In this document: positions 1-58,799 of the stretch, piece by piece
How the letters are laid out: each line of letters begins with the position of its first letter
Position numbering within the stretch: position 1 is the stretch's first letter
The notes under the pieces: model-generated
Told to the model about the DNA's origin: nothing
Seen by the model: the letters and a program-made list of their open reading frames with translations, nothing else
Databases searched by the model: none
NCBI GenBank assembly: GCA_021823345.1
Contig: JAKAOF010000007.1
Coordinates: forward strand, 1 to 58,799
Length of the DNA stretch: 58,799 nt
Direction: 5' to 3'
Origin: Thermoplasmata archaeon
GTDB taxonomy: Archaea > Thermoplasmatota > Thermoplasmata > Lutacidiplasmatales > UBA184
Position numbers and translations under genes: made by a program

Positions 1-149
1 ACACCAATTGACTTAAGGTCTTCGTAGAGTCTGGGGAGAAGTGCGCGATGGCTGGAGTCGCTTGTAGGGCGGGGAGATCTCAATGTTGGTGCTGCGGCCG
101 GCCCTCGACCCCCACCGCTTGATAACCACCCCTTCGCGCGATGGGGAAG

Positions 150-536
150 TCAGTGGAAAATGACCCCAGGAACTTTCTTCAGGTGAGGGTCGCTCGTATG
201 CAGCTCTGCCCGGTATCTCCGAGCTGTTGCGTAGATCAGGGCGTCAGAGAAATGCAGACCGAGAGACAAGCTGTAGTCTGCCGCTTCGAGTGCCAATTGG
301 TCATCGATCGGGACAAGTCGTGTCGCTCGAAGTGGCACCACCGCCTCCAGGGCGATAGCTTCCCCACGGATGGGTTTGAGTTTCTTGTAGACCTCGTAGA
401 CCGTAACAACTGACGTGACAATGTCCCTCGGAGCCGTGCTATCGATTACCCGGTCGTATTCGCTCGCCTTCGGTCCTTCGATCAATCGCTCCAGCCATCC
501 GAAGCTATCGATGCTCACAGGCTTGGAACTCTGCAC
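150..536 (-). CDS. vapC: PIN-domain toxin of a type II toxin-antitoxin pair (VapC family)
   Basis: 128 aa with PIN acidic residues (IDS, YEV, SDALIYATA, TSD); lies directly downstream of an AbrB-type antitoxin. Confidence 0.9.
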   Translation of the reverse strand: MQSSKPVSIDSFGWLERLIEGPKASEYDRVIDSTAPRDIVTSVVTVYEVYKKLKPIRGEAIALEAVVPLRATRLVPIDDQLALEAADYSLSLGLHFSDALIYATARRYRAELHTSDPHLKKVPGVIFH

Positions 537-541
537 AGGTC

Positions 542-769
542 TCAGGTCCTCTCGGCGTGATCCCGCAGGTCTCCCAGATCAAGCTCAAGCCCTCGGAGCA
601 TGCCCTTGGACTTCCCAAAGGCGAGCACAGGAACCAGGTGGACTACTCCATGCTTGACGATGACGGCCATCTTGTCCCCAGGATGAATGTGATTCTCCTG
701 ACGGACGCGTTCAGGGATCACGACCTGGTACTTGGAAGAGACTGTGACGGTCTCCATCGATTCGCTCAT
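542..769 (-). CDS. vapB: AbrB/MazE/SpoVT-fold antitoxin (VapB)
   Basis: N-terminal VTVSSKYQVVIPERVR swapped-hairpin motif; 5 bp upstream of the PIN gene. Confidence 0.88.
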   Translation of the reverse strand: MSESMETVTVSSKYQVVIPERVRQENHIHPGDKMAVIVKHGVVHLVPVLAFGKSKGMLRGLELDLGDLRDHAERT

Positions 770-784
770 CGTTCAACCAATGTC

Positions 785-799
785 ATATCGATATAAATG
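785..799 (-). promoter_or_regulatory. TATA box overlapping a palindromic operator of the vapBC operon
   Basis: Minus-strand TTTATA about 25 nt upstream of the ATG at 769, overlapping the perfect palindrome ATATCGATAT (785-794); fits antitoxin autorepression. Confidence 0.55.
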
Positions 800-921
800 G
801 CTTTTGCACGTCTCGGTCGACGCCATAGTGACCAAGTGATCCAAGGGGGGTCAATTCGTGTAGATATTGGGCACGGGGGTTGGCGTGGGCCTATCCCGTC
901 CCTCCCCCTAGGAGACAAGCA

Positions 922-1340
922 GTGAAGGTCTCGCACGAGATAGGGGGACGCATACTCATCACGGGGTCCTCTGTCTCCAGAAAGAGCGCTCTCTAGCTCG
1001 CTACTTTCGAATGCATGGGACCCTTGCCGTTGACGGTGATGTCATTCGTGGGCTCGGCCGCGCGGTCGACCTAGAGTGGTCGCCCACTCCGCCGAGTCAC
1101 CCACGAACGGTGGCAACGTGCGGACTACCGGTTCTTCTGAAACGAGGCCACCCTGAAGCGCTTCCTCGCTCGGACCCCCAACATCGCCATTTGTGGGGTC
1201 CGTGACAACATGTTCGATCTGGTCCTGTCTGGGCTCTTCGACCGGAAGATCTTCCAGAGCTCGAGTGGGCCACTAGTCCGGACTCGGTTGGCAGATTCCA
1301 CCAGTGACAACGGCTGCGGCAGCACACCCGAGAGAGAGAG
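922..1340 (+). pseudogene. Degraded P-loop nucleoside/nucleotide kinase-like gene
   Basis: AGGAG then GTG at 922. Stitching frames gives RILITGSSVSRKSAL / LARYFRMHGTLAVDGD / ...RFF*NEATLKRFLA..IAICGVRDNMF..LFDRKIF..LVRTRLA, with an eroded Walker A, two frameshifts and internal stops; the end is approximate. Confidence 0.6.
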
Positions 1341-2701
1341 CCTAAGCCCGGAACACAATCCGTACGTGGTCTCCTTTGGCCCAGGCCGCGAGCTTCGAGT
1401 TCGTGGATGCCGCTCTGCTCGTTATTCATCCCCTTTGGGGTAGGACGACCGGTTCTCAAGCGTCTCTGACGACGGTCGAGGAAGATAATGACGGCCATCA
1501 ACGCGACAGCGACCACGACCAACAGGAGCCAGATGACCAACTGCGGAATGTTAGACCCTGTGGAGGAGCAGGCAAGTCCTGGTTCTACAACAAGATTGGC
1601 TAAAGATCCGCCGGCAACATAAAGCCGATGGTTCGCGGTATCGAATGCCAAGGGTTCAGCGTCAAGGTTCCCCAGAAGGACAGGGGTGATGAAGGAGCCT
1701 ACGACCGCGTCAGAGGTAGCATTGACCTCGACAATGGAGGTGTTCTCTGATAGGAATAGCAGACCCGATTTCGGGTCCACAACCATACTCGACCCATACC
1801 AGGGCTGTGAAGCCAGCCCACTGACATTCCCTATCACTCTCCAAGTGTTCGCATTCAGAACGGTAACACCGAGTCCCCAAGGATTCATTCCGAATTTTTC
1901 TCCGGACAAGTATAGGTTGCGACTCACCGGATCGAAAGTGACATGTCCAGGAAAGAACCCAAGGGCAATGGTCCCTAATGTTGCCCCGGTCGAACCATTA
2001 AAGACCGACAAGTTCCCAGCATCTGTCCCGACAAACCAGTTTCCATCATCTGGGTCAAAGGCGGCACTAGGCGGAAGCATTGGTGCGTTGATACTGGTAT
2101 TGTTCCAGAGTTCGATGCTTCTGACGATCGCGTCCGAAGTGCCATTGACCCACGTCGCGTTAGAGAACCAAGTTTCATTGTTGGGTCCTCGGCGCTCAGA
2201 GCTGAGGGTGGAAAGGAGCAGGGAGTTTGTCGAAGAGTCGAACGCTATCGCCGAGGTATAGAAAGGGAACGTTTGGACGACATTTCCGCTTTGGGGCGAA
2301 AGGAACTCCGTGGAACCATTCAACCCTTCGGAGCTCGCAATCAACTGACCATTCAGCGGATCGACCCCTAAAGTAGTGTAGACCCCGAAGGAGGGATAGG
2401 GTTCGAAGTTACGGTCGGCCCCCGTCTCGTTGTCTACTGCATACGTTCCCAGGAGGGGAAAGGCGGGGGGGCTGTATCCGATGCCAAGCGCATAGACCTC
2501 CTCATTCTTGGCATCAAAGGTCATGTCGATTCCGTTGACCTCATTGGACGTGTTTGCAAGGATACAGTTTGGGAGCCCTGCGGAGTCGGTGGGTGTAACC
2601 GGATTTCCTGGAGCATGTGCAGAACCAAGAGCGCCCACGTCTAGAATCGCAACAGCTAACACCATAACTAAAGGAGTAAATCCAGACCGTGAGACAGCCA
2701 C
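1097..2701 (-). CDS. Membrane-anchored surface beta-propeller protein (YVTN/YncE-like repeats)
   Basis: Signal peptide, repeated 'AFDPxxxxLYV' blades, C-terminal TM helix plus basic tail; the last ~100 aa look like read-through. Confidence 0.75.
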   Translation of the reverse strand: MAVSRSGFTPLVMVLAVAILDVGALGSAHAPGNPVTPTDSAGLPNCILANTSNEVNGIDMTFDAKNEEVYALGIGYSPPAFPLLGTYAVDNETGADRNFEPYPSFGVYTTLGVDPLNGQLIASSEGLNGSTEFLSPQSGNVVQTFPFYTSAIAFDSSTNSLLLSTLSSERRGPNNETWFSNATWVNGTSDAIVRSIELWNNTSINAPMLPPSAAFDPDDGNWFVGTDAGNLSVFNGSTGATLGTIALGFFPGHVTFDPVSRNLYLSGEKFGMNPWGLGVTVLNANTWRVIGNVSGLASQPWYGSSMVVDPKSGLLFLSENTSIVEVNATSDAVVGSFITPVLLGNLDAEPLAFDTANHRLYVAGGSLANLVVEPGLACSSTGSNIPQLVIWLLLVVVAVALMAVIIFLDRRQRRLRTGRPTPKGMNNEQSGIHELEARGLGQRRPRTDCVPGLGSLSRVCCRSRCHWWNLPTESGLVAHSSSGRSSGRRAQTGPDRTCCHGPHKWRCWGSERGSASGWPRFRRTGSPHVATVRG

Positions 2702-2999
2702 AGGATTTCAAAAAAGAGCGAGGATGAAAGCTTTGGGGGGCGCCATGGTTTCAAACGACGGGAGGTCAAGGCTGGCCCCTCCCCCGAAGCCATCCGGAGT
2801 GTAGCCAGAGCTTCGAGGGAGCGACCACCCTCCGATTGAAGAAATAGGGGGAGGCGGATTGGTCATGTCGGTAGCATTCGTAACCAAACTGCAGTACCCA
2901 ACGCCGGGTACCTTGAGCCGGGGCGTGAGAGCGGGCGAGCCGGAAGACTTGGCCGTGCCGTGTGCTATTGACGATCTTCCGTGGGAGCTTTGTCGACCA

Positions 3000-3779
3000 T
3001 CACCACCGCCGCAGCATCTCCGTCACGGCGTGTTCCATGAGCACTTCCAAGTTCACCGTGTCAGCGCGGTTGTAGGCGACCAGCCGTTCCAGGGCCCCCT
3101 TCACTCCGCGGCAGTGCTGGTACCAGAGGTGGATGGCCTCGAGGCCGTCGATGCCCTCCACTCCCGCGCGGTCTCCCAGCTGGAGCTGCCGCTCGATCGA
3201 CTTCAATCCTCCGCGCAACCCTTGTCGCTGGAAGACCCACCTCAGGTCCACGTGGACCGGCGGGAACTGTAGCTCGGGGAAATGGGCGGCCAGGAACGGG
3301 ACATCGAACTGGGAGCCATTGAACGTCACGAGGAGAGCGAAGGGACGAAGGACGCTTCCGAGCTCCTCGAGGTCCTCTCCCTGCACGAGGGTCCGGGTCG
3401 TTCCTCCCCCGTGGACGGTCACGCAAGTGACGACCCCATAGCTGGGGCTGAAGGAGGTGGTCTCGATATCGAGGAACGCGGTGCGCTCGCGGAAATCGGG
3501 ATACATCCTCCAGTGCTCTCGGGAGGGAACGGTCCCGGCGAAGTAGGCGGCGTTGCCCGTTCGGAGCGCCTCCTCACTGAACTGGAGTTCGTCCCGGATC
3601 TGGGCGAGGTGCCCGGCGGACATCCCGGGAAACTCCTCTCGCTTGGCCAGGTCCGACCAGTCGTGGATCCCGGCCTCCCAGAGGTGGGTCTCGATCTTCT
3701 CGCCCACGCCCGGGAGGTGCTGGAAGGTGGCGCGAAGGGGGGACGGCGACCCTCGGTTCCCCACCTCCCCGGAGCGCAT
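3000..3779 (-). CDS. YprB-like RNase H-fold (DEDD) exonuclease with N-terminal HhH motif
   Basis: FQHLPGVG HhH; FLDIETT, TFNGSQFDVPFL, GGLKSIE and YNRADT motifs. Confidence 0.85.
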   Translation of the reverse strand: MRSGEVGNRGSPSPLRATFQHLPGVGEKIETHLWEAGIHDWSDLAKREEFPGMSAGHLAQIRDELQFSEEALRTGNAAYFAGTVPSREHWRMYPDFRERTAFLDIETTSFSPSYGVVTCVTVHGGGTTRTLVQGEDLEELGSVLRPFALLVTFNGSQFDVPFLAAHFPELQFPPVHVDLRWVFQRQGLRGGLKSIERQLQLGDRAGVEGIDGLEAIHLWYQHCRGVKGALERLVAYNRADTVNLEVLMEHAVTEMLRRW

Positions 3780-3885
3780 GCCGGTCCCAACCGCGGTGGA
3801 CTAGAAAACGGTGGCCCCGCCTAGTTTCCCTCAGCTAAGAGGAATTCCTCGGAACGACGTCCGGGGGAGGTACCCCCGCCCACCG

Positions 3886-4644
3886 TCAGCGGTCTTTCCA
3901 CCGGGCGGGTCGCTTCTCCAGGAAGGCGCGGAGTCCTTCGGTCGCGTCTTCCGTGGACATGAGGTCCTCGAGGTAGAGACGTGTCGCCCGCGCCCGGGCC
4001 TCTCCCCAGTGCACCGCGAGACCCTCCCGGATGGCCCGCTTTGCGAGGCCGAGCACCGCGAGGCTGGAGCGGGCGAGCACCGTGGCCGTGGCGGCGACGG
4101 TCGACTCGAGCTTCCCTTCGGCCACCACCTGGCTCACCGCGCCCATCCGTTGCGCCTCAAGCGCCGAGACCGGGCGTGGGTCCAACAGCAACCGGTAGGC
4201 ATTCTGGAGTCCGCAGATCCGGGGATAGAGCGCCGCACCCACGGGAGGGAAGACCCCGACCGCCACCTCGGGCTGACCGAACTGGGCGCCCTCCGTGGCG
4301 AGCACGAGGTCGCAGGAGAGCGCCAACTCCATCCCGCCGCCGAGGCACTTCCCGTCGACCGCGGCGAGGGTGGGCTTGGGGTACGTGACGAGCCGGCCGC
4401 ACAGGTCGACGAAGCTTTCGATCATCGTCCGGAAGTCCGGGGGAAGGTGCTCACCGACATCGGCCCCGGCGCTGAACACCCGGGGGATCTTCGACGAGAG
4501 CACGACCACGCGGGTCCGGGGGTCCTCCGCGAGGGCGGTGAGCTCGGTATGGAGCTGGGCGATGAGCTTCTGGTTGAGGATGTTGAGCGGAGGGTGGTGG
4601 AGGGCGAGGTACGCGACGCCGTCCTGCGTGGATCGTTCGATCAC
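3886..4644 (-). CDS. dch: Crotonase-family hydratase, probable cyclohexa-1,5-diene-1-carbonyl-CoA hydratase
   Basis: PPLNIL, FSAGADVGEH, CLGGGMELA, FGQPEVAVGVFPP motifs; overlaps the had-like gene in an oah-had-dch operon. Confidence 0.7.
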   Translation of the reverse strand: MIERSTQDGVAYLALHHPPLNILNQKLIAQLHTELTALAEDPRTRVVVLSSKIPRVFSAGADVGEHLPPDFRTMIESFVDLCGRLVTYPKPTLAAVDGKCLGGGMELALSCDLVLATEGAQFGQPEVAVGVFPPVGAALYPRICGLQNAYRLLLDPRPVSALEAQRMGAVSQVVAEGKLESTVAATATVLARSSLAVLGLAKRAIREGLAVHWGEARARATRLYLEDLMSTEDATEGLRAFLEKRPARWKDR

Positions 4645-5705
4645 GGTCCGAAGACGGCCACTTGGCGACCGAGGGCCTTCCCGTGCTCGAGGTTGGCGAG
4701 GGCGTCATTGATCTCCTCCAAGCGGAAACGCGCACTGATGAGGGGGGCCAACTGGAGACGTCCTTCGCGGACCATCTTCAGGATGACCGGGTACTCGGCC
4801 GACCGGCAGCCGAGGGATCCGATGATCGATATCTCCCGGAACATGACGCGGTTGACCCGGAGCGTCCAGTCCTCCTCGCTGTAGCCGACGGTCACGAGGC
4901 GCCCTCCGGGGCGTACGGATTCGAACGCGCTCTGGAGCACATCGGGACGGCCCACCACTTCGAAGGCGGCATCTACCCCGCCGCCGGTCAGTTTCCGGAT
5001 CTTCTTGGGAACCTCCCCCTGGGCCGGGTTGAGCGTTTCCCGGGCGCCCAGGGCCTTGGCGAGGGCGAGCTTCTCCTCGCTGACGTCGACCGCGATCACC
5101 GAGGCCCCGAACGCGGCGGCCGACTGCACGGCGTTGAGTCCCACTCCACCACACCCGAAGACGGCGACGTTCTCCCCGGCCCGTACCTGGGCCCGGTTCT
5201 TGACGGCATGGAACGGGGTGGACAGCGCATCGGCGACGAGGGCGCTCTCGACGAGGGGAAGACCCTCGGGCAGCGGCACCACGTACGCGGCCGGCGCGGT
5301 GACGTACTCGGCGAAGCCACCATCCCGGTGGTTGCCGAACATCGTCATGCGTTCGCAGATGTTGTCCCGGCCCGTGCGGCAGGGGATGCACTGGCCGCAG
5401 GAGACGACGGCGGGCACGAGGACAGGGTCCCCGACGTGGATCCCCTCCACCTCGGGTCCGAGCGACTCCACGGTGCCCGAGATCTCATGGCCCAGGGTCA
5501 CCGGGGGACTACGGAAGGTCGGAGTGCCGTGGAGGTAGTGCAGGTCGGTGGCGCAGATGCCGCAGGCGGCGGTGCGGACGAGCACCTCTCCCGCTCGGGG
5601 CTCGGGGCGGGGGATCTCCTCCACCACCAGCCGCTGCTCGGGGGAGAGCACGCCGTGCTTCGGAACGAACCCGGAGGGAAGACCGTGGAAACGGGCGGCC
5701 CTCAT
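4641..5705 (-). CDS. had: Zn-dependent alcohol dehydrogenase, probable 6-hydroxycyclohex-1-ene-1-carbonyl-CoA dehydrogenase
   Basis: CGICATD, GHE, CGQCIPC...C, GCGGVG motifs; true start ATG 5705 overlaps the upstream stop; context between oah and dch. Confidence 0.68.
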   Translation of the reverse strand: MRAARFHGLPSGFVPKHGVLSPEQRLVVEEIPRPEPRAGEVLVRTAACGICATDLHYLHGTPTFRSPPVTLGHEISGTVESLGPEVEGIHVGDPVLVPAVVSCGQCIPCRTGRDNICERMTMFGNHRDGGFAEYVTAPAAYVVPLPEGLPLVESALVADALSTPFHAVKNRAQVRAGENVAVFGCGGVGLNAVQSAAAFGASVIAVDVSEEKLALAKALGARETLNPAQGEVPKKIRKLTGGGVDAAFEVVGRPDVLQSAFESVRPGGRLVTVGYSEEDWTLRVNRVMFREISIIGSLGCRSAEYPVILKMVREGRLQLAPLISARFRLEEINDALANLEHGKALGRQVAVFGP

Positions 5706-6655
5706 AGGGTCGTGGGGGTGAGCTGGTTTCCGCAGTGCAGGCAGTAGAGCGACTGGCTCGGCAGGTACTCGGTGCCGCACTTGGGACACTGCGCGGAGGC
5801 GGGCCCGAACGGATAGTGGGGGTCCATCCCCTTCGACATCTTGTCCCGGATCGCCCGGTACCGGCGTGGCCGCTTCTCGCGGAAGGCGGTCAGGCCCTCC
5901 ATCGGCTCCATCGAGCCGACGTTGAGGGCGAAGAACTCCTTGGCGTGCTCCCAGGTCGGTGCCCAGACGAAATCCTTCCACCAGTTGAGGTGGACCTTGA
6001 AGTAGTGCACGCTGGTCGGCGAGAGCTCGAGCATCCGGTCGATGTAGGACTTCACGGCGGCATCGAGCTTCGCCCGGGGGACCACATCGTTCACGATCCC
6101 CCATTCCTTCGCCTTCGTCGCGGTGATCTCGCTCGAGAGCATCACGAGCTCGGCGGTGTGCTTCAGTCCGGCGTGAAGGGGGAGCCACTGGGAGAGACCT
6201 CCGATCGAGGTCATCCCCACCCGCGGTCCGGGAGAGAGCACCCGGGCCTCCTCCGTCGCGATCGCGAGATCGCTCGCGGCGACGAACTCGAGCCCGCCGC
6301 CCGCGACGGTCCCGTTGATGCGGCAGATGACCGGCTTCCCGCAGTGGAGGATGATGCTCATGAACCGGCCGTAGATCTCGCCCCAGTTCCACCAGTCGTT
6401 GGGCTTGCGACCGTAGGTGCTGCGATATTCATCGACGTTGCCGCCGGTACAGAAGGCCTTCTCGCCGGCCCCGGTCAGGACGATGAACTGGACGTCGTCG
6501 TCCCACATCGCGTCCTCGAAGGCCTGGACGAGTTCCCGCAAGGTCGACAGGAGGTAGGAGTTCTGCTGGGACTCCCGGTTGATCGTGATGAGGACCGTGT
6601 GGTCGTGCCAACCCTTCTCGTATAGTATGTCGTTGAACTTGCGTTTTTCCGTCAT
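5702..6655 (-). CDS. oah: 6-oxocyclohex-1-ene-1-carbonyl-CoA hydrolase-like crotonase with C-terminal zinc ribbon
   Basis: AFCTGGNxxEYxxxYxxxP and KPVICRING signatures typical of Oah/BamA; terminal CPKC..CLHC. Confidence 0.72.
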   Translation of the reverse strand: MTEKRKFNDILYEKGWHDHTVLITINRESQQNSYLLSTLRELVQAFEDAMWDDDVQFIVLTGAGEKAFCTGGNVDEYRSTYGRKPNDWWNWGEIYGRFMSIILHCGKPVICRINGTVAGGGLEFVAASDLAIATEEARVLSPGPRVGMTSIGGLSQWLPLHAGLKHTAELVMLSSEITATKAKEWGIVNDVVPRAKLDAAVKSYIDRMLELSPTSVHYFKVHLNWWKDFVWAPTWEHAKEFFALNVGSMEPMEGLTAFREKRPRRYRAIRDKMSKGMDPHYPFGPASAQCPKCGTEYLPSQSLYCLHCGNQLTPTTL

Positions 6656-7119
6656 GGGGACCTTGCGGTGGGCTCGACAGTGAAACGCTTCTTAAGCAAC
6701 ACCGTGCGGCGGAATTCGACCACGACCTCCTGGTTATTGTCCCGGACCTGGTCCCGGTAAACGACGAGGCCCGCGTCGGGGCGGGAGCGCAGGGACTTGA
6801 CCTCCAGGACCTCCGTGTGCAGCCGCAAGGTGTCCCCGGGATAGATCGGCTTGCGGAACTTCATCTCCTCGAGCGAGACGAGCGCAAGGAGGGAGTCCCG
6901 GGTGATCCCCTCGGTGGACCAGAGCCCCAGCGCGAGGGACACGGTGAGGAGCCCGTGGGCGATGGGTCGGCCGAAGGGCGTGGCCCGGGCGAACTCGGGA
7001 TCCAAGTGCACCGGGTTAAAGTCCCCGGTGATCTCGGCGAACTTCCGGACGTCCTCCGCGGTGACGGTGCGGGCCGGGGTGTCGAAGACGTCCCCGGCGT
7101 GCAGGTCCTCGAGGTACAT
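6652..7119 (-). CDS. MaoC/PaaZ C-terminal (hotdog-fold) dehydratase
   Basis: YLEDL..G, GDFNPVHLD, FGRPIAHG motifs; start reassigned to ATG 7119 (GTG 7128 possible). Confidence 0.88.
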   Translation of the reverse strand: MYLEDLHAGDVFDTPARTVTAEDVRKFAEITGDFNPVHLDPEFARATPFGRPIAHGLLTVSLALGLWSTEGITRDSLLALVSLEEMKFRKPIYPGDTLRLHTEVLEVKSLRSRPDAGLVVYRDQVRDNNQEVVVEFRRTVLLKKRFTVEPTARSP

Positions 7120-7133
7120 GGAGCGCACCCGGG

Positions 7134-10100
7134 CTACGGCCCTCCCTCGGTCGTAACGGGGCTTTGTTTCTTCTTTCCTCCGGGAAGCCACCAGACGCGC
7201 TCGCCGAGGATGGAGATGAGGGCGGGCATGAGGAAGGTCCGCACCACCATCGCGTCCAGGATGACCGCGACCCCGAGGCTGAACCCGATCGTGCGCAACA
7301 GCGCAAAGGAGTTCGAGGCGAGGACGAAGAACACGCTGGCGAGGATGATCGCCGCCGCGGTGATGATCCCGCCCGTGTAGCCGACCGCCTTCACCACGGC
7401 CTCCCGGGTCGGGATCCCCGCCGCCTTCTCTTCGCGGATCCGGGTCAAGATGAACACATTGTAGTCCATCCCGAGCCCGAGGACGATGATGAACAGGATC
7501 ACCCGGTCGAAGAAGAAGATCGGTGTCGCCAGCATCACGGCCATCACGAGGTAGGTCACGGCCCACGCCCACGCGATGGACACTCCGATCGTGACGACCG
7601 CCATGGCGGGGATTGTGAGGGAGGCGAGGAGCGTCAGGAGCACGAGGATGAGGCCGATCACGACGATCGTGATCATCCGGTCGAGCGCCTGGGAGGTCTG
7701 CTGGTCCAGGTCCTTGAGCTCGCTGGCCGCACCTCCGTAGTGGACCGCCTCGATGGCCGGATGGGCGCTGACGTACCCGGAGAGGGACCCTTCCACCGAG
7801 GTCAGCGCTTGGATCGCGGTGAGGGAGAGTCCCCCGGAGTTCGGGACGACGGTGAAGAGCACGGACCGGCCATCGGTGCCCACGTAGGGCGACAGGGTGG
7901 CATTGAGCTCGATGCGTTGTACCGGTCCGAGGGTGGAGTACGCGGTCCAACTGGACAGCGGCGCCCCGTACGCCCCCGTCGGGGAATCCACCGAAGCGAT
8001 GCCGGAGGTGTTGTTCATGAGCGACGTGAGACGCGCGATGTCCTGGAACTCCGTGACGTTCGCCGAGTTCGCGGTGACGAGGGGCGAACGGAAGGTGACG
8101 AGGATGTCCAGCGGGAAAGCATAGCCCGGACCGAAGTGGTTCGAGATGGCCGTCAGTCCCTGGGAAGCGGGAGAATTGGCCGGAAGCTGGCCGAAGTAGT
8201 CGTAGGTGACCGGGGCGGTGAGCGCCACGTAGGTGAGGGGGAGCGAGACCAACGCCGCCACGATCACGATCGGCACGGCCCGCCGTACGGCGAACTTGCC
8301 GGCCTTCTGGAAATAGGTCTGACCCGCCTCGGCCCGCTCTTCCCGGAGGTGTTCCCGGCGGACCATCCGTTCCCTCCGGTCGGGCCAGAAGACCCGCGGA
8401 CCGAGCAGCACGATGAGACTTGGTACGACGGTGAGCGAGATGAGCAGGGCGATGAAGACCGAGAGCGAAAGGACCATCCCCCACTGGCTCAGGAGGGCGA
8501 CGCCCGAGAAGGCGAGGGCCAGGGTCGAGAGGATGACCGTCGCGCCGCTGATCGCGATGCTCTCGCCCGCCCAGGTCATCGTCGCGATGAGCGCTTCCCG
8601 GTGCTCCTTGCCGTGCGCCAGCTCCTCGCGGTACCGGGAGAACAGAAACACCGCGTAGTCGGTGCCGACCCCGAGGACGAACGCATCCTGTAACTCGAGG
8701 GAGGTCACATCCACCCTCGTGATCATGGTCCCGATGAAGTAGGTGCCGCCCATCGAGATGACGAGCGCCATGGCGATCGGCCCGAACGCCACGATCGGGG
8801 TCACCGGCGAGCGGAAGTAGAGCGCCGTGATGAGGAGGAGAACGGAGACGCTCAGGGGGAGCGTCAGCACGAGTCCGCTGGTGAGCACATTGTTCTCGTC
8901 ATTGTCGAGCGGGGCGACCCCCGTCTGGTAGTAGCTCAGTCCCCCCGAGGGATCCGTCTTCTTCAGGGTCGAGTCGAGGATGCTGTTCATCACACCGATG
9001 TCGTTGAAGATCGGCTGGCTGCCGTCGGGCGCCGTGTAGGCGTCCTGCTGCGTGTAGGAGATGGCGATGAGGGTGAGCTCCCCGTCCGGGGAGACGAACG
9101 ACCGGGCGATGGCGGCGGGCACGGCCAGCGGGTACTGGTCGACCGGGACGTTGTCGGCCGTGCGGTTCGCCCAGGCTGACAGATTGGAGGCCGTGCTGCC
9201 GTACGGGAACGTCGTCCACACGTAGGTGATCCAGGTGGTGGAGAATCCCGTCTGCGCGGCGAGGATCTGGGCCGTCAGGTCCCGCACCGCCGGACCGGAG
9301 GTGAAGTTCTCGATCCCGAGCCCTGAGAGCACGGGACCGGCGAGCTCCGGTGAGACCAGCGGGAACTCCCCTGCGTTCGCGGGAGCCGCCAGCGAGTGGC
9401 GAGCCACGTCGTCCGAACAGGCGAGGAAGAGCGGGTAGAGCCCGGCCTCTTGCGGGCAGGCGGGGGTCGAATTGAACGCGGAGTAGAACGTGCCGAGGAT
9501 CTTCTGGAGCGTGGCGTGGACGGTCTGGTTCGAGTAGGCGGAGAGCGACTGGTTCGCCTGGTAGTACGCCTCTGCGTTGACCGTGGCCGTGGGCGCCGAG
9601 GGGTTCGCCTCCTTGACCCCGTACCAGGATTCGGCATAGGTAGCCGGGGAGGTCCACAGGAGCAGCGCGGTGTCGTTCACTCCCGAGTAGAGCGACAGGG
9701 GCCCGTGGGTACTGTTCTGGAGCACCGCCAGGGTGAGCTCCGTCTGCCCGTCCAGGTACTGGGCATAGGTGGAGTAGAACGTGGAGACGTTTGCAAGGTA
9801 CTGGATCGATCGGTTCTGGGGGAGCTCCTGGGCCACCCGGACCACGGTGGCTTGCCCCGCGGGGCCCATGACGTTCGGGCCTTCGATGGCGATGATGCTG
9901 GAGGAGGCCGAATTCTGACTGGGGAAGAGCGCGGCGATCTCGTTCGCGGCCACGATGCTCGGCGCATTGTCGGGGAGGACGGTGGCGGAGTTCGTGGTGG
10001 CGTTGCCGATGTTGCTGAGCGTGGGAACCGCGATGACGAGGACGATCACCCAGATGATGAGCGGGTGGTAGGGATGGCGGGTGATCCAGGTGCCCAGGGC

Positions 10101-10142
10101 CGCGAAGGCCCGTTCCTTGCTGGAGAGCTCCTTCTCGGCCAC
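7134..10142 (-). CDS. MMPL-family (RND superfamily) transporter
   Basis: Two halves with large extracellular loops; GVGTDYAVFLFSRYREE and GLGMDYNVFILTRIREE motifs. Confidence 0.9.
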   Translation of the reverse strand: MAEKELSSKERAFAALGTWITRHPYHPLIIWVIVLVIAVPTLSNIGNATTNSATVLPDNAPSIVAANEIAALFPSQNSASSSIIAIEGPNVMGPAGQATVVRVAQELPQNRSIQYLANVSTFYSTYAQYLDGQTELTLAVLQNSTHGPLSLYSGVNDTALLLWTSPATYAESWYGVKEANPSAPTATVNAEAYYQANQSLSAYSNQTVHATLQKILGTFYSAFNSTPACPQEAGLYPLFLACSDDVARHSLAAPANAGEFPLVSPELAGPVLSGLGIENFTSGPAVRDLTAQILAAQTGFSTTWITYVWTTFPYGSTASNLSAWANRTADNVPVDQYPLAVPAAIARSFVSPDGELTLIAISYTQQDAYTAPDGSQPIFNDIGVMNSILDSTLKKTDPSGGLSYYQTGVAPLDNDENNVLTSGLVLTLPLSVSVLLLITALYFRSPVTPIVAFGPIAMALVISMGGTYFIGTMITRVDVTSLELQDAFVLGVGTDYAVFLFSRYREELAHGKEHREALIATMTWAGESIAISGATVILSTLALAFSGVALLSQWGMVLSLSVFIALLISLTVVPSLIVLLGPRVFWPDRRERMVRREHLREERAEAGQTYFQKAGKFAVRRAVPIVIVAALVSLPLTYVALTAPVTYDYFGQLPANSPASQGLTAISNHFGPGYAFPLDILVTFRSPLVTANSANVTEFQDIARLTSLMNNTSGIASVDSPTGAYGAPLSSWTAYSTLGPVQRIELNATLSPYVGTDGRSVLFTVVPNSGGLSLTAIQALTSVEGSLSGYVSAHPAIEAVHYGGAASELKDLDQQTSQALDRMITIVVIGLILVLLTLLASLTIPAMAVVTIGVSIAWAWAVTYLVMAVMLATPIFFFDRVILFIIVLGLGMDYNVFILTRIREEKAAGIPTREAVVKAVGYTGGIITAAAIILASVFFVLASNSFALLRTIGFSLGVAVILDAMVVRTFLMPALISILGERVWWLPGGKKKQSPVTTEGGP

Positions 10143-10213
10143 TTCGGCGTCAAACTACGGAGGCGATAGATAAGCTTGTGTCAGAACTGACGGAGGCGTC
10201 GCTCGGCCGGTCG

Positions 10214-10951
10214 TCAGCGCCACCGGGTGAGGATCTCCTCCCGGTGGAAGGTCTTTCGGCTGACACTGAAGAGCAGGAGCGACAGGACCGCCAAGATGCC
10301 CGAGATCTCCAGGAGATGGGGGTTGTCGAGGGGGATGACCCCGGCCTCCCCCATCACGTAGATCAGGACGAAGGGAAGGAAGGTCATGCTCGAGATCTGT
10401 TGCGCCGAGCGCACATCGGTGACCCAGGAGGAGATGATGACGGAGATTTCGATGGAGACCAGGCAGATGAGCGGGGAGAGCACGAGCAGGAGGATGGCCA
10501 TCTCCCAGTTCGGGTAGTAGAGATACCCGAGGTAGCCGCCGGTCACCCGGTCCATCAGCACCATGTAGAGTCCCGCCCCGCCCCAGATGGCGAGCAGGGT
10601 GGGCAAAAAGGCCGAGAGCACCTTTCCCAGGAGGATCTCGGAGTCGGTGGAGGGGGTCGCGAGCAGCGGCTCCAGGCTCTTCTCGATCTTCTCGCCCGCG
10701 ATGCTGTAAGAGGCGATGCTGCCGGGGAGGACGGACCCTCCGACAGCGAACCAGAAGCTGAACGCATCGAGCAGGCTGGTGAGCTCCGAGGGGTACATGT
10801 GCGTGGCCGTCTCGAGGATGTAGCGAGTGAGGAGGGGAAAGATGACCGCCACCATGATGGGAAAGAGCACGAGCCCGACGTAGACCGAGCGGCGGGTCCG
10901 CAAGAGGACGAGGTCGTGGAGGGCGATCGTCCAGGCCTGGGAGAGCCTCAT
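10214..10951 (-). CDS. ABC-2 type exporter permease
   Basis: Six TM segments; SIAGEKIEKSLEPLLATP...ILLGK motif; overlaps the ATPase gene. Confidence 0.88.
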   Translation of the reverse strand: MRLSQAWTIALHDLVLLRTRRSVYVGLVLFPIMVAVIFPLLTRYILETATHMYPSELTSLLDAFSFWFAVGGSVLPGSIASYSIAGEKIEKSLEPLLATPSTDSEILLGKVLSAFLPTLLAIWGGAGLYMVLMDRVTGGYLGYLYYPNWEMAILLLVLSPLICLVSIEISVIISSWVTDVRSAQQISSMTFLPFVLIYVMGEAGVIPLDNPHLLEISGILAVLSLLLFSVSRKTFHREEILTRWR

Positions 10952-11880
10952 GCCGCGGGACCCTCCTCCCGGATGAGCCGCAAGTAGACCTCCTCGAGGG
11001 ACGGGGAGAGCTGCGTCAGTTCCCGCAGCCTTCCCCCCGAGGCGAGGACCGCCTCGGCGATCTCCGGGTTCTCCCGCTCGGGGTCCGCGACCTCGATGAG
11101 GAGCCGGTTCCCCGAGACCTCGATCTTCCGTGCGCCGAGGCGCGCCCGCAACGCGGTCACGATCGATTCCGAAGCGTGTTCGAGGCGGACCACCGTCCGA
11201 GTTCCCCAGAGCTGGGCCTTGAGCTCCTCGAGGGTCCCGACCGTGAGGAGCCGGGTCTTGAGGATCCCGACGCGGTCGCAGATCCGCTCGGCTTCGTCCA
11301 GGTGGTGGGTGTTGAGGAAGATCGTACGCTGGTCGCGCTTCAGCTCCAGGATGAAGTCCCGGACCATCTTGGCCGCCTCCGGGTCCAGGTTCGCCGTCGG
11401 TTCGTCCAGGAAGAGCAGGACCGGGTCATGGACCAGGGCGCGCGCGATGGCGACCTTTTGCTTCATCCCCTTGGAAAACGTGCCGACCGGAAGGTCGCGC
11501 TTTTCCCAGAGATCCATCATGCGCAGCAACCGTTCGATGTTCTTGCGGAGCGTGGTGGAATCCAGGCGGTTCAGTCGCCCGTAGTACTCGAGGTTCCGGT
11601 AGGCGCTCATCCCCTCGTAGAGCCCGACGTTCTCGGGAAGGAGACCGATCTGTCTCCGCAGCTTGAGCTCGGCGCTGCTGTCCCCGATCTCGTAGCCGGC
11701 CACGGTCGCGGAGCCGCTCGACTTCGAGATCAGGCTCGCGAGCATCCGAACGGTGGTGGTCTTCCCCGCCCCGTTCGGCCCGAGGAACCCGAAGACCTCG
11801 CCCTCCTTCACGTGCAAGGTGAGCTCGTCCACGGCGGTGATCTCTCCGAACACCCGGGTCAACCCGTCCGTATCGATCAT
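10948..11880 (-). CDS. ABC exporter ATP-binding subunit
   Basis: Walker A GPNGAGKT, FSKGM signature, LFLDEPT Walker B; start placed at ATG 11880. Confidence 0.92.
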   Translation of the reverse strand: MIDTDGLTRVFGEITAVDELTLHVKEGEVFGFLGPNGAGKTTTVRMLASLISKSSGSATVAGYEIGDSSAELKLRRQIGLLPENVGLYEGMSAYRNLEYYGRLNRLDSTTLRKNIERLLRMMDLWEKRDLPVGTFSKGMKQKVAIARALVHDPVLLFLDEPTANLDPEAAKMVRDFILELKRDQRTIFLNTHHLDEAERICDRVGILKTRLLTVGTLEELKAQLWGTRTVVRLEHASESIVTALRARLGARKIEVSGNRLLIEVADPERENPEIAEAVLASGGRLRELTQLSPSLEEVYLRLIREEGPAA

Positions 11881-12108
11881 GAACGCCTCTCCGAGAGAGG
11901 AGAGCAAGGAACTTTAGTTCCGCGGAAGTCTTAACCCCAGGGAAAGCACGCCATTTCCTCACTCCCCCCGAGGGGGATGGCGCTCTTGAGCCGCTGTTCC
12001 GCGGCACGCGATGGTAGGTCAGGCCCTGGGAACTTCCAAGGAACGGCGCGGGGAGAGAGTTTTGGAACCTTCGTTGGCCTTTAATGTAGTCCTTCTTTCC
12101 ACGGTGCC

Positions 12109-13020
12109 ATGGCGGAGCGTCCCGGGCACCGACCCGATTTCGCCGCCTATGTGAAGGAGTTCTTCGAGGCCTCGCTCCTCCTCTCGCTGCTGACGTCCCT
12201 CGTGGGGGTCGCGGTCGCCGCCGTGGGAGGACCGGTCAAGCCGGGATACGCGGCGCTGAGCGTCCTCGGGACGATCCTCGTCCAAGCGAGCGTGAATCTC
12301 GTGAACGACTATTTCGACTTCTCGAGCGGCATCGACCAGGAGACCGTGAAGACCCCGTTCAGCGGAGGGAGCAAGCTGCTGGTTTCCGGGAGGGTCTCCC
12401 CGCGGGGCGTGTTGACCCTCGGCCTCGCCACGGCGGCGGCGGCCGCGGGGATCGGGATCTATCTGGCGCTGGTGGTGAGCCTGTACCTCTTCCTCCTGGC
12501 CGCCTTCGGAGGGATCGCCATCATCCTCTACTCCCGGGTCATCGTCCGAGTTCCGATGGCGGCGGAGCCGTTCGTGATGCTCTCCTTCATCCTGGAGGGG
12601 ATCGGCTGTTACATCGTGGCCCACGGGGGTGTCTCGGGCCTGGCGCTCGCCGCCTTCGTCATCGTGCCCGCGGGCATGTTGGGAGGGATCACGCTCCTGG
12701 TCAACGAGGTTCCCGACACCCCGGTGGATGCGAAGCACGGACGCCGTCACGCCGTCGTCCTCCTCGGAACGATGCGCAAGGTGTCGGGGTACTATCTCGC
12801 CCTGATGGCCACGACCTATGTCGTGCTCCTGGCGGGAGTCTTCACCGGAGCGATCCCGCCGCGGTTCCTGACCGGCTTGCTCACGTTACCGATCGCGCTC
12901 TACGTGGCCCTGGGGATCCTCCGTTATTCCGGGCCGCAAGGGTACGAGCGCACCATGGCCACGCAGGCAGGGGGCGTCGTTCTCTACCTTGGCCTGCTCG
13001 TCGCCGGAGCGATGCTCTAG
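12109..13020 (+). CDS. menA: UbiA-family prenyltransferase, MenA-like (DHNA polyprenyltransferase)
   Basis: NLVNDYFDFSSGID and NEVPDxxxDxxxGRR motifs; multi-pass membrane protein. Confidence 0.75.
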   Translation: MAERPGHRPDFAAYVKEFFEASLLLSLLTSLVGVAVAAVGGPVKPGYAALSVLGTILVQASVNLVNDYFDFSSGIDQETVKTPFSGGSKLLVSGRVSPRGVLTLGLATAAAAAGIGIYLALVVSLYLFLLAAFGGIAIILYSRVIVRVPMAAEPFVMLSFILEGIGCYIVAHGGVSGLALAAFVIVPAGMLGGITLLVNEVPDTPVDAKHGRRHAVVLLGTMRKVSGYYLALMATTYVVLLAGVFTGAIPPRFLTGLLTLPIALYVALGILRYSGPQGYERTMATQAGGVVLYLGLLVAGAML

Positions 13021-13029
13021 GGGTGGAGA

Positions 13030-14070
13030 GTGCGGGCGATCGGTTTCCATCGTTTTGGACCTCCCGAGGTGCTGGTTCCCCTTGAACTTCCCGACCCGGT
13101 CCCGGGGCCGGGTGACGTGATCGTGCGGGTGGCGGCCACCTCCGTCAATCGCCTGGATGTCCTGATGCGCACCGGGATCGGCGACCCCGGGATCCCCTTT
13201 CCGCACGTCCTGGGCTGTGACATCGTAGGAACGGTGGCCACCCTGGGTCCCGGGACCGACGGATATTCCGAGGGGGAGCGGGTCGTCGTCAACACCTGCT
13301 ACGGGTGTGGCGCGTGCGGGGCGTGTCGCCGCGGCGACGAGGTGCGTTGCCCGGAGTGGAAGTCGTTCGGGCTTCAGGTCCATGGGGGGTACGGAGAACT
13401 GGTTCGGGTGCCTGCTCGCAGCTTGGTCCGTCCCCCGGGAGGCTACTCCTCGGAAGAATTGGCGTGCCTCCCGATGGTGCTCTCGGTGGCGTGGAGAAGT
13501 CTGCACGTCCCGGCCATGCAGGGTCCGGGCGACTGGGTCGCGGTCCGTGCCGCCTCGGGAGGGGTGGGATTGACGGCCCTTCGGTTGGGCCAGCAGATGG
13601 GCCTGCGGATGATCGCACTGACCCGGAGCCCTGCCCGCAACGCCCGGCTACAGGAGATGGGAGCGGAGGCGGTGGTGGACGCGAGCCGGGGAGAGGAGGC
13701 GGTCGTGAAGGAGGTCCGCGCGCTGACGGGGGGCCATGGGGTCCACCTCGTGATGGAGGCGACCGGGGTGACGCTGGGCTCTTCCATCGACATGGTCCGA
13801 GACGGAGGGGCGGTGGTCGTCTACGGATCACTGGGAGGGAGGCAGAGCACGATCGATGTCGTCCGAACGTACCGTCACAGCGTGCAGGTGATCGGGCTGC
13901 ACAACGGCAACCGGGACGATCTCTCGGAAGCGTTCGAATTCTTGGCCGCCCATGGCGTACGTCCCCTGTTGGGGGAGGTGCTGGGGGTGGAGCAGGCCGC
14001 AGAGGCCCATCGACGGTTCGAACGCCGCGACCATCTGGGCAAGATCGTGCTGAGGCACCCCGGTCCGTGA
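13030..14070 (+). CDS. Zn-binding medium-chain dehydrogenase/quinone oxidoreductase
   Basis: GPPEVL, SVNRLD, PHVLGCD, CGACGAC..C, AASGGVG, GKIVL motifs. Confidence 0.85.
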   Translation: MRAIGFHRFGPPEVLVPLELPDPVPGPGDVIVRVAATSVNRLDVLMRTGIGDPGIPFPHVLGCDIVGTVATLGPGTDGYSEGERVVVNTCYGCGACGACRRGDEVRCPEWKSFGLQVHGGYGELVRVPARSLVRPPGGYSSEELACLPMVLSVAWRSLHVPAMQGPGDWVAVRAASGGVGLTALRLGQQMGLRMIALTRSPARNARLQEMGAEAVVDASRGEEAVVKEVRALTGGHGVHLVMEATGVTLGSSIDMVRDGGAVVVYGSLGGRQSTIDVVRTYRHSVQVIGLHNGNRDDLSEAFEFLAAHGVRPLLGEVLGVEQAAEAHRRFERRDHLGKIVLRHPGP

Positions 14071-14684
14071 AGGATTCCCGTCTGACCTCGGCGCTCTACC
14101 TTCTCCTCCCCGTCCTCCTGTGGCCCCTGTCGTTCATCGTCCTGCGGTCCTACTTCATCTACGCGTTGGCCACCTCAGTGACCCTTCTCGCCGCCCTGAC
14201 CTGGGTGCTCCACCGGGAGGACCTCGCCTGGGCCCGCTGGAAACCCCCGGTCGGCACGATCGTCGCGGGGATCGTGGGGGCCGTCCTCCTCTACCTCCTC
14301 TTCGTGGGAGGGAACGAGGGAACCTCGATCCTCGGGCTCCACGGCTACGTCCAGAACGTCTACGGCGAGATCTACGGCAACCAGAACGGGGTAGTCCTGG
14401 TGGTGTTGCTCGCGGTCATCGGAGTGGGCGAGGAGGTCTACTGGAGAGGGGGCCTGCAGGGATGGGTGGAACGCACCTCCCCGGCGCTCCGCAACGTGCC
14501 GTGGGTCGCCTCGACGGCGTACTACACCACGGTCCACATCGCTACGTTGAACCCGATCCTGGTCGGAGCGGCCTTCGTCGTGGGCCTCGTGACGAGCGTG
14601 GTCGCGCACCGGGCCGGGATCGGAGCCTCGATCATCACGCACATCCTTTGGATCGAGGCGATCGTCGTCTTTTTCCCGGTGTAG
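14067..14684 (+). CDS. CPBP/Abi (CAAX protease-like) intramembrane endopeptidase
   Basis: EEVYWRG motif plus H and HxxW in TM helices; GTG start overlaps the upstream TGA. Confidence 0.82.
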   Translation: MKDSRLTSALYLLLPVLLWPLSFIVLRSYFIYALATSVTLLAALTWVLHREDLAWARWKPPVGTIVAGIVGAVLLYLLFVGGNEGTSILGLHGYVQNVYGEIYGNQNGVVLVVLLAVIGVGEEVYWRGGLQGWVERTSPALRNVPWVASTAYYTTVHIATLNPILVGAAFVVGLVTSVVAHRAGIGASIITHILWIEAIVVFFPV

Positions 14685-14782
14685 GAGGACCCTCCTGACG
14701 GACCGGGCCACCCACGGTAGAAATCCGTTCCGTACACAGGCGAAACGTACATAACCGGGGGGGGCATTGAACCCCCTTACCC

Positions 14783-15499
14783 ATGTCGAACCCCCTCTTG
14801 TCGGAGGTGTCGTCCTCCGGAGTGCCCCCGCTCACGGACCAATTGCTGGTCCTTCCGGTCGGTGCCATGGAGGCCCATGGTCCGCACCTTCCTCTCGGCT
14901 CCGACCTCCTCCAGGCGGAAGCCACGGCCAAGGACCTCGCCCGCCGGGTCCGGTGCGTGGTCGCTCCAGGGATCCCGTACGGCGTGTGTCCGGGTACCCG
15001 GGGGTTCCCCGGCACGATCTCCATCTCCCCGGGAACGCTCGCCCGACTGACCGAGGACCTGACCGAGGGCTTCTATCGGACCGGATTCCGCAAGTTCCTC
15101 ATCCTCTCCGGGCACGGCGCCGCCGCGCATATGGCCGCCCTCCGGGAGGGGGTCGGGACCGTGGTGAGCCGTCACCCCGAGGTCCGGGCCGCCGTCCTCT
15201 GTGACTATGAATTTGTCTACGAGCTGCGGGGGAAGGATGCGCCGGCCACGGATGGGCATGCCGGACTCCTCGAGACCTCGCGCGTGATGGCGCTCGCGCC
15301 CGAACAAGTGGGAACCGCACGTCCTTCGGTCGAGTACCGGGTGCATCGGTCCGTGGTGGGGGATCCTTCTCGGGAGGACTGGCCCGACAGCGTGATGGGC
15401 GACACCCGAGGAGCCTCGGCGGAGACGGGCCGGCGGATCCACGCCCATGTGATGGACCGGTTGGTGGAGACCGTAGCGACCATTTTCGGAGGCGCCTGA
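14783..15499 (+). CDS. Creatininase/ArfB-family amidohydrolase
   Basis: [22 protein letters not shown] and [10 protein letters not shown] motifs. Confidence 0.88.
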
Positions 15500-18363
15500 T
15501 GGTGGACCGGGGCATCGTGGTCCGCGGGGCCCGCCAGCACAACCTCAAGAACGTCACCCTGGAACTTCCGCGGGACAAGCTCATCGTCATCACGGGAGTG
15601 AGCGGCTCCGGGAAGAGCTCCCTCGCCTTTGACACGCTCTATGCCGAAGGGCAGCGCCGGTACATCGAGAGCCTCTCGGCCTACGCGCGGCAGTTCCTCG
15701 GCCAGATGGACAAGCCCGACGTGGATTTCGTCGAGGGCCTCTCCCCCACGATCGCCATCGAGCAGCGCAGCGGAAGCTCGAACCCCCGCTCGACCGTGGG
15801 GACGACGACCGAGATCCACGACTACCTCCGACTGCTCTTTGCGCGGGTGGGCGTCCCGCACTGTCCCACCCACGGTCTCGAGATCTCCCCGCAGGGGATC
15901 GATGCACTGCTCAAGTCGATCCTCGAGACCTACGATGGGAAGTCCGTCGAGCTCCTCTCGCCCGTCGTCCGGGAGCGCAAGGGAGAGCATCGCGACCTCC
16001 TCACCGGTCTCGGCAAGGACGGCTACACGCGCCTCGTGGTGGACGGTCTCGACGTCAAGTGGTCGAAGGACATCAATCTCGCCAAGATGAAGAAGCACAC
16101 GATCGAGGTGATCGTGGACTCGATCACGGTCTCTCCCGAGGAGCGACTGCGCATCGCGGAAGGGATCGAGCTCTGTCAGAAGCTCTCTCCGGGCATCGTC
16201 ATCATCCGGAGCGGAGGGGACCGCCGGCTCTACTCGCTCTCCCGCTCGTGCCCGGTCTGCGGATTTTCCCTCGGGGAGCTCGAGCCCAAGCTCTTCTCCT
16301 TCAACAATCCGGCGGGAGCCTGCCCGGAGTGTTCCGGGATCGGGGCCACGCTGCACGCGGATCCCGACCTCATCATCCCCGACAAGACGAAGAACCTCTT
16401 CAGCGCCATCAGCGTCTGGGGGCTGACCCCGGACTCGCCCGAGCTCCGGAAGTTCGCGGAGGAGCACGGGTACAACCCGAACCATCCGATCTCCGAACTG
16501 GAGGAGGCCGGCTGGAAGGAGCTCCTCTACGGAGCCAAGGAAGTGGCCCGGTCCCGGGGCCACTGGCACTGGTGGTCCGGCGGATGGCGCGCGGAAGGCC
16601 TCGTGGGCGCCGTGGAACGCCGCTGGAAGGAGACGAAGAGTGACGGGGCGCGGGAGTATTACATGGGGTTCATGAACTTCACCGAGTGCCGGGCCTGCCA
16701 GGGCCACCGGCTGAAGCCCGAGGCCCTCGCGGTCACCTTCCGGGACAAGAACCTCTCGGAGATCTCGGCGCTCTCCGTCGAAATGGCCACGGCCTTCTTT
16801 GCGCAGCTCGTGCTGGACGAGCGCGAGCTCAAGATCGTGGGCCAGGTCGTGAAGGAGATCCGGGCCCGGCTCGGCTTCCTGGACAACGTGGGCCTCGGCT
16901 ACGTCACGCTCGACCGGTCGAGCCGCACGCTCTCGGGCGGTGAGGCCGAGCGGATCGCCCTCGCCACGCAGATCGGCAGCGGGCTGGTCGGGGTGCTCTA
17001 CATCCTGGATGAGCCCTCGATCGGGCTCCACGCGCGCGACCACGACCGGCTGCTCTTCACCCTCAAGAAACTGCGGGACATCGGCAACACGTTGCTCGTC
17101 GTGGAGCACGACGAAGCCACGATGCGCACGGCCGACTGGATCGTCGACATGGGTCCCGGGCCGGGGGTCCACGGCGGTCAGGTCCTCTACAACGGACCCT
17201 CGAGCGAGATCGACAAGGCGCGCAATTCCCTGACCGCGGATTACCTCACCGGCCGCAAGTCCATCCCGCTCCCGACCCACCGGGAGCCCGGCACCGGCCG
17301 CTGGCTCGAGGTGCACGGCGCCCGCGAGAACAACCTGAAGAACGTCACCGTCCGATTTCCCCTCGGCACGCTCACGTGCGTCAGCGGCGTTTCCGGGAGC
17401 GGGAAGAGCACGCTCATGGAGGAGGTCCTCTACCGGGCCCTCCGCCGCCACCTGGGGGTCGGGCGAGAGACCCCCGGAAAGCACGACTACCTCTCCGGGG
17501 TAGAGGCGATCGACCGGGTCTTCTTCATCGACCAGTCCGCCATCGGCCGGACCCCCCGATCGAACCCCGCCACCTACACCGGGATCTTCACGCCGATCCG
17601 GGAGCTCTTCTCCATGATGCCCGAGGCCAAGGCCCGCGGATACCGCCCGGGCCGATTCTCCTTCAACGTGGCCGGGGGCCGATGTGACGCCTGCGAGGGG
17701 GACGGGGTCATCCGCTACGAGATGCACTTCCTCCCGGACGTCTACGTGGTCTGCAGCGCCTGCAAGGGGAAGCGCTTCAACGAGGAGACCCTCCAGATCC
17801 ACTACAAGGACCGCTCGATCGCCGACGTCCTCGACATGACGGTCGAGGAAGCCCTCGAGTTCTTCTCCGCCCACCCCCGGATCGCTTCCCGCCTCCGGTT
17901 GCTCTCCCAGGTCGGCCTCGGATACGTCAAGCTGGGCCAGGGGGCCACGACGCTCTCCGGCGGAGAGGCGCAGCGCATCAAGATCGCCTACGAGCTCGCC
18001 CGGACCCCGACCGGGAAGACCCTCTACCTCTTGGACGAACCGACGACGGGACTCCACTTCGACGATGTGCGGCGGCTGCTCGAGGTGCTCTACCGGCTGC
18101 GCGCCGGCGGCAACACCGTGATCGTCATCGAGCACAACCTGGACGTGCTCAAGAGCGCGGACTACCTCATCGACCTCGGCCCCGAAGGGGGCGACCGGGG
18201 CGGTGAAGTGGTGGCGGTCGGCACCCCCGAAGAGGTGGCCCGCGAGCCGCGCTCGTACACGGGGGCATACCTGCGCAAGCACCTCGGCGAGAAGGGGGGA
18301 CCCTCCGCGTCCCGTCCAACCTCCCGTCCCGCTTCCCGAGGGACCTCGGCGGCCGAGGCGTAA
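15499..18363 (+). CDS. uvrA: Excinuclease ABC subunit A
   Basis: GARQHNLKN, two ABC ATPase modules (GVSGSGKS twice, LSGGE twice), zinc fingers. Confidence 0.98.
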
Positions 18364-18381
18364 GCCACCCTCCGCAGGACC

Positions 18382-20016
18382 ATGCCGGAGACGTTCGCGG
18401 CTCCCACCACTCCCGGGGTCTACGTGTTCCGGGGGCCGGAGGGCGAGGTGCTCTACGTCGGGAAGTCGACGAACCTCAAGCGGCGGGTGCTCGACCATCT
18501 TCACATCCGGGAAGAGAAGGACGCCCTGCTCGTCGAGAGCTACGCCCGGGTCGAGTTCGTTCCCACGCACAGCGAGCGGGAGGCCCTGCTGCTCGAGGCG
18601 AACCTGGTGCGCGAGCACCGGCCCCGCTACAACGTCCTGCTCAAGGACGACAAGTCCTACCCCTACATCCAGGTCACGACCGGAGACCCCTTCCCCCGCA
18701 TCTCCCTCGTGCGCCGGCCCCGCCGCTCCCGGAAGGCCACGCTGTTCGGACCCTACACGAGCGCGCGTGAGGCCCGGAGCCTGGTGTGGGTCCTCGAGGA
18801 TTCCTTTCACACGCGCCGGTGCATCCGCCTGCCGAAGCGCGAGTGCATCTACTACCACATGGGACTCTGTCCGGCCCCTTGTACCGGCAAGATCAGCCGC
18901 GAGGATTACGGGAAGCAGGTGGCGCAGGCTCTCCTCGTATTGCAGGGTCGGACGGGGGAGGCCCTCGACCAGCTCGAACGGGAGATGGCGACGGCGGCAG
19001 AGCACCAGGAGTTCGAGCGGGCGATCCTCTTGCGCGACGCGATGGCCGCGGTCGGGAACCTACGGGAGAAGCAGCGGGTATCCAGTTCCGGCAGCGAGGA
19101 CATGGACATCCTCGCGCTCCATTATCCCCGGGAGCGGCCGACCCTCACGGCGACGGTCGGCCTGCTCCGCGTGCGCGCGGGCCAGGTCGTGGGGGCCGAG
19201 CCCCATGCGCTCTCGGTCCCCGCCGAGGGGGACCCGAGCGACGGCGATCTCCTCGCCAGCTACCTCTTGCAGGACTACTCGCGCCGGAGCGGGTTGCCGC
19301 GCGTGCTCTACATCCCGGCGCTCTCCGAGCCGGACCGCGAGGACCTGCGGGGAGCCACCGACCTCTTGCTCACCGACCGCGGGATCGAGGTATGGGTCGC
19401 CGAACGGGGCCGCCCGAAGGCCCTGCTCGAGCTCGCGCGCAAGGCGGCGGAGACCTACACCCACGTTCGGGGAGAGAGCTTGCCCCACGCGGGAGCGCCG
19501 CAGCTGCTGCAGCGCATGCTCTCCTTGCCCGGGCTCCCCCAGCACATCGAGGGGATCGACATCTCCATCCTCCAGGGGGTGGAGGCGGTGGGATCCCTCG
19601 TGGTCTTCCGCGGGGGAAAGCCCGAGAAGGACGAGTACCGTCGGTTCAAGATCAAGGAGGTCGAGGGGATGAACGACTTCGCGATGATCCACGAGGTCGT
19701 GAGCCGACGGTTCCGACGTCTCCTGTCCGAGCGGAAGGAGCTACCGGACCTCCTGCTCATCGATGGCGGGGCGGGGCAGGTCTCGAGCGCGTACGATGCG
19801 CTCCGCTCGCTCGGGCTCGAGGGGCGGGTACCGATGCTCGGCCTGGCGAAGAAGGAGGAGGAGATCTACCGGCCGAACTCCTCCGAGCCGTTGCGACCCG
19901 ACAAGAACTCTCCCGCAATGCTGCTGCTGCGGCACATCCGGGACGAGTCGCATCGCTTCGCGGTGACCTACCACCGCAAACGACGGCAGATGGCGATGCG
20001 CTCAGAACTGGAGTAA
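18382..20016 (+). CDS. uvrC: Excinuclease ABC subunit C lacking the C-terminal HhH pair
   Basis: GIY-YIG (GVY..YVGKS), DDKSYPYI, UVR motif FERAILLRD, RNase H-like domain (DIS, LIDGG, RDESHRFA). Confidence 0.95.
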   Translation: MPETFAAPTTPGVYVFRGPEGEVLYVGKSTNLKRRVLDHLHIREEKDALLVESYARVEFVPTHSEREALLLEANLVREHRPRYNVLLKDDKSYPYIQVTTGDPFPRISLVRRPRRSRKATLFGPYTSAREARSLVWVLEDSFHTRRCIRLPKRECIYYHMGLCPAPCTGKISREDYGKQVAQALLVLQGRTGEALDQLEREMATAAEHQEFERAILLRDAMAAVGNLREKQRVSSSGSEDMDILALHYPRERPTLTATVGLLRVRAGQVVGAEPHALSVPAEGDPSDGDLLASYLLQDYSRRSGLPRVLYIPALSEPDREDLRGATDLLLTDRGIEVWVAERGRPKALLELARKAAETYTHVRGESLPHAGAPQLLQRMLSLPGLPQHIEGIDISILQGVEAVGSLVVFRGGKPEKDEYRRFKIKEVEGMNDFAMIHEVVSRRFRRLLSERKELPDLLLIDGGAGQVSSAYDALRSLGLEGRVPMLGLAKKEEEIYRPNSSEPLRPDKNSPAMLLLRHIRDESHRFAVTYHRKRRQMAMRSELE

Positions 20017-20044
20017 GCGGGGAGAGCGCCCCCGGTCTCCCCGC
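20017..20044 (+). terminator. GC-rich hairpin immediately after uvrC
   Basis: GCGGGGAGA...TCTCCCCGC 9-bp perfect stem; no U-tract. Confidence 0.35.
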
Positions 20045-20130
20045 TCGTTCCCGGGAGGCTCCGGACCTCGTTCGTACCGAAATGACTTCCCCCCGGGCAT
20101 TCAAATACCGTATCGACCTATGCGGTTCCC

Positions 20131-21036
20131 ATGAGGGGAGTCGCCCTGCTCGCCACATCGCTCGTGGTGTTGCTTTCGCTCCTCGGGACCGGGGCCGCCG
20201 TCTCGGTCGCACATCCCCCCGGCACGTCGGGTGCGGGCCCGTCTCCGCTCCCCCCCATCCCGTTGCCCGCCGCCGGAACGACCACGTGGGTGGTCCTGGT
20301 ACACGGATTCGATCCTGAGGTCGATCCGGTCGCGTTCTGGTACTACGGGGTCGACATCTACCAGCAGCTGGTGAACAGTGGCTACCACGTCGCGGTGGTC
20401 TCCTACTACGGAACCTTCACCCTGGCGCTCAGCACCGGGACAGTGTACACCGACACCTCCTTCTTCGGGACGACAAACACCCCGATCGAGATCGTGGCCG
20501 ACGAGCTCGCCCGGTCCATGAAGACCGTCCTCGGCTCCCAACCCTACACCCTGGACCTGGTGGGCCACAGCATGGGCGGACTGATCGTGCTCTACATGCT
20601 CGAGCACAACCGGTTCCCCAACGTTCACCTGGAGAACGTCGTCTTCATCGGTTCCCCGCTCGGGGGTGCGCCCGTGAGCCAGTTGCAGGCGTACATCCGC
20701 CTCAGCGGGTACCAGGCCTCCGAGATGATCTCCGGCTCCCCGTTCCTCAGCGCCCTCAAGTACTACTTCCCGCCCACGAAGGCCTTCTACTCGCAGACCG
20801 AGTGGCTGGTCTATGCGGGAGATGCCGACCCGTCGTGGGGGTGGGCGGTGTTCCATGGTCCGAACGACGGGCTCGTCTCGGTCCTCTCCGATACCACCCT
20901 CGGATACAACCATCTCTACTTCTTTCCCGACCTCCACATGCCCTTCCTCGACGTCTATGATCCGGGGCACGTGAGCTACGGCGAGGACGAGCATGTGGCG
21001 CTGAAGCTTCTCGCGAACTTCGCCGGCCAGTACTGA
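20131..21036 (+). CDS. Secreted alpha/beta hydrolase (lipase/esterase-like)
   Basis: Signal peptide; VLVHGF oxyanion motif, GHSMGG nucleophile elbow, NDGLV and late His. Confidence 0.82.
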   Translation: MRGVALLATSLVVLLSLLGTGAAVSVAHPPGTSGAGPSPLPPIPLPAAGTTTWVVLVHGFDPEVDPVAFWYYGVDIYQQLVNSGYHVAVVSYYGTFTLALSTGTVYTDTSFFGTTNTPIEIVADELARSMKTVLGSQPYTLDLVGHSMGGLIVLYMLEHNRFPNVHLENVVFIGSPLGGAPVSQLQAYIRLSGYQASEMISGSPFLSALKYYFPPTKAFYSQTEWLVYAGDADPSWGWAVFHGPNDGLVSVLSDTTLGYNHLYFFPDLHMPFLDVYDPGHVSYGEDEHVALKLLANFAGQY

Positions 21037-21080
21037 GCCGGGCGACCCGGTCGTCCCCGGGGGACCCTCCCCGGGGTGGA

Positions 21081-21506
21081 TCAGTGGATTGCGCTCGACT
21101 TGAGTTCCGAGGTGCAGTTCGGGCAGCGGGTGGCCTTGAGCGAGATGGTCGAGATGCAGAAGGGGCACTCCTTCGTCGTGACCTCAGGGGCAGGGGCCGG
21201 CTTGGCGGTCCGCTTCTTCATCTCCTCGTAGGGGCGCACCACGAGGAAGAAGACGACCAGGGAGACCATCAGGAAGGAGATGACCGCATTCAGGAACGCT
21301 CCCTGCAGGAACTTGCTACCGTTGAGCGTGAAGGTCCAGGAACTGAAGTCGAAGTGTCCGGCCACCCCGATGAGCGGCGTGATGATATCGGCCACGAGCG
21401 CCGCGATCACTGCTTGGAATGCGAGACCGATGACGATCCCGACGGCCATGCTCACTACGTCGCCCTTCATGATGAAGGCTTTGAAGTCGTTTAACGGGCT
21501 CCCCAT
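21081..21506 (-). CDS. mscL: Large-conductance mechanosensitive channel with C-terminal zinc ribbon
   Basis: FKAFIMKGDVVSMAVGIVIGLAF, GAFLNAVISF motifs; CPFC..CPNC tail; start ATG 21506. Confidence 0.92.
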   Translation of the reverse strand: MGSPLNDFKAFIMKGDVVSMAVGIVIGLAFQAVIAALVADIITPLIGVAGHFDFSSWTFTLNGSKFLQGAFLNAVISFLMVSLVVFFLVVRPYEEMKKRTAKPAPAPEVTTKECPFCISTISLKATRCPNCTSELKSSAIH

Positions 21507-21727
21507 GGTACCTATACCACTTTTCGCGACATGTTCGGGATATATGAGCACCACAGGGACCGGCGCCCCGATCGGGAATCTCCGCCCGGAGCCTTTCGGA
21601 GCTCCGCGCATTTGAACCCGAGCCCACGGCTCGACAGACCGTGATCCTAGACCACTAGACTATCGGGGCAACCGGCGACCTCCCGACGTGACGCATAAGT
21701 AATTAATTCTTCGCCTCTCATCACCCC

Positions 21728-22675
21728 ATGGCGAAATCGCTTACCTTCGCGCTCCTCGGTTCGAAGACCCTGGGCGGAGAGCTCGGCAAGAAGGGCACCG
21801 CGTCGGACATCACCCTCTACAACCAGTCGAACGAGGGACGGAACATGACCTACGTGGAACCCACCCAGTTCCCCGAGAAGTTCCCTCCGCTCCTCCAGGC
21901 GATCGAGATCGGCCGCCGGCGGGTGGTGCTCGTGATCGAGACCTTCACGAAGGACGTGGGGGAGATGATCGTCACGGCGGACATGATGGGCGTCAACGCG
22001 GGGCTCATCGCGCTCGGTCCCGCGGTCGGGAAGGAGGATGTGCAGAAGACCCTCAAGGGGACCTCCCTCGAATCCCTCGAGATCATCCCGCTCGACCCCA
22101 AGGTGATCCGACAACGGCTCGAGGCCTGGCCCGAAGCTCCGGTGGAGGACGGGAGCCTGCTTCTTCCGATCGATCACGCCTTCCCGGTGCGGGGAGTGGG
22201 CACCGTGGCGCTCGGCCTCGTCGGCCGTGGCACGGTGAAGGCCCACGACAAGCTCCGGCTCTTCCCCGAGGACAAGATGGTGGAGGTCCGCTCCCTCCAG
22301 GTCCACGATGTGGACGTATCCGAGGCCCACCAGGGAGAGCGCGTGGGACTCGCCCTCAAGGGCGTGGAGGCGGACGAGGTGAAACGCGGTCACGTGCTCG
22401 CCCCACCGGACGGGATGAAGACCGGGGACCTCCTCCAGGTGCGGGGATACACCCCCTGCAAATTCTTCAAGGGAAAGGCGGGAGAAGGGGACAAGGTCCA
22501 CGTGGCCATCGGATTGGATGACGTCCCCGCGAAGATCGCGCAGGTCGATGGATCGAACCTCACCCTCCAACTGACCCGACCCATGGCGTGGAACCCCGGG
22601 GACCGGGTACTCGTGGTGGACCTATCGGGCTCGGGCTTTCGTCCGAGGGTCGCGGGGCACGGCGTCGCCGATTAA
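21728..22675 (+). CDS. SelB-like (SelBL) translation factor homolog with degenerate G domain
   Basis: IDHAFPVRGVGTVALG and VRSLQVHD..GERVGLAL EF-Tu domain II; GKKGTASDITLYN N-terminus without a canonical P-loop. Confidence 0.82.
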   Translation: MAKSLTFALLGSKTLGGELGKKGTASDITLYNQSNEGRNMTYVEPTQFPEKFPPLLQAIEIGRRRVVLVIETFTKDVGEMIVTADMMGVNAGLIALGPAVGKEDVQKTLKGTSLESLEIIPLDPKVIRQRLEAWPEAPVEDGSLLLPIDHAFPVRGVGTVALGLVGRGTVKAHDKLRLFPEDKMVEVRSLQVHDVDVSEAHQGERVGLALKGVEADEVKRGHVLAPPDGMKTGDLLQVRGYTPCKFFKGKAGEGDKVHVAIGLDDVPAKIAQVDGSNLTLQLTRPMAWNPGDRVLVVDLSGSGFRPRVAGHGVAD

Positions 22676-22726
22676 CGACCCACCGGACCCGACGGAGGCT
22701 CCGCCGTGCCAATGGCGGGGATCGGG

Positions 22727-23287
22727 TCAGATCTCCTTCCCGTCCGGGGAAGCGAGGGTTCGGCTCAACGCTCCGAGGTCGCGCCAGCCGTATCCTACCT
22801 CGGGATGCTTCTCGCCGGCGACCCCGACCACGCGCTCCTGCGCGAGGGTCCCACCGATCTTCTCGTAGAACGCCCGACAGGGGTTCTCTTTGAGGACCCA
22901 GACCAGCATGTCGGTCCGCCCCGTCGACCGTAGATGGTCGACCACCGCCCGGACCAATGCGCGCCCGATCCCCGCACGCTGGTGCTCCCGGAGCACGTAG
23001 ATCACCCCGAGTTCGCCGGAGAAACCGGTCTGCGCGTCCTGACAGGCCCCGCCCCCGGCGAAACCGACCACCTCCGCATCCCGCTCGGCGATGAACTCCT
23101 TCCATCCCGAAGGAGGCTGCCGCACCCAACTTCCAAAGCCCCGGCTGACGTCCCATTCCACGGAGAGGTGGTCGAGATATCGGTCCGAGACGATCCCGCG
23201 GTAGGTGGTCTTCCAGGTCTCCACGTGGACCCGGGCCATTCCCGGAATGTCGCGTTCTTCCGCCGGACGGACCCGTATCCGAGGCAT
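22727..23287 (-). CDS. GNAT-family N-acetyltransferase
   Basis: IYVLREHQRAGIGRAL motif A and NPCRAFYEKIGG; start ATG 23287. Confidence 0.88.
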   Translation of the reverse strand: MPRIRVRPAEERDIPGMARVHVETWKTTYRGIVSDRYLDHLSVEWDVSRGFGSWVRQPPSGWKEFIAERDAEVVGFAGGGACQDAQTGFSGELGVIYVLREHQRAGIGRALVRAVVDHLRSTGRTDMLVWVLKENPCRAFYEKIGGTLAQERVVGVAGEKHPEVGYGWRDLGALSRTLASPDGKEI

Positions 23288-23358
23288 CGTACCCCCCCTA
23301 AGGGACCGGACAAAATGAACGCTCGCATCCCTTGACCTCACGCGATTACCACGGAACA

Positions 23359-23386
23359 CCCCCACCCCCCCGATTCCAGTGGAATC
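23359..23386 (-). promoter_or_regulatory. ORB-like element (Orc1/Cdc6 origin recognition box)
   Basis: GATTCCAGTGGAATC palindrome with adjacent G-string on the minus strand; resembles the archaeal ORB TTCCAGTGGAAA-n-GGGG. Confidence 0.55.
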
Positions 23387-23444
23387 ACCCGGCCCCGAAG
23401 TCCGATCCCCAGAGCACGACCATTGAATTGTGGCACAGTCAACG

Positions 23445-23597
23445 CTCAAACAAAGAACCAACAAATGTTCAAATAAAAAATAAAAATTGAATACGTAACT
23501 TTTTTTATTTGATAGAATTTATGTAAACACTTTATATACATGTTTGTATTGTGTTGGTATGATTTGATTACGATTTGTGTAATGTAACATTTTGTAG
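23445..23597. other. AT-rich island, candidate DNA unwinding element of a replication origin
   Basis: Only long strongly AT-rich stretch in the window; A-rich left half and T-rich right half; perfect 12-bp inverted repeat 23469-23480 / 23501-23512. Confidence 0.55.
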
Positions 23598-23675
23598 TCG
23601 AACCCTGCTCGGACCCCCCCCTCGGCGCAATGCTTTTACTCGGACGATTTCTACCTTCGATAACCGAGTGAGCGC

Positions 23676-23975
23676 ATGATCACGTACGTCGAAGTGTACT
23701 TCTCCACCGAAGGACCGGTCTCTACCGAACTCGCCGAAAAGGTGCAACGGGAAACGGGGCTCTCCTTCATTCGGGGAAGGAAGGACCTGGCCTTCAAGTG
23801 GGCCACCGACAAGGAATTCAGTGACATGATGGCAAAGATCCACGAGGCGTTCCGCGGTTCGAAGGCCTTCCTCAAGTTCGACACCCAGGAGGAAGAGTCG
23901 GGTCCTCTCCAGCTCGCGGCCCAGTGGCCCCCGGTGGGGGGTAAGCGCCAGGAACGCGCGGGGAGTTCCCTCTGA
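23676..23975 (+). CDS. Small conserved hypothetical protein (Thermoplasmata-type)
   Basis: TYVEVYFSTEG..GxxDLxFxW pattern recalled from small Thermoplasmata proteins; host-like codon usage. Confidence 0.7.
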   Translation: MITYVEVYFSTEGPVSTELAEKVQRETGLSFIRGRKDLAFKWATDKEFSDMMAKIHEAFRGSKAFLKFDTQEEESGPLQLAAQWPPVGGKRQERAGSSL

Positions 23976-23994
23976 CGCCTCCCCCCGACCGAGC

Positions 23995-24015
23995 ATTCCA
24001 CTGGAAAAGGGGGGG
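23995..24015 (+). promoter_or_regulatory. ORB-like element
   Basis: TTCCACTGGAA-AA-GGGGGGG, inverted relative to the copy at 23359-23386. Confidence 0.55.
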
Positions 24016-24033
24016 TCCCTGTCTAGCCTGACC

Positions 24034-25341
24034 ATGAGCGTCGAAGAGCTCGAGGCGACGGTTCACCGGATCTGCTCCACGGTGGAAGAGCATTCCCGCT
24101 GGTTCGAGGGGGCCCTGCCCCTCATCGCCTCGGAGAACCTCCTCTCCCCGTACGCCAAGGAACTGCTCATCTCGGACTTCCATTCCCGGTACGCGGAGGG
24201 CCTTCCCGGCGAGCGCTACTACGAGGGCAACCACTGGGTCGACGTGGTCGAACAGGAGTGCCTACGCCTCGCTCGGGAGCTCTTCCGTTGCAATTTCGCC
24301 GACGTGCGACCGATCTCGGGCACGGTGGCCAACATCGCGGTGCTCAAGGCCATGGCCGAGCCCGGGATGCAGATCGGCTCCTGCCGCCTCGCCGAAGGGG
24401 CCCACATCTCCTCCGCCGGGTTCGGCGCCTTCGGGATCCGGTCGGTCAAGCAGGTCTACTACGCCTTTGACACCCACGAGATGCAGCTCGATGTGGACGC
24501 CACGAAGCGCATCCTCCTCAAGGAGCGTCCTCCGCTGGCGCTCTTCGGTCTCTCGCTCTTCCTCTTCCCCTTCCCGCTCCAGGAGCTCCAGGAAACGCTG
24601 CGGGACATCGGTGCCCTCGGGTGGTACGACGGGGCGCACGTGCTGGGCCTCATCGCCTCAGGCCTCTTCCAGGACCCGCTGCACGAGGGGTGCGCGGTGC
24701 TCTCGGGTTCCACGCACAAGACGCTCCCGGGTCCCCAGCATGGGATCCTGCTCTCGGACTCCCAGGATGCCGACCTGAAGAAGCGTCTCACCTCCGCCGC
24801 CTTCCCCGGCGTCACCAGCAACCATCACCTCAACGAGATGGCCGCGCTCGCCGTGAGCCTGGCCGAGCAGCTCGCGTTCGGGAAGGACTATTCCCGGATG
24901 ATCGTCCGCAACGCCAAGGCGCTCGGCGCCGCGCTGCAGCAGCGCGGGTTCCAGGTGCTTTGTGCCCACAAGGATTTCACCGAAAGCCACCAGGTCGCCG
25001 TGCGGGTCGAGGCGGAAGGCGGCGGCGACGCGGTCGCGAAACGTCTCGAGGCCGCCCGGATCGTGGTGAACAAGAACCTCCTCCCGGGGGACAAGAGCCC
25101 GAAGCATCCCGAAGGCATCCGCCTCGGGGCCCAGGAGCTCACCCGGGTCGGGATGGGTCCTTCCGACATGGATGCGGTCGCCGAGTTCATGGATGACCTC
25201 CTCCACAAGGGGAAGGGTCCGGAGGAGGTCGGCGCCCGGGTCGCCGAGTTCAAGAAGGGATTCACGAAGGTGCGCTACTGCTTCGGCGCCGGCGAGGCGG
25301 CGTACCGCTACTACCACTTGGTGGAGCCCGCACTGCGGTAG
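24034..25341 (+). CDS. glyA: Serine hydroxymethyltransferase (archaeal type)
   Basis: LIASEN, YAEGLPGERYY, DGAHVLGL, STHKTLPGPQ PLP-lysine motif. Confidence 0.96.
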   Translation: MSVEELEATVHRICSTVEEHSRWFEGALPLIASENLLSPYAKELLISDFHSRYAEGLPGERYYEGNHWVDVVEQECLRLARELFRCNFADVRPISGTVANIAVLKAMAEPGMQIGSCRLAEGAHISSAGFGAFGIRSVKQVYYAFDTHEMQLDVDATKRILLKERPPLALFGLSLFLFPFPLQELQETLRDIGALGWYDGAHVLGLIASGLFQDPLHEGCAVLSGSTHKTLPGPQHGILLSDSQDADLKKRLTSAAFPGVTSNHHLNEMAALAVSLAEQLAFGKDYSRMIVRNAKALGAALQQRGFQVLCAHKDFTESHQVAVRVEAEGGGDAVAKRLEAARIVVNKNLLPGDKSPKHPEGIRLGAQELTRVGMGPSDMDAVAEFMDDLLHKGKGPEEVGARVAEFKKGFTKVRYCFGAGEAAYRYYHLVEPALR

Positions 25342-26227
25342 CCTTCCCCTTGGCCGGGGGCGCCCGCATCGCCGCGCGATAGCTGTAGTGGAGCCCCCGG
25401 AAGTATCCTTCCGGCGAGCCCACGGAGAGCCACCGTTCCTCCGATGGGCGCGAGATGAGGGCATAGACCTTCCTTCCCCGCTCGATGAGCCCCTCGATGC
25501 CGTTGGTGACCTCGAGCTCCGTCTGGGGATCCTTCTGACGGAGTTCCCGCAGGATGTCGAAGATCTCCGGAGAAAAGGCGTACATCGCCGTGGCTGCCCA
25601 CGAGCTGCGGGGTTGGGTCGGCTTTTCCTCCATGCCCGTGACCTGCAGGGACCGGTAGCCGTCCCACCGTCCATCGGGCACTCCCTCGACCACCCCGTAC
25701 CTCCGGGGGTCCCGGACCTTTCGCACGAAGAGCACGGCCGAGGCCTTCTTCTGGAAGAGCAGATGGGACATCGCCGAAAGCGCCCGCCCCGTGGTGCGTT
25801 CCATGAGGAGCGCATCGGCGGCATGCAGCAGGAAGGGGTGCTCTCCCACCGCCGCGGAGGAGCGCAGGAGCGCATCTCCGAACCCGGCGGGCGAGCTCTG
25901 GATCACCCAGGAGAAATGCATCTGGGACAGGAGATCGTAGAGCGCGAGCGTCTCCACCAGGCGGTCCTGGTGGTGCGCGTGGCGGTCGAGCAGGTTGCCA
26001 TCCTCGGTGAAGTAGCGCAGGATGGAGGCCGCGTCGTTCCCGACCACCATCGTGACATTGGACACTCCGGCGGCGTGCAGGGAATTCACGACCAGGTGGG
26101 CCACCGGGGCGAGGACCGGGACGCCTCCCTTGCCTCGGTAGAAAAGGGGGAGCATCTCCTTGCGGAGCCCCTTCGTCACGGGCAGGAGCCGGGACCCCTC
26201 CCCGGCCATGGTGATGACGGCCTTCAT
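25262..26227 (-). CDS. Sugar-phosphate nucleotidyltransferase (GalU-like paralog)
   Basis: AGEGSRLLPVTK..KEMLP, GFGDA, YGVV, EEKP motifs. Confidence 0.85.
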   Translation of the reverse strand: MKAVITMAGEGSRLLPVTKGLRKEMLPLFYRGKGGVPVLAPVAHLVVNSLHAAGVSNVTMVVGNDAASILRYFTEDGNLLDRHAHHQDRLVETLALYDLLSQMHFSWVIQSSPAGFGDALLRSSAAVGEHPFLLHAADALLMERTTGRALSAMSHLLFQKKASAVLFVRKVRDPRRYGVVEGVPDGRWDGYRSLQVTGMEEKPTQPRSSWAATAMYAFSPEIFDILRELRQKDPQTELEVTNGIEGLIERGRKVYALISRPSEERWLSVGSPEGYFRGLHYSYRAAMRAPPAKGKATAVRAPPSGSSGTPPRRRRSSSAPS

Positions 26228-26273
26228 GCGCCCCCCATCCGCGCTTCCACAGCCCGAGGGTTCTTAAATGGCT

Positions 26274-27977
26274 CTATGCCGGGTCGCTCCCGGCCCCCTT
26301 GGCCGCGGCGCGCTCCTTGGAGAACCGGCGGATATGGCGCTTCATGGCCCACTCGCGTTTCCGCTCCGCCCGCTGGTAGCCCTCATCGCGCGTGCCCTGG
26401 GCGACGAGGATGACCACCCGTCCCGACGCGCTCCTCCCCGTGCGTCCCATCCGTTGGATGGTGCGGATCTCGCTGGGCAGGGCCTCGAAGAAGACGACGA
26501 GGTCCACGTTCGGGATGTCGATGCCTTCCTCGGCGACGCTGCTCGCGACCAGGACCGGGAACCCGCCCGAGCGGAACTCCTCCAGGACCTGGCCCTGTTC
26601 CTTTTGGTTCATCCCGCGGTCCTCTTCGGAGCGCGTGGCCTGCCCCACGAAGCGCTTCGCCGCGATCCCGTGACGGGCGAGCTCGCTCACCACGGATCGG
26701 ACCGTGTCCCGGAACTGGGCGAAGACGAGGACCTTCGCCGCCGGCTTCTCCGCGAGCGTCTCCTGGATCACTCCCACGAGCTCGGGCAGCTTGGGGTGCG
26801 AGGCGCGACCGGGCTCGGCCAGGTGGCGCTTTCCTACCTCGATGGCCTTCTGGACGATGGGGCGGGTGAGGAAGGCCTTGTCGGCCTTCCCTGGCTTCGC
26901 CTTGACCCGCAGGCGCTCGATGTAGTCGAGGAGGGGCGATATCCCCTGCGTCTCGAGCAGTTCCCCGGCGTGGTAGAAATGCATGGCGAGCATCAGGCGG
27001 TACATCGCCCCGAACTTGCGGCCCATGGGCCCGGGACGCGCCATGATCATGGCGCGGGTGTTGACCAGGTCCTTGACCCCGGTCACCCGCAGGGGTTTGT
27101 TCCGAAGGAACCCCATGCGTTGGAGGCGGACCATGGATTCGTGGGCCGCCTCCCGCAGCCCCTGGCGGATCTCCTCGAGCTCGGCGGGGAGCCGTACCTT
27201 GAGATGCTGGGTCTCGATGGACTGGACGTATCCCGCGACATCCTCATCCTCCCGGGACCGGGCCTCGACCCGGGTGATCCCGAGGTGGCCGAGGACCTCA
27301 TCGATCTTCGGTCCCTTCCCCCCGGGGGAGGCGGTGAGCCCGAGCACGCGTCCGTCGCTCGAGCGTTGGGTGCGGTAGATGGCGGCGATCTTCACGTAGG
27401 CATACTGGCCGACCGCGCGATGCGCCTCGTCGAAGATGACCAGGGCCACGTCCTTCAGGGAGTAGCGTCCCTGGGTGAGGTCGTTGATGACGAGCTGCGG
27501 GGTGGCGAAGATCACGTCCGCCGGATCGAAGGCGCCTTCCCGCTGCGGGGACCCCACCGAACCGGTGAACGTCGCCCGGGAGAGTCGGGCGAACCAACCC
27601 GAGAACGACCGCGCGTGCTGCTGTACGAGGGGCCGGGTGGGCGCTAGGAACAGCACCTTTCCCCGTCCGCACCGGAGCCGCTCGGCCGCCACCAGGGCGG
27701 CGATGACCGTCTTGCCGAGCCCGGTCGGAAGGACGGTGAGCGTGTCGTTCGCGAGGGCGGTCCGGGCAATGGCCACCTGGAAGGGATAGGCGCGGACCCG
27801 GTCCGGACGCAGGAGGGGATGGCGCAAGTACCCTTGCGTGGACTCCTCGAGGAGCTCCCCCTCGGGCCGCTCGTCGCGGGCCGAAGCGGCCGGGGTCCCT
27901 CGCGCCGCGTCGCCCCCGGGGAATTCGTCGAGCGTGCGCTGGAACTTGTCCGATGTGAACCCCTCTTTGGTCTTCAT
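26274..27977 (-). CDS. hef: Hef/FANCM-family SF2 helicase without a fused ERCC4 nuclease
   Basis: LPTGLGKT, DEAHRA, LTASPG, FVGQA, SVAEEGIDIP, IQRMGRTGR motifs. Confidence 0.9.
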   Translation of the reverse strand: MKTKEGFTSDKFQRTLDEFPGGDAARGTPAASARDERPEGELLEESTQGYLRHPLLRPDRVRAYPFQVAIARTALANDTLTVLPTGLGKTVIAALVAAERLRCGRGKVLFLAPTRPLVQQHARSFSGWFARLSRATFTGSVGSPQREGAFDPADVIFATPQLVINDLTQGRYSLKDVALVIFDEAHRAVGQYAYVKIAAIYRTQRSSDGRVLGLTASPGGKGPKIDEVLGHLGITRVEARSREDEDVAGYVQSIETQHLKVRLPAELEEIRQGLREAAHESMVRLQRMGFLRNKPLRVTGVKDLVNTRAMIMARPGPMGRKFGAMYRLMLAMHFYHAGELLETQGISPLLDYIERLRVKAKPGKADKAFLTRPIVQKAIEVGKRHLAEPGRASHPKLPELVGVIQETLAEKPAAKVLVFAQFRDTVRSVVSELARHGIAAKRFVGQATRSEEDRGMNQKEQGQVLEEFRSGGFPVLVASSVAEEGIDIPNVDLVVFFEALPSEIRTIQRMGRTGRSASGRVVILVAQGTRDEGYQRAERKREWAMKRHIRRFSKERAAAKGAGSDPA

Positions 27978-27996
27978 TCAGGGGAGCGCCGGAAAG

Positions 27997-29358
27997 TCAT
28001 TCCTTCCCGACACCGAGACCCACCCAGCGGACCCCCGCCCGGGCCATGGCGTCCCGCGGGAGGGTGCGGCGGGTGTCGATCACCGTCCTCTGTCGGAGGT
28101 CCCGCCACTTTCGGGCCGGCAACGTCCGGAACTCTTCCCAGTCGCTCTGGACGATCGCCGCGTCCGCGCCGCGGAGCGCCTCGTTCAGGGAGGCGGCAAA
28201 GGAAAGGTGGGACCCGGCCGCTCGGATCGATCCCTCCGTCAGCCCCTTCCGGAAGCTCTCCATGGCATGGGGATCAAAGAGGACGACCGATGCCCCCCGG
28301 CGGAGAAGACCGTCAAGTATCGGGTAGGCGCGGGAGTCCCGGGTGTCCGAAGTGCCGGGCTTGAAGGAGAGGCCGAGGAGGGCGATGCGCTTGCCTGAAA
28401 GACCCTCGAGCGCCTCTTCCGTCAGGTCCACCACGTGGTGGGCCTGAAGCTCGTTGCCATCGAGCGTCGCCGTGAGGATGGGGGTCTCGACCCCGTGGTC
28501 CCGGCCCCAGGAGGCGAGTGCGCGCACGTCCTTCGTGAAGCAACTGCCCCCGTACCCGGGCCCGGCCCGCAGGAAGAGGGGGCCGATCCGCGGGTCGCTC
28601 CCGACCGCCGCGAGGACCGGGTCGATGTCCACGCCCGCCCGTTGCGCGATCCGGGCCATCTCGTTCGAGTACGAGACGCGCAGGGCGAGCATCGCGTTCG
28701 AGGCGTACTTGACGAGCTCGGCCGCCGCGACCGGGAGCGTCACAAGGGGCGCAGGGAACTTCTGATAGAGGCCCCGGAGGGACCGTTCGCTGCGGGCATC
28801 GGGGACCCCGATCACGATCCGGGCCGGGCGGAGGGCGTCCCGGACCATGGTACCCTCGGCCAAGAACTCGGGGTTCGACGCCACGGAGAAATCCACCCCG
28901 GGACGCAAGGACCCCGATTTCTGGATCACTTCGGTGACCATGCCCCCCGCCGTCCCGGGGACCACGGTGCTCTTCACGACGACCAGCCGCCACTTCCCGA
29001 GGCGATGGATGGCCGTGCCCACGTCGAGCGCGGCCTGGGCCAGGAAGGAAAGGTCGATCGAGCCATCCCCGGTCGAAGGGGTCTGGATGCAAAGGAAGAC
29101 CACGGGGGAACGCGCCACGAGGTCTTCCAGGGAATCCGCGAGGAGCAGTCGGCGGGAGCGGATCGCCCGTCGAATCAGCGGGGCGAGCCCTTCCTCGTAG
29201 ATGGGGGCCGTGCCCTTCCGGAGCGCCTCCCTCCGGGCCGCGTCGACGTCGAACCCGATCACGTGGAGACCATAATGCGCGAACGCCGCGGCGGTCGCCA
29301 TCCCCACGTAACCCATGCCGATGATCCCGACGGTCGGCGGGGCCCGGGCGGTGCTCAT
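27997..29358 (-). CDS. ugd: UDP-glucose 6-dehydrogenase
   Basis: GMGYVG, KSTVVPG, NPEFLAEG, GYGGSCFTKD, GLSFKP motifs; start ATG 29358. Confidence 0.92.
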   Translation of the reverse strand: MSTARAPPTVGIIGMGYVGMATAAAFAHYGLHVIGFDVDAARREALRKGTAPIYEEGLAPLIRRAIRSRRLLLADSLEDLVARSPVVFLCIQTPSTGDGSIDLSFLAQAALDVGTAIHRLGKWRLVVVKSTVVPGTAGGMVTEVIQKSGSLRPGVDFSVASNPEFLAEGTMVRDALRPARIVIGVPDARSERSLRGLYQKFPAPLVTLPVAAAELVKYASNAMLALRVSYSNEMARIAQRAGVDIDPVLAAVGSDPRIGPLFLRAGPGYGGSCFTKDVRALASWGRDHGVETPILTATLDGNELQAHHVVDLTEEALEGLSGKRIALLGLSFKPGTSDTRDSRAYPILDGLLRRGASVVLFDPHAMESFRKGLTEGSIRAAGSHLSFAASLNEALRGADAAIVQSDWEEFRTLPARKWRDLRQRTVIDTRRTLPRDAMARAGVRWVGLGVGKE

Positions 29359-30308
29359 GCCCTTCCTTCCGCCACGAGCGCCCGGAAATACTCCGAGGTG
29401 GACGCCAAGCCCTGTGCCAGGGGGACCTGCGGGGTCCATCCGAGGATCTCCTTCGCCTTCGATATGTCCGGACGACGCCGCTCGGGGTCGTCCTCCGCCT
29501 TCTCCACGCGGACGATCTCGGAGCGGCCGCCGGTGAGCTTCTGCACCTTCTCGGCGAGGTCCCCCACCGTGACCTCCTCCAGCGGATTTCCGAGGTTGAT
29601 GGGGCCGACGAACGACTCGGAGGTTCCCAGTCGCCGGAGCCCCTCGACGAGGTCGTCCACGAAGCAGAACGAACGGGTCTGCTTCCCGGTACCGTAGATG
29701 CGCAGCGGTGCGCCCTTCCAGCCCGCCACGAGGAAGTTCGAGACCACCCGCCCGTCATCCGGGGCCATCCGCGGGCCGTAGGTGTTGAAGATCCGTGCGA
29801 TCCGGACGTCCGCCTGGCGTTCCCGGTGCCAGGCCATCGCGAGGGCCTCGGAGAACCGCTTGCCTTCATCGTAGCAGGACCGCACCCCGATCGGGTTCAC
29901 GTTCCCCCAGTAGGTCTCCGGCTGGGGGTGCACCTCGGGGTCCCCGTACACCTCGGAGGTGGAGGCGAGGACGAACCGTGCCCCGCACCGGCGCGCATGG
30001 GCGAGCAGTTGGGAGGTCCCAAAGGAGTTCACCTCGAGGGTGGCCACCGGGATCTCAAGATAGCGCGGCGGAGAGGCCGGGGACGCAAGGTGGTAGATGG
30101 CTCGGGCGCGCGGCAGCGCGAGCGGCTGGGTCAGGTCTCCCCGGATGAGGGTGAAGTCCGGCGACCTTCGGAGGGTCCGGAGGTTCTCCCGTCGGCCGCT
30201 CGAGAAGTTGTCGATGCCCACGACGCGGTGGCCGTCCCGCACCAGGCGTTCGGCGAGGTGGGAGCCCAGGAACCCGGCGGCACCGCTGACGATCACCGTG
30301 GGCTTCAT
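29355..30308 (-). CDS. UDP-glucuronate decarboxylase (UDP-xylose synthase)
   Basis: GAAGFLGSH, HLASPASP, STSEVYGDP, YWGNVNPIGVRSCYDEGKR motifs. Confidence 0.9.
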   Translation of the reverse strand: MKPTVIVSGAAGFLGSHLAERLVRDGHRVVGIDNFSSGRRENLRTLRRSPDFTLIRGDLTQPLALPRARAIYHLASPASPPRYLEIPVATLEVNSFGTSQLLAHARRCGARFVLASTSEVYGDPEVHPQPETYWGNVNPIGVRSCYDEGKRFSEALAMAWHRERQADVRIARIFNTYGPRMAPDDGRVVSNFLVAGWKGAPLRIYGTGKQTRSFCFVDDLVEGLRRLGTSESFVGPINLGNPLEEVTVGDLAEKVQKLTGGRSEIVRVEKAEDDPERRRPDISKAKEILGWTPQVPLAQGLASTSEYFRALVAEGRA

Positions 30309-31153
30309 CTTCCGTACTCACGAAGGGCGGCAAGGACGGCCTCCCGGAGGGCGGGGTTCCGCATCGCAAACTCGATGTTCGTCCGCAGCCAGATCGCCCG
30401 GTCCCCGATATCGTAGCGCCGTCCCTGGAAGGTGACGGCGTAGACCTTCTCCTGGTGGGCGAGGGTGTTGAGGGCCGTGGTGAGCTGCGTCTCTCCGGTG
30501 GCATCGGGAGCGGTCTCTTCGATCGCCCGGAAGATGCTCGGCGTGAGGAAGTACGCTCCGGTGATCCCCAGGCGGCTCGGGGCATCCTCCAGCCGGGGCT
30601 TCTCCACCATGCGCTCGACCTCGAGGACCCCGGGAGCGACCTCGTGGCCCTGGACGATACCGTAGTCCTTGACCTTGGAGTCCGGGACGGACTCGACCGA
30701 AAGGACGGAGTACTTCCCCCCCAGCTCCGTGAACCGCGTCTTCAGCTGCTCGAGGAGCGGCGGGGTGCAGACATTGATCGTGTCGCCGAGGAGCACGCCA
30801 AAGGGCTCGTGGCCGACGAAATGCTTTGCGCAATGGATGGCGTTCGCCAGCCCCTTCGGCATCCGCTGGCGGATGTAGTAGATCGAGACCTTGCGGGTGA
30901 GCGCCTCGAGCTCTTCGAGCTCGCGGGCCTCCCCGATGCTCCCGAGGTCGGGATTGTGGTCGAAGTAGTCCTCGACCGCCCGCTTTCCCCTTCCGGTGAT
31001 GATGACGATGTTGGTGGCACCGGCTGCGACCGCCTCCTCCACGACGTAGTGGATGACCGGCCGGTCGACGACGGGGAGCATCTCCTTGGGCATGCTCTTG
31101 GTCGCCGGTAGGAAACGGCGCCCCAGACCCGCGGCCGGGATGACGACCTTCAT
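30305..31153 (-). CDS. galU: UTP-glucose-1-phosphate uridylyltransferase
   Basis: VIPAAGLGRRFLPATKSMPKEMLPVVD, VEKP, RYDIG motifs; start ATG 31153. Confidence 0.92.
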   Translation of the reverse strand: MKVVIPAAGLGRRFLPATKSMPKEMLPVVDRPVIHYVVEEAVAAGATNIVIITGRGKRAVEDYFDHNPDLGSIGEARELEELEALTRKVSIYYIRQRMPKGLANAIHCAKHFVGHEPFGVLLGDTINVCTPPLLEQLKTRFTELGGKYSVLSVESVPDSKVKDYGIVQGHEVAPGVLEVERMVEKPRLEDAPSRLGITGAYFLTPSIFRAIEETAPDATGETQLTTALNTLAHQEKVYAVTFQGRRYDIGDRAIWLRTNIEFAMRNPALREAVLAALREYGR

Positions 31154-31216
31154 CTCCGGGGTCGAAAGGTCGAGAATTGATGAAGGACGCGCCCGGAGGT
31201 CCACCAGGGGGGAACG

Positions 31217-32566
31217 TCAGGACTTCGGAAGGGGGGGCGGTAGGGGAGTGGCCCGGAGGGCCCGACCATGGCCACTCCCTACGAACTCCCCGTCCTCCAC
31301 GATGCGGTTCCCCCGGACGTAATGGTCGACGGGGAAGATCGCGGACCGACCCTCGAAGGGCGTCCACCCGCAACGGGCGGAGAGGTTCCGCGCCCGCAGG
31401 GCACGCGGGGCCCGGAAGTCGAGGGTCAGGAAGTTCGCCTCGCACCCGGGCTCCAGCGCTCCCCGGGGGAGGCCGAGGTGAAGTGCCGGGTGGCGGGCGA
31501 TCGCCCGGACCAGCACTTGGAGGGGCAGGTCTCCCCGACGTACCAGCTCGAGCATGAGCGGCATCATCGTCTCGATCCCGGGCACGCCCGAAGGCGCTTC
31601 CGCGAAGGGCTCCTCCTTCAAGGAGATGGAGTGCGGGGCGTGGTCGCTGGCCAGCATCGGGATTCGGCCCGTCCGAAACCGTTCCCAGAGCTCTTTGCGG
31701 ACGGACTCGGCGCGCAAAGGAGGGTTCACCTTCTGGAACGCGGTCCCGAACACCGAGGAAGAGAGCAACAGGTGATGCGGGGTGGCCTCCGACCCGGCCC
31801 CGAGCTCCCGGGCCCGGTCGGCGGCGGCCGCCGTGGTGACGTGGGCGATATGGATGCGCAACCCCGGCGGAGGGCTGCTGAGCCGCTCGATGGCGGCGAG
31901 CTCCGCGGCGGCGGGGCGGAGTCGGTCCCAGGCGTCGGTCTCCGTTGGGGATTCCCGAGGATTGAACTTGGCCGGGTCCTCGGCGTGGACGTGGAGCGGC
32001 AATCCGGAGGCCCGTACTTCCTCCAGGAGGGTCGGGATCTCGGAGGTCTCGGGGACCTTGAGGTCCCCCGTGGTGGGAGCGAGGAAGAGCTTGAATCCCG
32101 CGGCCACGTGGCCGAGCCGACGCACCGAGGACGCTCCCGTCAGGGCGGCATAGGGGAGGATATCGATGTGGGCCCGGGCCCGGATGCGGGCGATCTTGTC
32201 GACCACCCGGTCGGCGGTCGTCGTGGGCGGTACCGTGTTCGGCATATCCACGGCGGCGGAGATCCCTCCCAGCGCCGCGCTCACGGTCCCGGAGTCGAAG
32301 TTCTCCACGCTGTCGGTGGGGCCGGGGTCACGGAAGTGGGCATGGAGGTCGATGCCGGACGGGAGAACCAGGAGGTCCCCGAGGTTCTTCCGGGGGCTGC
32401 CCCGCACGGACTTGCCCACGCGGGTGATGATGCCCTCCGCATCGACCCCGAACTCGAAATCCGTGATCTTGCCTCGCCAGTATCCCCGACCCTCGAAGAC
32501 CATGACGGGTTCGGCCTCCGGCTTCTTGGGAGGCTCTCGGATGCGGCCTCTCCGTCGCGCGGGCAT
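31217..32566 (-). CDS. pyrC: Dihydroorotase (amidohydrolase superfamily)
   Basis: DLHAHFRDPG, DMPNTVP, HAED, EATPHHL, KVNPPLR, SDHAPH motifs; the start may be further downstream. Confidence 0.88.
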   Translation of the reverse strand: MPARRRGRIREPPKKPEAEPVMVFEGRGYWRGKITDFEFGVDAEGIITRVGKSVRGSPRKNLGDLLVLPSGIDLHAHFRDPGPTDSVENFDSGTVSAALGGISAAVDMPNTVPPTTTADRVVDKIARIRARAHIDILPYAALTGASSVRRLGHVAAGFKLFLAPTTGDLKVPETSEIPTLLEEVRASGLPLHVHAEDPAKFNPRESPTETDAWDRLRPAAAELAAIERLSSPPPGLRIHIAHVTTAAAADRARELGAGSEATPHHLLLSSSVFGTAFQKVNPPLRAESVRKELWERFRTGRIPMLASDHAPHSISLKEEPFAEAPSGVPGIETMMPLMLELVRRGDLPLQVLVRAIARHPALHLGLPRGALEPGCEANFLTLDFRAPRALRARNLSARCGWTPFEGRSAIFPVDHYVRGNRIVEDGEFVGSGHGRALRATPLPPPLPKS

Positions 32567-32758
32567 CTTGCTAAGAATCGTGCTCCCGTCCCAGATCGGG
32601 ACGAACGCTGAGAGATGCAGGAGGCGGATGAGGATTGTCCTCCTTGCCTCGGAGAGGCACGTGTCAGGGTCTGCCCCCTTTCCACGGGGGGTCTATCTCA
32701 GCGACGTCCAAGAATCCGCCCCCTCGTGCTCGGCGGAGCCGCGTCGTGTGGGGAGAAC

Positions 32759-33562
32759 CTACGTGATATGGACCGACGCGAGGTCGACCGCACTCTTGGG
32801 ATATTCGAGCTTCATCCCTTTGAGCGTATCGATGAGGACCTTGGAGACCGCCCAGTTCCGGAACCACTTGTGGTTGGAGGGGATGACGTACCAGGGTGCC
32901 CACGAGGAGCTGGTCCGGGAGATCAGGTCCTCGTAGGCCACCTGGTACTGGGGCCAATACTGCCGCTCATGCAGGTCTGCCTCGCTGAACTTCCAGTGCT
33001 TTGAGGGATCGTCCAGCCGGGCTTGGAGGCGCGCCTTCTGCTCTTCCTTGTCGATGTGGAGGAAGAACTTGAGGATGGTGGTTCCCTCGTGGACGAGTTC
33101 CCGTTCGAACTCGCTGATGGCCCGGAACCGCTCCTCCCATTCCTCCTGAGGAACGAGATTGTGCACGCGGACGGCGAGCACATCCTCGTAGTGACTTCGA
33201 TTGAAGATGGTGATGTGTCCCTTGGCCGGGGTCTTGGCATGGATCCTCCAGAGGAAATCGTGGTCCAGCTCCGCCGGCGTGGGAACCTTGAACGAGGCGA
33301 CATGGACCCCCTGGGGGTTCACGCCGTCGAACACATGCCGGATCGTTCCATCCTTTCCGGCCGTGTCCATGCCTTGAAGGACCATGAGCAGTGCGTGCCG
33401 GTGGTCCGCGTAGAACAGCTCCTGCAGTCCGTCCAGTTCCTGGCGCAGGCCCGCGAGGCGTTGCTCGGCCTCCTCCTTCTTCCCGTCGAACGCGGAAGTG
33501 TCGTTCGGATCGAACCGGTTGATCTTGAACTTTCCATCGGTCGGAGCTCGCAGGTCCTTCAT
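32759..33562 (-). CDS. ppk2: Polyphosphate kinase 2 family phosphotransferase (class III-like)
   Basis: QGMDTAGKDG, HDFLWR, FNRSHYEDV, KHWKF motifs; start ATG 33562 after a purine-rich RBS. Confidence 0.92.
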   Translation of the reverse strand: MKDLRAPTDGKFKINRFDPNDTSAFDGKKEEAEQRLAGLRQELDGLQELFYADHRHALLMVLQGMDTAGKDGTIRHVFDGVNPQGVHVASFKVPTPAELDHDFLWRIHAKTPAKGHITIFNRSHYEDVLAVRVHNLVPQEEWEERFRAISEFERELVHEGTTILKFFLHIDKEEQKARLQARLDDPSKHWKFSEADLHERQYWPQYQVAYEDLISRTSSSWAPWYVIPSNHKWFRNWAVSKVLIDTLKGMKLEYPKSAVDLASVHIT

Positions 33563-33844
33563 CCGTTCCCCCTTCCCCTCAAAGACGGCATGGTCCTCCT
33601 CGCATATCAACCCACTTGAAGGATGCCGCACGCCGGGGTCGGACGGTCCCGGCCCGCCCCCCGATCTTGGTCCCATGACCCTCTCATTTTCCCCCGGAGA
33701 GCGGACGACGGCGGCGCAGGAATACGGATAGGTTGGATTTTCCGTACGATAGGGAGATGGGGGGCCGCCTTGTGGATGGAACATCTCCCGGCCGTGTGAC
33801 CCCGTAAGCCCAAGCCGCGAGACCCTGGAGGAATCACCCACCGA

Positions 33845-35941
33845 ATGATCTACCCGACCGCCCCCGAAGCGTTGCTCGAGGCCATGCTCGCCGCTATGCT
33901 TTCGGGAGTCATTACGGGTCTGCTCGGGAGAGCGGACTCCCGCCGGATGGCCCGCGTCTCGTTCGCCTTCTCGGTGCTCGGATGCGCGCTCATGGCGGCC
34001 TTGGCCCTGGGCATCTTGCTCGACGGGATGTCGTTCTCCCTCGCGGCGGGCGTCCCGGGAGGAACCTCCGCTTCCCCCCTCCTCGCGGTGAGCTTTTCCT
34101 CGGACCCCTTGTCGGGGCTCTTCCTGTTCCTGCTCGGATTCGTGGGCGGCGCGATCTCGGTCGCATCCCTCGGGTATGTGGACCGGTACGTGCACGAACG
34201 TCCGGCCACCCTCGCTTCCTTCTTCGCCCTGTTCCTCGCCACCATGGCGCTCGTGGTGCTCGCGGGGACGGTGTTCGCGTTCCTGCTGGCGTGGGAAGCG
34301 ATGACCCTCGTCTCGTACTTCCTGGTGGTCCACGAGCATTCTGCGTGGGAGGTCCGTCGGGCCGGGCTCACCTATCTCGTCATGAGCCATGCGGCGGCGG
34401 CAGCGATCCTCGTCTCGATGATCCTTCTCAGCATAGGCACCGGCACGACCTCGTTCGCCCAGATGGCGACGCTCGCCGGCGGTCTCTCCCCCCTGGTACG
34501 CGATTGCGTGTTCCTCGCCGCGGTCATCGGCTTCGGCACGAAGGCCGGTCTAGTGCCGTTCCATATCTGGCTCCCCGAAGCGCATCCCTCGGCCCCGAGC
34601 AACGTGTCGGCGCTGATGTCGGGCGTGATGATCAAGATCGGTGTGTTCGGGGTGTTGCGGATCGTGTTCCAGGTGCTGGGGGTCGGTCCGGACTGGTGGG
34701 GATTCCTGCTCCTTGCGTTGGGGGGACTTTCCGCCATCGTGGGCGTGCTGAACGCGATCGCCCAGCACGACCTCAAGCGTCTCCTCGCGTTCCACTCGGT
34801 GGAAAACATCGGGATCATCTTCATGGGGCTCGGGGCCGCCCTCGTGTTCCTGTCCCTCGGGTCGTCGGTCCTGGCCGCGCTCGCGTTGCTCGCCGCGGTC
34901 CTTCACACCCTGAACCATGGGCTGTTCAAGGCCCTGCTCTTCCTGGGCGCGGGCGCGGTGGTCGGGGCCACCGGGACCCGCGACATGGAGAAGATGGGGG
35001 GAGTGGTCCGGGCGATGCCCGGGGTGGCGCTCGGGTTCCTGGTGGGCGCCATGGCGATCTCCGCGCTGCCCCCGTTCAACGGCTTCGTGAGCGAGTGGCT
35101 CCTCTTCCAGGCGTTCTTTGGGGCCTTCGCGACCGGGTCGCTCTCGACGGAGATCGCCTTCACGGTGGCGGCGGCCACTCTGGCGCTCGCGAGCGGCTTG
35201 GCCGCGTACTGCTTCGTGAAGGCCTTTGGGGTCACCTTCCTCGCCCGCCCTCGCTCGAGCGCCGCCGCGGAGGTCTCCGAGGATGCTCCCGGTTCGATGC
35301 GGGGAGGGATGGCCCTCTTGGCGGGGGCATGCCTCGCGATCGGGGTCGTTCCCTCGCTCTTCCTCGGGCTCTTCGAAGGAACGCTCCGAGAGCTCACCGG
35401 GGCGGGTCTGCCGTCGTATTCACCGTGGGCCTGGCTCTCGTCGCTCCCTCGTCCCGCTCCCGGCTCCCCGGACGCCGGAGGAACGATCGCCTTCGGGATC
35501 GTGGCGGTCCTGTTGGCGGTCGGGATCGTCGCCGCCTGGGGGTTCCGTCGTATCGGCGCCAAGGCGCCGGCGGAGAGCGTGCCCATGTGGGATTGTGGGA
35601 TGGACGCCCCCTCCGCCCGGATGGAGTACACCGCAAGTGGTTACGCCCAGCCGATGCTCCGGGTCTTCTCCGCGTTCTATCGTCCCCAGCAACACAGTGC
35701 CCTGACGGAGCTCGGTGGCGCCCGTCCGGGGGTGCTCGCGAAGACGCAGGAGTTTGAGACGGAGGTCGAATACCCGTTGGTCGAGCGGGGATACAATCCG
35801 CTGGCCGATGGGTTCTTCTCCCTCGCCCGGAGGGTGGGCCGCCTGCAGTCGGGAGGGATCCACGCCTACCTTGCCTACATGATCCTGACGCTCGTCGTTC
35901 TGCTCATCGCGGTACGATTCTTCGGAGGGGTGGGCCCGTGA
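33845..35941 (+). CDS. hyfB: Ehr/hydrogenase-4 antiporter-like membrane subunit (HyfB-like)
   Basis: KAGLVPFHIWLPEAHPSAPS, KRLLAFHSVENIG, WDCG..RMEYTAS motifs. Confidence 0.88.
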   Translation: MIYPTAPEALLEAMLAAMLSGVITGLLGRADSRRMARVSFAFSVLGCALMAALALGILLDGMSFSLAAGVPGGTSASPLLAVSFSSDPLSGLFLFLLGFVGGAISVASLGYVDRYVHERPATLASFFALFLATMALVVLAGTVFAFLLAWEAMTLVSYFLVVHEHSAWEVRRAGLTYLVMSHAAAAAILVSMILLSIGTGTTSFAQMATLAGGLSPLVRDCVFLAAVIGFGTKAGLVPFHIWLPEAHPSAPSNVSALMSGVMIKIGVFGVLRIVFQVLGVGPDWWGFLLLALGGLSAIVGVLNAIAQHDLKRLLAFHSVENIGIIFMGLGAALVFLSLGSSVLAALALLAAVLHTLNHGLFKALLFLGAGAVVGATGTRDMEKMGGVVRAMPGVALGFLVGAMAISALPPFNGFVSEWLLFQAFFGAFATGSLSTEIAFTVAAATLALASGLAAYCFVKAFGVTFLARPRSSAAAEVSEDAPGSMRGGMALLAGACLAIGVVPSLFLGLFEGTLRELTGAGLPSYSPWAWLSSLPRPAPGSPDAGGTIAFGIVAVLLAVGIVAAWGFRRIGAKAPAESVPMWDCGMDAPSARMEYTASGYAQPMLRVFSAFYRPQQHSALTELGGARPGVLAKTQEFETEVEYPLVERGYNPLADGFFSLARRVGRLQSGGIHAYLAYMILTLVVLLIAVRFFGGVGP

Positions 35942-36906
35942 CCCCGCTCGAACTGGTCGTCGGGGTGCTCCTGCTCCTCGGAGAGTTCGCGGTGGTGCTC
36001 TTGCTCAGTCCGCTCCTCATGGGCGTGATCCGCCGGGTCAAGGCGCACAGTCAGCGGCGGGTCGGTTCCCCGCTCCTCCAACCTTACCGGGAGTTGCGCA
36101 AGCTGATCGCCAAGGACTCCCTCTACGCGGAGAGCGCGAGCTTCGTGACGCGCGGGGCTCCATGGATCTCGTTCGCCGCCCTTCTTTGCGCGGTGCCCTT
36201 CCTGCCGTGGTTCTTCCTCCCGAGCCCGCTCGGGTTCGCCGGGGACCTCATCGTGGTGGTCGGGCTCCTGGCCCTCTCGCGATTCATGACGGCGTTGGCC
36301 GCCCTCGACGCAGGCAGCACGTTCGGAGGGATGGGCTCGACACGGGACATGTGGATCGGGGCGCTCGCCGAGCCCACGTTCCTCCTCGTCATATTCGCCT
36401 GGGGGGCGCCGGCGGGATCCACGCAGGCCTCGGTCATCGTGGCCTACGGCATTTCGCTCGGGGCCGCCTATCTCAGCCCGGCCCTGCTCATCGCCTCCGC
36501 GGCGTTCTTCCTGGTGCTCTTGGCGGAGACCGGGCGGCTGCCCGTGGACAACCCCGCCACGCACCTCGAGCTCACCATGGTGCACGAGGCGATGGTGCTC
36601 GAGTATTCGGGGCGGGACCTCGCCCTCATCGAGTGGGGGAAAGCCGTCAAGTTCACGCTCCTCGCCGGGCTCTTCGTCAGCGTGCTGGTGCCCTGGGGCA
36701 TCGCCCAGTCCTGGGGGGTCGTGGCGCTCGTGCTCGGACTCGTCCTCCTCTTGGTGAAGCTGCTCGGCACGTCCTGGGCGATCGGGCAGTTCGAGACCCG
36801 AGTGGCGAAGTGGCGTCTTTTCCGATTGGCGGATCTTTCCACCCTCGCGGCCGCGCTCGCCCTCGGGTCGATCGTGTTGACCTACCTGGTCGGGGTGGGA
36901 CCGTGA
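35938..36906 (+). CDS. hyfC: Ehr/hydrogenase-4 NuoH-like membrane subunit (HyfC/HycD-like)
   Basis: QRRVGSPLLQPY, ETGRLPVDNPATHLELTMVHEAMVLEYSG motifs. Confidence 0.88.
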   Translation: MTPLELVVGVLLLLGEFAVVLLLSPLLMGVIRRVKAHSQRRVGSPLLQPYRELRKLIAKDSLYAESASFVTRGAPWISFAALLCAVPFLPWFFLPSPLGFAGDLIVVVGLLALSRFMTALAALDAGSTFGGMGSTRDMWIGALAEPTFLLVIFAWGAPAGSTQASVIVAYGISLGAAYLSPALLIASAAFFLVLLAETGRLPVDNPATHLELTMVHEAMVLEYSGRDLALIEWGKAVKFTLLAGLFVSVLVPWGIAQSWGVVALVLGLVLLLVKLLGTSWAIGQFETRVAKWRLFRLADLSTLAAALALGSIVLTYLVGVGP

Positions 36907-37559
36907 CCGGGGCGGGGCCGATGGCCCTCGAGCTCTGTGCCGCCGTGGTGCTTCTCGCCGCCTGGCTTTCCCTCGTCCACCGTCGACTCGAGGCGCAGAT
37001 CTATCTCTACGCCACCCAGTCGGCCGCCATCGCCGGCATCGCGTTCTTGGTCTCCATCCTCTACGCGACCCCGCTCCTCGCCGTGACGGGCGGGCTCATC
37101 GTCGGGCTGAACGTCGTCGTCATCCCCTGGCTCCTCCGACGGATCCTCCGGGACCTGCGCATCCCGCCCGAGATCAACATGCTGGTCTCCGTCCGGATGA
37201 GCGCCCTGGCCGGGCTCGGGTGCCTGCTGCTCTCCGTGGCCGTGATCGGCCCCCTCACTCCCCTCGCCGAGATCCCGGCGGCCGGCCTATTGCCCATCGC
37301 GGTCACCGTGGTGCTGATCGGTCTGTTCACCACCGCGACCCGGCGGAAGGCGTTCTCCCAGGTGTTGGGGATCCTCGGGATGGAGAACGGCGTCTTCCTC
37401 GCCGGGATCGCCCTCACCTACGGCCTGGGGCTCTTGCTCGAGCTCGGGATCGCGGCGAACCTCTTCGTGCTCGCCATCGTCAGCCGCCTTTTCCTGCACC
37501 GGATGAAGGACACGTTCGACACGGTGGATGCGGATGTCCTCCGCTCCCTGGAGGGCTGA
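36903..37559 (+). CDS. hyfE: Ehr/hydrogenase-4 membrane subunit (HyfE-like)
   Basis: RRKAFSQVLGILGMENG motif; GTG start overlapping the upstream stop. Confidence 0.82.
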   Translation: MTGAGPMALELCAAVVLLAAWLSLVHRRLEAQIYLYATQSAAIAGIAFLVSILYATPLLAVTGGLIVGLNVVVIPWLLRRILRDLRIPPEINMLVSVRMSALAGLGCLLLSVAVIGPLTPLAEIPAAGLLPIAVTVVLIGLFTTATRRKAFSQVLGILGMENGVFLAGIALTYGLGLLLELGIAANLFVLAIVSRLFLHRMKDTFDTVDADVLRSLEG

Positions 37560-37568
37560 TCCCCCGAT

Positions 37569-39053
37569 ATGGCCGATCCTTCCTGGGCACTCCTGCTGCT
37601 CCTCGTCCCGGCGGCGGCGGCCGGGATCGCCCTTATCGCCCCCAGCCGTCGGGGAGCGAATGCCACGGCGGTCGCGGGGGCCGCGGTCTCGTTGGTCCTC
37701 GTGTTCGCGATCGTGGACCAGATCCTGACCTCCGGAGCGTTGACCGTGGGCCCCGGGGGATTCCTCTACGTGGACGCCCTCTCGGGCCTCCTCCTTTTGC
37801 TCCTGAGCCTCGTGGGGCTCGCCTCGATCCTGTACTCCGTGGACTATCTGGGTCGCGCAACGAGCCCGCATGCGCTCCCCCTGCCGCGACTACGCCAGTA
37901 CTACGCCTTCGTCCTGCTGTTCCTCTTCACGATGTTCCTCGTAGGAGAGGCGAACAATTTGGGGCTCCTCTGGATCGCCCTCGAAGGGACCACGCTCGTC
38001 TCCGCGCTCTTGGTCGGATTCTACCACACCCCGCGGTCCATCGAGGCCTCCTGGAAGTACCTCATCCTCTGCACGGTGGGACTCATCTTCGCCCTGTTCG
38101 GGACCTTGCTCCTCTACCTCGCCGACGTCTCGGCGGTCGGGTCGAGCGGAGCCTCGCTCGATTGGACCGCGCTCATCCGGGAGGCACCCCACCTCGATCC
38201 GGGCATCATGCGACTTGCCCTGGTCTTCCTCTTCCTGGGGTACGGGACCAAGGCAGGGTTCGCCCCGTTGCACACCTGGCTCCCGGACGCCCACTCCGAG
38301 GCCCCGACGCCCGTCTCCGCACTCCTCTCGGCGGGGCTCCTCAAGTGCGCGATCTATGCGCTCCTGCGGGTCGATGCGATCACGTTGCGGATGCCGAACT
38401 TCACCTTCTCGACGTGGCTCTTCCTCTCCTTCGGGGTGGTCTCCGTCGTCCTCGCCGCGTTCTTCATCCTCATCCAACGGGACCTCAAGCGGCTCCTCGC
38501 GTACCACTCCGTCGAGCACATGGGGATCATCTCCCTCGGCATCGGCTTCGGCGGAGTGCTGGGCCTGTTCGGGGCCCTCTTCCACATGGTCAACCACGCG
38601 GCGACCAAGGCCACGTTGTTCCTCGCCGGGGGAGACCTGGCCTCAGCCGCCGGGACGAAGGACCTGGAGGAGATCTCCGGGGCCCTGACGGCGCTTCCCG
38701 GTACCGGAGCGGTGCTGTTCATCGGAGGTCTGGCCCTCGCGGGCGTCCCGCCCTTCTCCGTGTTTGCGAGCGAGTTCCTCATCCTCACCGCGGGGTTCGC
38801 AGGCGGCGCCTGGATCGCCGCCGTGATACTTCTGGTCGCCCTGGCCATCGTGTTCGGCGGGCTCCTGTTGCACCTCAGCCGCGCACTCCTCGGACCGACG
38901 CCGACCCGGGGCTTCTCCCGGGAGCGGGGCCCGGTGATCGGGACCGCCCTCGGCCTCGGCATCTTGTTGCCCATCGTGATCGGTTTGGGAGTGTTCCTGC
39001 CCACCCCCTTCGCCGCCCTCCTCCACGACGCCGTGCAAGTGGTGATCGGATGA
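37569..39053 (+). CDS. hyfF: Ehr/hydrogenase-4 antiporter-like subunit (HyfF-like)
   Basis: IEASWKYLILC, GYGTKAGFAPLHTWLPDAHSEAP, KRLLAYHSVEHMG motifs. Confidence 0.88.
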   Translation: MADPSWALLLLLVPAAAAGIALIAPSRRGANATAVAGAAVSLVLVFAIVDQILTSGALTVGPGGFLYVDALSGLLLLLLSLVGLASILYSVDYLGRATSPHALPLPRLRQYYAFVLLFLFTMFLVGEANNLGLLWIALEGTTLVSALLVGFYHTPRSIEASWKYLILCTVGLIFALFGTLLLYLADVSAVGSSGASLDWTALIREAPHLDPGIMRLALVFLFLGYGTKAGFAPLHTWLPDAHSEAPTPVSALLSAGLLKCAIYALLRVDAITLRMPNFTFSTWLFLSFGVVSVVLAAFFILIQRDLKRLLAYHSVEHMGIISLGIGFGGVLGLFGALFHMVNHAATKATLFLAGGDLASAAGTKDLEEISGALTALPGTGAVLFIGGLALAGVPPFSVFASEFLILTAGFAGGAWIAAVILLVALAIVFGGLLLHLSRALLGPTPTRGFSRERGPVIGTALGLGILLPIVIGLGVFLPTPFAALLHDAVQVVIG

Positions 39054-40687
39054 GCGGGATCCCGATGGAAGGCGATGTGCCCGCGACGATCGCTCCGTCC
39101 GCCCCGGTCCCTCCGTCCGCCCCGTCGCCGGGACGTAAGGAGGAGTTCGACTGGGTCGGCTCTTTCGCTCCGTCGATCCCCATCGGGGACGACGCTGGCC
39201 GTCCCTGGCGGCTCGAACTACCATCCGAACGATGGAAGGAGGTCACCCTCACCCTGGACCGGGCCCTGCACCATCGCCTCGCCTCGTTTTGGGCGGAGCA
39301 CTGGACGGACGGTGCCTCGCGCCTTCACACGCTATGGATGGGGGACGCTTCCTGCCGCGGGATCCACCTGATCACCGTCCTTCCCGCGGGCAACGCTGGG
39401 GTTCCCTCGTTGCTACCGGAGATCCCCGCCGCGCTCTACTTCGAGCGGGAGATGCGGGAGATGTACGGCGTGGAGTTCCTCGGAGCGGCCGACCGTCGGC
39501 CCCTGCTCCTGCATTACCAGCATTCCGGTCCCCCGATGCGCCCCGGTACGAGCCCTCCGCGGGACGCGCGGGCGCCGTTTGCCTTCCCGATCACGGAGGG
39601 GGAGGGCATCTACGAGATCCCGGTGGGCCCGGTCCACGCCGGGATCATCGAGCCGGGGCACTTTCGTTTTCAGGTCGTCGGAGAGCAGATCCTCAACCTC
39701 GAGGTCCGGTTGGGCTACACGCACAAGGCCACCGAGAAACGCTTCGAGGGCCGATCCCCCTCGCTCGGAGTGCTGCTCGCAGAATCCGTCTCCGGGGACA
39801 GTTCGGTGGCGGGGGCGGTGGCCTTCCTCGAAGCGGTCGAGCAAGCGCTCGGCATCGAGGTATCCCGTTCCGCACAGCTCTCCCGCGGGCTCCTCCTGGA
39901 GCTCGAGCGCATGGCGTTCCTCCTGGGCGACGTGGCGGGGATCGCGCTCGACGTGGGGTACGCCGCCGGTGCGGCGCAGGCCAACTTCTTGCGGGAGCGC
40001 TCCTACGAGGGCCTGGAGATGGTGGGAGGTTCCCGGCTCGGTCGGGGCACCCTCGCCCCCGGCGGTCTCGCTCGCCCTCTGGCGAGCGACATGGGAACGC
40101 CGCTCGCCGAGACGCTGGCGCTCGTCGCCCGGGGGAACGAGGAACTCTTGGAGCACCTCTTGAGCCGTCCGAGCGTGGTCGACCGTCTGCGCGGCACCGG
40201 GGAAGTGCGGACGGACGTGGCGCGCGCCCTCGCGCTCGTGGGCCCGGCCGCGCGTGCTTCGGGACTCGACCGGGATGTCCGTCGGGATCGGCCCTACGGC
40301 GCTTACCGAGAAGTGGCAGTGCGGGTCGCCGGCGAGCGCGCCGGCGATGTGGAGGCCCGGCTCAAGGTGAAGGTCGCCGAGATCGCCGAGGCCTGCCGGC
40401 TGGCGAGCGAGTTCCAGCGGGCGGGTGCGTTGGATTCGGCGAAGGCTCCGCCTCCCCTCCCAGCGCGTTCGGCGGGAGACGGGCTCGGGGTGGTCGAAGC
40501 GCCCCGCGGAGAGTTCCTTATCTGGGTCTCGGTCGGCGAGGAGGGGACCCTCCGGCGCGTGCATGTCCGCGATCCATCGTACCTCAACTGGCCCGCCATC
40601 GAGTACGCGGTGAAGGGCAACATCGTCCCCGATTTCCCGCTGTGCAACAAGAGCCTGAACCTTTCTTACTCGGGGTTCGACCGATGA
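39050..40687 (+). CDS. Ehr large subunit (HyfG/HycE-like NuoCD fusion) lacking [NiFe]-binding cysteines
   Basis: EIPVGPVHAGIIEPGHFRF, EAPRGE, RDPS; L1 region reads ESVSGDSS and L2 region reads DFPLCNKSLNLSYSGFDR; start ATG 39050. Confidence 0.88.
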   Translation: MSGIPMEGDVPATIAPSAPVPPSAPSPGRKEEFDWVGSFAPSIPIGDDAGRPWRLELPSERWKEVTLTLDRALHHRLASFWAEHWTDGASRLHTLWMGDASCRGIHLITVLPAGNAGVPSLLPEIPAALYFEREMREMYGVEFLGAADRRPLLLHYQHSGPPMRPGTSPPRDARAPFAFPITEGEGIYEIPVGPVHAGIIEPGHFRFQVVGEQILNLEVRLGYTHKATEKRFEGRSPSLGVLLAESVSGDSSVAGAVAFLEAVEQALGIEVSRSAQLSRGLLLELERMAFLLGDVAGIALDVGYAAGAAQANFLRERSYEGLEMVGGSRLGRGTLAPGGLARPLASDMGTPLAETLALVARGNEELLEHLLSRPSVVDRLRGTGEVRTDVARALALVGPAARASGLDRDVRRDRPYGAYREVAVRVAGERAGDVEARLKVKVAEIAEACRLASEFQRAGALDSAKAPPPLPARSAGDGLGVVEAPRGEFLIWVSVGEEGTLRRVHVRDPSYLNWPAIEYAVKGNIVPDFPLCNKSLNLSYSGFDR

Positions 40688-41559
40688 GCACGCACGACCC
40701 CGGCTCCCGTCCGGACGCACCCGCCGGCGGTCCCTTCGGTACGCTCGTCACGGGGACCTATCCGGAGGGACCGGCGGATCCGGTGGGACGGGGTGCCCGG
40801 ACCCCCCTTCACCAGTCCCCCCGGTGCGAGGGAACGGGGGAATGTGCATTGGCGTGCCCGACCCAAGCGATCGAGGTGACGGGGCGCGGGAAGGGAGCCA
40901 CGTTCCAACTGGACTATGGCCGGTGCGTCTTCTGCCGGGCCTGTGTCGACGTCTGCCCCACGGGGGCGCTGATCGCCTCGGCGGACTTCGAGCTGTCGGT
41001 GCGACGCCGGGAGGACCTTGTGGTCCGCCACGGGGCCGGACGCGCGCCCCCGACCTACCCGGTCGACCAGCGCAAGGAAGCGGAGACGCAGGCGCGCATC
41101 CAGCGTCTTTTCGGGGGATCGCTCGCGATCCGGGAGGTGGACGCCGGAAGCTGCAACGGCTGCGAGGTCGAGGTGAGCGCGCTCACCTGGCCCCGATTCG
41201 ACTCCGAACGGCTCGGGATCCACTTCGTCGCATCACCTCGCCACGCGGACGCGCTCCTCGTCACGGGCCCCGTGAACGTGAACATGCGGCTCGCGTTGGA
41301 GAAGACCTTCCGCGCGACCCCGTCTCCCAAGATCGTGCTCGCGGTCGGGGCCTGCGGGATCTCGGGGGGGCCCTTCCGGGACTCCGCCGAGGTGCGCAAT
41401 GGCGTGGCGCCGACGCTTCCCGTCACGGTGTTCATTCCCGGCTGCCCCCCTCGCCCGGAGGCGCTCCTCTACGGGATATGGCTCGCCCTGGGCAAGCTGG
41501 AGCAACGAGTGGTCCAGGGCGAGCTTCCGACCGCCGCTTCCGGAACGCCTAAAAGGTAA
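40684..41559 (+). CDS. Ehr ferredoxin plus small-subunit fusion (HyfH/NuoI + HyfI/NuoB-like)
   Basis: CxxxxxCxxxCP and CxxCxxCxxxCP, then GSCNGC, GAC, PGCPP; start ATG 40684. Confidence 0.88.
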   Translation: MSTHDPGSRPDAPAGGPFGTLVTGTYPEGPADPVGRGARTPLHQSPRCEGTGECALACPTQAIEVTGRGKGATFQLDYGRCVFCRACVDVCPTGALIASADFELSVRRREDLVVRHGAGRAPPTYPVDQRKEAETQARIQRLFGGSLAIREVDAGSCNGCEVEVSALTWPRFDSERLGIHFVASPRHADALLVTGPVNVNMRLALEKTFRATPSPKIVLAVGACGISGGPFRDSAEVRNGVAPTLPVTVFIPGCPPRPEALLYGIWLALGKLEQRVVQGELPTAASGTPKR

Positions 41560-41566
41560 ATCGAGC

Positions 41567-42715
41567 ATGCGGAAGGTCCGGATGGCCCGCAAGTTTCAGC
41601 CTGCATCGGCGGACGCCCGGACGGGGACCGAGGGAGTACCGTCCACTCCCGAGCCCGTTCCCCGCGTGCTCCAGCGTTCGGGCCCGAGCACCCTCGTGGT
41701 CAGCCTTCCGAAGGATTGGATCGAGCGGGAAGGGCTTTCGGCCGGTCAGTTCGTCGCCTGGGTCCGGGAGGAGAACGGGGAGCTCCGCCTGCATCTCCCC
41801 CGGAATCGTCCGGCACGGCCCGAGATGCGCGAGTTCTCCGTTCACCTGGCCCACCCGGGGTCCCCCGAGCAGGCCCGGCGCGTGTTGCTTTCCTCGTACG
41901 TGCTGGGGTATGACCGGGTCCGGATGGAGGACCCGAAAGGGATGCCCGAAGAGGTCCGCTCGGCCGTCGAGCAGACGGCCCGGGAGCTCCTGGGGTTCGC
42001 GTTGACCGAAGTGTCCCGCACCACCCTCGTGGCCACCAGCTTCCTCGACCCCACCACCCATCCGGTCGCCGAGGTGGTCTCCCGGATCGGCTACACCCTT
42101 GACCTCTGGCTGGAACGCCTGGAGCGGTCGTTGGAGGAATTGTCCCCTGCCTCCCTCCAGCGTCTCCCCGACCTCCGCGGCGAGGTGCGTCGCCTGCACG
42201 CCCTCACGCTGCGCCAGTTGAATCTCGCGGCGGGAAATCCGCGTCTCGCCCGACAATTGGGCGTGAACCGGGCCAGTCACCTCCTGGGGACGCGCGTGGT
42301 GACGAACCTCCTCGACGACATCGCGGAGGCCGTGGAGATGGTCGCCTCGGAGCTCCAGAAGCTCCGGCATCCTCCGTCCAATGTCCGCCCCATCCTTGCG
42401 GAGTTCCACGATCGTGTGCAGATCCTGCGGGACCGGCTCCAGCGTTCGTTGAGCGCGCTTCGGACCGGCAACGCCTCGGAAGCCGAGTCCGTGCTCGACG
42501 GGCGCAAGGAGGCGCTTGAGCACTACTTCCGGACCGAGACGAAGCTCCGGCGGCTCTCCGGACCGGCCAACATCCGCCATTCGCTCTCCCTGTGCTCTTG
42601 GTGGATCGGGGTGGCCCGTCAGCACGCCGAGGCGGTCGCAGAGGTCGCCTTCACCCGCTCCCTGGACCGCTCCCCGTCCGTGCTCGAGCTTTCCGGGGAC
42701 GAACCTTCGCGATAG
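41567..42715 (+). CDS. Archaeal phosphate-uptake regulator (AbrB-type DNA-binding + PhoU domains)
   Basis: RVLQRSGPSTLVVSLPKDW N-terminus, SSYVLGYD, helical PhoU-like repeats; the start may be 41582. Confidence 0.78.
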   Translation: MRKVRMARKFQPASADARTGTEGVPSTPEPVPRVLQRSGPSTLVVSLPKDWIEREGLSAGQFVAWVREENGELRLHLPRNRPARPEMREFSVHLAHPGSPEQARRVLLSSYVLGYDRVRMEDPKGMPEEVRSAVEQTARELLGFALTEVSRTTLVATSFLDPTTHPVAEVVSRIGYTLDLWLERLERSLEELSPASLQRLPDLRGEVRRLHALTLRQLNLAAGNPRLARQLGVNRASHLLGTRVVTNLLDDIAEAVEMVASELQKLRHPPSNVRPILAEFHDRVQILRDRLQRSLSALRTGNASEAESVLDGRKEALEHYFRTETKLRRLSGPANIRHSLSLCSWWIGVARQHAEAVAEVAFTRSLDRSPSVLELSGDEPSR

Positions 42716-42716
42716 T

Positions 42717-44456
42717 CTACGCGGAGGACGGAGGGGAGGGTCCTTGCCCGGCAACGCCGGGGAGGCTCGCAGGCTCCGCGGTGGGCGGAGCGGGCGCGAC
42801 GGGGTCGGAGGGGACTTCCACGGGGGGAGCGGTCACTTCGGGGGATGGGGTCGGGGGCGTCTCCATCGCGAGGTGTTCCTGCTCGCGGCGGCACAGACGG
42901 CACATCCGGATGCCTCCCGGAAGGTGCTGGAGGAGCATCCCGTGCTTCCGGCAGAAGTTCTCCGGTACCGCCCCGGGGATCGTGACCATCGGGTGCAACG
43001 TGTTGCCCCCGCGGGTGTCATCGCACCGGTCGCAGCAGAGCTCGTGGGCGTGCGGTCGGGCGTGGCCAAAGTAGTGCAAAAGGAACATCCTCCGGCACTC
43101 CGGGGCCCGCGCGTAGTCCTGCATGATGGAGAAGTGTTGGCGGCGCACCTCGCGCCAGTGGTGGAGGTTCTCGAGGACATGGGTGGCGTCGGACTCGGTC
43201 AGGTGGCGCACGAGGGTCACCGGGAACCAAGGGTCTCCCCAGTGCTTGGGATGGAGGATGCGCCGTTCCGCGAGGTAGGAGAGGAAGAGGCGCGCCTTTT
43301 CGGACTCCTCCGGCCCGCAGGCGACGTGCCAATGTTCTCCGGGCTGCAGGGCTTTTCCTTCCTCCAGTCGGGCCCGGATCCACGCCTCGTCCGGTTCGCT
43401 CTGGTCGAGCAAGAACTGGCGCTGGACGATGTCCACCGGGGGCACCGTGGCGAGTACCGCAAGCGATGGGAGTCCATCCCGGCCGGCGCGGCCGGACTCC
43501 TGGGCGTAGGCTTCGAGGGATCCGGGGAGGCCGATGTGGACCACCGCCCGCACGTCCTCCTTGTCGATCCCCATCCCGAAGGCGTTCGTGGCGACGACGA
43601 TGCGGGCGTGGCCCCGCATGAACTCCTCTTGGTAGCGGTTTCTAAGCTCCGGTGGAAGGCCGGCATGGTAGGGAAGCACCTCGTCCCCCAGGTGCACTCG
43701 GAGGTGGTCCGCCCAACGCTCGGCATCCCGCCGACGCGCCACGTAGCAGATGACCCGGCCTTGGGTCCGCTGGAGAAGGTCGGTCACGAAGGCCTTCCGC
43801 TCCTCCTCCCCGGCGAGCTCCTTCACGGCATAACGGATGTTCGGTCGGTCCATCGGGGCCACGAAGCGCTCCATGTTCCCGCCGAACTCGCGCGAGATGT
43901 CGTGCTGGACCTGCGGGGTCGCCGTGGCCGTGAGGGCCATGAGCGTCGGGGACCCGATCCGTTCCCGGAAGTAGGGCAAGAGACGGTAGAACGGACGGAA
44001 ATCGTGCCCCCATTGAGAGATGCAGTGCGCCTCGTCCACCGCGAGGAGGCTCCACGGCGTCGCCTGGACCGCCTGCAGGAACTCACGTTGCCAGAGACGT
44101 TCCGGGGCCGCGTACACGATCCGCTCCGGGCCCTCCCGGAGCGCCTCGAGCTTCCGGTGGGTCTCTTCGAGGGTGTCGTGGCTCGTGAGGGCGATCGCGG
44201 GGATCCCACGATGGCGGAGACGCTCCACCTGGTCCCGCATGAGCGAGATCAGCGGGGAGACCACCAGCGTCTTTCCCGGGAGGAGCAGGGACGGGAGCTC
44301 GTAGCAGAGCGACTTGCCGGCAGAGGTCGGAAGCACGGCGAGCACGGAGGAGCCGCGCAAGACCGCTTGGATGATCTCCTTCTGGAAGGGTCGGAATTCC
44401 TCGAGGCCGAAGGACTCTCTGAGGGTACGGTAGATCGGCTCTTCCTCCGGTATCAT
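42717..44456 (-). CDS. recQ: RecQ-family DNA helicase without HRDC domain
   Basis: GKSLCY, VDEAHCISQWGHDFRP, LTATAT, ATNAFGMGIDK, QESGRAGRDG, CRR..LHYFG..CCDRC motifs. Confidence 0.92.
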   Translation of the reverse strand: MIPEEEPIYRTLRESFGLEEFRPFQKEIIQAVLRGSSVLAVLPTSAGKSLCYELPSLLLPGKTLVVSPLISLMRDQVERLRHRGIPAIALTSHDTLEETHRKLEALREGPERIVYAAPERLWQREFLQAVQATPWSLLAVDEAHCISQWGHDFRPFYRLLPYFRERIGSPTLMALTATATPQVQHDISREFGGNMERFVAPMDRPNIRYAVKELAGEEERKAFVTDLLQRTQGRVICYVARRRDAERWADHLRVHLGDEVLPYHAGLPPELRNRYQEEFMRGHARIVVATNAFGMGIDKEDVRAVVHIGLPGSLEAYAQESGRAGRDGLPSLAVLATVPPVDIVQRQFLLDQSEPDEAWIRARLEEGKALQPGEHWHVACGPEESEKARLFLSYLAERRILHPKHWGDPWFPVTLVRHLTESDATHVLENLHHWREVRRQHFSIMQDYARAPECRRMFLLHYFGHARPHAHELCCDRCDDTRGGNTLHPMVTIPGAVPENFCRKHGMLLQHLPGGIRMCRLCRREQEHLAMETPPTPSPEVTAPPVEVPSDPVAPAPPTAEPASLPGVAGQGPSPPSSA

Positions 44457-44481
44457 TGGACATCCCAGGCGGACAAAGGGA

Positions 44482-44509
44482 CTTAAACCCTCGTTTCCAC
44501 TGGAAATCG
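44482..44509 (-). promoter_or_regulatory. ORB-like palindrome abutting the recQ TATA box
   Basis: Minus strand CGATTTCCAGTGGAAACGAGGG-TTTAAG, with the TATA-like element about 26 nt upstream of the recQ ATG. Confidence 0.5.
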
Positions 44510-44529
44510 TTTTTCTCGGGGAGGCCCGT

Positions 44530-45399
44530 TCAAAGGAGCAGCAGGGTGAGCAGGAAGGGGGCGAGGAGCGTGAGCACGGCTCCCGTGGTCAACGCGATCC
44601 CGCCGGCCTCCTTTCCCCCGAACCGGGTGGCAAAGAACAGCGTCGTGTCCATGGACGTGGCCCCCCCGCAGGCGGCGATCCCTTCGGCCCCGGAGAACTG
44701 GCCGATCGCCTGGGCCCCGACCATGGTGAAGTTCTCCCGCAGGAAGTTGATGAGGAAGGCGATGAGCCCGAGCGTCGGGGTGAGGCTCGCACCGATGAGC
44801 GGTCCCGCGAGGCTGTACCATCCGAACGCGCCGATGAGCGCGGCCCCCTCGTTCCACGGGACATGCACCACGATCGAGACGAGGGGGACGAGCACGGCGA
44901 CACCGATGATCGCGGAGGCGATCGGCACCGCCGCCCTCCGCAGGGCGTCCCAGGAGAGCCGGATATCCCACCCCACGAGGAAGAGCAGGGCGAGGAGGTC
45001 CGCGTCCTCGAAGTACATGGGGTAGGCCGACGGGGTCCCGGGGAAGAGGACGCCCGCGCCATAGCCCACCGCCAGGGCGGCGAGGATGAGCGCGGGAAGG
45101 GTGAGGGTGTTCCACCGGAAGGGCTGGTCCTGGGGGTTTCGGCGTCGCCCTTTCCCGAGGAGCTCGGTCACGGAGGCGGTGACCACGATCAGTGCGAGGG
45201 CGAGCAGTGCGGATTCCGCGACGAGGAGCGGAGCGTTGAGCAGCCCCTGCATCCCCAGAAGGAAGCCCAGGGACCCGACCAGGAGCAGGATCGTCCCCTG
45301 GATGACGAGGCCCGCGCGGACCGGTGGGGGCCGAAACCGCCCGAGCAAGATCCCCAGCGCGAGGGACCCGTAGAAGAGCCCGTCGAGCAGGAATCCCAT
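44530..45399 (-). CDS. LysO/YbjE (DUF340) family exporter
   Basis: FGWYSLAG, NFLRE, GGATSMDTTL motifs. Confidence 0.85.
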   Translation of the reverse strand: MGFLLDGLFYGSLALGILLGRFRPPPVRAGLVIQGTILLLVGSLGFLLGMQGLLNAPLLVAESALLALALIVVTASVTELLGKGRRRNPQDQPFRWNTLTLPALILAALAVGYGAGVLFPGTPSAYPMYFEDADLLALLFLVGWDIRLSWDALRRAAVPIASAIIGVAVLVPLVSIVVHVPWNEGAALIGAFGWYSLAGPLIGASLTPTLGLIAFLINFLRENFTMVGAQAIGQFSGAEGIAACGGATSMDTTLFFATRFGGKEAGGIALTTGAVLTLLAPFLLTLLLL

Positions 45400-45442
45400 G
45401 CCCGCTCCAACCTTTCGGGGGTTTGAGGCTTCCTGCTCGGAA

Positions 45443-45646
45443 TCAGGGGGGTCCGAGTCCTTCGGTGAGCTTTGCGATGCCCCCGAGGAGGAGCAGCAGG
45501 CCGGTCCCGCCCAGGATGAGGAAGAGGAGCGATGGCTCCGAAGTGAGGTGCGCGGTGTCGAAACCCGGGTAGTAGAGCGCGTACGCCGCTAGGAGGAGAA
45601 CGAACCCGAGGATCGTGGCCACCGCGGCCCCCGTCGTTCGCGCCAT
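45443..45646 (-). CDS. Small two-TM membrane protein
   Basis: 67 aa with two hydrophobic segments; host-like codon usage. Confidence 0.55.
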   Translation of the reverse strand: MARTTGAAVATILGFVLLLAAYALYYPGFDTAHLTSEPSLLFLILGGTGLLLLLGGIAKLTEGLGPP

Positions 45647-45753
45647 CTCAGGTGTTCCAGGGTGCGGGCGCCTATAGCCATTGGCTCCCGCTCGGCCCGG
45701 CCAGTGGTGCGCCGCAACGGATAACTATCCCCCGGTACCTTTCGTGCGCCATC

Positions 45754-48642
45754 GTGCACACCCCCACTGCGGCTCCCGTTCCTGGCGAGGTCCCGTTCGT
45801 AGGCCGTCGCAAGGAGATCGCCGCGCTCCGCGAGCACCTCCTCCACGCCCGGGATGGCCAAGGGGGCGTGGTCGTGGTCTCCGGTCCGGCAGGGATCGGC
45901 AAGACCTCGCTCCTCCGGTGGCTGGAAACGGAGGCCGAGCGCCAGAGCTTCTCCGTGCGATGGGGATACTGCCTGCCATTGTCGGCGGGCCCCTTCTTCC
46001 CCTTTCTCCAGCTCTTCCCGCAGGCCACGACGCTCCGGGAGAAATCGACGCCCGACCGTCGTCGCCGTTCGGGTCGATCGACCCGTGTAGCTCGCCCAAC
46101 TCGGTCGCCTCCGGGAGGGATCCCGGGGCTCCTTCAGTTCCTGGACGCGATGGAGACGCAGTCCGCCGCGCATCCCCTGGTGTTGCTCCTCGATGACTTC
46201 CACTGGGCCGATCCGGAGTCCATCCAGGCGCTCCGGCTCCTGGGACGGAATGCCCGCCGGCGAAGCGTCCTGTTCGCCGTGGCCGTCCGGGAGACGGAAG
46301 TGAGCAGTCCCTCGCTCCAGGACCTCCTCCGGGACCTTCGAAGGGAGGGGGTCGCGCGGGACCTGCCGCTCACCGGTTTCCGTGAGCAGGAGGCGCAGGA
46401 CCTGCTGGAGAGCGTGATCCGGGCTCCCATGGACACCCACCGGGTACGGGGTGCCTTGCGCGCCCTGCTCGCCCGCACGGGGGGAAATCCCTACTTCTTG
46501 CTCGAGACGGCCCGCCAGCTGCAGGAAATGGGTCAATTGCGGCGGGAGGAGGGCCGCGCGGTGCTCGAGGTGCGCGAACCCCGCGGGACGGAACGTCCCC
46601 TGGATGTGCCCTCGAACGTTGGGGCGCTCCTCGATGGGACCGTCGCGCTCCTCGCCCCCGAGGAGCGGGAAGTGCTCGAGGGGGCGTCCCTCATGGGACC
46701 GGAGTTCGAGCCGGCCGCATTGCCCGCGGTCCTGAGGAAACGCAGCCGGGAGGTGCTCTCCACGCTCCACCGGCTCACCTCGGCCCGGAAGCTGGTGGAG
46801 CCGGTCGATGGGACCCCCGGGCGGTACCGATTCTCCCACATTCTGCTCCAGGAGCGGATCCGTTCTTCGATACCGGCCGATCGCAAGGGCGTCTGGATCC
46901 TAGGTCTACTGCATTGGTGGGAGTCCGAACGTCCCGCGGCCGTCGGTCAGATCTTCGCTCTGTGCCGCGATGCGGACATCTATCCGACGGGATCCGCGGC
47001 TTGCGTCAAGGCCATCGACTCCGCCCTCGAGTCCCACGGGCACGAGCGGGCCGCAGGGCTTGCCAATGAGATGCTCGAGTGGATGGTCGAACGGCACGAG
47101 TCCAATGCGGTGACGGGCGCCTGGGGGCTCCGCACCTTGGACCGGATGCGCCAGGACGGGGCGGCGGGCCGCTGGACGGAGCCGCTGTGCCGCCGTCTCT
47201 TGGACCTGGGCCTTCCCGTTCCCCTTCGTTGGCAAGTGTCCATCCGATTGGCGGGGATCATCGCGGACCGGGTTCCCGAGGCCCGCCGTACCCTCGACCA
47301 GGTCCAGTCGGAGATGAAGCGGTCCCCGCTCTCGAGCGAACCGGCGCTGCAGGGAACGTTCGCGCTCATGGACTCGGTCGTGCTCTACAACGAGGGGAAG
47401 ACCGCCGCCTCCGAGGCCGCGGCCCAGCGGGCCCTGGATATCCTTCCGCCGGAAGAGAAGTTCTACCGTGGACTGGCCCTTCACCGGCTGGGCTGGGTCG
47501 ATGCGGAACAGAACCGCTGGGCGGACGCCCGGGACCGCATCGAAGAGGGGTTGTCCCTCGCCCGATCGGAGCGCTACTGGGGCCTCATCCCCTACTTCCT
47601 CCTGATGCGGGGGCAGGTGGCCACCATTCAGGGCGAACTCCTGCGCGCCGAACAGATCTTCGAAGAGACCGCGGGGGTCTGCCGCGATCTGGGGCGCATG
47701 AACTGGCTCGCGACCACGCTCGCGGACCTCTCCCTCGTGCGGGCGGATCGCGGGGACCTCGCCGGAGCGGAGTCGGCTTCGAAGGAGGCCCTGCGGGTCT
47801 CGGAGACCTTTTCGATCCCGGGGGAGATCGGACCGAGCCTCCTCCAGTGGTCCCGGGTCAAGCTTCGGCAGGGGTTCCCGGCCGAGTCCATGGAGATACT
47901 GCGGCGCGCCCAGAAGGCGTACGCCGAGCATGGTCGTTCGACCGAGGTCCTTGAGATGCGGATGCACCGGGCCGACATCCGCTTTCACCTCGGCGATCCC
48001 AAAGGCGCGATCGAGGAGCTGCGGGACATCGAGGAGGGGAAGCTCAAGGAGGAGCAGGTGGCCCACCTGCATCTCCTCCGGGCCCAGTTCCTGATGGCTC
48101 GAGGGGATGGGCCCCGGGCCCGATCGGCCGCCGAGCGCGCGCGCTCCGAAGCCACCTCCCGGGGCCTTCGGTACAGTGCGGCCCAGGCGAACGCCACCCT
48201 CGCGGAATGGGAGCGTCGATACGGGACGCCCGAACGCGCAGCCGCGATGCAACGGCGCGCCGACCTCCAGTTCCGGGAGTGCGGCGTGCTGCGGACCTTC
48301 CGGTTCGATGGGAAGATACCGGGGGTTCCCTCCGTCACGACCTCTCCGACCCCACCGGCGCTCGCCCTCCGCTCTCCCTTGGCCTACCGCCTGCTGCGGT
48401 ACCTCTCCGTCCACGGCGCGATCGAGGGGATGATCGGACCGCGGGACCTCGCCCCGTTCGCCCTCACCCAGCAGGGGATCGCCCAAGGCCTCGGGATCCC
48501 CCGGGACCGCTTCAGCATGGTGCTCAAGCGGCTGGTGGACCGCGGGCTTGTCACCGCGCGCCAACACTACGTCCAGGCGGCGACACGCCGGTTGAAAGTG
48601 TACGTGCTCACCGAGGCGGGCGCCCGTCTCGTCTCCGCATAA
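45754..48642 (+). CDS. STAND-class ATPase with TPR-like repeats and C-terminal winged helix-turn-helix
   Basis: FVGR, Walker A GPAGIGKT, Walker B LLLDDFHWAD, GGNPYF, helical repeats, C-terminal LTQQGIAQGLGI..LKRLVDRGLV..KVYVLTEAG; start GTG 45754 (45652 possible). Confidence 0.85.
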   Translation: MHTPTAAPVPGEVPFVGRRKEIAALREHLLHARDGQGGVVVVSGPAGIGKTSLLRWLETEAERQSFSVRWGYCLPLSAGPFFPFLQLFPQATTLREKSTPDRRRRSGRSTRVARPTRSPPGGIPGLLQFLDAMETQSAAHPLVLLLDDFHWADPESIQALRLLGRNARRRSVLFAVAVRETEVSSPSLQDLLRDLRREGVARDLPLTGFREQEAQDLLESVIRAPMDTHRVRGALRALLARTGGNPYFLLETARQLQEMGQLRREEGRAVLEVREPRGTERPLDVPSNVGALLDGTVALLAPEEREVLEGASLMGPEFEPAALPAVLRKRSREVLSTLHRLTSARKLVEPVDGTPGRYRFSHILLQERIRSSIPADRKGVWILGLLHWWESERPAAVGQIFALCRDADIYPTGSAACVKAIDSALESHGHERAAGLANEMLEWMVERHESNAVTGAWGLRTLDRMRQDGAAGRWTEPLCRRLLDLGLPVPLRWQVSIRLAGIIADRVPEARRTLDQVQSEMKRSPLSSEPALQGTFALMDSVVLYNEGKTAASEAAAQRALDILPPEEKFYRGLALHRLGWVDAEQNRWADARDRIEEGLSLARSERYWGLIPYFLLMRGQVATIQGELLRAEQIFEETAGVCRDLGRMNWLATTLADLSLVRADRGDLAGAESASKEALRVSETFSIPGEIGPSLLQWSRVKLRQGFPAESMEILRRAQKAYAEHGRSTEVLEMRMHRADIRFHLGDPKGAIEELRDIEEGKLKEEQVAHLHLLRAQFLMARGDGPRARSAAERARSEATSRGLRYSAAQANATLAEWERRYGTPERAAAMQRRADLQFRECGVLRTFRFDGKIPGVPSVTTSPTPPALALRSPLAYRLLRYLSVHGAIEGMIGPRDLAPFALTQQGIAQGLGIPRDRFSMVLKRLVDRGLVTARQHYVQAATRRLKVYVLTEAGARLVSA

Positions 48643-48650
48643 GGCGAATC

Positions 48651-48690
48651 TGTTACAAATTTGTTACATTTGATGCGTCAGTTCATATAG
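48651..48690 (+). promoter_or_regulatory. TGTTACA direct-repeat operator and TATA-like box upstream of the muramidase operon
   Basis: TGTTACA at 48651 and 48662 (11-bp period) spanning palindrome ACAAATTTGT; TTCATATA ends about 24 nt before ATG 48713. Confidence 0.55.
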
Positions 48691-48712
48691 GGTCCATGGG
48701 ATATCACTACCG

Positions 48713-51700
48713 ATGGCGTCCAGGGGGAGAGAATCTTATCGCGCTGGACTTGGTTTTGTAGGAACGGGGAACGAGCACGGACCGGAGGAGCCCGCGGGAT
48801 CTCCTCTGGATGTTCCGGTGATGGACGAGGGGCCGACCCATGAAGCCCCGTCCACGCGGTCCGTCCGTCGATCGCACCGCCCCTCAACGGGGATTATCGT
48901 ACTAGCGATCACCATGGTCGTCACCATGGGGGCCATCGTGGCCCTGCCCGCCGTATCGGCCACTTCCCTGCCCGGTTCCCCCGCGGTTCCCTCTAGCGGC
49001 ACCTGCAACCCCTCTTCTCCTTCGACCTTGTTCAGCTGCCTGGAAAGTCGCGTATCCTCTCAGCAAGGCGGCTCGTTCCTCGCCTCGTCCCAGTTCCTGT
49101 CGATCATCATCGGTGGCGCAGAGAAATTGGGAACGCAGTACGGATTCCCCTGGGAATATGTGTACTCGCAGATGGCGGGTGCGGAGTGCGGTGCATGCGC
49201 GTACGCGCAGTGGCCGGGATACTCTGCTCCGGGCAACGTCCACAGCGCCCAGAACTGCTTCAACTGGTGGAGCCTCACTCCGGGGGGAGAGTCCTCCCAG
49301 TACCAACACCTATCCTACACGTATGCGAACGTCCCGAGCGAAGCGGTCGTCACCAATGTGGGATGGCGCTGCTACAACATGTGGGACGGGGGCGGTCCCG
49401 GGAATGGGGGCGGGGACTACGACATGTACGACTTCAACGTGAACCCGGGTCCGCCGGGAGACACTAGCGATTCGGTCTCTCAGGCCATCACCTCGCTCAC
49501 GGACGCCACCACGGGGCCGAACGGGATCACCAGTTACTATTCCTCGAACGTCGGGGTGTGCTACAACGGCTTCTGCGGCTCCGAGATCAAGAACACCTGC
49601 AGCTTCTCCACTTGGGCGGGTGGAACCTACGCCATCGGCCGTCCCTGGGGGGGGGAGGCGAGCTATGCCAGCTCGATCCAGGGTGAGGTCAACTATCTGT
49701 TCGGATCGGTCGCCAATGTCCAGGCCGCGGCGACCGGGGGCAATGGCGCCCCGTGCCTCACGCCGGATGCGGTCACGAGCGGCGGAGGCAGCACCTCACT
49801 GACCGTAAGCTATGGCGCGCAGATCGGAAGCAACCAGATTCACTGCGGCGCGAGCTTCGTGAGCGGGACCACGGTCACGTTCACCGCCTCGGTCAGTGGC
49901 GGCAGCGGTAGTTACTCCTACTCCTGGAACTTCGGGGACGGGTCCTCCGTCGGGCACGGGACCCCCGTCAAGCACACCTATTCCAACGTGGGCACCGTGA
50001 ACCCCCAGCTCAGCGTGACCGACTCGAACAAAGATACGGGGTCATCGGGTTCTGGTTGCACCTTCACCGTCACCTCGGGGTCCACGGGTACGGTGAACGG
50101 CATCGACGTCTCGAGCTATCAATACACGCCGAACTGGCAGACGGTCGCATCCTCCGGCATCCAGTTCGCCTGGGCCAAGGCGACCCAGGGCAACTACTAC
50201 CAGGATGGCGTTTTCAACTACGATATGACCAACGGCAAGGCGGCCGGGGTCATCATGGGGGCGTACGACTTCGCCGACCCCGACAATGTGGCGGCGACGA
50301 CCGAGGCCGCGTACTTCGAGAGCTTCGCGGGAGGATACTTCAAGGCGGGGTACCTCGTCCCCGCGCTGGACATCGAGACCGGCTGTTCCGGGGCCGGGAA
50401 CGGGAACCTCAACGCCGCCCAGATCTCCTCCTGGGTCGACACGTGGTCCTCCAACGTGGCCTCCTACATCCAGACCCATGACGGCTACACGGTGAAGCCG
50501 ATCATCTACACGTACACGAGCTATGCCTCCTCGTGCCTCACCTCGGCGGTCACCTCCTACCCGCTCTGGATCGCCTGGCCCTATTCCTCGTCCCCGTCGA
50601 CCACTCCCTGGTCGGTCTGGGATGTGTGGCAGTACGGGACGACCTCGGTCCCCGGGGTTTCGACGGCGACGGATGTCGACCGGTTCCATGGGGACCTCTC
50701 CCAGCTCAAGTCGACGTTGGTCATCGGCGGCACCCCCTCGGGAGGGACGGGCCCTACCTGCCCCAACCTCGCCGCCGTCACCAACCCGAACGTTGACGGG
50801 CATTCCACGCCCTCCGTGACCCAGTCGAGCGTCGGCACCGGGTACTGGCTGGTCGGCGCGGATGGCGGGGTCTTCACCTTCGGCAATGCCGGATTCTATG
50901 GTTCGGCCGCCAGCAAGAAGCTCGGTGGATGCATCGTCGGGATGGCCGCGACCCCGGACGGGAAGGGGTACTGGCTGGTAGGTTCCGATGGGGGCGTCTT
51001 CGCCTACGGCGATGCCGGATTCTACGGCTCGATGGCGGGTAAGTCCCTCGCAAAGCCCGTCGTGGGAATGGCCGCGACCCCGGACGGGAAGGGCTACTGG
51101 CTCGTTGCGGCCGATGGGGGCATATTCAATTTCGGGGACGCGACCTTCTATGGCTCCCTGCCGGGAGAGCATCTTACGGTGAGCGACATCGTCGGGATGG
51201 CCGCGCTCCCGGACGGGAAGGGCTACTGGCTGGTGGGCGCCGACGGAGGCGTCTTCAGTTTGGGCAGCGCCGCGTTCTACGGCTCGATGGGCGGGAAGTC
51301 CCTCGCCGCCCCGGTGGTCGGGATGGCCACGCCCGACGGGAAGGGCTACTGGCTCGTTGCGGCCGATGGCGGGATCTTCAGCTTCGGCAGCGCCGCGTTC
51401 TACGGCTCGATGGGCGGCAAGGCCCTCGCCAAACCGGTCTCCGGAATGGTGTCCACCCCGGACGGGAAGGGCTACTGGCTCGTGGCCCAGGACGGGGGAG
51501 TGTTCAGCTTCGGGGATGCCCCCTTCTTCGGGTCGATGGCCGGCAAGTCCCTCGCCGCCGCGATGGTGGGCATCGCCGCCGTCCCCTCCGCGGCGAACGC
51601 CGTTCCCGTCGTGTTCACCGCCACCTCACAGACCTCCGGGTGCGGCTCGGGCTGCAACATCTGGTCGGCCGCCCACCTGTCGCTCTCCGTGAGCGGCCCT

Positions 51701-52612
51701 TCGGGGGCCGTGGGAACCTACACCGCGAACACGGCCGCCCTCCTCCTTGAGCCGGGTACCCAGTACACCGTCCAAGTGTCCGTGGGCAACTCGGCCTATT
51801 CGGTGGGCAGCTGGTCCGACAACAACTTCGCCACCCTCATCGTGAGCGTGGGCGGAACGAACCATCAGTACTCTTCCAAGTGCGGCACGCCCACCACCAC
51901 GCCCGGTACCTCCGCCAAGAGCGCGCTCCTCGACACCGGGACGGCCTGGAGCTCGAGCTGCCAGGCCTCCCCACCCCTCGGCGAGCATGTGAACGTCAAC
52001 ATCGTGTCGAGCGGAGGAGGGTCCTCCCAGTGCTCGCAGGCGACCGCGGTGACCCTCGGCAAGGTCGTTACGGGGACCTTGTCGGCCGGCGGCTGCGTCC
52101 TGTTCTCGGTGGCCATCACGCAAACGGACTGGAACAACTGGGGATACCTGGACGCCTACGAGGTGGAGGGTTCCGGTGCATTCCAGATCGCCGCGGGGAT
52201 GTCCCCGCCGACGGTCACCGCGGCGAATGCGCGGGCCGTCGCGAAGGGCCCCGATGCGGCGGTGTCCGTGCCCCTCACCTCCCCCCTGGCGAACCAGTGG
52301 ATGGGATGGGGGACCTATGAGTACCTCGTGACCGCCCCCGGGACGGGAGGGAGCTACTGCTTCGTGACCTACCTTTCCAACCTCGAGGCGACTCCCTCGG
52401 CCTCGTGCGCCACGCACGTCCTGGCAGGAAGCCCCCTGCCATCCTCCCAGGACGCCGGGACGCGGACGTTATCCGTGCCCGCCCCTAGCGGTGTCTCGGT
52501 AGCAATTCTCCCGGGTAACGCATGGTTGAGCTCGATAGTCCTCCTCTCGTTCGTCGGGATCGCCACCGGCCTGTTCTTCCGAGGACGCCGCACCGAGCGA
52601 AACCTGGCATGA
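48713..52612 (+). CDS. Surface-anchored multidomain peptidoglycan hydrolase: GH73-like domain, PKD, GH25 muramidase, six GYWLV repeats, Cys-rich domains, C-terminal TM
   Basis: GH25 motifs GIDVSSYQ, KATQG, GAYDF, LDIE, WQY, DVD (~50090-50715); PKD YSWNFGDG..HTY; N-terminal signal and C-terminal TM plus RGRR; alternative start 48821. Confidence 0.88.
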   Translation: MASRGRESYRAGLGFVGTGNEHGPEEPAGSPLDVPVMDEGPTHEAPSTRSVRRSHRPSTGIIVLAITMVVTMGAIVALPAVSATSLPGSPAVPSSGTCNPSSPSTLFSCLESRVSSQQGGSFLASSQFLSIIIGGAEKLGTQYGFPWEYVYSQMAGAECGACAYAQWPGYSAPGNVHSAQNCFNWWSLTPGGESSQYQHLSYTYANVPSEAVVTNVGWRCYNMWDGGGPGNGGGDYDMYDFNVNPGPPGDTSDSVSQAITSLTDATTGPNGITSYYSSNVGVCYNGFCGSEIKNTCSFSTWAGGTYAIGRPWGGEASYASSIQGEVNYLFGSVANVQAAATGGNGAPCLTPDAVTSGGGSTSLTVSYGAQIGSNQIHCGASFVSGTTVTFTASVSGGSGSYSYSWNFGDGSSVGHGTPVKHTYSNVGTVNPQLSVTDSNKDTGSSGSGCTFTVTSGSTGTVNGIDVSSYQYTPNWQTVASSGIQFAWAKATQGNYYQDGVFNYDMTNGKAAGVIMGAYDFADPDNVAATTEAAYFESFAGGYFKAGYLVPALDIETGCSGAGNGNLNAAQISSWVDTWSSNVASYIQTHDGYTVKPIIYTYTSYASSCLTSAVTSYPLWIAWPYSSSPSTTPWSVWDVWQYGTTSVPGVSTATDVDRFHGDLSQLKSTLVIGGTPSGGTGPTCPNLAAVTNPNVDGHSTPSVTQSSVGTGYWLVGADGGVFTFGNAGFYGSAASKKLGGCIVGMAATPDGKGYWLVGSDGGVFAYGDAGFYGSMAGKSLAKPVVGMAATPDGKGYWLVAADGGIFNFGDATFYGSLPGEHLTVSDIVGMAALPDGKGYWLVGADGGVFSLGSAAFYGSMGGKSLAAPVVGMATPDGKGYWLVAADGGIFSFGSAAFYGSMGGKALAKPVSGMVSTPDGKGYWLVAQDGGVFSFGDAPFFGSMAGKSLAAAMVGIAAVPSAANAVPVVFTATSQTSGCGSGCNIWSAAHLSLSVSGPSGAVGTYTANTAALLLEPGTQYTVQVSVGNSAYSVGSWSDNNFATLIVSVGGTNHQYSSKCGTPTTTPGTSAKSALLDTGTAWSSSCQASPPLGEHVNVNIVSSGGGSSQCSQATAVTLGKVVTGTLSAGGCVLFSVAITQTDWNNWGYLDAYEVEGSGAFQIAAGMSPPTVTAANARAVAKGPDAAVSVPLTSPLANQWMGWGTYEYLVTAPGTGGSYCFVTYLSNLEATPSASCATHVLAGSPLPSSQDAGTRTLSVPAPSGVSVAILPGNAWLSSIVLLSFVGIATGLFFRGRRTERNLA
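50833..51580 (+). repeat. Six intragenic ~126-bp repeats encoding PDGKGYWLVxxDGGVFxFGxAxFYGS
   Basis: Repeated (CC)GGACGGGAAGGGCTACTGGCT visible at DNA level; ~42-aa protein period. Confidence 0.9.
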
Positions 52613-55600
52613 GCGGGATCCCTCTCCGGGGGGGCCTCCTCCTCCACGGGTCCATCCTCATCGCCGCGATGGTGTTGGTGATCGTCCTCCTGCCGGTGGC
52701 CACCGGACCGGGCCCATCGGCGCCGCCGTCCGTCGCGCTATCGGTCCCCTCTCGCCACAGCGCTTCCGGGTCCCCGTCGGCGGGACCCCTCGTCGCGCTG
52801 GCGACGAACTACAGCGGGACCCCCTCCGTGAAGGACCTCTCCTCGCTGCTTCCCTCGGTTCCCGGGGGATCGTGGTCCCGGGTCTCGCGCATCCTGCCCC
52901 TGGGCGGGGGAAGCTTCGAGGTCCTCGGCGCCGACAGCGCTACCATGATCCCGAAGCTGGGTATCCTCACGACCGCGACCACCCCTGCGACCTTCACCGA
53001 CACGACCTCCGGTTTCACCGCGCAGCTCAACAACGTCTCCGCGGCATCGCTCACGGGCAACACCTACGATGGCGGGCAGCTCACCGGTGCCCCCACGACG
53101 ATGTACCTGTGGAATGCTCAGTTCGGACAGTTCAGCGTCTTTCCCGAGATATGGACGGTGAACACCGCCACGAAGGCCGTCACCTCCATGACCATTCCCC
53201 CGTCCTTCACTGCGCTTGATGGGGCGACCTCCGATGGGGCCTTCCTCCTCTTCGTGGGGCAGAACTTCTCCGGGGCCACCCCTGAAAACCTCTTCAGCGT
53301 CTACAATGCTTCCGCAGGGTACGTCAACGTCACCGGGGACATTCCCGCCTCCTTCGGGGCCGCGCAGTTCGCCGTGGGGACCAGTTCCGGGTTCCTGTTG
53401 ACCTCGAACCAGAGCAGCAACACCCTCGGGCTCCTCTCCTACTCGACCGGAGTCTGGAAGTTCACCAACCTCACCGCTTCGCTCCCTCCCACGTCCACCT
53501 TCACTTCGCCGGCCGATCCCCTGGCCACGAACGGCCCCGAGATCCTCCTGGGGTCCTTCCCCCACGGACTGCCCACGGGCACGCCGGACGCCTGGGGGGT
53601 CCTCAACCTGACCACGTCGACCTTCGCGAACGACACGGCGCCGGTCGTCGCCGCGCTGGGTACGCCGACGGCTGCCACGCGAAATCCCGTGAACGGCGTC
53701 AACTTCACCCTGGCCTCGGCCTCCGAGGTCGCCAACCTTGATGGGGCGACCGGCACGGTGTCGAAGCTCGCGGCGAGCGCCCCGTGGAACTCTTCCGAGA
53801 CCCCCACGAGCCTCGAGTGGACCGCATCACGCACCTTGCTCGCCGGGGGCCAATCGACGGGAGGGTGGGCCTTCCTCGACTCTTGGGCCGGGTCCGGTGG
53901 TGTGACCCCTCTGACCCTCCCCTCGGGCCTCGTGGACCCTTCCACCATGGCGTATGGGAACGGGGAGCTCTGGCTGGGCGGCAGCAACGGAAGCGCCGGC
54001 TCCGGCCTCCTCATCAACCTCACGAGTTCCGCCATCGTGCCGCTCGGCAGCGCCTTCCCGGTCCACATGAGCACCCTCTCGGCGTCGACCATGCTGGGCT
54101 CGACGCTCTACCTCTCGGACGGATCGACCATCCTTTCGTACAACACCGCGACCTCGGGACCCTTCTCCGTGCTTCCCACCGTGCCCGGCAGCGGGTACAC
54201 TGACACCCTCGCCGTCGTGAACGGGACCCTCTGGGCCGGGGGCACCCTCTTCACCGGCGCGGCGGGACTCTTCCAGTATTCCGCCTCCGGAGGGACCTGG
54301 ACCAATCTCTCCGGGAACCTCGGGAGCATGGGCTTCGGGCTCGGGGACATCGTTCCCGGGAACTCCACGTCCGCGCTCCTCGGCGGGATCTCCGGGAATG
54401 GGACCGGGGACATCTGGTACTTTAGCGCCTCCTCGGCGAAGCCCTTCCAGAACGTCACGAGCGACATGGGCGCCACGCCTCCGACCCTCGCAGGATCGGA
54501 GCAGGCCGGGTGGAACGGGACGGCCTTCTGGCTCCTCGATGGGTCCCAGATCCTTTCGTGGGCTCCCTCGCAAACCTCTGCGGCGTTCGTCTTCTTCACC
54601 TCGCCGGTCCCGCTCCTCTCGCTCAACTCCCTCGCCGTCGCCCCGCAGGGATTCGTCCTGGGCGGTTACGGGAACGAATCCGTGAGCGCACCCAATGTGC
54701 CGGTCGCGCTCGTCGGAGGAGGGAACACCGGGCGGTTGGACGACCTCACGTCCCTTCTCGGGAAGAACTGGACCCTTCCACCCCTGTCCTACATCGCCGG
54801 CAATGAGATGGCGATCACCTCCGAGAACCTCTCCGGGGAAGCCACCCTTGCCGCACTTCCCCCGCTCCTCCAAGGCACGCTCTACGCGAACGCATCGGAA
54901 GCGGACGCGCCGAGCACCATCCACTTCTCCCTCCAGGTGAGCGGTGGGGTCCCCTCCTACGGGACGGTCCAGTGGGTCATCTCGGGCAAGCCCAGCCTTT
55001 CGGGGCCCAGCGCCAACTTCGTGTTCAACACCTCGGGGATCTACCAGGTGAACGCCTCGGTTTCCGACTCCGGTGGAGCGTCGTTGCTCGTGCAGGGGAT
55101 CGTCACCGTCAATCCTCCGCTCTCGCTCCAGCTCCAAGCCACCCCCACCTCCGGGCTCGCTCCGCTCACCGTGAGCGTGAAGTGGAACCTCACCGGGGGC
55201 GCCGGGGTCGGTCTGGGGGTCGACCTCTCCTTTGGGGACACGGCCGTGAACAACGGACTCGGGGCGAACGGCACCGTGTCCCACACGTACGCAACGGCCG
55301 GGGTCTACACGTTGACCGCGACCGGGACCGACGGCGTGTTGACCCTCACGCAGACCCAGACGATCACCGTCTCCTCGTCAACGCCACCGCTGCCCACGCT
55401 CACGGGGGCCGCCATCTCGCCCGCCACGATCCAGGTCAAGACCAGCGCCACGCAGGCGTTCTCCGGAACCCCCCAGTGCTCCAGTTCCTGCCCGGTCGTG
55501 AACTACTCCTGGGGAATGAGCGGCCACTTCGGGACGCTCAACTCGACACGGGGCAGCTCGGTCGCGTTCACCGCCGGCACGGTGAGCGGCAATTTCACGC

Positions 55601-55929
55601 TCTATCTCAACGTGTCCCTCAATGGGACGGTCAAGGCCGCGACCGCCCACGTGCAGGTGGTCGCCTCCACGACCACCCCTCCCCCGGGAGGGAGCTCGTC
55701 GAACTCTGGCATTCCGCTCACGGACGTCGTGGTCCTGGTCGTCGTGTTCCTGGTGGTGATCGTGGGGCTCCTCGTCCTCATGATGCGCCGGCGCCAGCAG
55801 GCGAGCCCAGCGGCCCCCGCACCCGCCGCCTCGCCCCCGCCCGCGATGGCCGCAGCGCCCGGGTTCCCGGCGGGACCCGCCGCCCCCCCCTCCCCGCCGG
55901 CACCCAAGAAGAAGCGCGGGTGGGTCTGA
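52609..55929 (+). CDS. Large surface glycoprotein with beta-propeller-like repeats, PKD domains and C-terminal TM anchor
   Basis: ATG 52609 overlaps the upstream TGA (ATGA); signal peptide, recurring xNL[TS]xxL motifs, PTSGLAPLTV..FGD..HTY PKD, TM plus RRRQQ and Pro-rich tail. Confidence 0.8.
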   Translation: MSGIPLRGGLLLHGSILIAAMVLVIVLLPVATGPGPSAPPSVALSVPSRHSASGSPSAGPLVALATNYSGTPSVKDLSSLLPSVPGGSWSRVSRILPLGGGSFEVLGADSATMIPKLGILTTATTPATFTDTTSGFTAQLNNVSAASLTGNTYDGGQLTGAPTTMYLWNAQFGQFSVFPEIWTVNTATKAVTSMTIPPSFTALDGATSDGAFLLFVGQNFSGATPENLFSVYNASAGYVNVTGDIPASFGAAQFAVGTSSGFLLTSNQSSNTLGLLSYSTGVWKFTNLTASLPPTSTFTSPADPLATNGPEILLGSFPHGLPTGTPDAWGVLNLTTSTFANDTAPVVAALGTPTAATRNPVNGVNFTLASASEVANLDGATGTVSKLAASAPWNSSETPTSLEWTASRTLLAGGQSTGGWAFLDSWAGSGGVTPLTLPSGLVDPSTMAYGNGELWLGGSNGSAGSGLLINLTSSAIVPLGSAFPVHMSTLSASTMLGSTLYLSDGSTILSYNTATSGPFSVLPTVPGSGYTDTLAVVNGTLWAGGTLFTGAAGLFQYSASGGTWTNLSGNLGSMGFGLGDIVPGNSTSALLGGISGNGTGDIWYFSASSAKPFQNVTSDMGATPPTLAGSEQAGWNGTAFWLLDGSQILSWAPSQTSAAFVFFTSPVPLLSLNSLAVAPQGFVLGGYGNESVSAPNVPVALVGGGNTGRLDDLTSLLGKNWTLPPLSYIAGNEMAITSENLSGEATLAALPPLLQGTLYANASEADAPSTIHFSLQVSGGVPSYGTVQWVISGKPSLSGPSANFVFNTSGIYQVNASVSDSGGASLLVQGIVTVNPPLSLQLQATPTSGLAPLTVSVKWNLTGGAGVGLGVDLSFGDTAVNNGLGANGTVSHTYATAGVYTLTATGTDGVLTLTQTQTITVSSSTPPLPTLTGAAISPATIQVKTSATQAFSGTPQCSSSCPVVNYSWGMSGHFGTLNSTRGSSVAFTAGTVSGNFTLYLNVSLNGTVKAATAHVQVVASTTTPPPGGSSSNSGIPLTDVVVLVVVFLVVIVGLLVLMMRRRQQASPAAPAPAASPPPAMAAAPGFPAGPAAPPSPPAPKKKRGWV

Positions 55930-55944
55930 GATACCTCCCCGCGA

Positions 55945-57234
55945 TCAGGACGGAGCTTCCGGTAACGCAGGAAGCGGTGTAGGGTCGAGTCGCCACAGCT
56001 TGCGACCCGCGAGGGAAAACACCCCGGAAAGGAGGAGCCCGGCTCCCGCGAACTCGATCGTGGGGGAGATCCCATACTTCCCGATCAGCACGCCCCCGAC
56101 GATCTGGGACACGGGCAACACCCCCCAGCTCAGGAGGCCATCGAGCGCGAAGTAGCGGCCTTGCACACCGGTGGGCACCATCGTCTGGGCGGCCGTGAGC
56201 CAGGTGTTCCCGGCAAAGCTCGAGAACACCACGTAGCTGAACACCAGGGGGAAGGCGAGCGTCGGGGCGCTCACCAGGGAAAGGCCGAAGAGCCCGAGCC
56301 CCGACCCGATACCGTACCCCAGCACCCAGACCTTCCCGACGTGTCGGACCGCCGCCGTTCTCCCGACCAGGAGGACCCCGATGGCGCTCCCCGCGGTCAT
56401 CGTCGCCAGGAACAGTCCGTAGGTGAGGGAGGTCCCGTGGAGGTTCTCCACCACGTAGACGACCACGAAGGTGGTGAACACGGTGCTGAAGAAGTTCATG
56501 AACAGGGCGGATACCGAAAGTTGCCAGAGGCCCGGAGCCTGGTGGATGAGCCACCCGAACCCTTCGGAAAGTTCCCGCAACATCCGGGGCGGAGCGGCCC
56601 GGGGTTTCCGGGAGGCCTGGTGCGCGAGGCGGAGGGCCCGGTAGACGCTGAGGAGGAAGAGGGAGGAGACCACGAAGGTCAGGGAGTTGTAGAGTATCCC
56701 GAGGACGGCCCCGACCGTGATCACGAGGATCCCCCCGATCGAGTTCGAGACGAGGCTCACCAGCGAGCGGGAAGCCAGGTTGAGCCCGTTGGCGTCCGCA
56801 AGGTCCTCGGGCGGGAGGATCGCCGGGAAGAGGGTCTGCTCGGCCGGCTGGAAGAGGACCGAGGCGGCCGAGACGACGAACATCGCGACCAACACGAACG
56901 ACAGTTGAAAGCCCTCCCAAAGGAACGCCACCGTGAGCCCTCCCAGCGTGACCGCCCGGATGAGGTCCGCCGCCACCATGAGGCGCACCCGGTCGTACCG
57001 GTCGATCCAGACCCCCGAGGGAAGCGTGAAGGCGATGGTCGCGGCCAGCTCCACGATGCCGACATAGGCGACATCCATCGCGGACTTCGTGGTGGCGAAC
57101 ACGATCCAGATGATCGCCACGCTCGCGATGGTCCTCCCGCTCTGGGAGGTCAGTCCGGCAAGGTAGACCGCCCGGAAATTCGGGACCTTGAGCACTCGGG
57201 CAAATCGATGGGTGGTTCCTTCCGCTGGACGCAT
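55945..57234 (-). CDS. MFS transporter (DHA3/macrolide-efflux-like)
   Basis: About 12 TM segments; GVWIDRYDRVRLMVAADLIRA motif A, LADANGL, QTMVPTGVQGRYF. Confidence 0.88.
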   Translation of the reverse strand: MRPAEGTTHRFARVLKVPNFRAVYLAGLTSQSGRTIASVAIIWIVFATTKSAMDVAYVGIVELAATIAFTLPSGVWIDRYDRVRLMVAADLIRAVTLGGLTVAFLWEGFQLSFVLVAMFVVSAASVLFQPAEQTLFPAILPPEDLADANGLNLASRSLVSLVSNSIGGILVITVGAVLGILYNSLTFVVSSLFLLSVYRALRLAHQASRKPRAAPPRMLRELSEGFGWLIHQAPGLWQLSVSALFMNFFSTVFTTFVVVYVVENLHGTSLTYGLFLATMTAGSAIGVLLVGRTAAVRHVGKVWVLGYGIGSGLGLFGLSLVSAPTLAFPLVFSYVVFSSFAGNTWLTAAQTMVPTGVQGRYFALDGLLSWGVLPVSQIVGGVLIGKYGISPTIEFAGAGLLLSGVFSLAGRKLWRLDPTPLPALPEAPS

Positions 57235-57340
57235 GGCGAGTTCTCGTTTTCCCCGGCTTCGACAGGCTCGACCCGTCCTTCCCTATAGCCGCCGCGGGCT
57301 CTGGGGAGGGACGGTCACCCCGGCGTCCCTTCAGAAGGAC

Positions 57341-57347
57341 TTATAAG
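57341..57347 (+). promoter_or_regulatory. TATA box of the S53 peptidase gene
   Basis: TTATAAG preceded by purine-rich BRE-like AGAAGGA; about 25 nt before the ATG at 57373. Confidence 0.55.
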
Positions 57348-57363
57348 GGGGACTGGAATCAAA

Positions 57364-58680
57364 ATGCCTCATATGGCGAACGTAGGGCAACCTCGGCGCT
57401 GGAAGACAATTGGAACGATCGCGGTGACGGGACTGTTGACGATGGGATTCCTTTCCCTAGTCCCGATCCTCCTGAACTCGACCGCGCCGGTGGCCGCTCC
57501 GGGGGTGACGTTCCTCCCGGACGCCGTGCCCTTCGTGCACGTGATCTCGTCCTCTTCGAGTCACCACAAGCCCGGCGGCGGCGGTGGCGGCGGCGGCGGA
57601 TCGACCTGCACCACGACCCTTCCGGCCGCGAACGGCGTGTCCTTCACACCGGCCGAGATCCGGCAGGCGTACGGCTACTCCTCGACCTACACTGGGGCGG
57701 GAGAGACCATCGCGATCATCGACGCCTACGGGAGCCCCACGATCACTTCCGACCTCGCCTGCTTCGACCAGACCTTCAGTCTGCCGGCGCCCAGCCTCAA
57801 CGTCGTCGCGCCGTTCGGCAAGGTCCGCTCGAACTCCGGTTGGGGCCTTGAGACCTCGCTCGATGTCGAGTGGGCCCACGCCATGGCGCCCGCCGCCAAC
57901 CTCCTGCTCATCGAAACCCCCTCGAGCTCGTTCACCTACCTCGTGAACGATGCCGTCCCCTACGCGGTCGCGCACGGGGCCAAGGTCTTCTCGATGAGCT
58001 GGGGTGCCGCGGAGAGTTCCTTGACCTGCTCCACGGAAGCCACCGAAGCAACGTACTTTGCGAACGCCGTTGCCGCGGGGGCGATCCCGGTGGGTGCCTC
58101 CGGAGACAGCGGGGCCAATGACGGCACTTCGTCCCCCACGGTCGATTACCCTGCGGCGGACGTCAACGTCGTGGGCGCCGGCGGGACCTCGCTTACCACA
58201 ACCAACACCGGAGCCTACAACGCCGAGACCGTCTGGAACGATGGCTCCAAGAGCGCGACGGGTGGCGGAGTGAGCGCATGCCTCGCAGAACCCTCCTACC
58301 AGAGTTCCCACAACATCCTGGTCACCACTTCCTCCGGCTCTTCCACCCCCACCGGGCGGGCCGTTCCCGACGTTTCCTACGATGCGAACCCCTCGACCGG
58401 GGTCTGGGTCTACGACACCTCGGGATACTCCGGCTGGGTGCAGGTGGGAGGCACCAGTGCCGCGGCGCCCCAGTGGGCCGCGATCTTCGCAGATGCCCTC
58501 TCTGCCGGGGCCGCCATCAACGGAGGTAACATCCACGCGGACCTTTACAACCTCCTGGGGACGGCGAGCCTGCACGATGTCACCCAAGGCGGCAACGGTT
58601 ACTACTACGCAAGCGCCGGATACGACGCCTGCACGGGAGTCGGTTCCCCCGTGGAGTCGAACCTGATCAGCGCGCTCTGA
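57364..58680 (+). CDS. Secreted S53 (sedolisin/kumamolisin) peptidase without a classical prodomain
   Basis: ETSLDVEW (Glu-Asp), SGDSG oxyanion, GGTS serine, DVT.G.NG..GYD..TGVGSP calcium site; N-terminal hydrophobic anchor. Confidence 0.92.
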   Translation: MPHMANVGQPRRWKTIGTIAVTGLLTMGFLSLVPILLNSTAPVAAPGVTFLPDAVPFVHVISSSSSHHKPGGGGGGGGGSTCTTTLPAANGVSFTPAEIRQAYGYSSTYTGAGETIAIIDAYGSPTITSDLACFDQTFSLPAPSLNVVAPFGKVRSNSGWGLETSLDVEWAHAMAPAANLLLIETPSSSFTYLVNDAVPYAVAHGAKVFSMSWGAAESSLTCSTEATEATYFANAVAAGAIPVGASGDSGANDGTSSPTVDYPAADVNVVGAGGTSLTTTNTGAYNAETVWNDGSKSATGGGVSACLAEPSYQSSHNILVTTSSGSSTPTGRAVPDVSYDANPSTGVWVYDTSGYSGWVQVGGTSAAAPQWAAIFADALSAGAAINGGNIHADLYNLLGTASLHDVTQGGNGYYYASAGYDACTGVGSPVESNLISAL

Positions 58681-58799
58681 ACGGCGAGTCCCGGGTTTCC
58701 CCGGGGGCCGCATCGAGGGAGAAGCGCTGGATGCGCCCGCTTGATACGGCCCGAACCCCGCGGATCGGCTCGTCCCCGCGTCGCTCAGAACCTATCCTC

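Follow-up and report, generated by a model that had tools for sequence, protein, structure and literature searches.

A candidate regulated two-gene peptidoglycan-hydrolase cassette with a putatively surface-tethered GH25 protein in a Thermoplasmata archaeon

What use would an archaeon without murein of its own have for a muramidase encoded directly behind a STAND-type regulator? The question is raised by a stretch of DNA of 58,799 nucleotides, referred to here as the window, in which such a regulator gene is followed by two surface-protein genes, the first with a GH25 domain, and then by a transporter and a peptidase gene. With slightly better than even confidence, we read the locus as an archaeal peptidoglycan-hydrolase cassette that comprises two genes, is regulated and has a lytic protein tethered to the cell surface. 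If true, this would provide a testable genetic handle on archaeal attack on, or feeding from, bacteria. The features of the locus are:

45754..48642, + strand: STAND-type regulator with an AAA_16 P-loop NTPase, a MalT-like TPR sensor and a C-terminal MarR-like winged helix (Pfam)
48651..48667, + strand: candidate operator, direct repeat of two TGTTAC copies (sequence)
48682..48690, + strand: TATA-like box TTCATATAG, ~27 nt upstream of the ATG (48713) (sequence)
48713..52612, + strand: gene 1, putative surface peptidoglycan hydrolase, 1299 aa (Pfam, hydropathy)
48965..49837, + strand: orphan N-terminal domain of gene 1, residues 85–375 (few relatives)
49850..50044, + strand: PKD domain, residues 380–444 (PF18911, PF00801)
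50102..50644, + strand: GH25 muramidase domain, residues 464–644 (PF01183, 118.7 bits, cut-off 27; own-genome search)
50753..51592, + strand: beta-propeller of six ~42-aa repeats, Actinomycetota type (repeats in sequence)
51593..52492, + strand: C-terminal beta-rich region, containing a ~160-aa module (residues 1098–1260)
52609..55929, + strand: gene 2, putative partner surface protein, 1106 aa (Pfam, hydropathy, model)
55945..57234, − strand: MFS transporter, efflux-type, convergent with gene 2 (Pfam)
57364..58680: S53 peptidase (sedolisin), best solved relative kumamolisin (E 1e-41)

The archaeal origin of the contig, on which the initial annotation had made its proposal depend, is well supported. 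The host belongs to the class Thermoplasmata, and its genome, with a completeness of 93.6% and a contamination of 0.22%, encodes S28e and L15e, ribosomal proteins specific to archaea. In composition, both the contig as a whole and its 4-kb windows resemble the rest of the genome. Read depth on either side of the repeat region is equal in three runs (~130/128, 9/8.5 and 53/52), and sister genomes show the same synteny, which makes a chimeric contig unlikely. Additionally, a 99%-identical protein is present in another assembly, on a 160.8-kb contig. The source is described as an acid-mine archaeon. The assumption that the host has no murein of its own is supported as well, with zero transpeptidase matches in its genome and one Mur-ligase-family gene, as in murein-less control archaea.

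The muramidase itself was correctly recognised. Beyond the profile match, the best solved relative of the domain is Cellosyl (1JFX, E 2.8e-28), and the Asp of the GIDVS motif and the Asp and Glu of the LDIE motif, equivalents of the catalytic Asp/Asp/Glu, are kept. In the Pfam scan, none of the recognised murein-binding domains (LysM, SH3b, PG_binding) rises above the cut-off, and the partner, as well as the neighbours of many STAND paralogs, are generic PKD/propeller surface proteins, which would suit an enzyme directed at an archaeal or biofilm glycan within a cassette for surface remodelling or adhesion. Nevertheless, such a substrate is very improbable in view of the retained catalytic residues, the closest solved relatives being true muramidases, the genome without signs of murein synthesis, and the alternative heads borne by the same chassis elsewhere, which are Amidase_6/NlpC-P60-like wall hydrolase domains and thereby indicate murein as the common substrate.

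Around this domain, the gene 1 protein is elaborate. It contains 24 Cys and no N-X-S/T sequon, and its hydrophobic segments lie at residues 57–87 and 1263–1290; the topology of both surface proteins was judged from hydropathy alone, and the N-terminal segment of this one could be either an anchor or a signal that is cleaved off. The orphan N-terminal domain has 4 matches among 1.84 billion representative proteins, and, according to the Pfam scan, these relatives join it either to NlpC/P60 or to an amidase-like domain with a propeller. Neither this domain, the fold prediction of which is of very low confidence (pLDDT 30.8), nor the C-terminal beta-rich region is matched by sequence to a solved structure. 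The ~160-aa module of the latter recurs twice in a sedolisin-bearing protein of the same genome.

The central repeats proved to be the clear propeller of the locus (6 × ~42 aa, residues ~700–960). No Pfam or NCBIfam model covers this module, and its match to the YVTN propeller 1L0Q is weak (E 0.003). It shares 55–68% identity with modules at the C-termini of secreted Actinomycetota proteins, autolysins included. In the propeller search, at least 596 of 600 stretches were confirmed, against 2 of 301 genomes of the archaeal class, and of the 80 stretches kept, 79 belong to Actinomycetota records, a distribution suggesting that it was captured from Actinomycetota. In all, the module is present in at least 7931 proteins. 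Its proposed role is wall targeting, and the best 120 of these proteins include fusions to the autolysin-type domains Amidase_3 (in a record named Actinomycetota), Amidase_2 plus SpoIID, CHAP (6 proteins) and Phage_lysozyme2. The bacterial module is, however, also joined to many non-wall partners, such as Big_1, pro-kumamolisin, GH43/44 and fn3. Instead of binding murein, it may serve more generally to anchor proteins to surfaces or glycans.

Gene 2 begins at 52609, where its start overlaps the stop codon of gene 1 as ATGA, and the identical overlap occurs in G002, a genome of the same genus. In its product, an N-terminal hydrophobic segment is followed by an all-beta ectodomain with PKD/Ig domains, and the C-terminal part consists of a transmembrane helix and a tail rich in Pro and Ala. 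The protein contains 32 N-X-S/T sequons, and its orthologs are 59% (G002) and 45% identical. The description of two translationally coupled, anchored surface proteins is upheld by the overlap and by the terminal hydrophobic segments of both. As for the propeller/PKD partner, the PKD part is confirmed, but the propeller of gene 2 is hinted at by no more than a model of low confidence (pLDDT 49.6). A role of this protein as scaffold or adhesin is plausible.

How might the pair be controlled? The regulator gene lies where it had been placed: the protein matches AAA_16 with 87.6 bits, TPR_MalT with 54.1 (cut-off 45) and a MarR_2-type winged helix with 35.9 (cut-off 27), Walker A and Walker B motifs are seen in the translation, and a second in-frame start is possible at 45652. 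The sequence also bears out the direct repeat and TATA-like box behind it. The stop codon occupies 48640–48642, the first TGTTAC copy (48651–48656) starts 8 bp further, and the second (48662–48667) follows at 11 bp centre to centre, just upstream of the box. Of the 92 TGTTAC hexamers on the two strands of the 1.86-Mb genome, only one pair stands in the arrangement TGTTAC-N4-7-TGTTAC, and so the repeat is more than chance. G002 retains it in its intergenic region, between diverged flanks, together with the ATATA core of the box and the sequence around the start. The footprint of this operator is two species only, since among 122 loci the repeat was seen only at those of the host genome (G000) and G002. 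Loci of the g3 genus carry a different upstream sequence. At the paralogous G002:C75 locus, three GTCAC repeats spaced 11–12 bp apart precede a similar A/T box. From the TATA–ATG distance, the transcript of the two genes would be leaderless, with the box as its putative promoter element.

Gene order provides a further line of evidence. In G002 the order LysO, STAND (62% identity, equivalent position), GH25 protein (75% over residues 367–1296) and partner is kept, and this linkage of the same regulator, operator, hydrolase and partner is the conserved synteny that the initial annotation had proposed to look for. More broadly, seven of eight archaeal propeller-hydrolase loci, spread over three genera, have a same-strand STAND gene immediately upstream (G000:C44, G002:C8, G002:C75, G006:C1, G011:C96, G016:C11 and G020:C68; the exception is G004:C34), compared with none of nine loci of propeller-less GH25 (10 genes; up to ~9 kb searched on each side, less at contig ends). 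The lytic head is exchanged between GH25, present at two of the propeller loci, and an Amidase_6-like domain, present at six. In the propeller tree, one clade holds six of seven archaeal propellers (SH-aLRT 90), and the amidase-bearing protein of G004 clusters with the GH25-bearing ones (SH-aLRT 98).

The STAND gene could nonetheless be a mere neighbour that regulates something else or itself, the operon being constitutive or otherwise controlled and the repeat being the site of a different protein. The family is expanded, with 6 genes in G000 and up to 20 matches in G021, and some paralogs adjoin other surface-protein genes of the generic PKD/propeller type, so the adjacency could mirror a general surface-protein theme. 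Hydrolase–partner pairs without the regulator also exist, in G004 and in the C15 amidase–partner pair, which has a GTTAC palindrome upstream and no recognisable STAND gene. We consider such independence rather improbable, given the contrast between the two classes of loci, the fact that repeat and STAND gene are both present in G000 and G002 and both missing in G004, and a STAND protein that is matched by none of the defence-system models.

Membership of the last two genes, which had been included in the proposed system, is not sustained. The MFS transporter is on the opposite strand and of the efflux type, and neither it nor the sedolisin is found at the orthologous loci. Another purpose is conceivable, in which the same enzyme and regulation would serve to digest wall debris and necromass, or to open dead and live cells for peptides. 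The cassette would then be one element of a surface toolkit for degrading proteins and saccharides, and no weapon against competitors. Such scavenging would accord with the seven S53 sedolisin-like genes of the genome, with a second GH25 gene that adjoins a gene for a GH57+PKD protein, with the C-terminal module common to the GH25 and sedolisin-bearing proteins, and with an enzyme that hydropathy suggests is tethered rather than released. Still, we find it unlikely as the main purpose, although it deserves consideration: MurNAc-6-P etherase has no match above cut-off, which speaks only against MurNAc as food, the adjacent transporter is of the efflux type and on the other strand, and the patchy occurrence with exchanged heads is reminiscent of the arms race that the available text of PMC12352652 describes for weaponised hydrolases. 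Scavenging and competition are not exclusive of each other.

The favoured reading, a regulated and surface-tethered hydrolase cassette, can be worded as a mechanism. The cytoplasmic STAND protein would bind the TGTTAC repeat immediately upstream of the TATA box and, once ligand-bound, would activate the leaderless bicistronic transcript. The signal may be bacteria or muropeptides, in line with the initial annotation, which had the module sense, bind and digest bacteria for competition or feeding. The gene 1 product would be exported and membrane-tethered, presenting the orphan domain, a PKD spacer, the intact GH25 and the six-bladed propeller, and the latter would dock the enzyme onto Gram-positive (Acidimicrobiia-type) walls. 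Its C-terminal helix would retain the enzyme at the archaeal surface, and thus bacteriolysis would need contact. Translationally coupled gene 2 would yield a heavily N-glycosylated propeller/Ig-like surface protein.

Among known systems, the closest enzymes are archaeal. GH25 is found in 4 of 5 sampled genomes (complete, 1.4–1.5 Mb) of one family, presumably Aciduliprofundum; these proteins measure ~574–630 aa, have neither a propeller nor an adjacent STAND gene, and share ~40% identity with the present domain. According to the available texts, the GH25 muramidase of Aciduliprofundum boonei, from the same archaeal class, is of bacterial origin, has antibacterial activity in vitro (PMC4241558), kills Gram-positive bacteria (PMC4241558; PMC12352652) and is up-regulated as a transcript in coculture (PMC4241558; Metcalf et al. 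2014). No regulator is named in the available text of PMC4241558. The present protein differs by its length of 1299 aa, by putative anchors at both termini and by the coupling of its gene to that of a partner. Cellosyl, the muramidase M1 of Streptomyces coelicolor, aligns over 207 residues, including the acidic catalytic ones, but this secreted bacterial enzyme consists of one domain only (217 aa). The Actinomycetota module (mainly Acidimicrobiia) shares the repeat consensus; in bacteria it typically closes the protein, and most of the enzymes to which it is attached are not lytic.

The regulator resembles MalT of E. coli and PH0952 of Pyrococcus horikoshii (6MFV), a predicted factor of this kind in archaea, which combine a NOD NTPase, a TPR sensor and a DNA-binding domain as ligand-released, autoinhibited switches (available text of PMC6468293); by analogy, the present protein may act likewise. 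Its winged helix is C-terminal and MarR-like, unlike the LuxR-type HTH of MalT and the N-terminal ArsR-like domain of PH0952 (PMC6468293, available text). The MalT equivalog model gives 42 bits against a cut-off of 537, and a sequence search of solved structures matches neither protein.

Peptidoglycan hydrolases occur in ~5% of archaeal genomes, prominently in Thermoplasmatota, as stated in the available text of Strock et al. 2025 (PMC12352652). That text likewise describes archaeal genes pairing a bacterial-type lytic domain with an Actinomycetota-like wall-binding domain, catalytic domains replaced while the binding domain is retained, patchy spread and a proposed antibacterial use. Its survey demanded a known wall-binding Pfam domain, which the gene 1 protein lacks and for which reason it would not be counted, and its tested enzymes are M23+PG_binding_1 proteins from Halobacteria; the terms 'regulat', 'transmembrane' and 'PKD' have zero occurrences in the available text. 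The initial claim that no regulated, anchored multi-gene version is known overstates the novelty, as archaeal hydrolases and an inducible GH25 are published. New here are the assignment of the propeller to gene 1, the STAND linkage, the head swap and the conserved, genome-unique operator; relative to published archaeal hydrolases, the cassette is new as a putatively regulated, anchored form with an apparently captured targeting domain.

The STAND gene, the gene for the GH25 protein and the gene for its surface partner lie in tandem, and two further genes follow them in the window:

45754 (or 45652)..48642, plus strand: STAND gene, with AAA_16, TPR_MalT and a C-terminal MarR-type winged helix
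48713..52612, plus strand: GH25 protein of 1299 aa, with PKD and GH25
52609..55929, plus strand: partner of 1106 aa, with PKD
55945..57234, minus strand: MFS transporter of the efflux kind, with MFS_3; EntS/Mef models matched below cut-off
57364..58680, plus strand: S53 peptidase, kumamolisin-like (1GT9, E 1e-41)

The initial annotation described a STAND-TPR gene with a winged helix, a direct repeat, a TATA-like box and a GH25 protein with a translationally coupled partner, and this layout is borne out by the sequence. The 70-bp spacer on the 3' side of the STAND stop codon carries TGTTAC at 48651 and again at 48662, followed by TTCATATAG at 48682, and the ATG of the GH25 protein lies about 27 nt downstream of this box. 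In archaeal promoters in general, such box-to-start spacing goes with leaderless transcripts, and because of this spacing the site fits a putative leaderless archaeal promoter. The repeat pattern occurs once genome-wide, against 92 TGTTAC hexamers in the genome, and the genes for the GH25 protein and the partner overlap by ATGA. Both products had been called anchored surface proteins. The gene layout behind this claim holds, and the putative anchors are hydrophobic end segments recognized by hydropathy, at residues 57-87 and 1263-1290 of the GH25 protein and, in the partner, one at either end.

Membership of the MFS transporter and the sedolisin in the same module is dropped. The transporter is convergent, on the minus strand, and of the efflux type, and both genes are missing from the corresponding loci of the same-genus relatives G002 and G004; in G002, a DpnI-like gene and a helicase are found downstream. 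The sedolisin keeps Glu and Asp (in SLDVE) and Ser (in GGTSA), presumably the triad E78, D82 and S278, and a profile scan of its gene found no Pro-kuma_activ. Seven sedolisin-like genes are present in the genome. Additionally, a single 1170-aa ORF on another contig (G000:C24:10687-14199) combines a sedolisin domain with a module of about 160 aa that is present twice and corresponds to residues 1098-1260 of the GH25 protein.

Elsewhere in the window, a 67-aa ORF with two hydrophobic stretches (45444-45647, minus strand) is divergent from the STAND gene, and G004 has a similar coding-looking stretch in the same place. A cluster of Mrp-antiporter-like and NADH-dehydrogenase-like subunits at 33845-41559 (Proton_antipo_M, NADHdh, 49-kDa, 30-kDa and 20-kDa subunits, 4Fe-4S) resembles a membrane-bound group-4 hydrogenase or a complex-I-like module. 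UvrA and UvrC are encoded at 15499-20016, PPK2 at 32759-34390. No tRNA genes or Rfam matches were found in the window, and no archaea-confined families among its other genes scanned.

The GH25 protein matches PF01183 over residues 464-644 with 118.7 bits (cut-off 27), and a six-frame genome search agrees. In an alignment with 1JFX, the catalytic acids are kept, namely Asp in GIDVS and both Asp and Glu in LDIE, which we take to correspond to D9, D98 and E100 of cellosyl. Judged by profile and acidic residues, the domain is a family 25 muramidase, with predicted cleavage between MurNAc and GlcNAc. No LysM, SH3b or PG_binding domain exceeds its cut-off in a profile scan of the protein, and SH3_YKFC_2nd reaches 16.7 bits, below its cut-off of 27.4. 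Residues 85-375 form an orphan N-terminal domain. A search of 1.84 billion representative proteins gave four relatives, of which one carries NlpC/P60 and another an amidase-like domain and a propeller. Sequence matches to solved structures were found neither for this domain nor for the C-terminal region. For the N-terminal domain, AlphaFold2 with a five-row alignment gives a mean pLDDT of 30.8, i.e., no usable fold, and the ESM Atlas yields an SLT-family cluster (0.89), a weak lead that is not relied on. The same genome encodes a second GH25 protein (L019, G000:C42:121939-128528) of 863 aa with GH25, PKD and 13 sequons; its gene is followed by that of a 1281-aa GH57 and PKD protein, no STAND gene is present at this locus, and the two look like a glycan-degrading surface pair.

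The archaeal nature of the contig, on which the proposal depended, is confirmed by marker genes and by ordinary window composition. Ribosomal proteins S28e and L15e are present in the genome, with control matches only in the four archaeal control genomes; by composition, the 4-kb windows at 48001 and 52001 fall at the 76th and 85th percentile of 390 windows, and the whole contig is ordinary. The genome comprises 1.86 Mb in 73 contigs, with 93.6% completeness and 0.22% contamination; SSU rRNA was not found in it. That the contig is a chimera is rejected, since synteny is kept in relatives and the depths of the two flanks match in public contigs from three runs of one study (about 130/128, 9/8.5 and 53/52). 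In one run, a single contig leads from 43000 into the GH25 domain and a second covers 51388-58799, and a 99%-identical protein occurs on a 160.8-kb contig of another assembly. The propeller repeats alone are fragmented, and similar sequences of other organisms add to their depth. At 50905-51431, this extra contig depth is several-fold to about 100-fold in all four runs, which include one sediment run of another study; therefore, other members of the community have DNA stretches that are at least 90% similar.

A strain variant occurs in one public run, where a contig with the depth of the genome has 1105 other letters in place of 48578-49802. This interval takes in the final 65 nt of the STAND gene, the spacer with the candidate operator and the orphan N-terminal domain. 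The G002 ortholog is likewise different at the head end, which is therefore variable. That the substrate of the enzyme is the host's own wall, as murein or pseudomurein, is rejected, since the genome has no match to a transpeptidase and a single Mur-ligase-family gene, as in murein-less control archaea.

The synteny of STAND, GH25 and PKD genes expected from the initial annotation recurs in the sister species G002. There, the order LysO, STAND (62% identity), GH25 protein (75%) and partner (59%) is kept together with the ATGA overlap, and conservation of the spacer extends over the two TGTTAC copies, the sequence from these to the box, the ATATA core and the start region. In G004, the hydrolase follows RecQ and LysO, and both the STAND gene and the repeat are absent. 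Here, the same chassis of propeller and C-terminal part (59% identity) carries an Amidase_6-like head instead of GH25, and the partner follows after a 49-nt gap. A search of 40 relatives gives eight propeller-bearing hydrolase loci in three genera, two with GH25 and six with Amidase_6-like heads. Seven of the eight are immediately preceded, on the same strand, by a STAND gene whose product has 28-63% identity to the window STAND protein in a match that reaches the winged helix. By comparison, none of nine loci with propeller-less GH25 (10 genes, four families, including two complete genomes of 1.4-1.5 Mb) has a STAND match in the fetched stretch, which spans up to about 9 kb on each side, less at contig ends. 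Hence, linkage to STAND goes with the propeller chassis and not with GH25 itself.

Related arrangements are found at further loci. On contig C75 of G002, a STAND paralog is followed by three GTCAC repeats with 11-12-bp spacing and a similar A/T box, while on its contig C59 another STAND gene lies directly upstream of a partner paralog. The window's own genome has a second pair (L101, G000:C15:24792-31887), composed of a 1342-aa protein with a C-terminal Amidase_6 and a 37%-identical partner paralog. Upstream of this pair are a GTTAC-AC-GTAAC palindrome and an A/T box, with no recognisable STAND gene; the 876-aa gene before the pair has no family match.

The STAND protein consists of a P-loop NOD (AAA_16, 87.6 bits, with Walker A GPAGIGKTS and Walker B LLLDDFHW in the translation), a TPR sensor (TPR_MalT, 54.1 bits, cut-off 45; TPR_12, 44.7 bits) and a C-terminal DNA-binding effector domain (MarR_2, 35.9 bits, cut-off 27). 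The MalT equivalog model NF003420 gives 42.1 bits against a cut-off of 537; by these profiles, the protein is MalT-like in its predicted working, and not a MalT. Its core has no sequence match among solved structures. An Avs-like anti-phage role is rejected, because PADLOC matched no defence-system model and returned for this protein BrxD alone, with 16.6 bits over the P-loop. STAND-TPR genes form an expanded family, with six matches in this genome (further copies on contigs C5, C12, C31, C52 and C55) and up to 20 in genome G021. The C5 copy is divergent to genes for PKD and NHL/lactonase-propeller surface proteins.

The partner had been described as a propeller and PKD protein. Its PKD is confirmed, but the clear propeller lies instead in the GH25 protein, where a repeat of about 42 aa occurs six times at residues ~700-960. 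No Pfam or NCBIfam model covers this propeller, which weakly matches 1L0Q, the YVTN propeller of an archaeal S-layer protein (E 0.003). In the genome collection, at least 596 of 600 pattern matches were confirmed; the 80 kept comprise one Thermoplasmata record and 79 from Actinomycetota, mainly from Acidimicrobiia, with Acidithrix ferrooxidans among them. The protein database holds at least 7931 propeller proteins (7931 of 8000 scored candidates matched). Within the archaeal class, the propeller occurs in 2 of 301 sampled genomes, and GH25 in 14 of the 301 and in 7 of 88 genera.

In bacteria, the propeller is mostly the last domain and is joined to many kinds of secreted enzymes. The best 120 of the at least 7931 proteins include fusions to Amidase_3 (in a record named Actinomycetota), Amidase_2 with SpoIID, CHAP (six proteins) and Phage_lysozyme2, and only four proteins with GH25 and propeller, each at least 85% identical to the window protein. 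Wall hydrolases are absent from the 25 commonest families in a first look at bacterial propeller proteins, at 59 of the 80 loci, which excluded seven loci with internal stops and ORFs outside 400-1200 aa. In a maximum-likelihood tree, six of seven archaeal propellers form one clade (SH-aLRT 90), the G004 amidase copy falls inside the GH25-bearing group (SH-aLRT 98), and the long-branched copy from C75 of G002 lies outside the archaeal clade. Because the tree is midpoint-rooted and its bacterial rows were picked as best matches to the archaeal query, a single origin of the archaeal propellers is compatible with it, not proven. The propeller distribution argues that these archaea acquired it from Actinomycetota and that heads were replaced afterwards, and the propeller may be regarded as a candidate cell-wall-binding domain, not a recognised one.

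The partner has only two orthologs among 5.8 billion proteins in a word-based search. Its model (four-row alignment, pLDDT 49.6) has an all-beta fold in which residues 780-1020 form Ig-like domains, and it ends in a helix. Foldseek returns generic propeller and Ig ectodomains (SorCS2, BT4663 and 1L0Q, TM 0.07-0.2), and the ESM Atlas gives PKD/propeller clusters (0.83-0.88), again weak leads that are not relied on; the modelled fold is used here only as 'all-beta plus Ig-like'. The two surface proteins differ strongly in N-X-S/T sequons, which were compared over 48713-52612 and 52609-55929 and at loci L017, L018, L101, L108 and L112. The hydrolase proteins have 0, 1 and 0 sequons versus 10.7, 9.5 and 8.5 expected, counts as low being reached in 0 of 500 shuffles for each, while the partner family has 32-36 versus 10-12 expected, an approximately three-fold enrichment (as high in 0 of 500 shuffles). 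The GH25 protein has 24 Cys and the partner 2. The sequon contrast of two co-translated surface proteins hints at selection on glycan-free enzyme surfaces.

In the proposed mechanism, the cytoplasmic STAND switch would bind the direct repeat, which is suited to an activating role because it lies just upstream of the TATA box, and would switch on transcription of both genes as one leaderless mRNA. Its products would be exported: a glycosylated partner, and a muramidase that stays tethered to the surface and is directed to Gram-positive walls by the captured propeller; wall binding and lysis might then serve competition or feeding. Of this scheme, domain anatomy, catalytic residues, gene linkage, conservation of the operator and distribution are observed, and activation, ligand, export, wall binding, lysis and purpose are inferred. 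In its full form, this amounts to a contact-dependent bacteriolytic device with a propeller captured from Acidimicrobiia, swappable heads, an N-glycan-free enzyme, a glycosylated partner and a STAND protein that senses a prey molecule such as a muropeptide, a combination that we consider rather unlikely as a whole. Such a device would mount a feed-forward attack response to the prey-derived molecule and, if true, would be the first described sensor-to-weapon circuit for archaeal antagonism of bacteria, which has only recently been documented. The locus provides a concrete candidate regulator-operator pair for an archaeal wall hydrolase, which may explain the coculture induction in Aciduliprofundum, and an example of natural head swapping on a kept targeting chassis. 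Its propeller may be a wall-targeting domain of a new kind; it is widespread in Actinomycetota, with at least 7931 proteins, but has no family model. According to run labels, the proposed target guild, Acidimicrobiia, shares the acid-mine habitat, and an enzyme that is acid-active and specific for Gram-positive walls would be of practical interest too.

Among known systems, the A. boonei GH25 enzyme is lethal to Gram-positive bacteria, and coculture up-regulates it, according to two reports (PMC4241558; PMC12352652), the second of which also places modular hydrolases in about 5% of archaeal genomes, prominently in Thermoplasmatota. In a literature search and a term search of PMC12352652 (supplements apart), no regulator, membrane anchor or propeller was found for archaeal wall hydrolases, and the archaeal enzymes described in the accessible parts of the literature compared are soluble. 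The class of Strock et al. asks for a catalytic and a recognised wall-binding Pfam domain, whereas the GH25 protein has only the catalytic one. The class also asks for an export signal, for which the hydrophobic segment at residues 57-87, seen by hydropathy, is a candidate. STAND-TPR predicted transcription factors exist in archaea, for instance PH0952, which has an N-terminal ArsR-like domain (PMC6468293), whereas the window STAND protein has its HTH at the C-terminus. MalT has a LuxR-type HTH, and the MarR_2 HTH of the window protein belongs to another class. Transfer and head replacement were also proposed for PG_binding_1 in Halobacteria by Strock et al. (PMC12352652), and the propeller cassette shows the same pattern.

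Follow-up and report, generated by a model that had tools for sequence, protein, structure and literature searches.

The window, as the whole stretch of DNA analysed is called here, is 58,799 nucleotides long and comes from an uncultured Thermoplasmata archaeon whose DNA occurs in mine-drainage metagenomes. One of its open reading frames appears to encode a large hydrolase that is held at the cell surface. The database copy of this protein, P0004, begins at Met68. The features of the reading frame are as follows:

48713..52612, + strand: whole open reading frame, 1299 amino acids; surface-anchored multi-domain cell-wall hydrolase.
48884..48964, + strand: N-terminal hydrophobic segment, residues ~58–84 (Kyte-Doolittle scan); putative signal peptide or N-terminal anchor.
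48995..49747, + strand: divergent GH73-like lysozyme-fold domain, residues ~95–345 (homologs, models and profile comparison).
49184..49186, + strand: codon of Glu158, the sole invariant acidic residue of the family, aligned to the GH73 catalytic Glu.
49199..49462, + strand: insertion of ~90 residues, residues ~163–250, with conserved Cys and low pLDDT, separating the Glu helix from the core helix that follows.
49850..50044, + strand: PKD domain, residues 380–444 (Pfam PF18911, 2.1e-9; PF00801, 9.3e-9).
50102..50644, + strand: GH25 muramidase domain, residues 464–644 (Pfam PF01183, 4.6e-34; D465, D553-I-E555).
50840..51577, + strand: six tandem ~42-amino acid repeats starting GYWLV, residues 710–955 (sequence repeats; no Pfam family).
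52520..52588, + strand: C-terminal hydrophobic helix, residues ~1270–1292, followed by RGRRTERNLA (Kyte-Doolittle scan); membrane anchor.

The GH25 domain scores 118.7 bits against the 27-bit cutoff of PF01183 (E 4.6e-34), and 123.9 bits (9.0e-36) in the genome search. The hallmark of GH25 is a catalytic Asp near the N-terminus together with a D-x-E motif, and the translation displays the corresponding residues in G-I-D465-V-S and D553-I-E555. A basic, RR-containing stretch, also read from the translation, precedes the N-terminal hydrophobic segment. The six GYWLV repeats probably form a beta-propeller-like fold; a Pfam search with them gave no match, and they are also found in P0005, at 48–58% identity. 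At the other end of the protein, a sorting signal of the PGF-CTERM type was considered and dropped. No NCBIfam sorting-signal model matched, and the C-terminus is therefore termed a transmembrane anchor only. A Pfam search of the whole protein revealed no recognised cell-wall-binding domain.

Upstream of the PKD domain, a first-pass annotation had placed a hidden lysozyme-fold domain resembling GH73, with a start at 49080. The region is correct; the start is one base out of frame, which is immaterial, and the domain is slightly wider (48995–49747). All of the peptides on which that proposal was built are present in the reading frame: AEKLGTQYGFPWEYVYSQMAGAECG at residues 136–160 (49118–49192), AQNCFNW at residues 179–185 (49247–49267), DSVSQAI at residues 253–259 (49469–49489), GGTYA at residues 303–307 (49619–49633) and SYASSIQGEVNYL at residues 317–329 (49661–49699). 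The codon at 49184–49186, put forward as that of the catalytic residue, does encode a glutamate, Glu158. The extra cysteines that were remarked on are also there, with 11 Cys within residues 1–378.

The domain is rare. When 1,835,955,588 representative proteins were searched with it, five relatives were found at E<=0.001. The eight homologous proteins include a fragment, P0003, as well as P0008, whose C-terminal end is unrelated and possibly frameshifted. Most carriers are giant Micrarchaeota surface proteins. Neither the domain nor the family profile has a match at E<=10 in Pfam, NCBIfam or the sequences of the PDB, and the best PHROGs values for the domain (E 0.21–0.45, with a threshold of E<=1) are noise. 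The model of the Glucosaminidase family, PF01832, is undetected in all nine family members at E<=10, and the source genome (93.6% complete), translated in six frames, gave no match to it at E<=1.

In the window protein the divergent domain is paired with GH25. In three of the eight homologous proteins (P0006, P0007 and P0009, all from Micrarchaeota) it is followed by NlpC/P60, and a Pfam search found no partner hydrolase in P0005 or in the full-length Micrarchaeota L003 and L005 open reading frames. Among bacteria, autolysins and endolysins that combine two catalytic domains are described in PMC8051824, in which Glucosaminidase precedes NLPC_P60 (a known autolysin pairing) or CHAP; P0006, P0007 and P0009 show the same order, with NlpC/P60 second. 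The window protein differs from these bacterial enzymes, as its pairing with GH25 joins two glycosidases and not a glycosidase and a peptidase.

Members of the family are mostly 27–64% identical in pairwise comparison, and a small number of positions do not vary. E158 is invariant in nine of nine members, and there is no second invariant Asp or Glu among them. C159 and C162, which follow E158 in an E-C-x-x-C motif, are likewise invariant in all nine, as is C182; C220 and C296 are invariant in the six-sequence alignment. Overall, the domain has ~8 conserved Cys, and disulfides may form among these extra residues. The ~90-residue insertion contains an invariant N-C-x-N-x-W-S-x-T block and an F-N dipeptide.

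Two folds were predicted with AlphaFold, from alignments of 6–9 sequences. Model 1 represents the domain in the window protein (pLDDT 57, pTM 0.60), and model 2 the P0009 domain, which is 31% identical to that of the window (pLDDT 61, pTM 0.64). About 90 middle residues, at positions 71–164 of P0002, have pLDDT <50 and no confident model. Modelling followed by a structure search was the check suggested with the original proposal, and GH73 enzymes rank first with both models: the identical six GH73-type chains occupy ranks 1–6 of 48,161 PDB chains. These are 7pj3 (LytB), 5dn5 (FlgJ), 4qdn (Thermotoga glucosaminidase), 7qfu (AtlA), 8yxk (Ecd09610 glucosaminidase) and 4kt3. Model 1 matches them at Z 6.2–5.6 over 104–126 aligned residues and model 2 at Z 5.2–4.4, all values being below 8; the tool cautions that matches under this level may mean a common arrangement only. 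Close behind with model 1 are GH19 (Z 5.0–4.9) and MltF (Z 4.8), where rows within 1 Z count as tied. Lower rows, to about rank 25, are mostly other cell-wall and chitin glycosidases and endolysins.

Foldseek searches of the PDB gave no E<=0.001 for either model. With model 1, GH73 entries lead at non-significant E-values of 1.9–3.0; with model 2, citrate symporters and other unrelated proteins are on top and 3vwo is at rank 22. Eleven Foldseek chains were rescored, and the only four at Z>=2 are all GH73 (3k3t, 6.7; 3vwo, 6.2; 2zyc, 5.9; 3fi7, 5.0). The best row from a viral structure library is a tail lysin (E 0.098), followed by two rows labelled 'Muramidase (flagellum-specific)'. The searches show that the domain exists and is conserved, with a lysozyme-like fold as modelled and GH73 as the nearest fold.

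At the level of sequence profiles, an hhalign comparison of the nine-member family with a 13-sequence GH73 alignment gave a score of 24.8 (P 0.0051, probability 7%). Of 288 shuffles, 147 by column and 141 by block, not one reached this score, and by this measure the resemblance to GH73 is greater than chance. The six-sequence alignment compared with Escherichia coli FlgJ alone was non-significant (probability 0.1%, E 0.55). A bridge between the family and GH73 is provided by Micrarchaeota. The family profile was run against 301 genomes of the phylum to which the Micrarchaeota record belongs, and one further open reading frame was detected, P0012 (E 4.3e-6 per genome), which scores 35.5 bits on PF01832 Glucosaminidase against a cutoff of 30.2 bits. 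P0012 and nine relatives are found in 10 of the 301 genomes. A PDB sequence search with P0012 and P0005 gave no match.

Compared with the ten P0012-like sequences, the family has an hhalign score of 41.4 (probability 83%, P 9e-6), which 0 of 116 block shuffles reached, and E158 falls on the Glu of E-[S/T/C]-G. The P0012-like subfamily in turn aligns with canonical GH73 at a probability of 96.9% (P 1.3e-10). When only the C-terminal halves of the family and the subfamily are compared, P is 0.0024 and the order along the sequence is kept; the C-terminal half and canonical GH73 gave no alignment directly (P 0.57). These profile comparisons show homology to GH73 by way of the bridging P0012-like subfamily. 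A circular permutation, by which G-G-S-F-L-x-x-P-Q-F before helix 1 would equal G-Y-A-T-D-P-x-Y, was considered and dropped; the secondary hhalign match has a P of 0.29.

The hidden GH73-like domain of the first-pass annotation is therefore supported by the structure search with two models and by the bridged profile comparison. Its candidate for the catalytic Glu also stands, as E158 is invariant in all nine members and aligned to the GH73 catalytic Glu. The residue is at the C-terminal end of model helix 58–71. Between the conserved Pro and the Glu there is one residue more than in GH73, and in the alignment to E-[STC]-G of the P0012-like subfamily there is a one-residue gap before the Glu. 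Four motifs had been equated with those of GH73, and here the outcome is mixed: the Glu helix is supported and the NxFG block is aligned, but the register of the latter is ambiguous, and the equivalences of GGTYA with GYATD and of DSVSQAI with SxxESI are unconfirmed at the residue level. GGTYA is missing from four subfamily-B members in the six-sequence alignment. The Tyr of SYASSI (Y318) can be matched to the Tyr of GH73 'DPxY', the second Tyr in YATDPxY, via the bridging subfamily only (P 0.0024); judged by eye from the alignment, a Tyr occupies this place in eight of the eight members that reach it. The first Tyr of the GH73 YATDPxY motif has no fixed counterpart in the family.

The GH73 (PF01832) enzymes taken for reference are FlgJ (5dn5 and 2zyc/3k3t), LytB (7pj3), AtlA (7qfu), Auto (3fi7), Thermotoga TM0633 (4qdn) and Ecd09610 (8yxk). 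The divergent domain shares with GH73 the order of its elements: helix 1, G-x-P, a helix 2 that ends in Glu, the N-x-aromatic block and, near the C-terminus, a helix that may carry an equivalent conserved Tyr. It differs in that the PF01832 HMM does not match it, the Glu is followed by C-x-x-C and the ~90-residue insertion, an extra residue is present between Pro and Glu, ~8 Cys are conserved and the YATDP motif is not retained. The nearest bona fide GH73 sequences are the small Micrarchaeota proteins, P0012 and its nine relatives, and most carriers of the divergent domain belong to their phylum too. The two groups have in common S-[FY]-L-S-x-P-x-[FY], G-[VF]-P-W-x-[FY]-[IV]-[FY]-S, E-[STC]-G, N-T-x-x-F-x-x-W and Y-x-x-x-[IV]...L-F. 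Unlike the divergent domain, P0012-like proteins are single-domain, of ~220–350 amino acids, pass or approach the Pfam model, and are without the long insertion or conserved cysteines.

The reading we prefer, with a probability of roughly 60%, is that residues ~95–345 are a catalytic, cysteine-rich and insertion-bearing domain, very distantly related to GH73, and constitute a putative peptidoglycan glucosaminidase on a surface protein. We infer its catalytic activity, bond specificity, peptidoglycan substrate and ecological role as follows. The general acid would be Glu158, with which the second core helix ends on its C-terminal side. An N-terminal signal or anchor, together with the C-terminal transmembrane helix, would hold the protein outside the cell. 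The GH73-like domain would act on GlcNAc-beta-1,4-MurNAc and GH25 on MurNAc-beta-1,4-GlcNAc, with the two glycan-strand hydrolases presented together on one protein; the PKD domain and the six-repeat module may bind substrate. The target would most likely be bacterial peptidoglycan, attacked to feed on dead cells or to harm bacteria. On this reading, an archaeon that itself has no wall may be able to break both sugar bonds in the walls of bacteria.

Another explanation retains an active lysozyme-fold enzyme but gives it other chemistry or another substrate, as a GH23-like muramidase or lytic transglycosylase, a GH19-like chitinase, or an endo-beta-N-acetylglucosaminidase acting on archaeal surface glycans. 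We regard this as unlikely. GH19 endolysins and chitinases and MltF are close behind GH73 with model 1 (Z 5.0–4.8 versus 6.2–5.6), yet it is GH73 that takes ranks 1–6 in two independent models. A protein-atlas feature search pointed to clusters named 'Lysozyme g', 26% of whose members carry PF01464 SLT (in the set with 12 of 30 hits), and neither the large insertion nor the E-C-x-x-C motif has a counterpart in GH73; the sole bridge at the sequence level nevertheless goes to GH73. Micrarchaeota live attached to other archaea, and a substrate among archaeal surface glycans would suit this mode of life. In addition, the giant surface proteins of Micrarchaeota that make up most carriers include two without a recognisable peptidoglycan-specific partner, but GH25 and NlpC/P60, the partners that can be recognised, are enzymes acting on peptidoglycan.

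Less probable again, and quite doubtful, is a GH73 descendant that is no longer catalytic and serves as a glycan-binding or structural module to position GH25 or NlpC/P60. A second acidic residue on the beta-hairpin lobe is found in many, but not all, GH73 enzymes, and the family has no second conserved carboxylate. The model does have strands at W-R-C-Y and M-Y-D-F, though with pLDDT <50. The C-terminal motif of GH73 includes a conserved aromatic that the family retains only loosely, and there is the one-residue shift of register ahead of the Glu. Furthermore, the protein has no recognised cell-wall-binding domain, and therefore some module must bind substrate. Against loss of catalysis stands the invariance of the Glu and its surrounding block despite the low pairwise identities of the family. 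In the L003 and L005 open reading frames, moreover, no other hydrolase-like module was found, and a purely auxiliary role would be hard to account for there. That the GH73 likeness is coincidental, the domain being an unrelated, lineage-specific and cysteine-rich new fold drawn as a helical bundle by the models, would be in keeping with a mean pLDDT of just 57–61, alignments of 6–9 sequences, Z values all under 8, non-significant Foldseek E-values and the silence of Pfam, but is very improbable given that the same six GH73-type chains top two models from 31%-identical sequences, that the hhalign comparisons of the N-terminal part (P 9e-6) and, independently, of the C-terminal half (P 0.0024) keep the order along the sequence, with no shuffle reaching the full-length score, and that the bridging P0012 passes Pfam's own threshold.

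One of the chains nearest to the models, 4kt3 (rank 1 with model 2, Z 5.2; rank 5 with model 1, Z 5.7), is a type VI secretion glycoside-hydrolase effector from Pseudomonas protegens, a GH73-like glucosaminidase used as a weapon. This effector is injected and is paired with an immunity protein; nothing of this sort was seen beside the window gene.

Peptidoglycan hydrolases that are secreted or at the surface are encoded by murein-free archaea in a patchy distribution, with Thermoplasmatota among the carriers, according to PMC12352652. Examples given there are a GH25 enzyme of Aciduliprofundum boonei and 'Woldo' (M23) and 'Danwoldo' (PF01832 with PG_binding_1) of Halogranum, and bactericidal action is published for an archaeal GH25. 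The architecture had been called unusual for an archaeon. Because archaeal peptidoglycan hydrolases are already published, an archaeal host is by itself nothing unusual; the novelty lies in the divergent domain family and its pairing with GH25. A literature search on GH73+GH25 fusions and Micrarchaeota wall hydrolases showed, among the papers listed, no description of the domain, and on the fusions it gave no statement either way. The published archaeal enzymes (PMC12352652) were found by standard Pfam models and carry known wall-binding domains. Unlike these, the window protein has a domain invisible to Pfam and no catalogued wall-binding domain. Surveys of archaeal weapons that use Pfam models and known wall-binding domains, as in PMC12352652, therefore undercount, since the family is invisible to them.

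If active, the domain would add an acid-environment, cysteine-rich branch to the GH73 lineage, and the window protein would be one of few in archaea to combine two distinct glycan-strand hydrolases in a single chain tethered at the surface. A wider reading joins all of these elements and is offered tentatively, as somewhat doubtful in its entirety. It would have the domain represent a new CAZy-level family of disulfide-stapled lysozyme-fold glycosidases that arose from GH73, is limited to a few mine-drainage archaea and was exchanged between Micrarchaeota episymbionts and Thermoplasmata. The fusion with GH25 would then be a membrane-tethered cutter of both glycosidic bonds, used by a wall-less archaeon for contact killing or eating of bacteria.

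Micrarchaeota live as symbionts on Thermoplasmata, and the divergent domain occurs both in Micrarchaeota and in a Thermoplasmata genus. A domain common to the two would serve as a tangible marker of gene exchange among these lineages. The window copy is 62% identical to a Micrarchaeota copy, versus 52% to the copy from its own genus.

The feature lies within a single long open reading frame of 1299 aa (48713..52612, + strand), whose database version (P0004) begins at Met68. The five peptides quoted in the first-pass annotation, which had placed a hidden GH73-like lysozyme-fold domain in a GH25 muramidase, are all found in this frame and in the order claimed. The candidate catalytic Glu at 49184-49186 reads in translation as Glu158; the start given for the domain, 49080, is one base out of frame, a trivial error. 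The parts of the protein and its neighboring genes are as follows.

Parts of the hydrolase and adjacent genes
45652-48642, + strand: MalT-like STAND regulator, 996 aa, directly upstream; AAA_16, TPR_MalT and a C-terminal MarR-type winged helix
Residues ~58-84, + strand: hydrophobic segment, preceded by a basic stretch (sequence)
Residues ~95-345, + strand: GH73-like domain (fold and profile comparison)
Residues 380-444, + strand: PKD domain (Pfam)
Residues 464-644, + strand: GH25 muramidase domain (Pfam, E 4.6e-34), with D465 and D553-x-E555 present
50840-51577, residues 710-955, + strand: six tandem ~42-aa repeats starting GYWLV(G/A)xDGG(V/I)F
51590-52519, residues ~960-1269: segment of ~300 residues that includes 8 Cys and matches no recognized family; it follows the repeats and precedes the C-terminal membrane anchor
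End of the frame, + strand: C-terminal hydrophobic helix, then RGRR (sequence)
52522-55929, + strand: PKD surface protein, up to 1135 aa, directly downstream, with its own C-terminal membrane anchor
55945-57234, - strand: MFS transporter, downstream
57364-58680, + strand: subtilase, downstream

A Pfam search of the whole protein returns the PKD and GH25 domains only, and residues 1-379 and 645-1299 are without a match. From the order of segments, from the N-terminal hydrophobic segment to the C-terminal helix and RGRR, surface display of the hydrolase is the likeliest arrangement. The GYWLV repeats match no Pfam family. They are shared with P0005, a protein of a congeneric Thermoplasmata archaeon (48-58% identity), and may fold into a six-bladed, substrate-binding propeller.

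The domain is proposed to be a GH73-derived glycosidase, with Glu158 as general acid, that would join the GH25 domain in attacking the glycan strands of bacterial peptidoglycan. This proposal goes beyond fold and homology, and its probability is put at roughly 0.6. GH73 enzymes cut the GlcNAc-MurNAc bond and GH25 enzymes the MurNAc-GlcNAc bond; the specificities differ, and thus the two domains together would reduce strands to small fragments.

At the level of predicted structure, two AlphaFold2 models were compared. That of the window's domain (6-sequence alignment) is of medium quality, with a mean pLDDT of 57, a pTM of 0.60 and core helices at 70-87; the ~90 residues following Glu158 are unmodelled. 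The second, of the domain of the Micrarchaeota protein P0009 (31% identical; 9-sequence alignment), has a pLDDT of 61 and a pTM of 0.64. Foldseek against the PDB gives no significant match for either. GH73 entries hold ranks 1-3 and 10 of the 11 rows for the first model, and unrelated proteins head the rows for the second. When Foldseek's 11 chains are re-scored, four reach Z>=2 and all four are GH73 (3k3t 6.7, 3vwo 6.2, 2zyc 5.9, 3fi7 5.0). In an exhaustive VIA-align comparison with 48,161 representative chains, ranks 1-6 are the same six entries for both models: LytB (7pj3), FlgJ (5dn5), a Thermotoga glucosaminidase (4qdn), AtlA (7qfu), a C. difficile endolysin glucosaminidase (8yxk) and a type VI effector (4kt3). 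Z is 6.2-5.6 for the first model (rmsd 3.5-4.1 over 104-126 residues) and 5.2-4.4 for the second. Every Z is below 8, the tool's caution level, so that no score by itself carries the fold argument; its basis is the recurrence of one family at the top of the ranking. Read in this way, the structure search that the first-pass annotation had suggested as a check favors its proposal. In a viral structure library a tail lysin comes first (E 0.098), and two rows are labelled 'Muramidase (flagellum-specific)'. The VIA-align rows below the top six, to about rank 25, belong mainly to other enzymes of the lysozyme fold (GH19 endolysins and chitinases, MltF, phage lysins, fungal muramidases); that the domain is an active lysozyme-fold enzyme of some other specificity is possible, though unlikely.

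The domain is rare. Cut out as residues 90-345 (48980-49747), it was searched against Pfam, NCBIfam and the sequences of every PDB chain, and none gave a match at E<=10. The same holds for the family profile against PDB sequences and for the nine family members singly against Pfam, and a PHROGs search gives noise only. Exhaustive phmmer over 1.84 billion representative proteins finds five relatives at E<=0.001, word-indexed searches add one more (P0009), and in a set with one genome for each prokaryotic species three loci turn up. Two are in 'Candidatus Micrarchaeota' records (L003, domain at 1074-1811, 61% identical to the window's; L005, 37%); the third, L004 (domain at 6001-6741, 51%), is in a 'Thermoplasmata archaeon' record. 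Within the window's class the domain is present in 2 of 401 genomes, the window's own and that of one congener, and it was not found in the two other congeners searched; a family profile search finds a full copy in one of 301 genomes of the phylum of L003.

Two subfamilies can be told apart among the nine sequences, with identities of 46-90% or 48-59% within and 27-38% across them. All nine keep G-x-S-F, Y-x-F-P-W, E-C-x-x-C-x-Y-x-x-x-P, S-x-x-N-C-x-N-x-W-S-x-T, F-N, and a downstream Tyr and Pro. Glu158 is the sole invariant acidic residue; that the domain is a non-catalytic binding descendant of a GH73 enzyme is improbable. The C-x-x-C directly after the putative catalytic Glu (49187-49198, residues 159-162) is invariant as well, and may serve in disulfide formation, redox switching or metal binding. 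A GH73 counterpart is not known. The conserved Cys 98, 109, 159, 162, 182, 220, 296 and 348 point to as many as four disulfides, as would fit an extracellular, acid habitat.

Profile comparison also links the domain to GH73. The reference alignment of canonical GH73 consists of E. coli FlgJ and 12 phage lysin regions retrieved with it. Aligned directly by hhalign, the family scores 24.8 (P 0.0051, probability 7%), with helix 1, the G-x-P turn, helix 2 to the Glu and the N-x-aromatic block paired. The highest score among 147 column shuffles is 20.2, and among 141 block shuffles 22.9, both short of the real one; against FlgJ alone hhalign is not significant. The family profile, run over the 301 genomes, finds besides the known locus one more open reading frame (E 4.3e-6 per genome). 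This is P0012, a 333-aa protein that matches PF01832 Glucosaminidase at 35.5 bits (Pfam threshold 30.2) and has similar proteins in 10 of the 301 genomes. Its subfamily forms a bridge: it aligns with the family at a probability of 83% (P 9e-6, score 41.4, equalled by none of 116 block shuffles) and with canonical GH73 at 96.9% (P 1.3e-10). A chance resemblance to GH73 is very improbable.

In the alignment with this subfamily, E158-C-G sits on the subfamily's E-[S/T/C]-G, and the proposed equivalence of the Glu helix with the GH73 Glu motif is supported. On their own, the C-terminal halves give P 0.0024 and pair N-T-C-S-F-S-T-W...A-S-Y-A-S-S-I...Y-L-F-G of the family with N-T-G-N-F-T-K-W...S-A-Y-T-D-K-V...F-L-F-S; HMMER recovers both stretches in the same order. 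The N-x-F-G block is aligned, but in an ambiguous register, and the Tyr of S-Y-A-S-S-I is matched to that of D-P-x-Y, but by way of the bridging subfamily. Two further pairings of the first-pass annotation, G-G-T-Y-A with G-Y-A-T-D and D-S-V-S-Q-A-I with S-x-x-E-S-I, find no residue-level confirmation. The Glu is 12 residues past the conserved Pro in every family member, whereas the spacing in GH73 is 11. Homology of the domain to GH73 is highly probable; since the PF01832 model gives no match, the domain is classed as GH73-like rather than as a member of GH73. The P0012-like proteins are small and single-domain (L024, 1054-2055, - strand; L026-L034). Two of them read M-E-C-G-K, i.e., E-C-G at the catalytic Glu as in the family, and P0012 has hydrophobic stretches near both ends, by eye.

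Partner domains vary between carriers. In P0006, P0007 and P0009, from Micrarchaeota, the domain is followed by NlpC/P60, the same order as in the bacterial 'Glucosaminidase -> NLPC_P60' autolysins among those described in PMC8051824. Pfam recognizes no partner hydrolase in the L003 and L005 frames, nor in P0005, which has the GYWLV repeats. After its domain (residues ~313-560) P0005 carries D-C-A-H-F-V-S and G-D-H-I-E-I-I-V-G motifs reminiscent, by eye, of papain-like wall amidases (NlpC/P60 or Amidase_6), with no Pfam or PDB sequence match. The Micrarchaeota carriers (P0006, P0007, P0009, L003 60-5948 and L005 4855-11253) are giant proteins of 1357-2133 aa. Two conserved modules are common to them, one of ~350 aa at the N-terminus and one around the domain in the C-terminal part, and no Pfam family matches either. 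The window's domain is nearer the Micrarchaeota copy at L003 (62% identity) than that of its own congener (P0005/L004; 52%). In GC content the window's copy of the domain stands at 0.63, against 0.58 for that of L003 (locus 0.54) and 0.45 for that of L005. The identity pattern and GC contents hint at a transfer of the domain between the two phyla.

Peptidoglycan hydrolases are reported from ~5% of archaeal genomes, Thermoplasmatota included, as is a bactericidal GH25 from Aciduliprofundum (PMC12352652). Thus, of the architecture previously called unusual for an archaeon, neither the archaeal setting nor the GH25 domain is new, but the pairing of this family's domain with GH25 is. Also new are the GH73-related family itself, which current models miss, its large cysteine-bearing insertion, and its narrow distribution, limited to a few Micrarchaeota and a single genus of Thermoplasmata. 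A literature search, mostly at title and abstract level, found no description of the domain family.

PF01832 has no match in the window's genome. A second GH25 protein (contig C42, 122152-122712) is without the GH73-like domain and consists of an N-terminal GH25 followed by many PKD/Ig-like repeats. The upstream STAND regulator possibly controls the hydrolase gene. The downstream PKD surface protein probably starts later than listed, since its frame as given begins before that of the hydrolase has ended. Runs that carry the label mine drainage metagenome contain DNA near-identical to the hydrolase gene (shares 0.96 and 0.84, one study).
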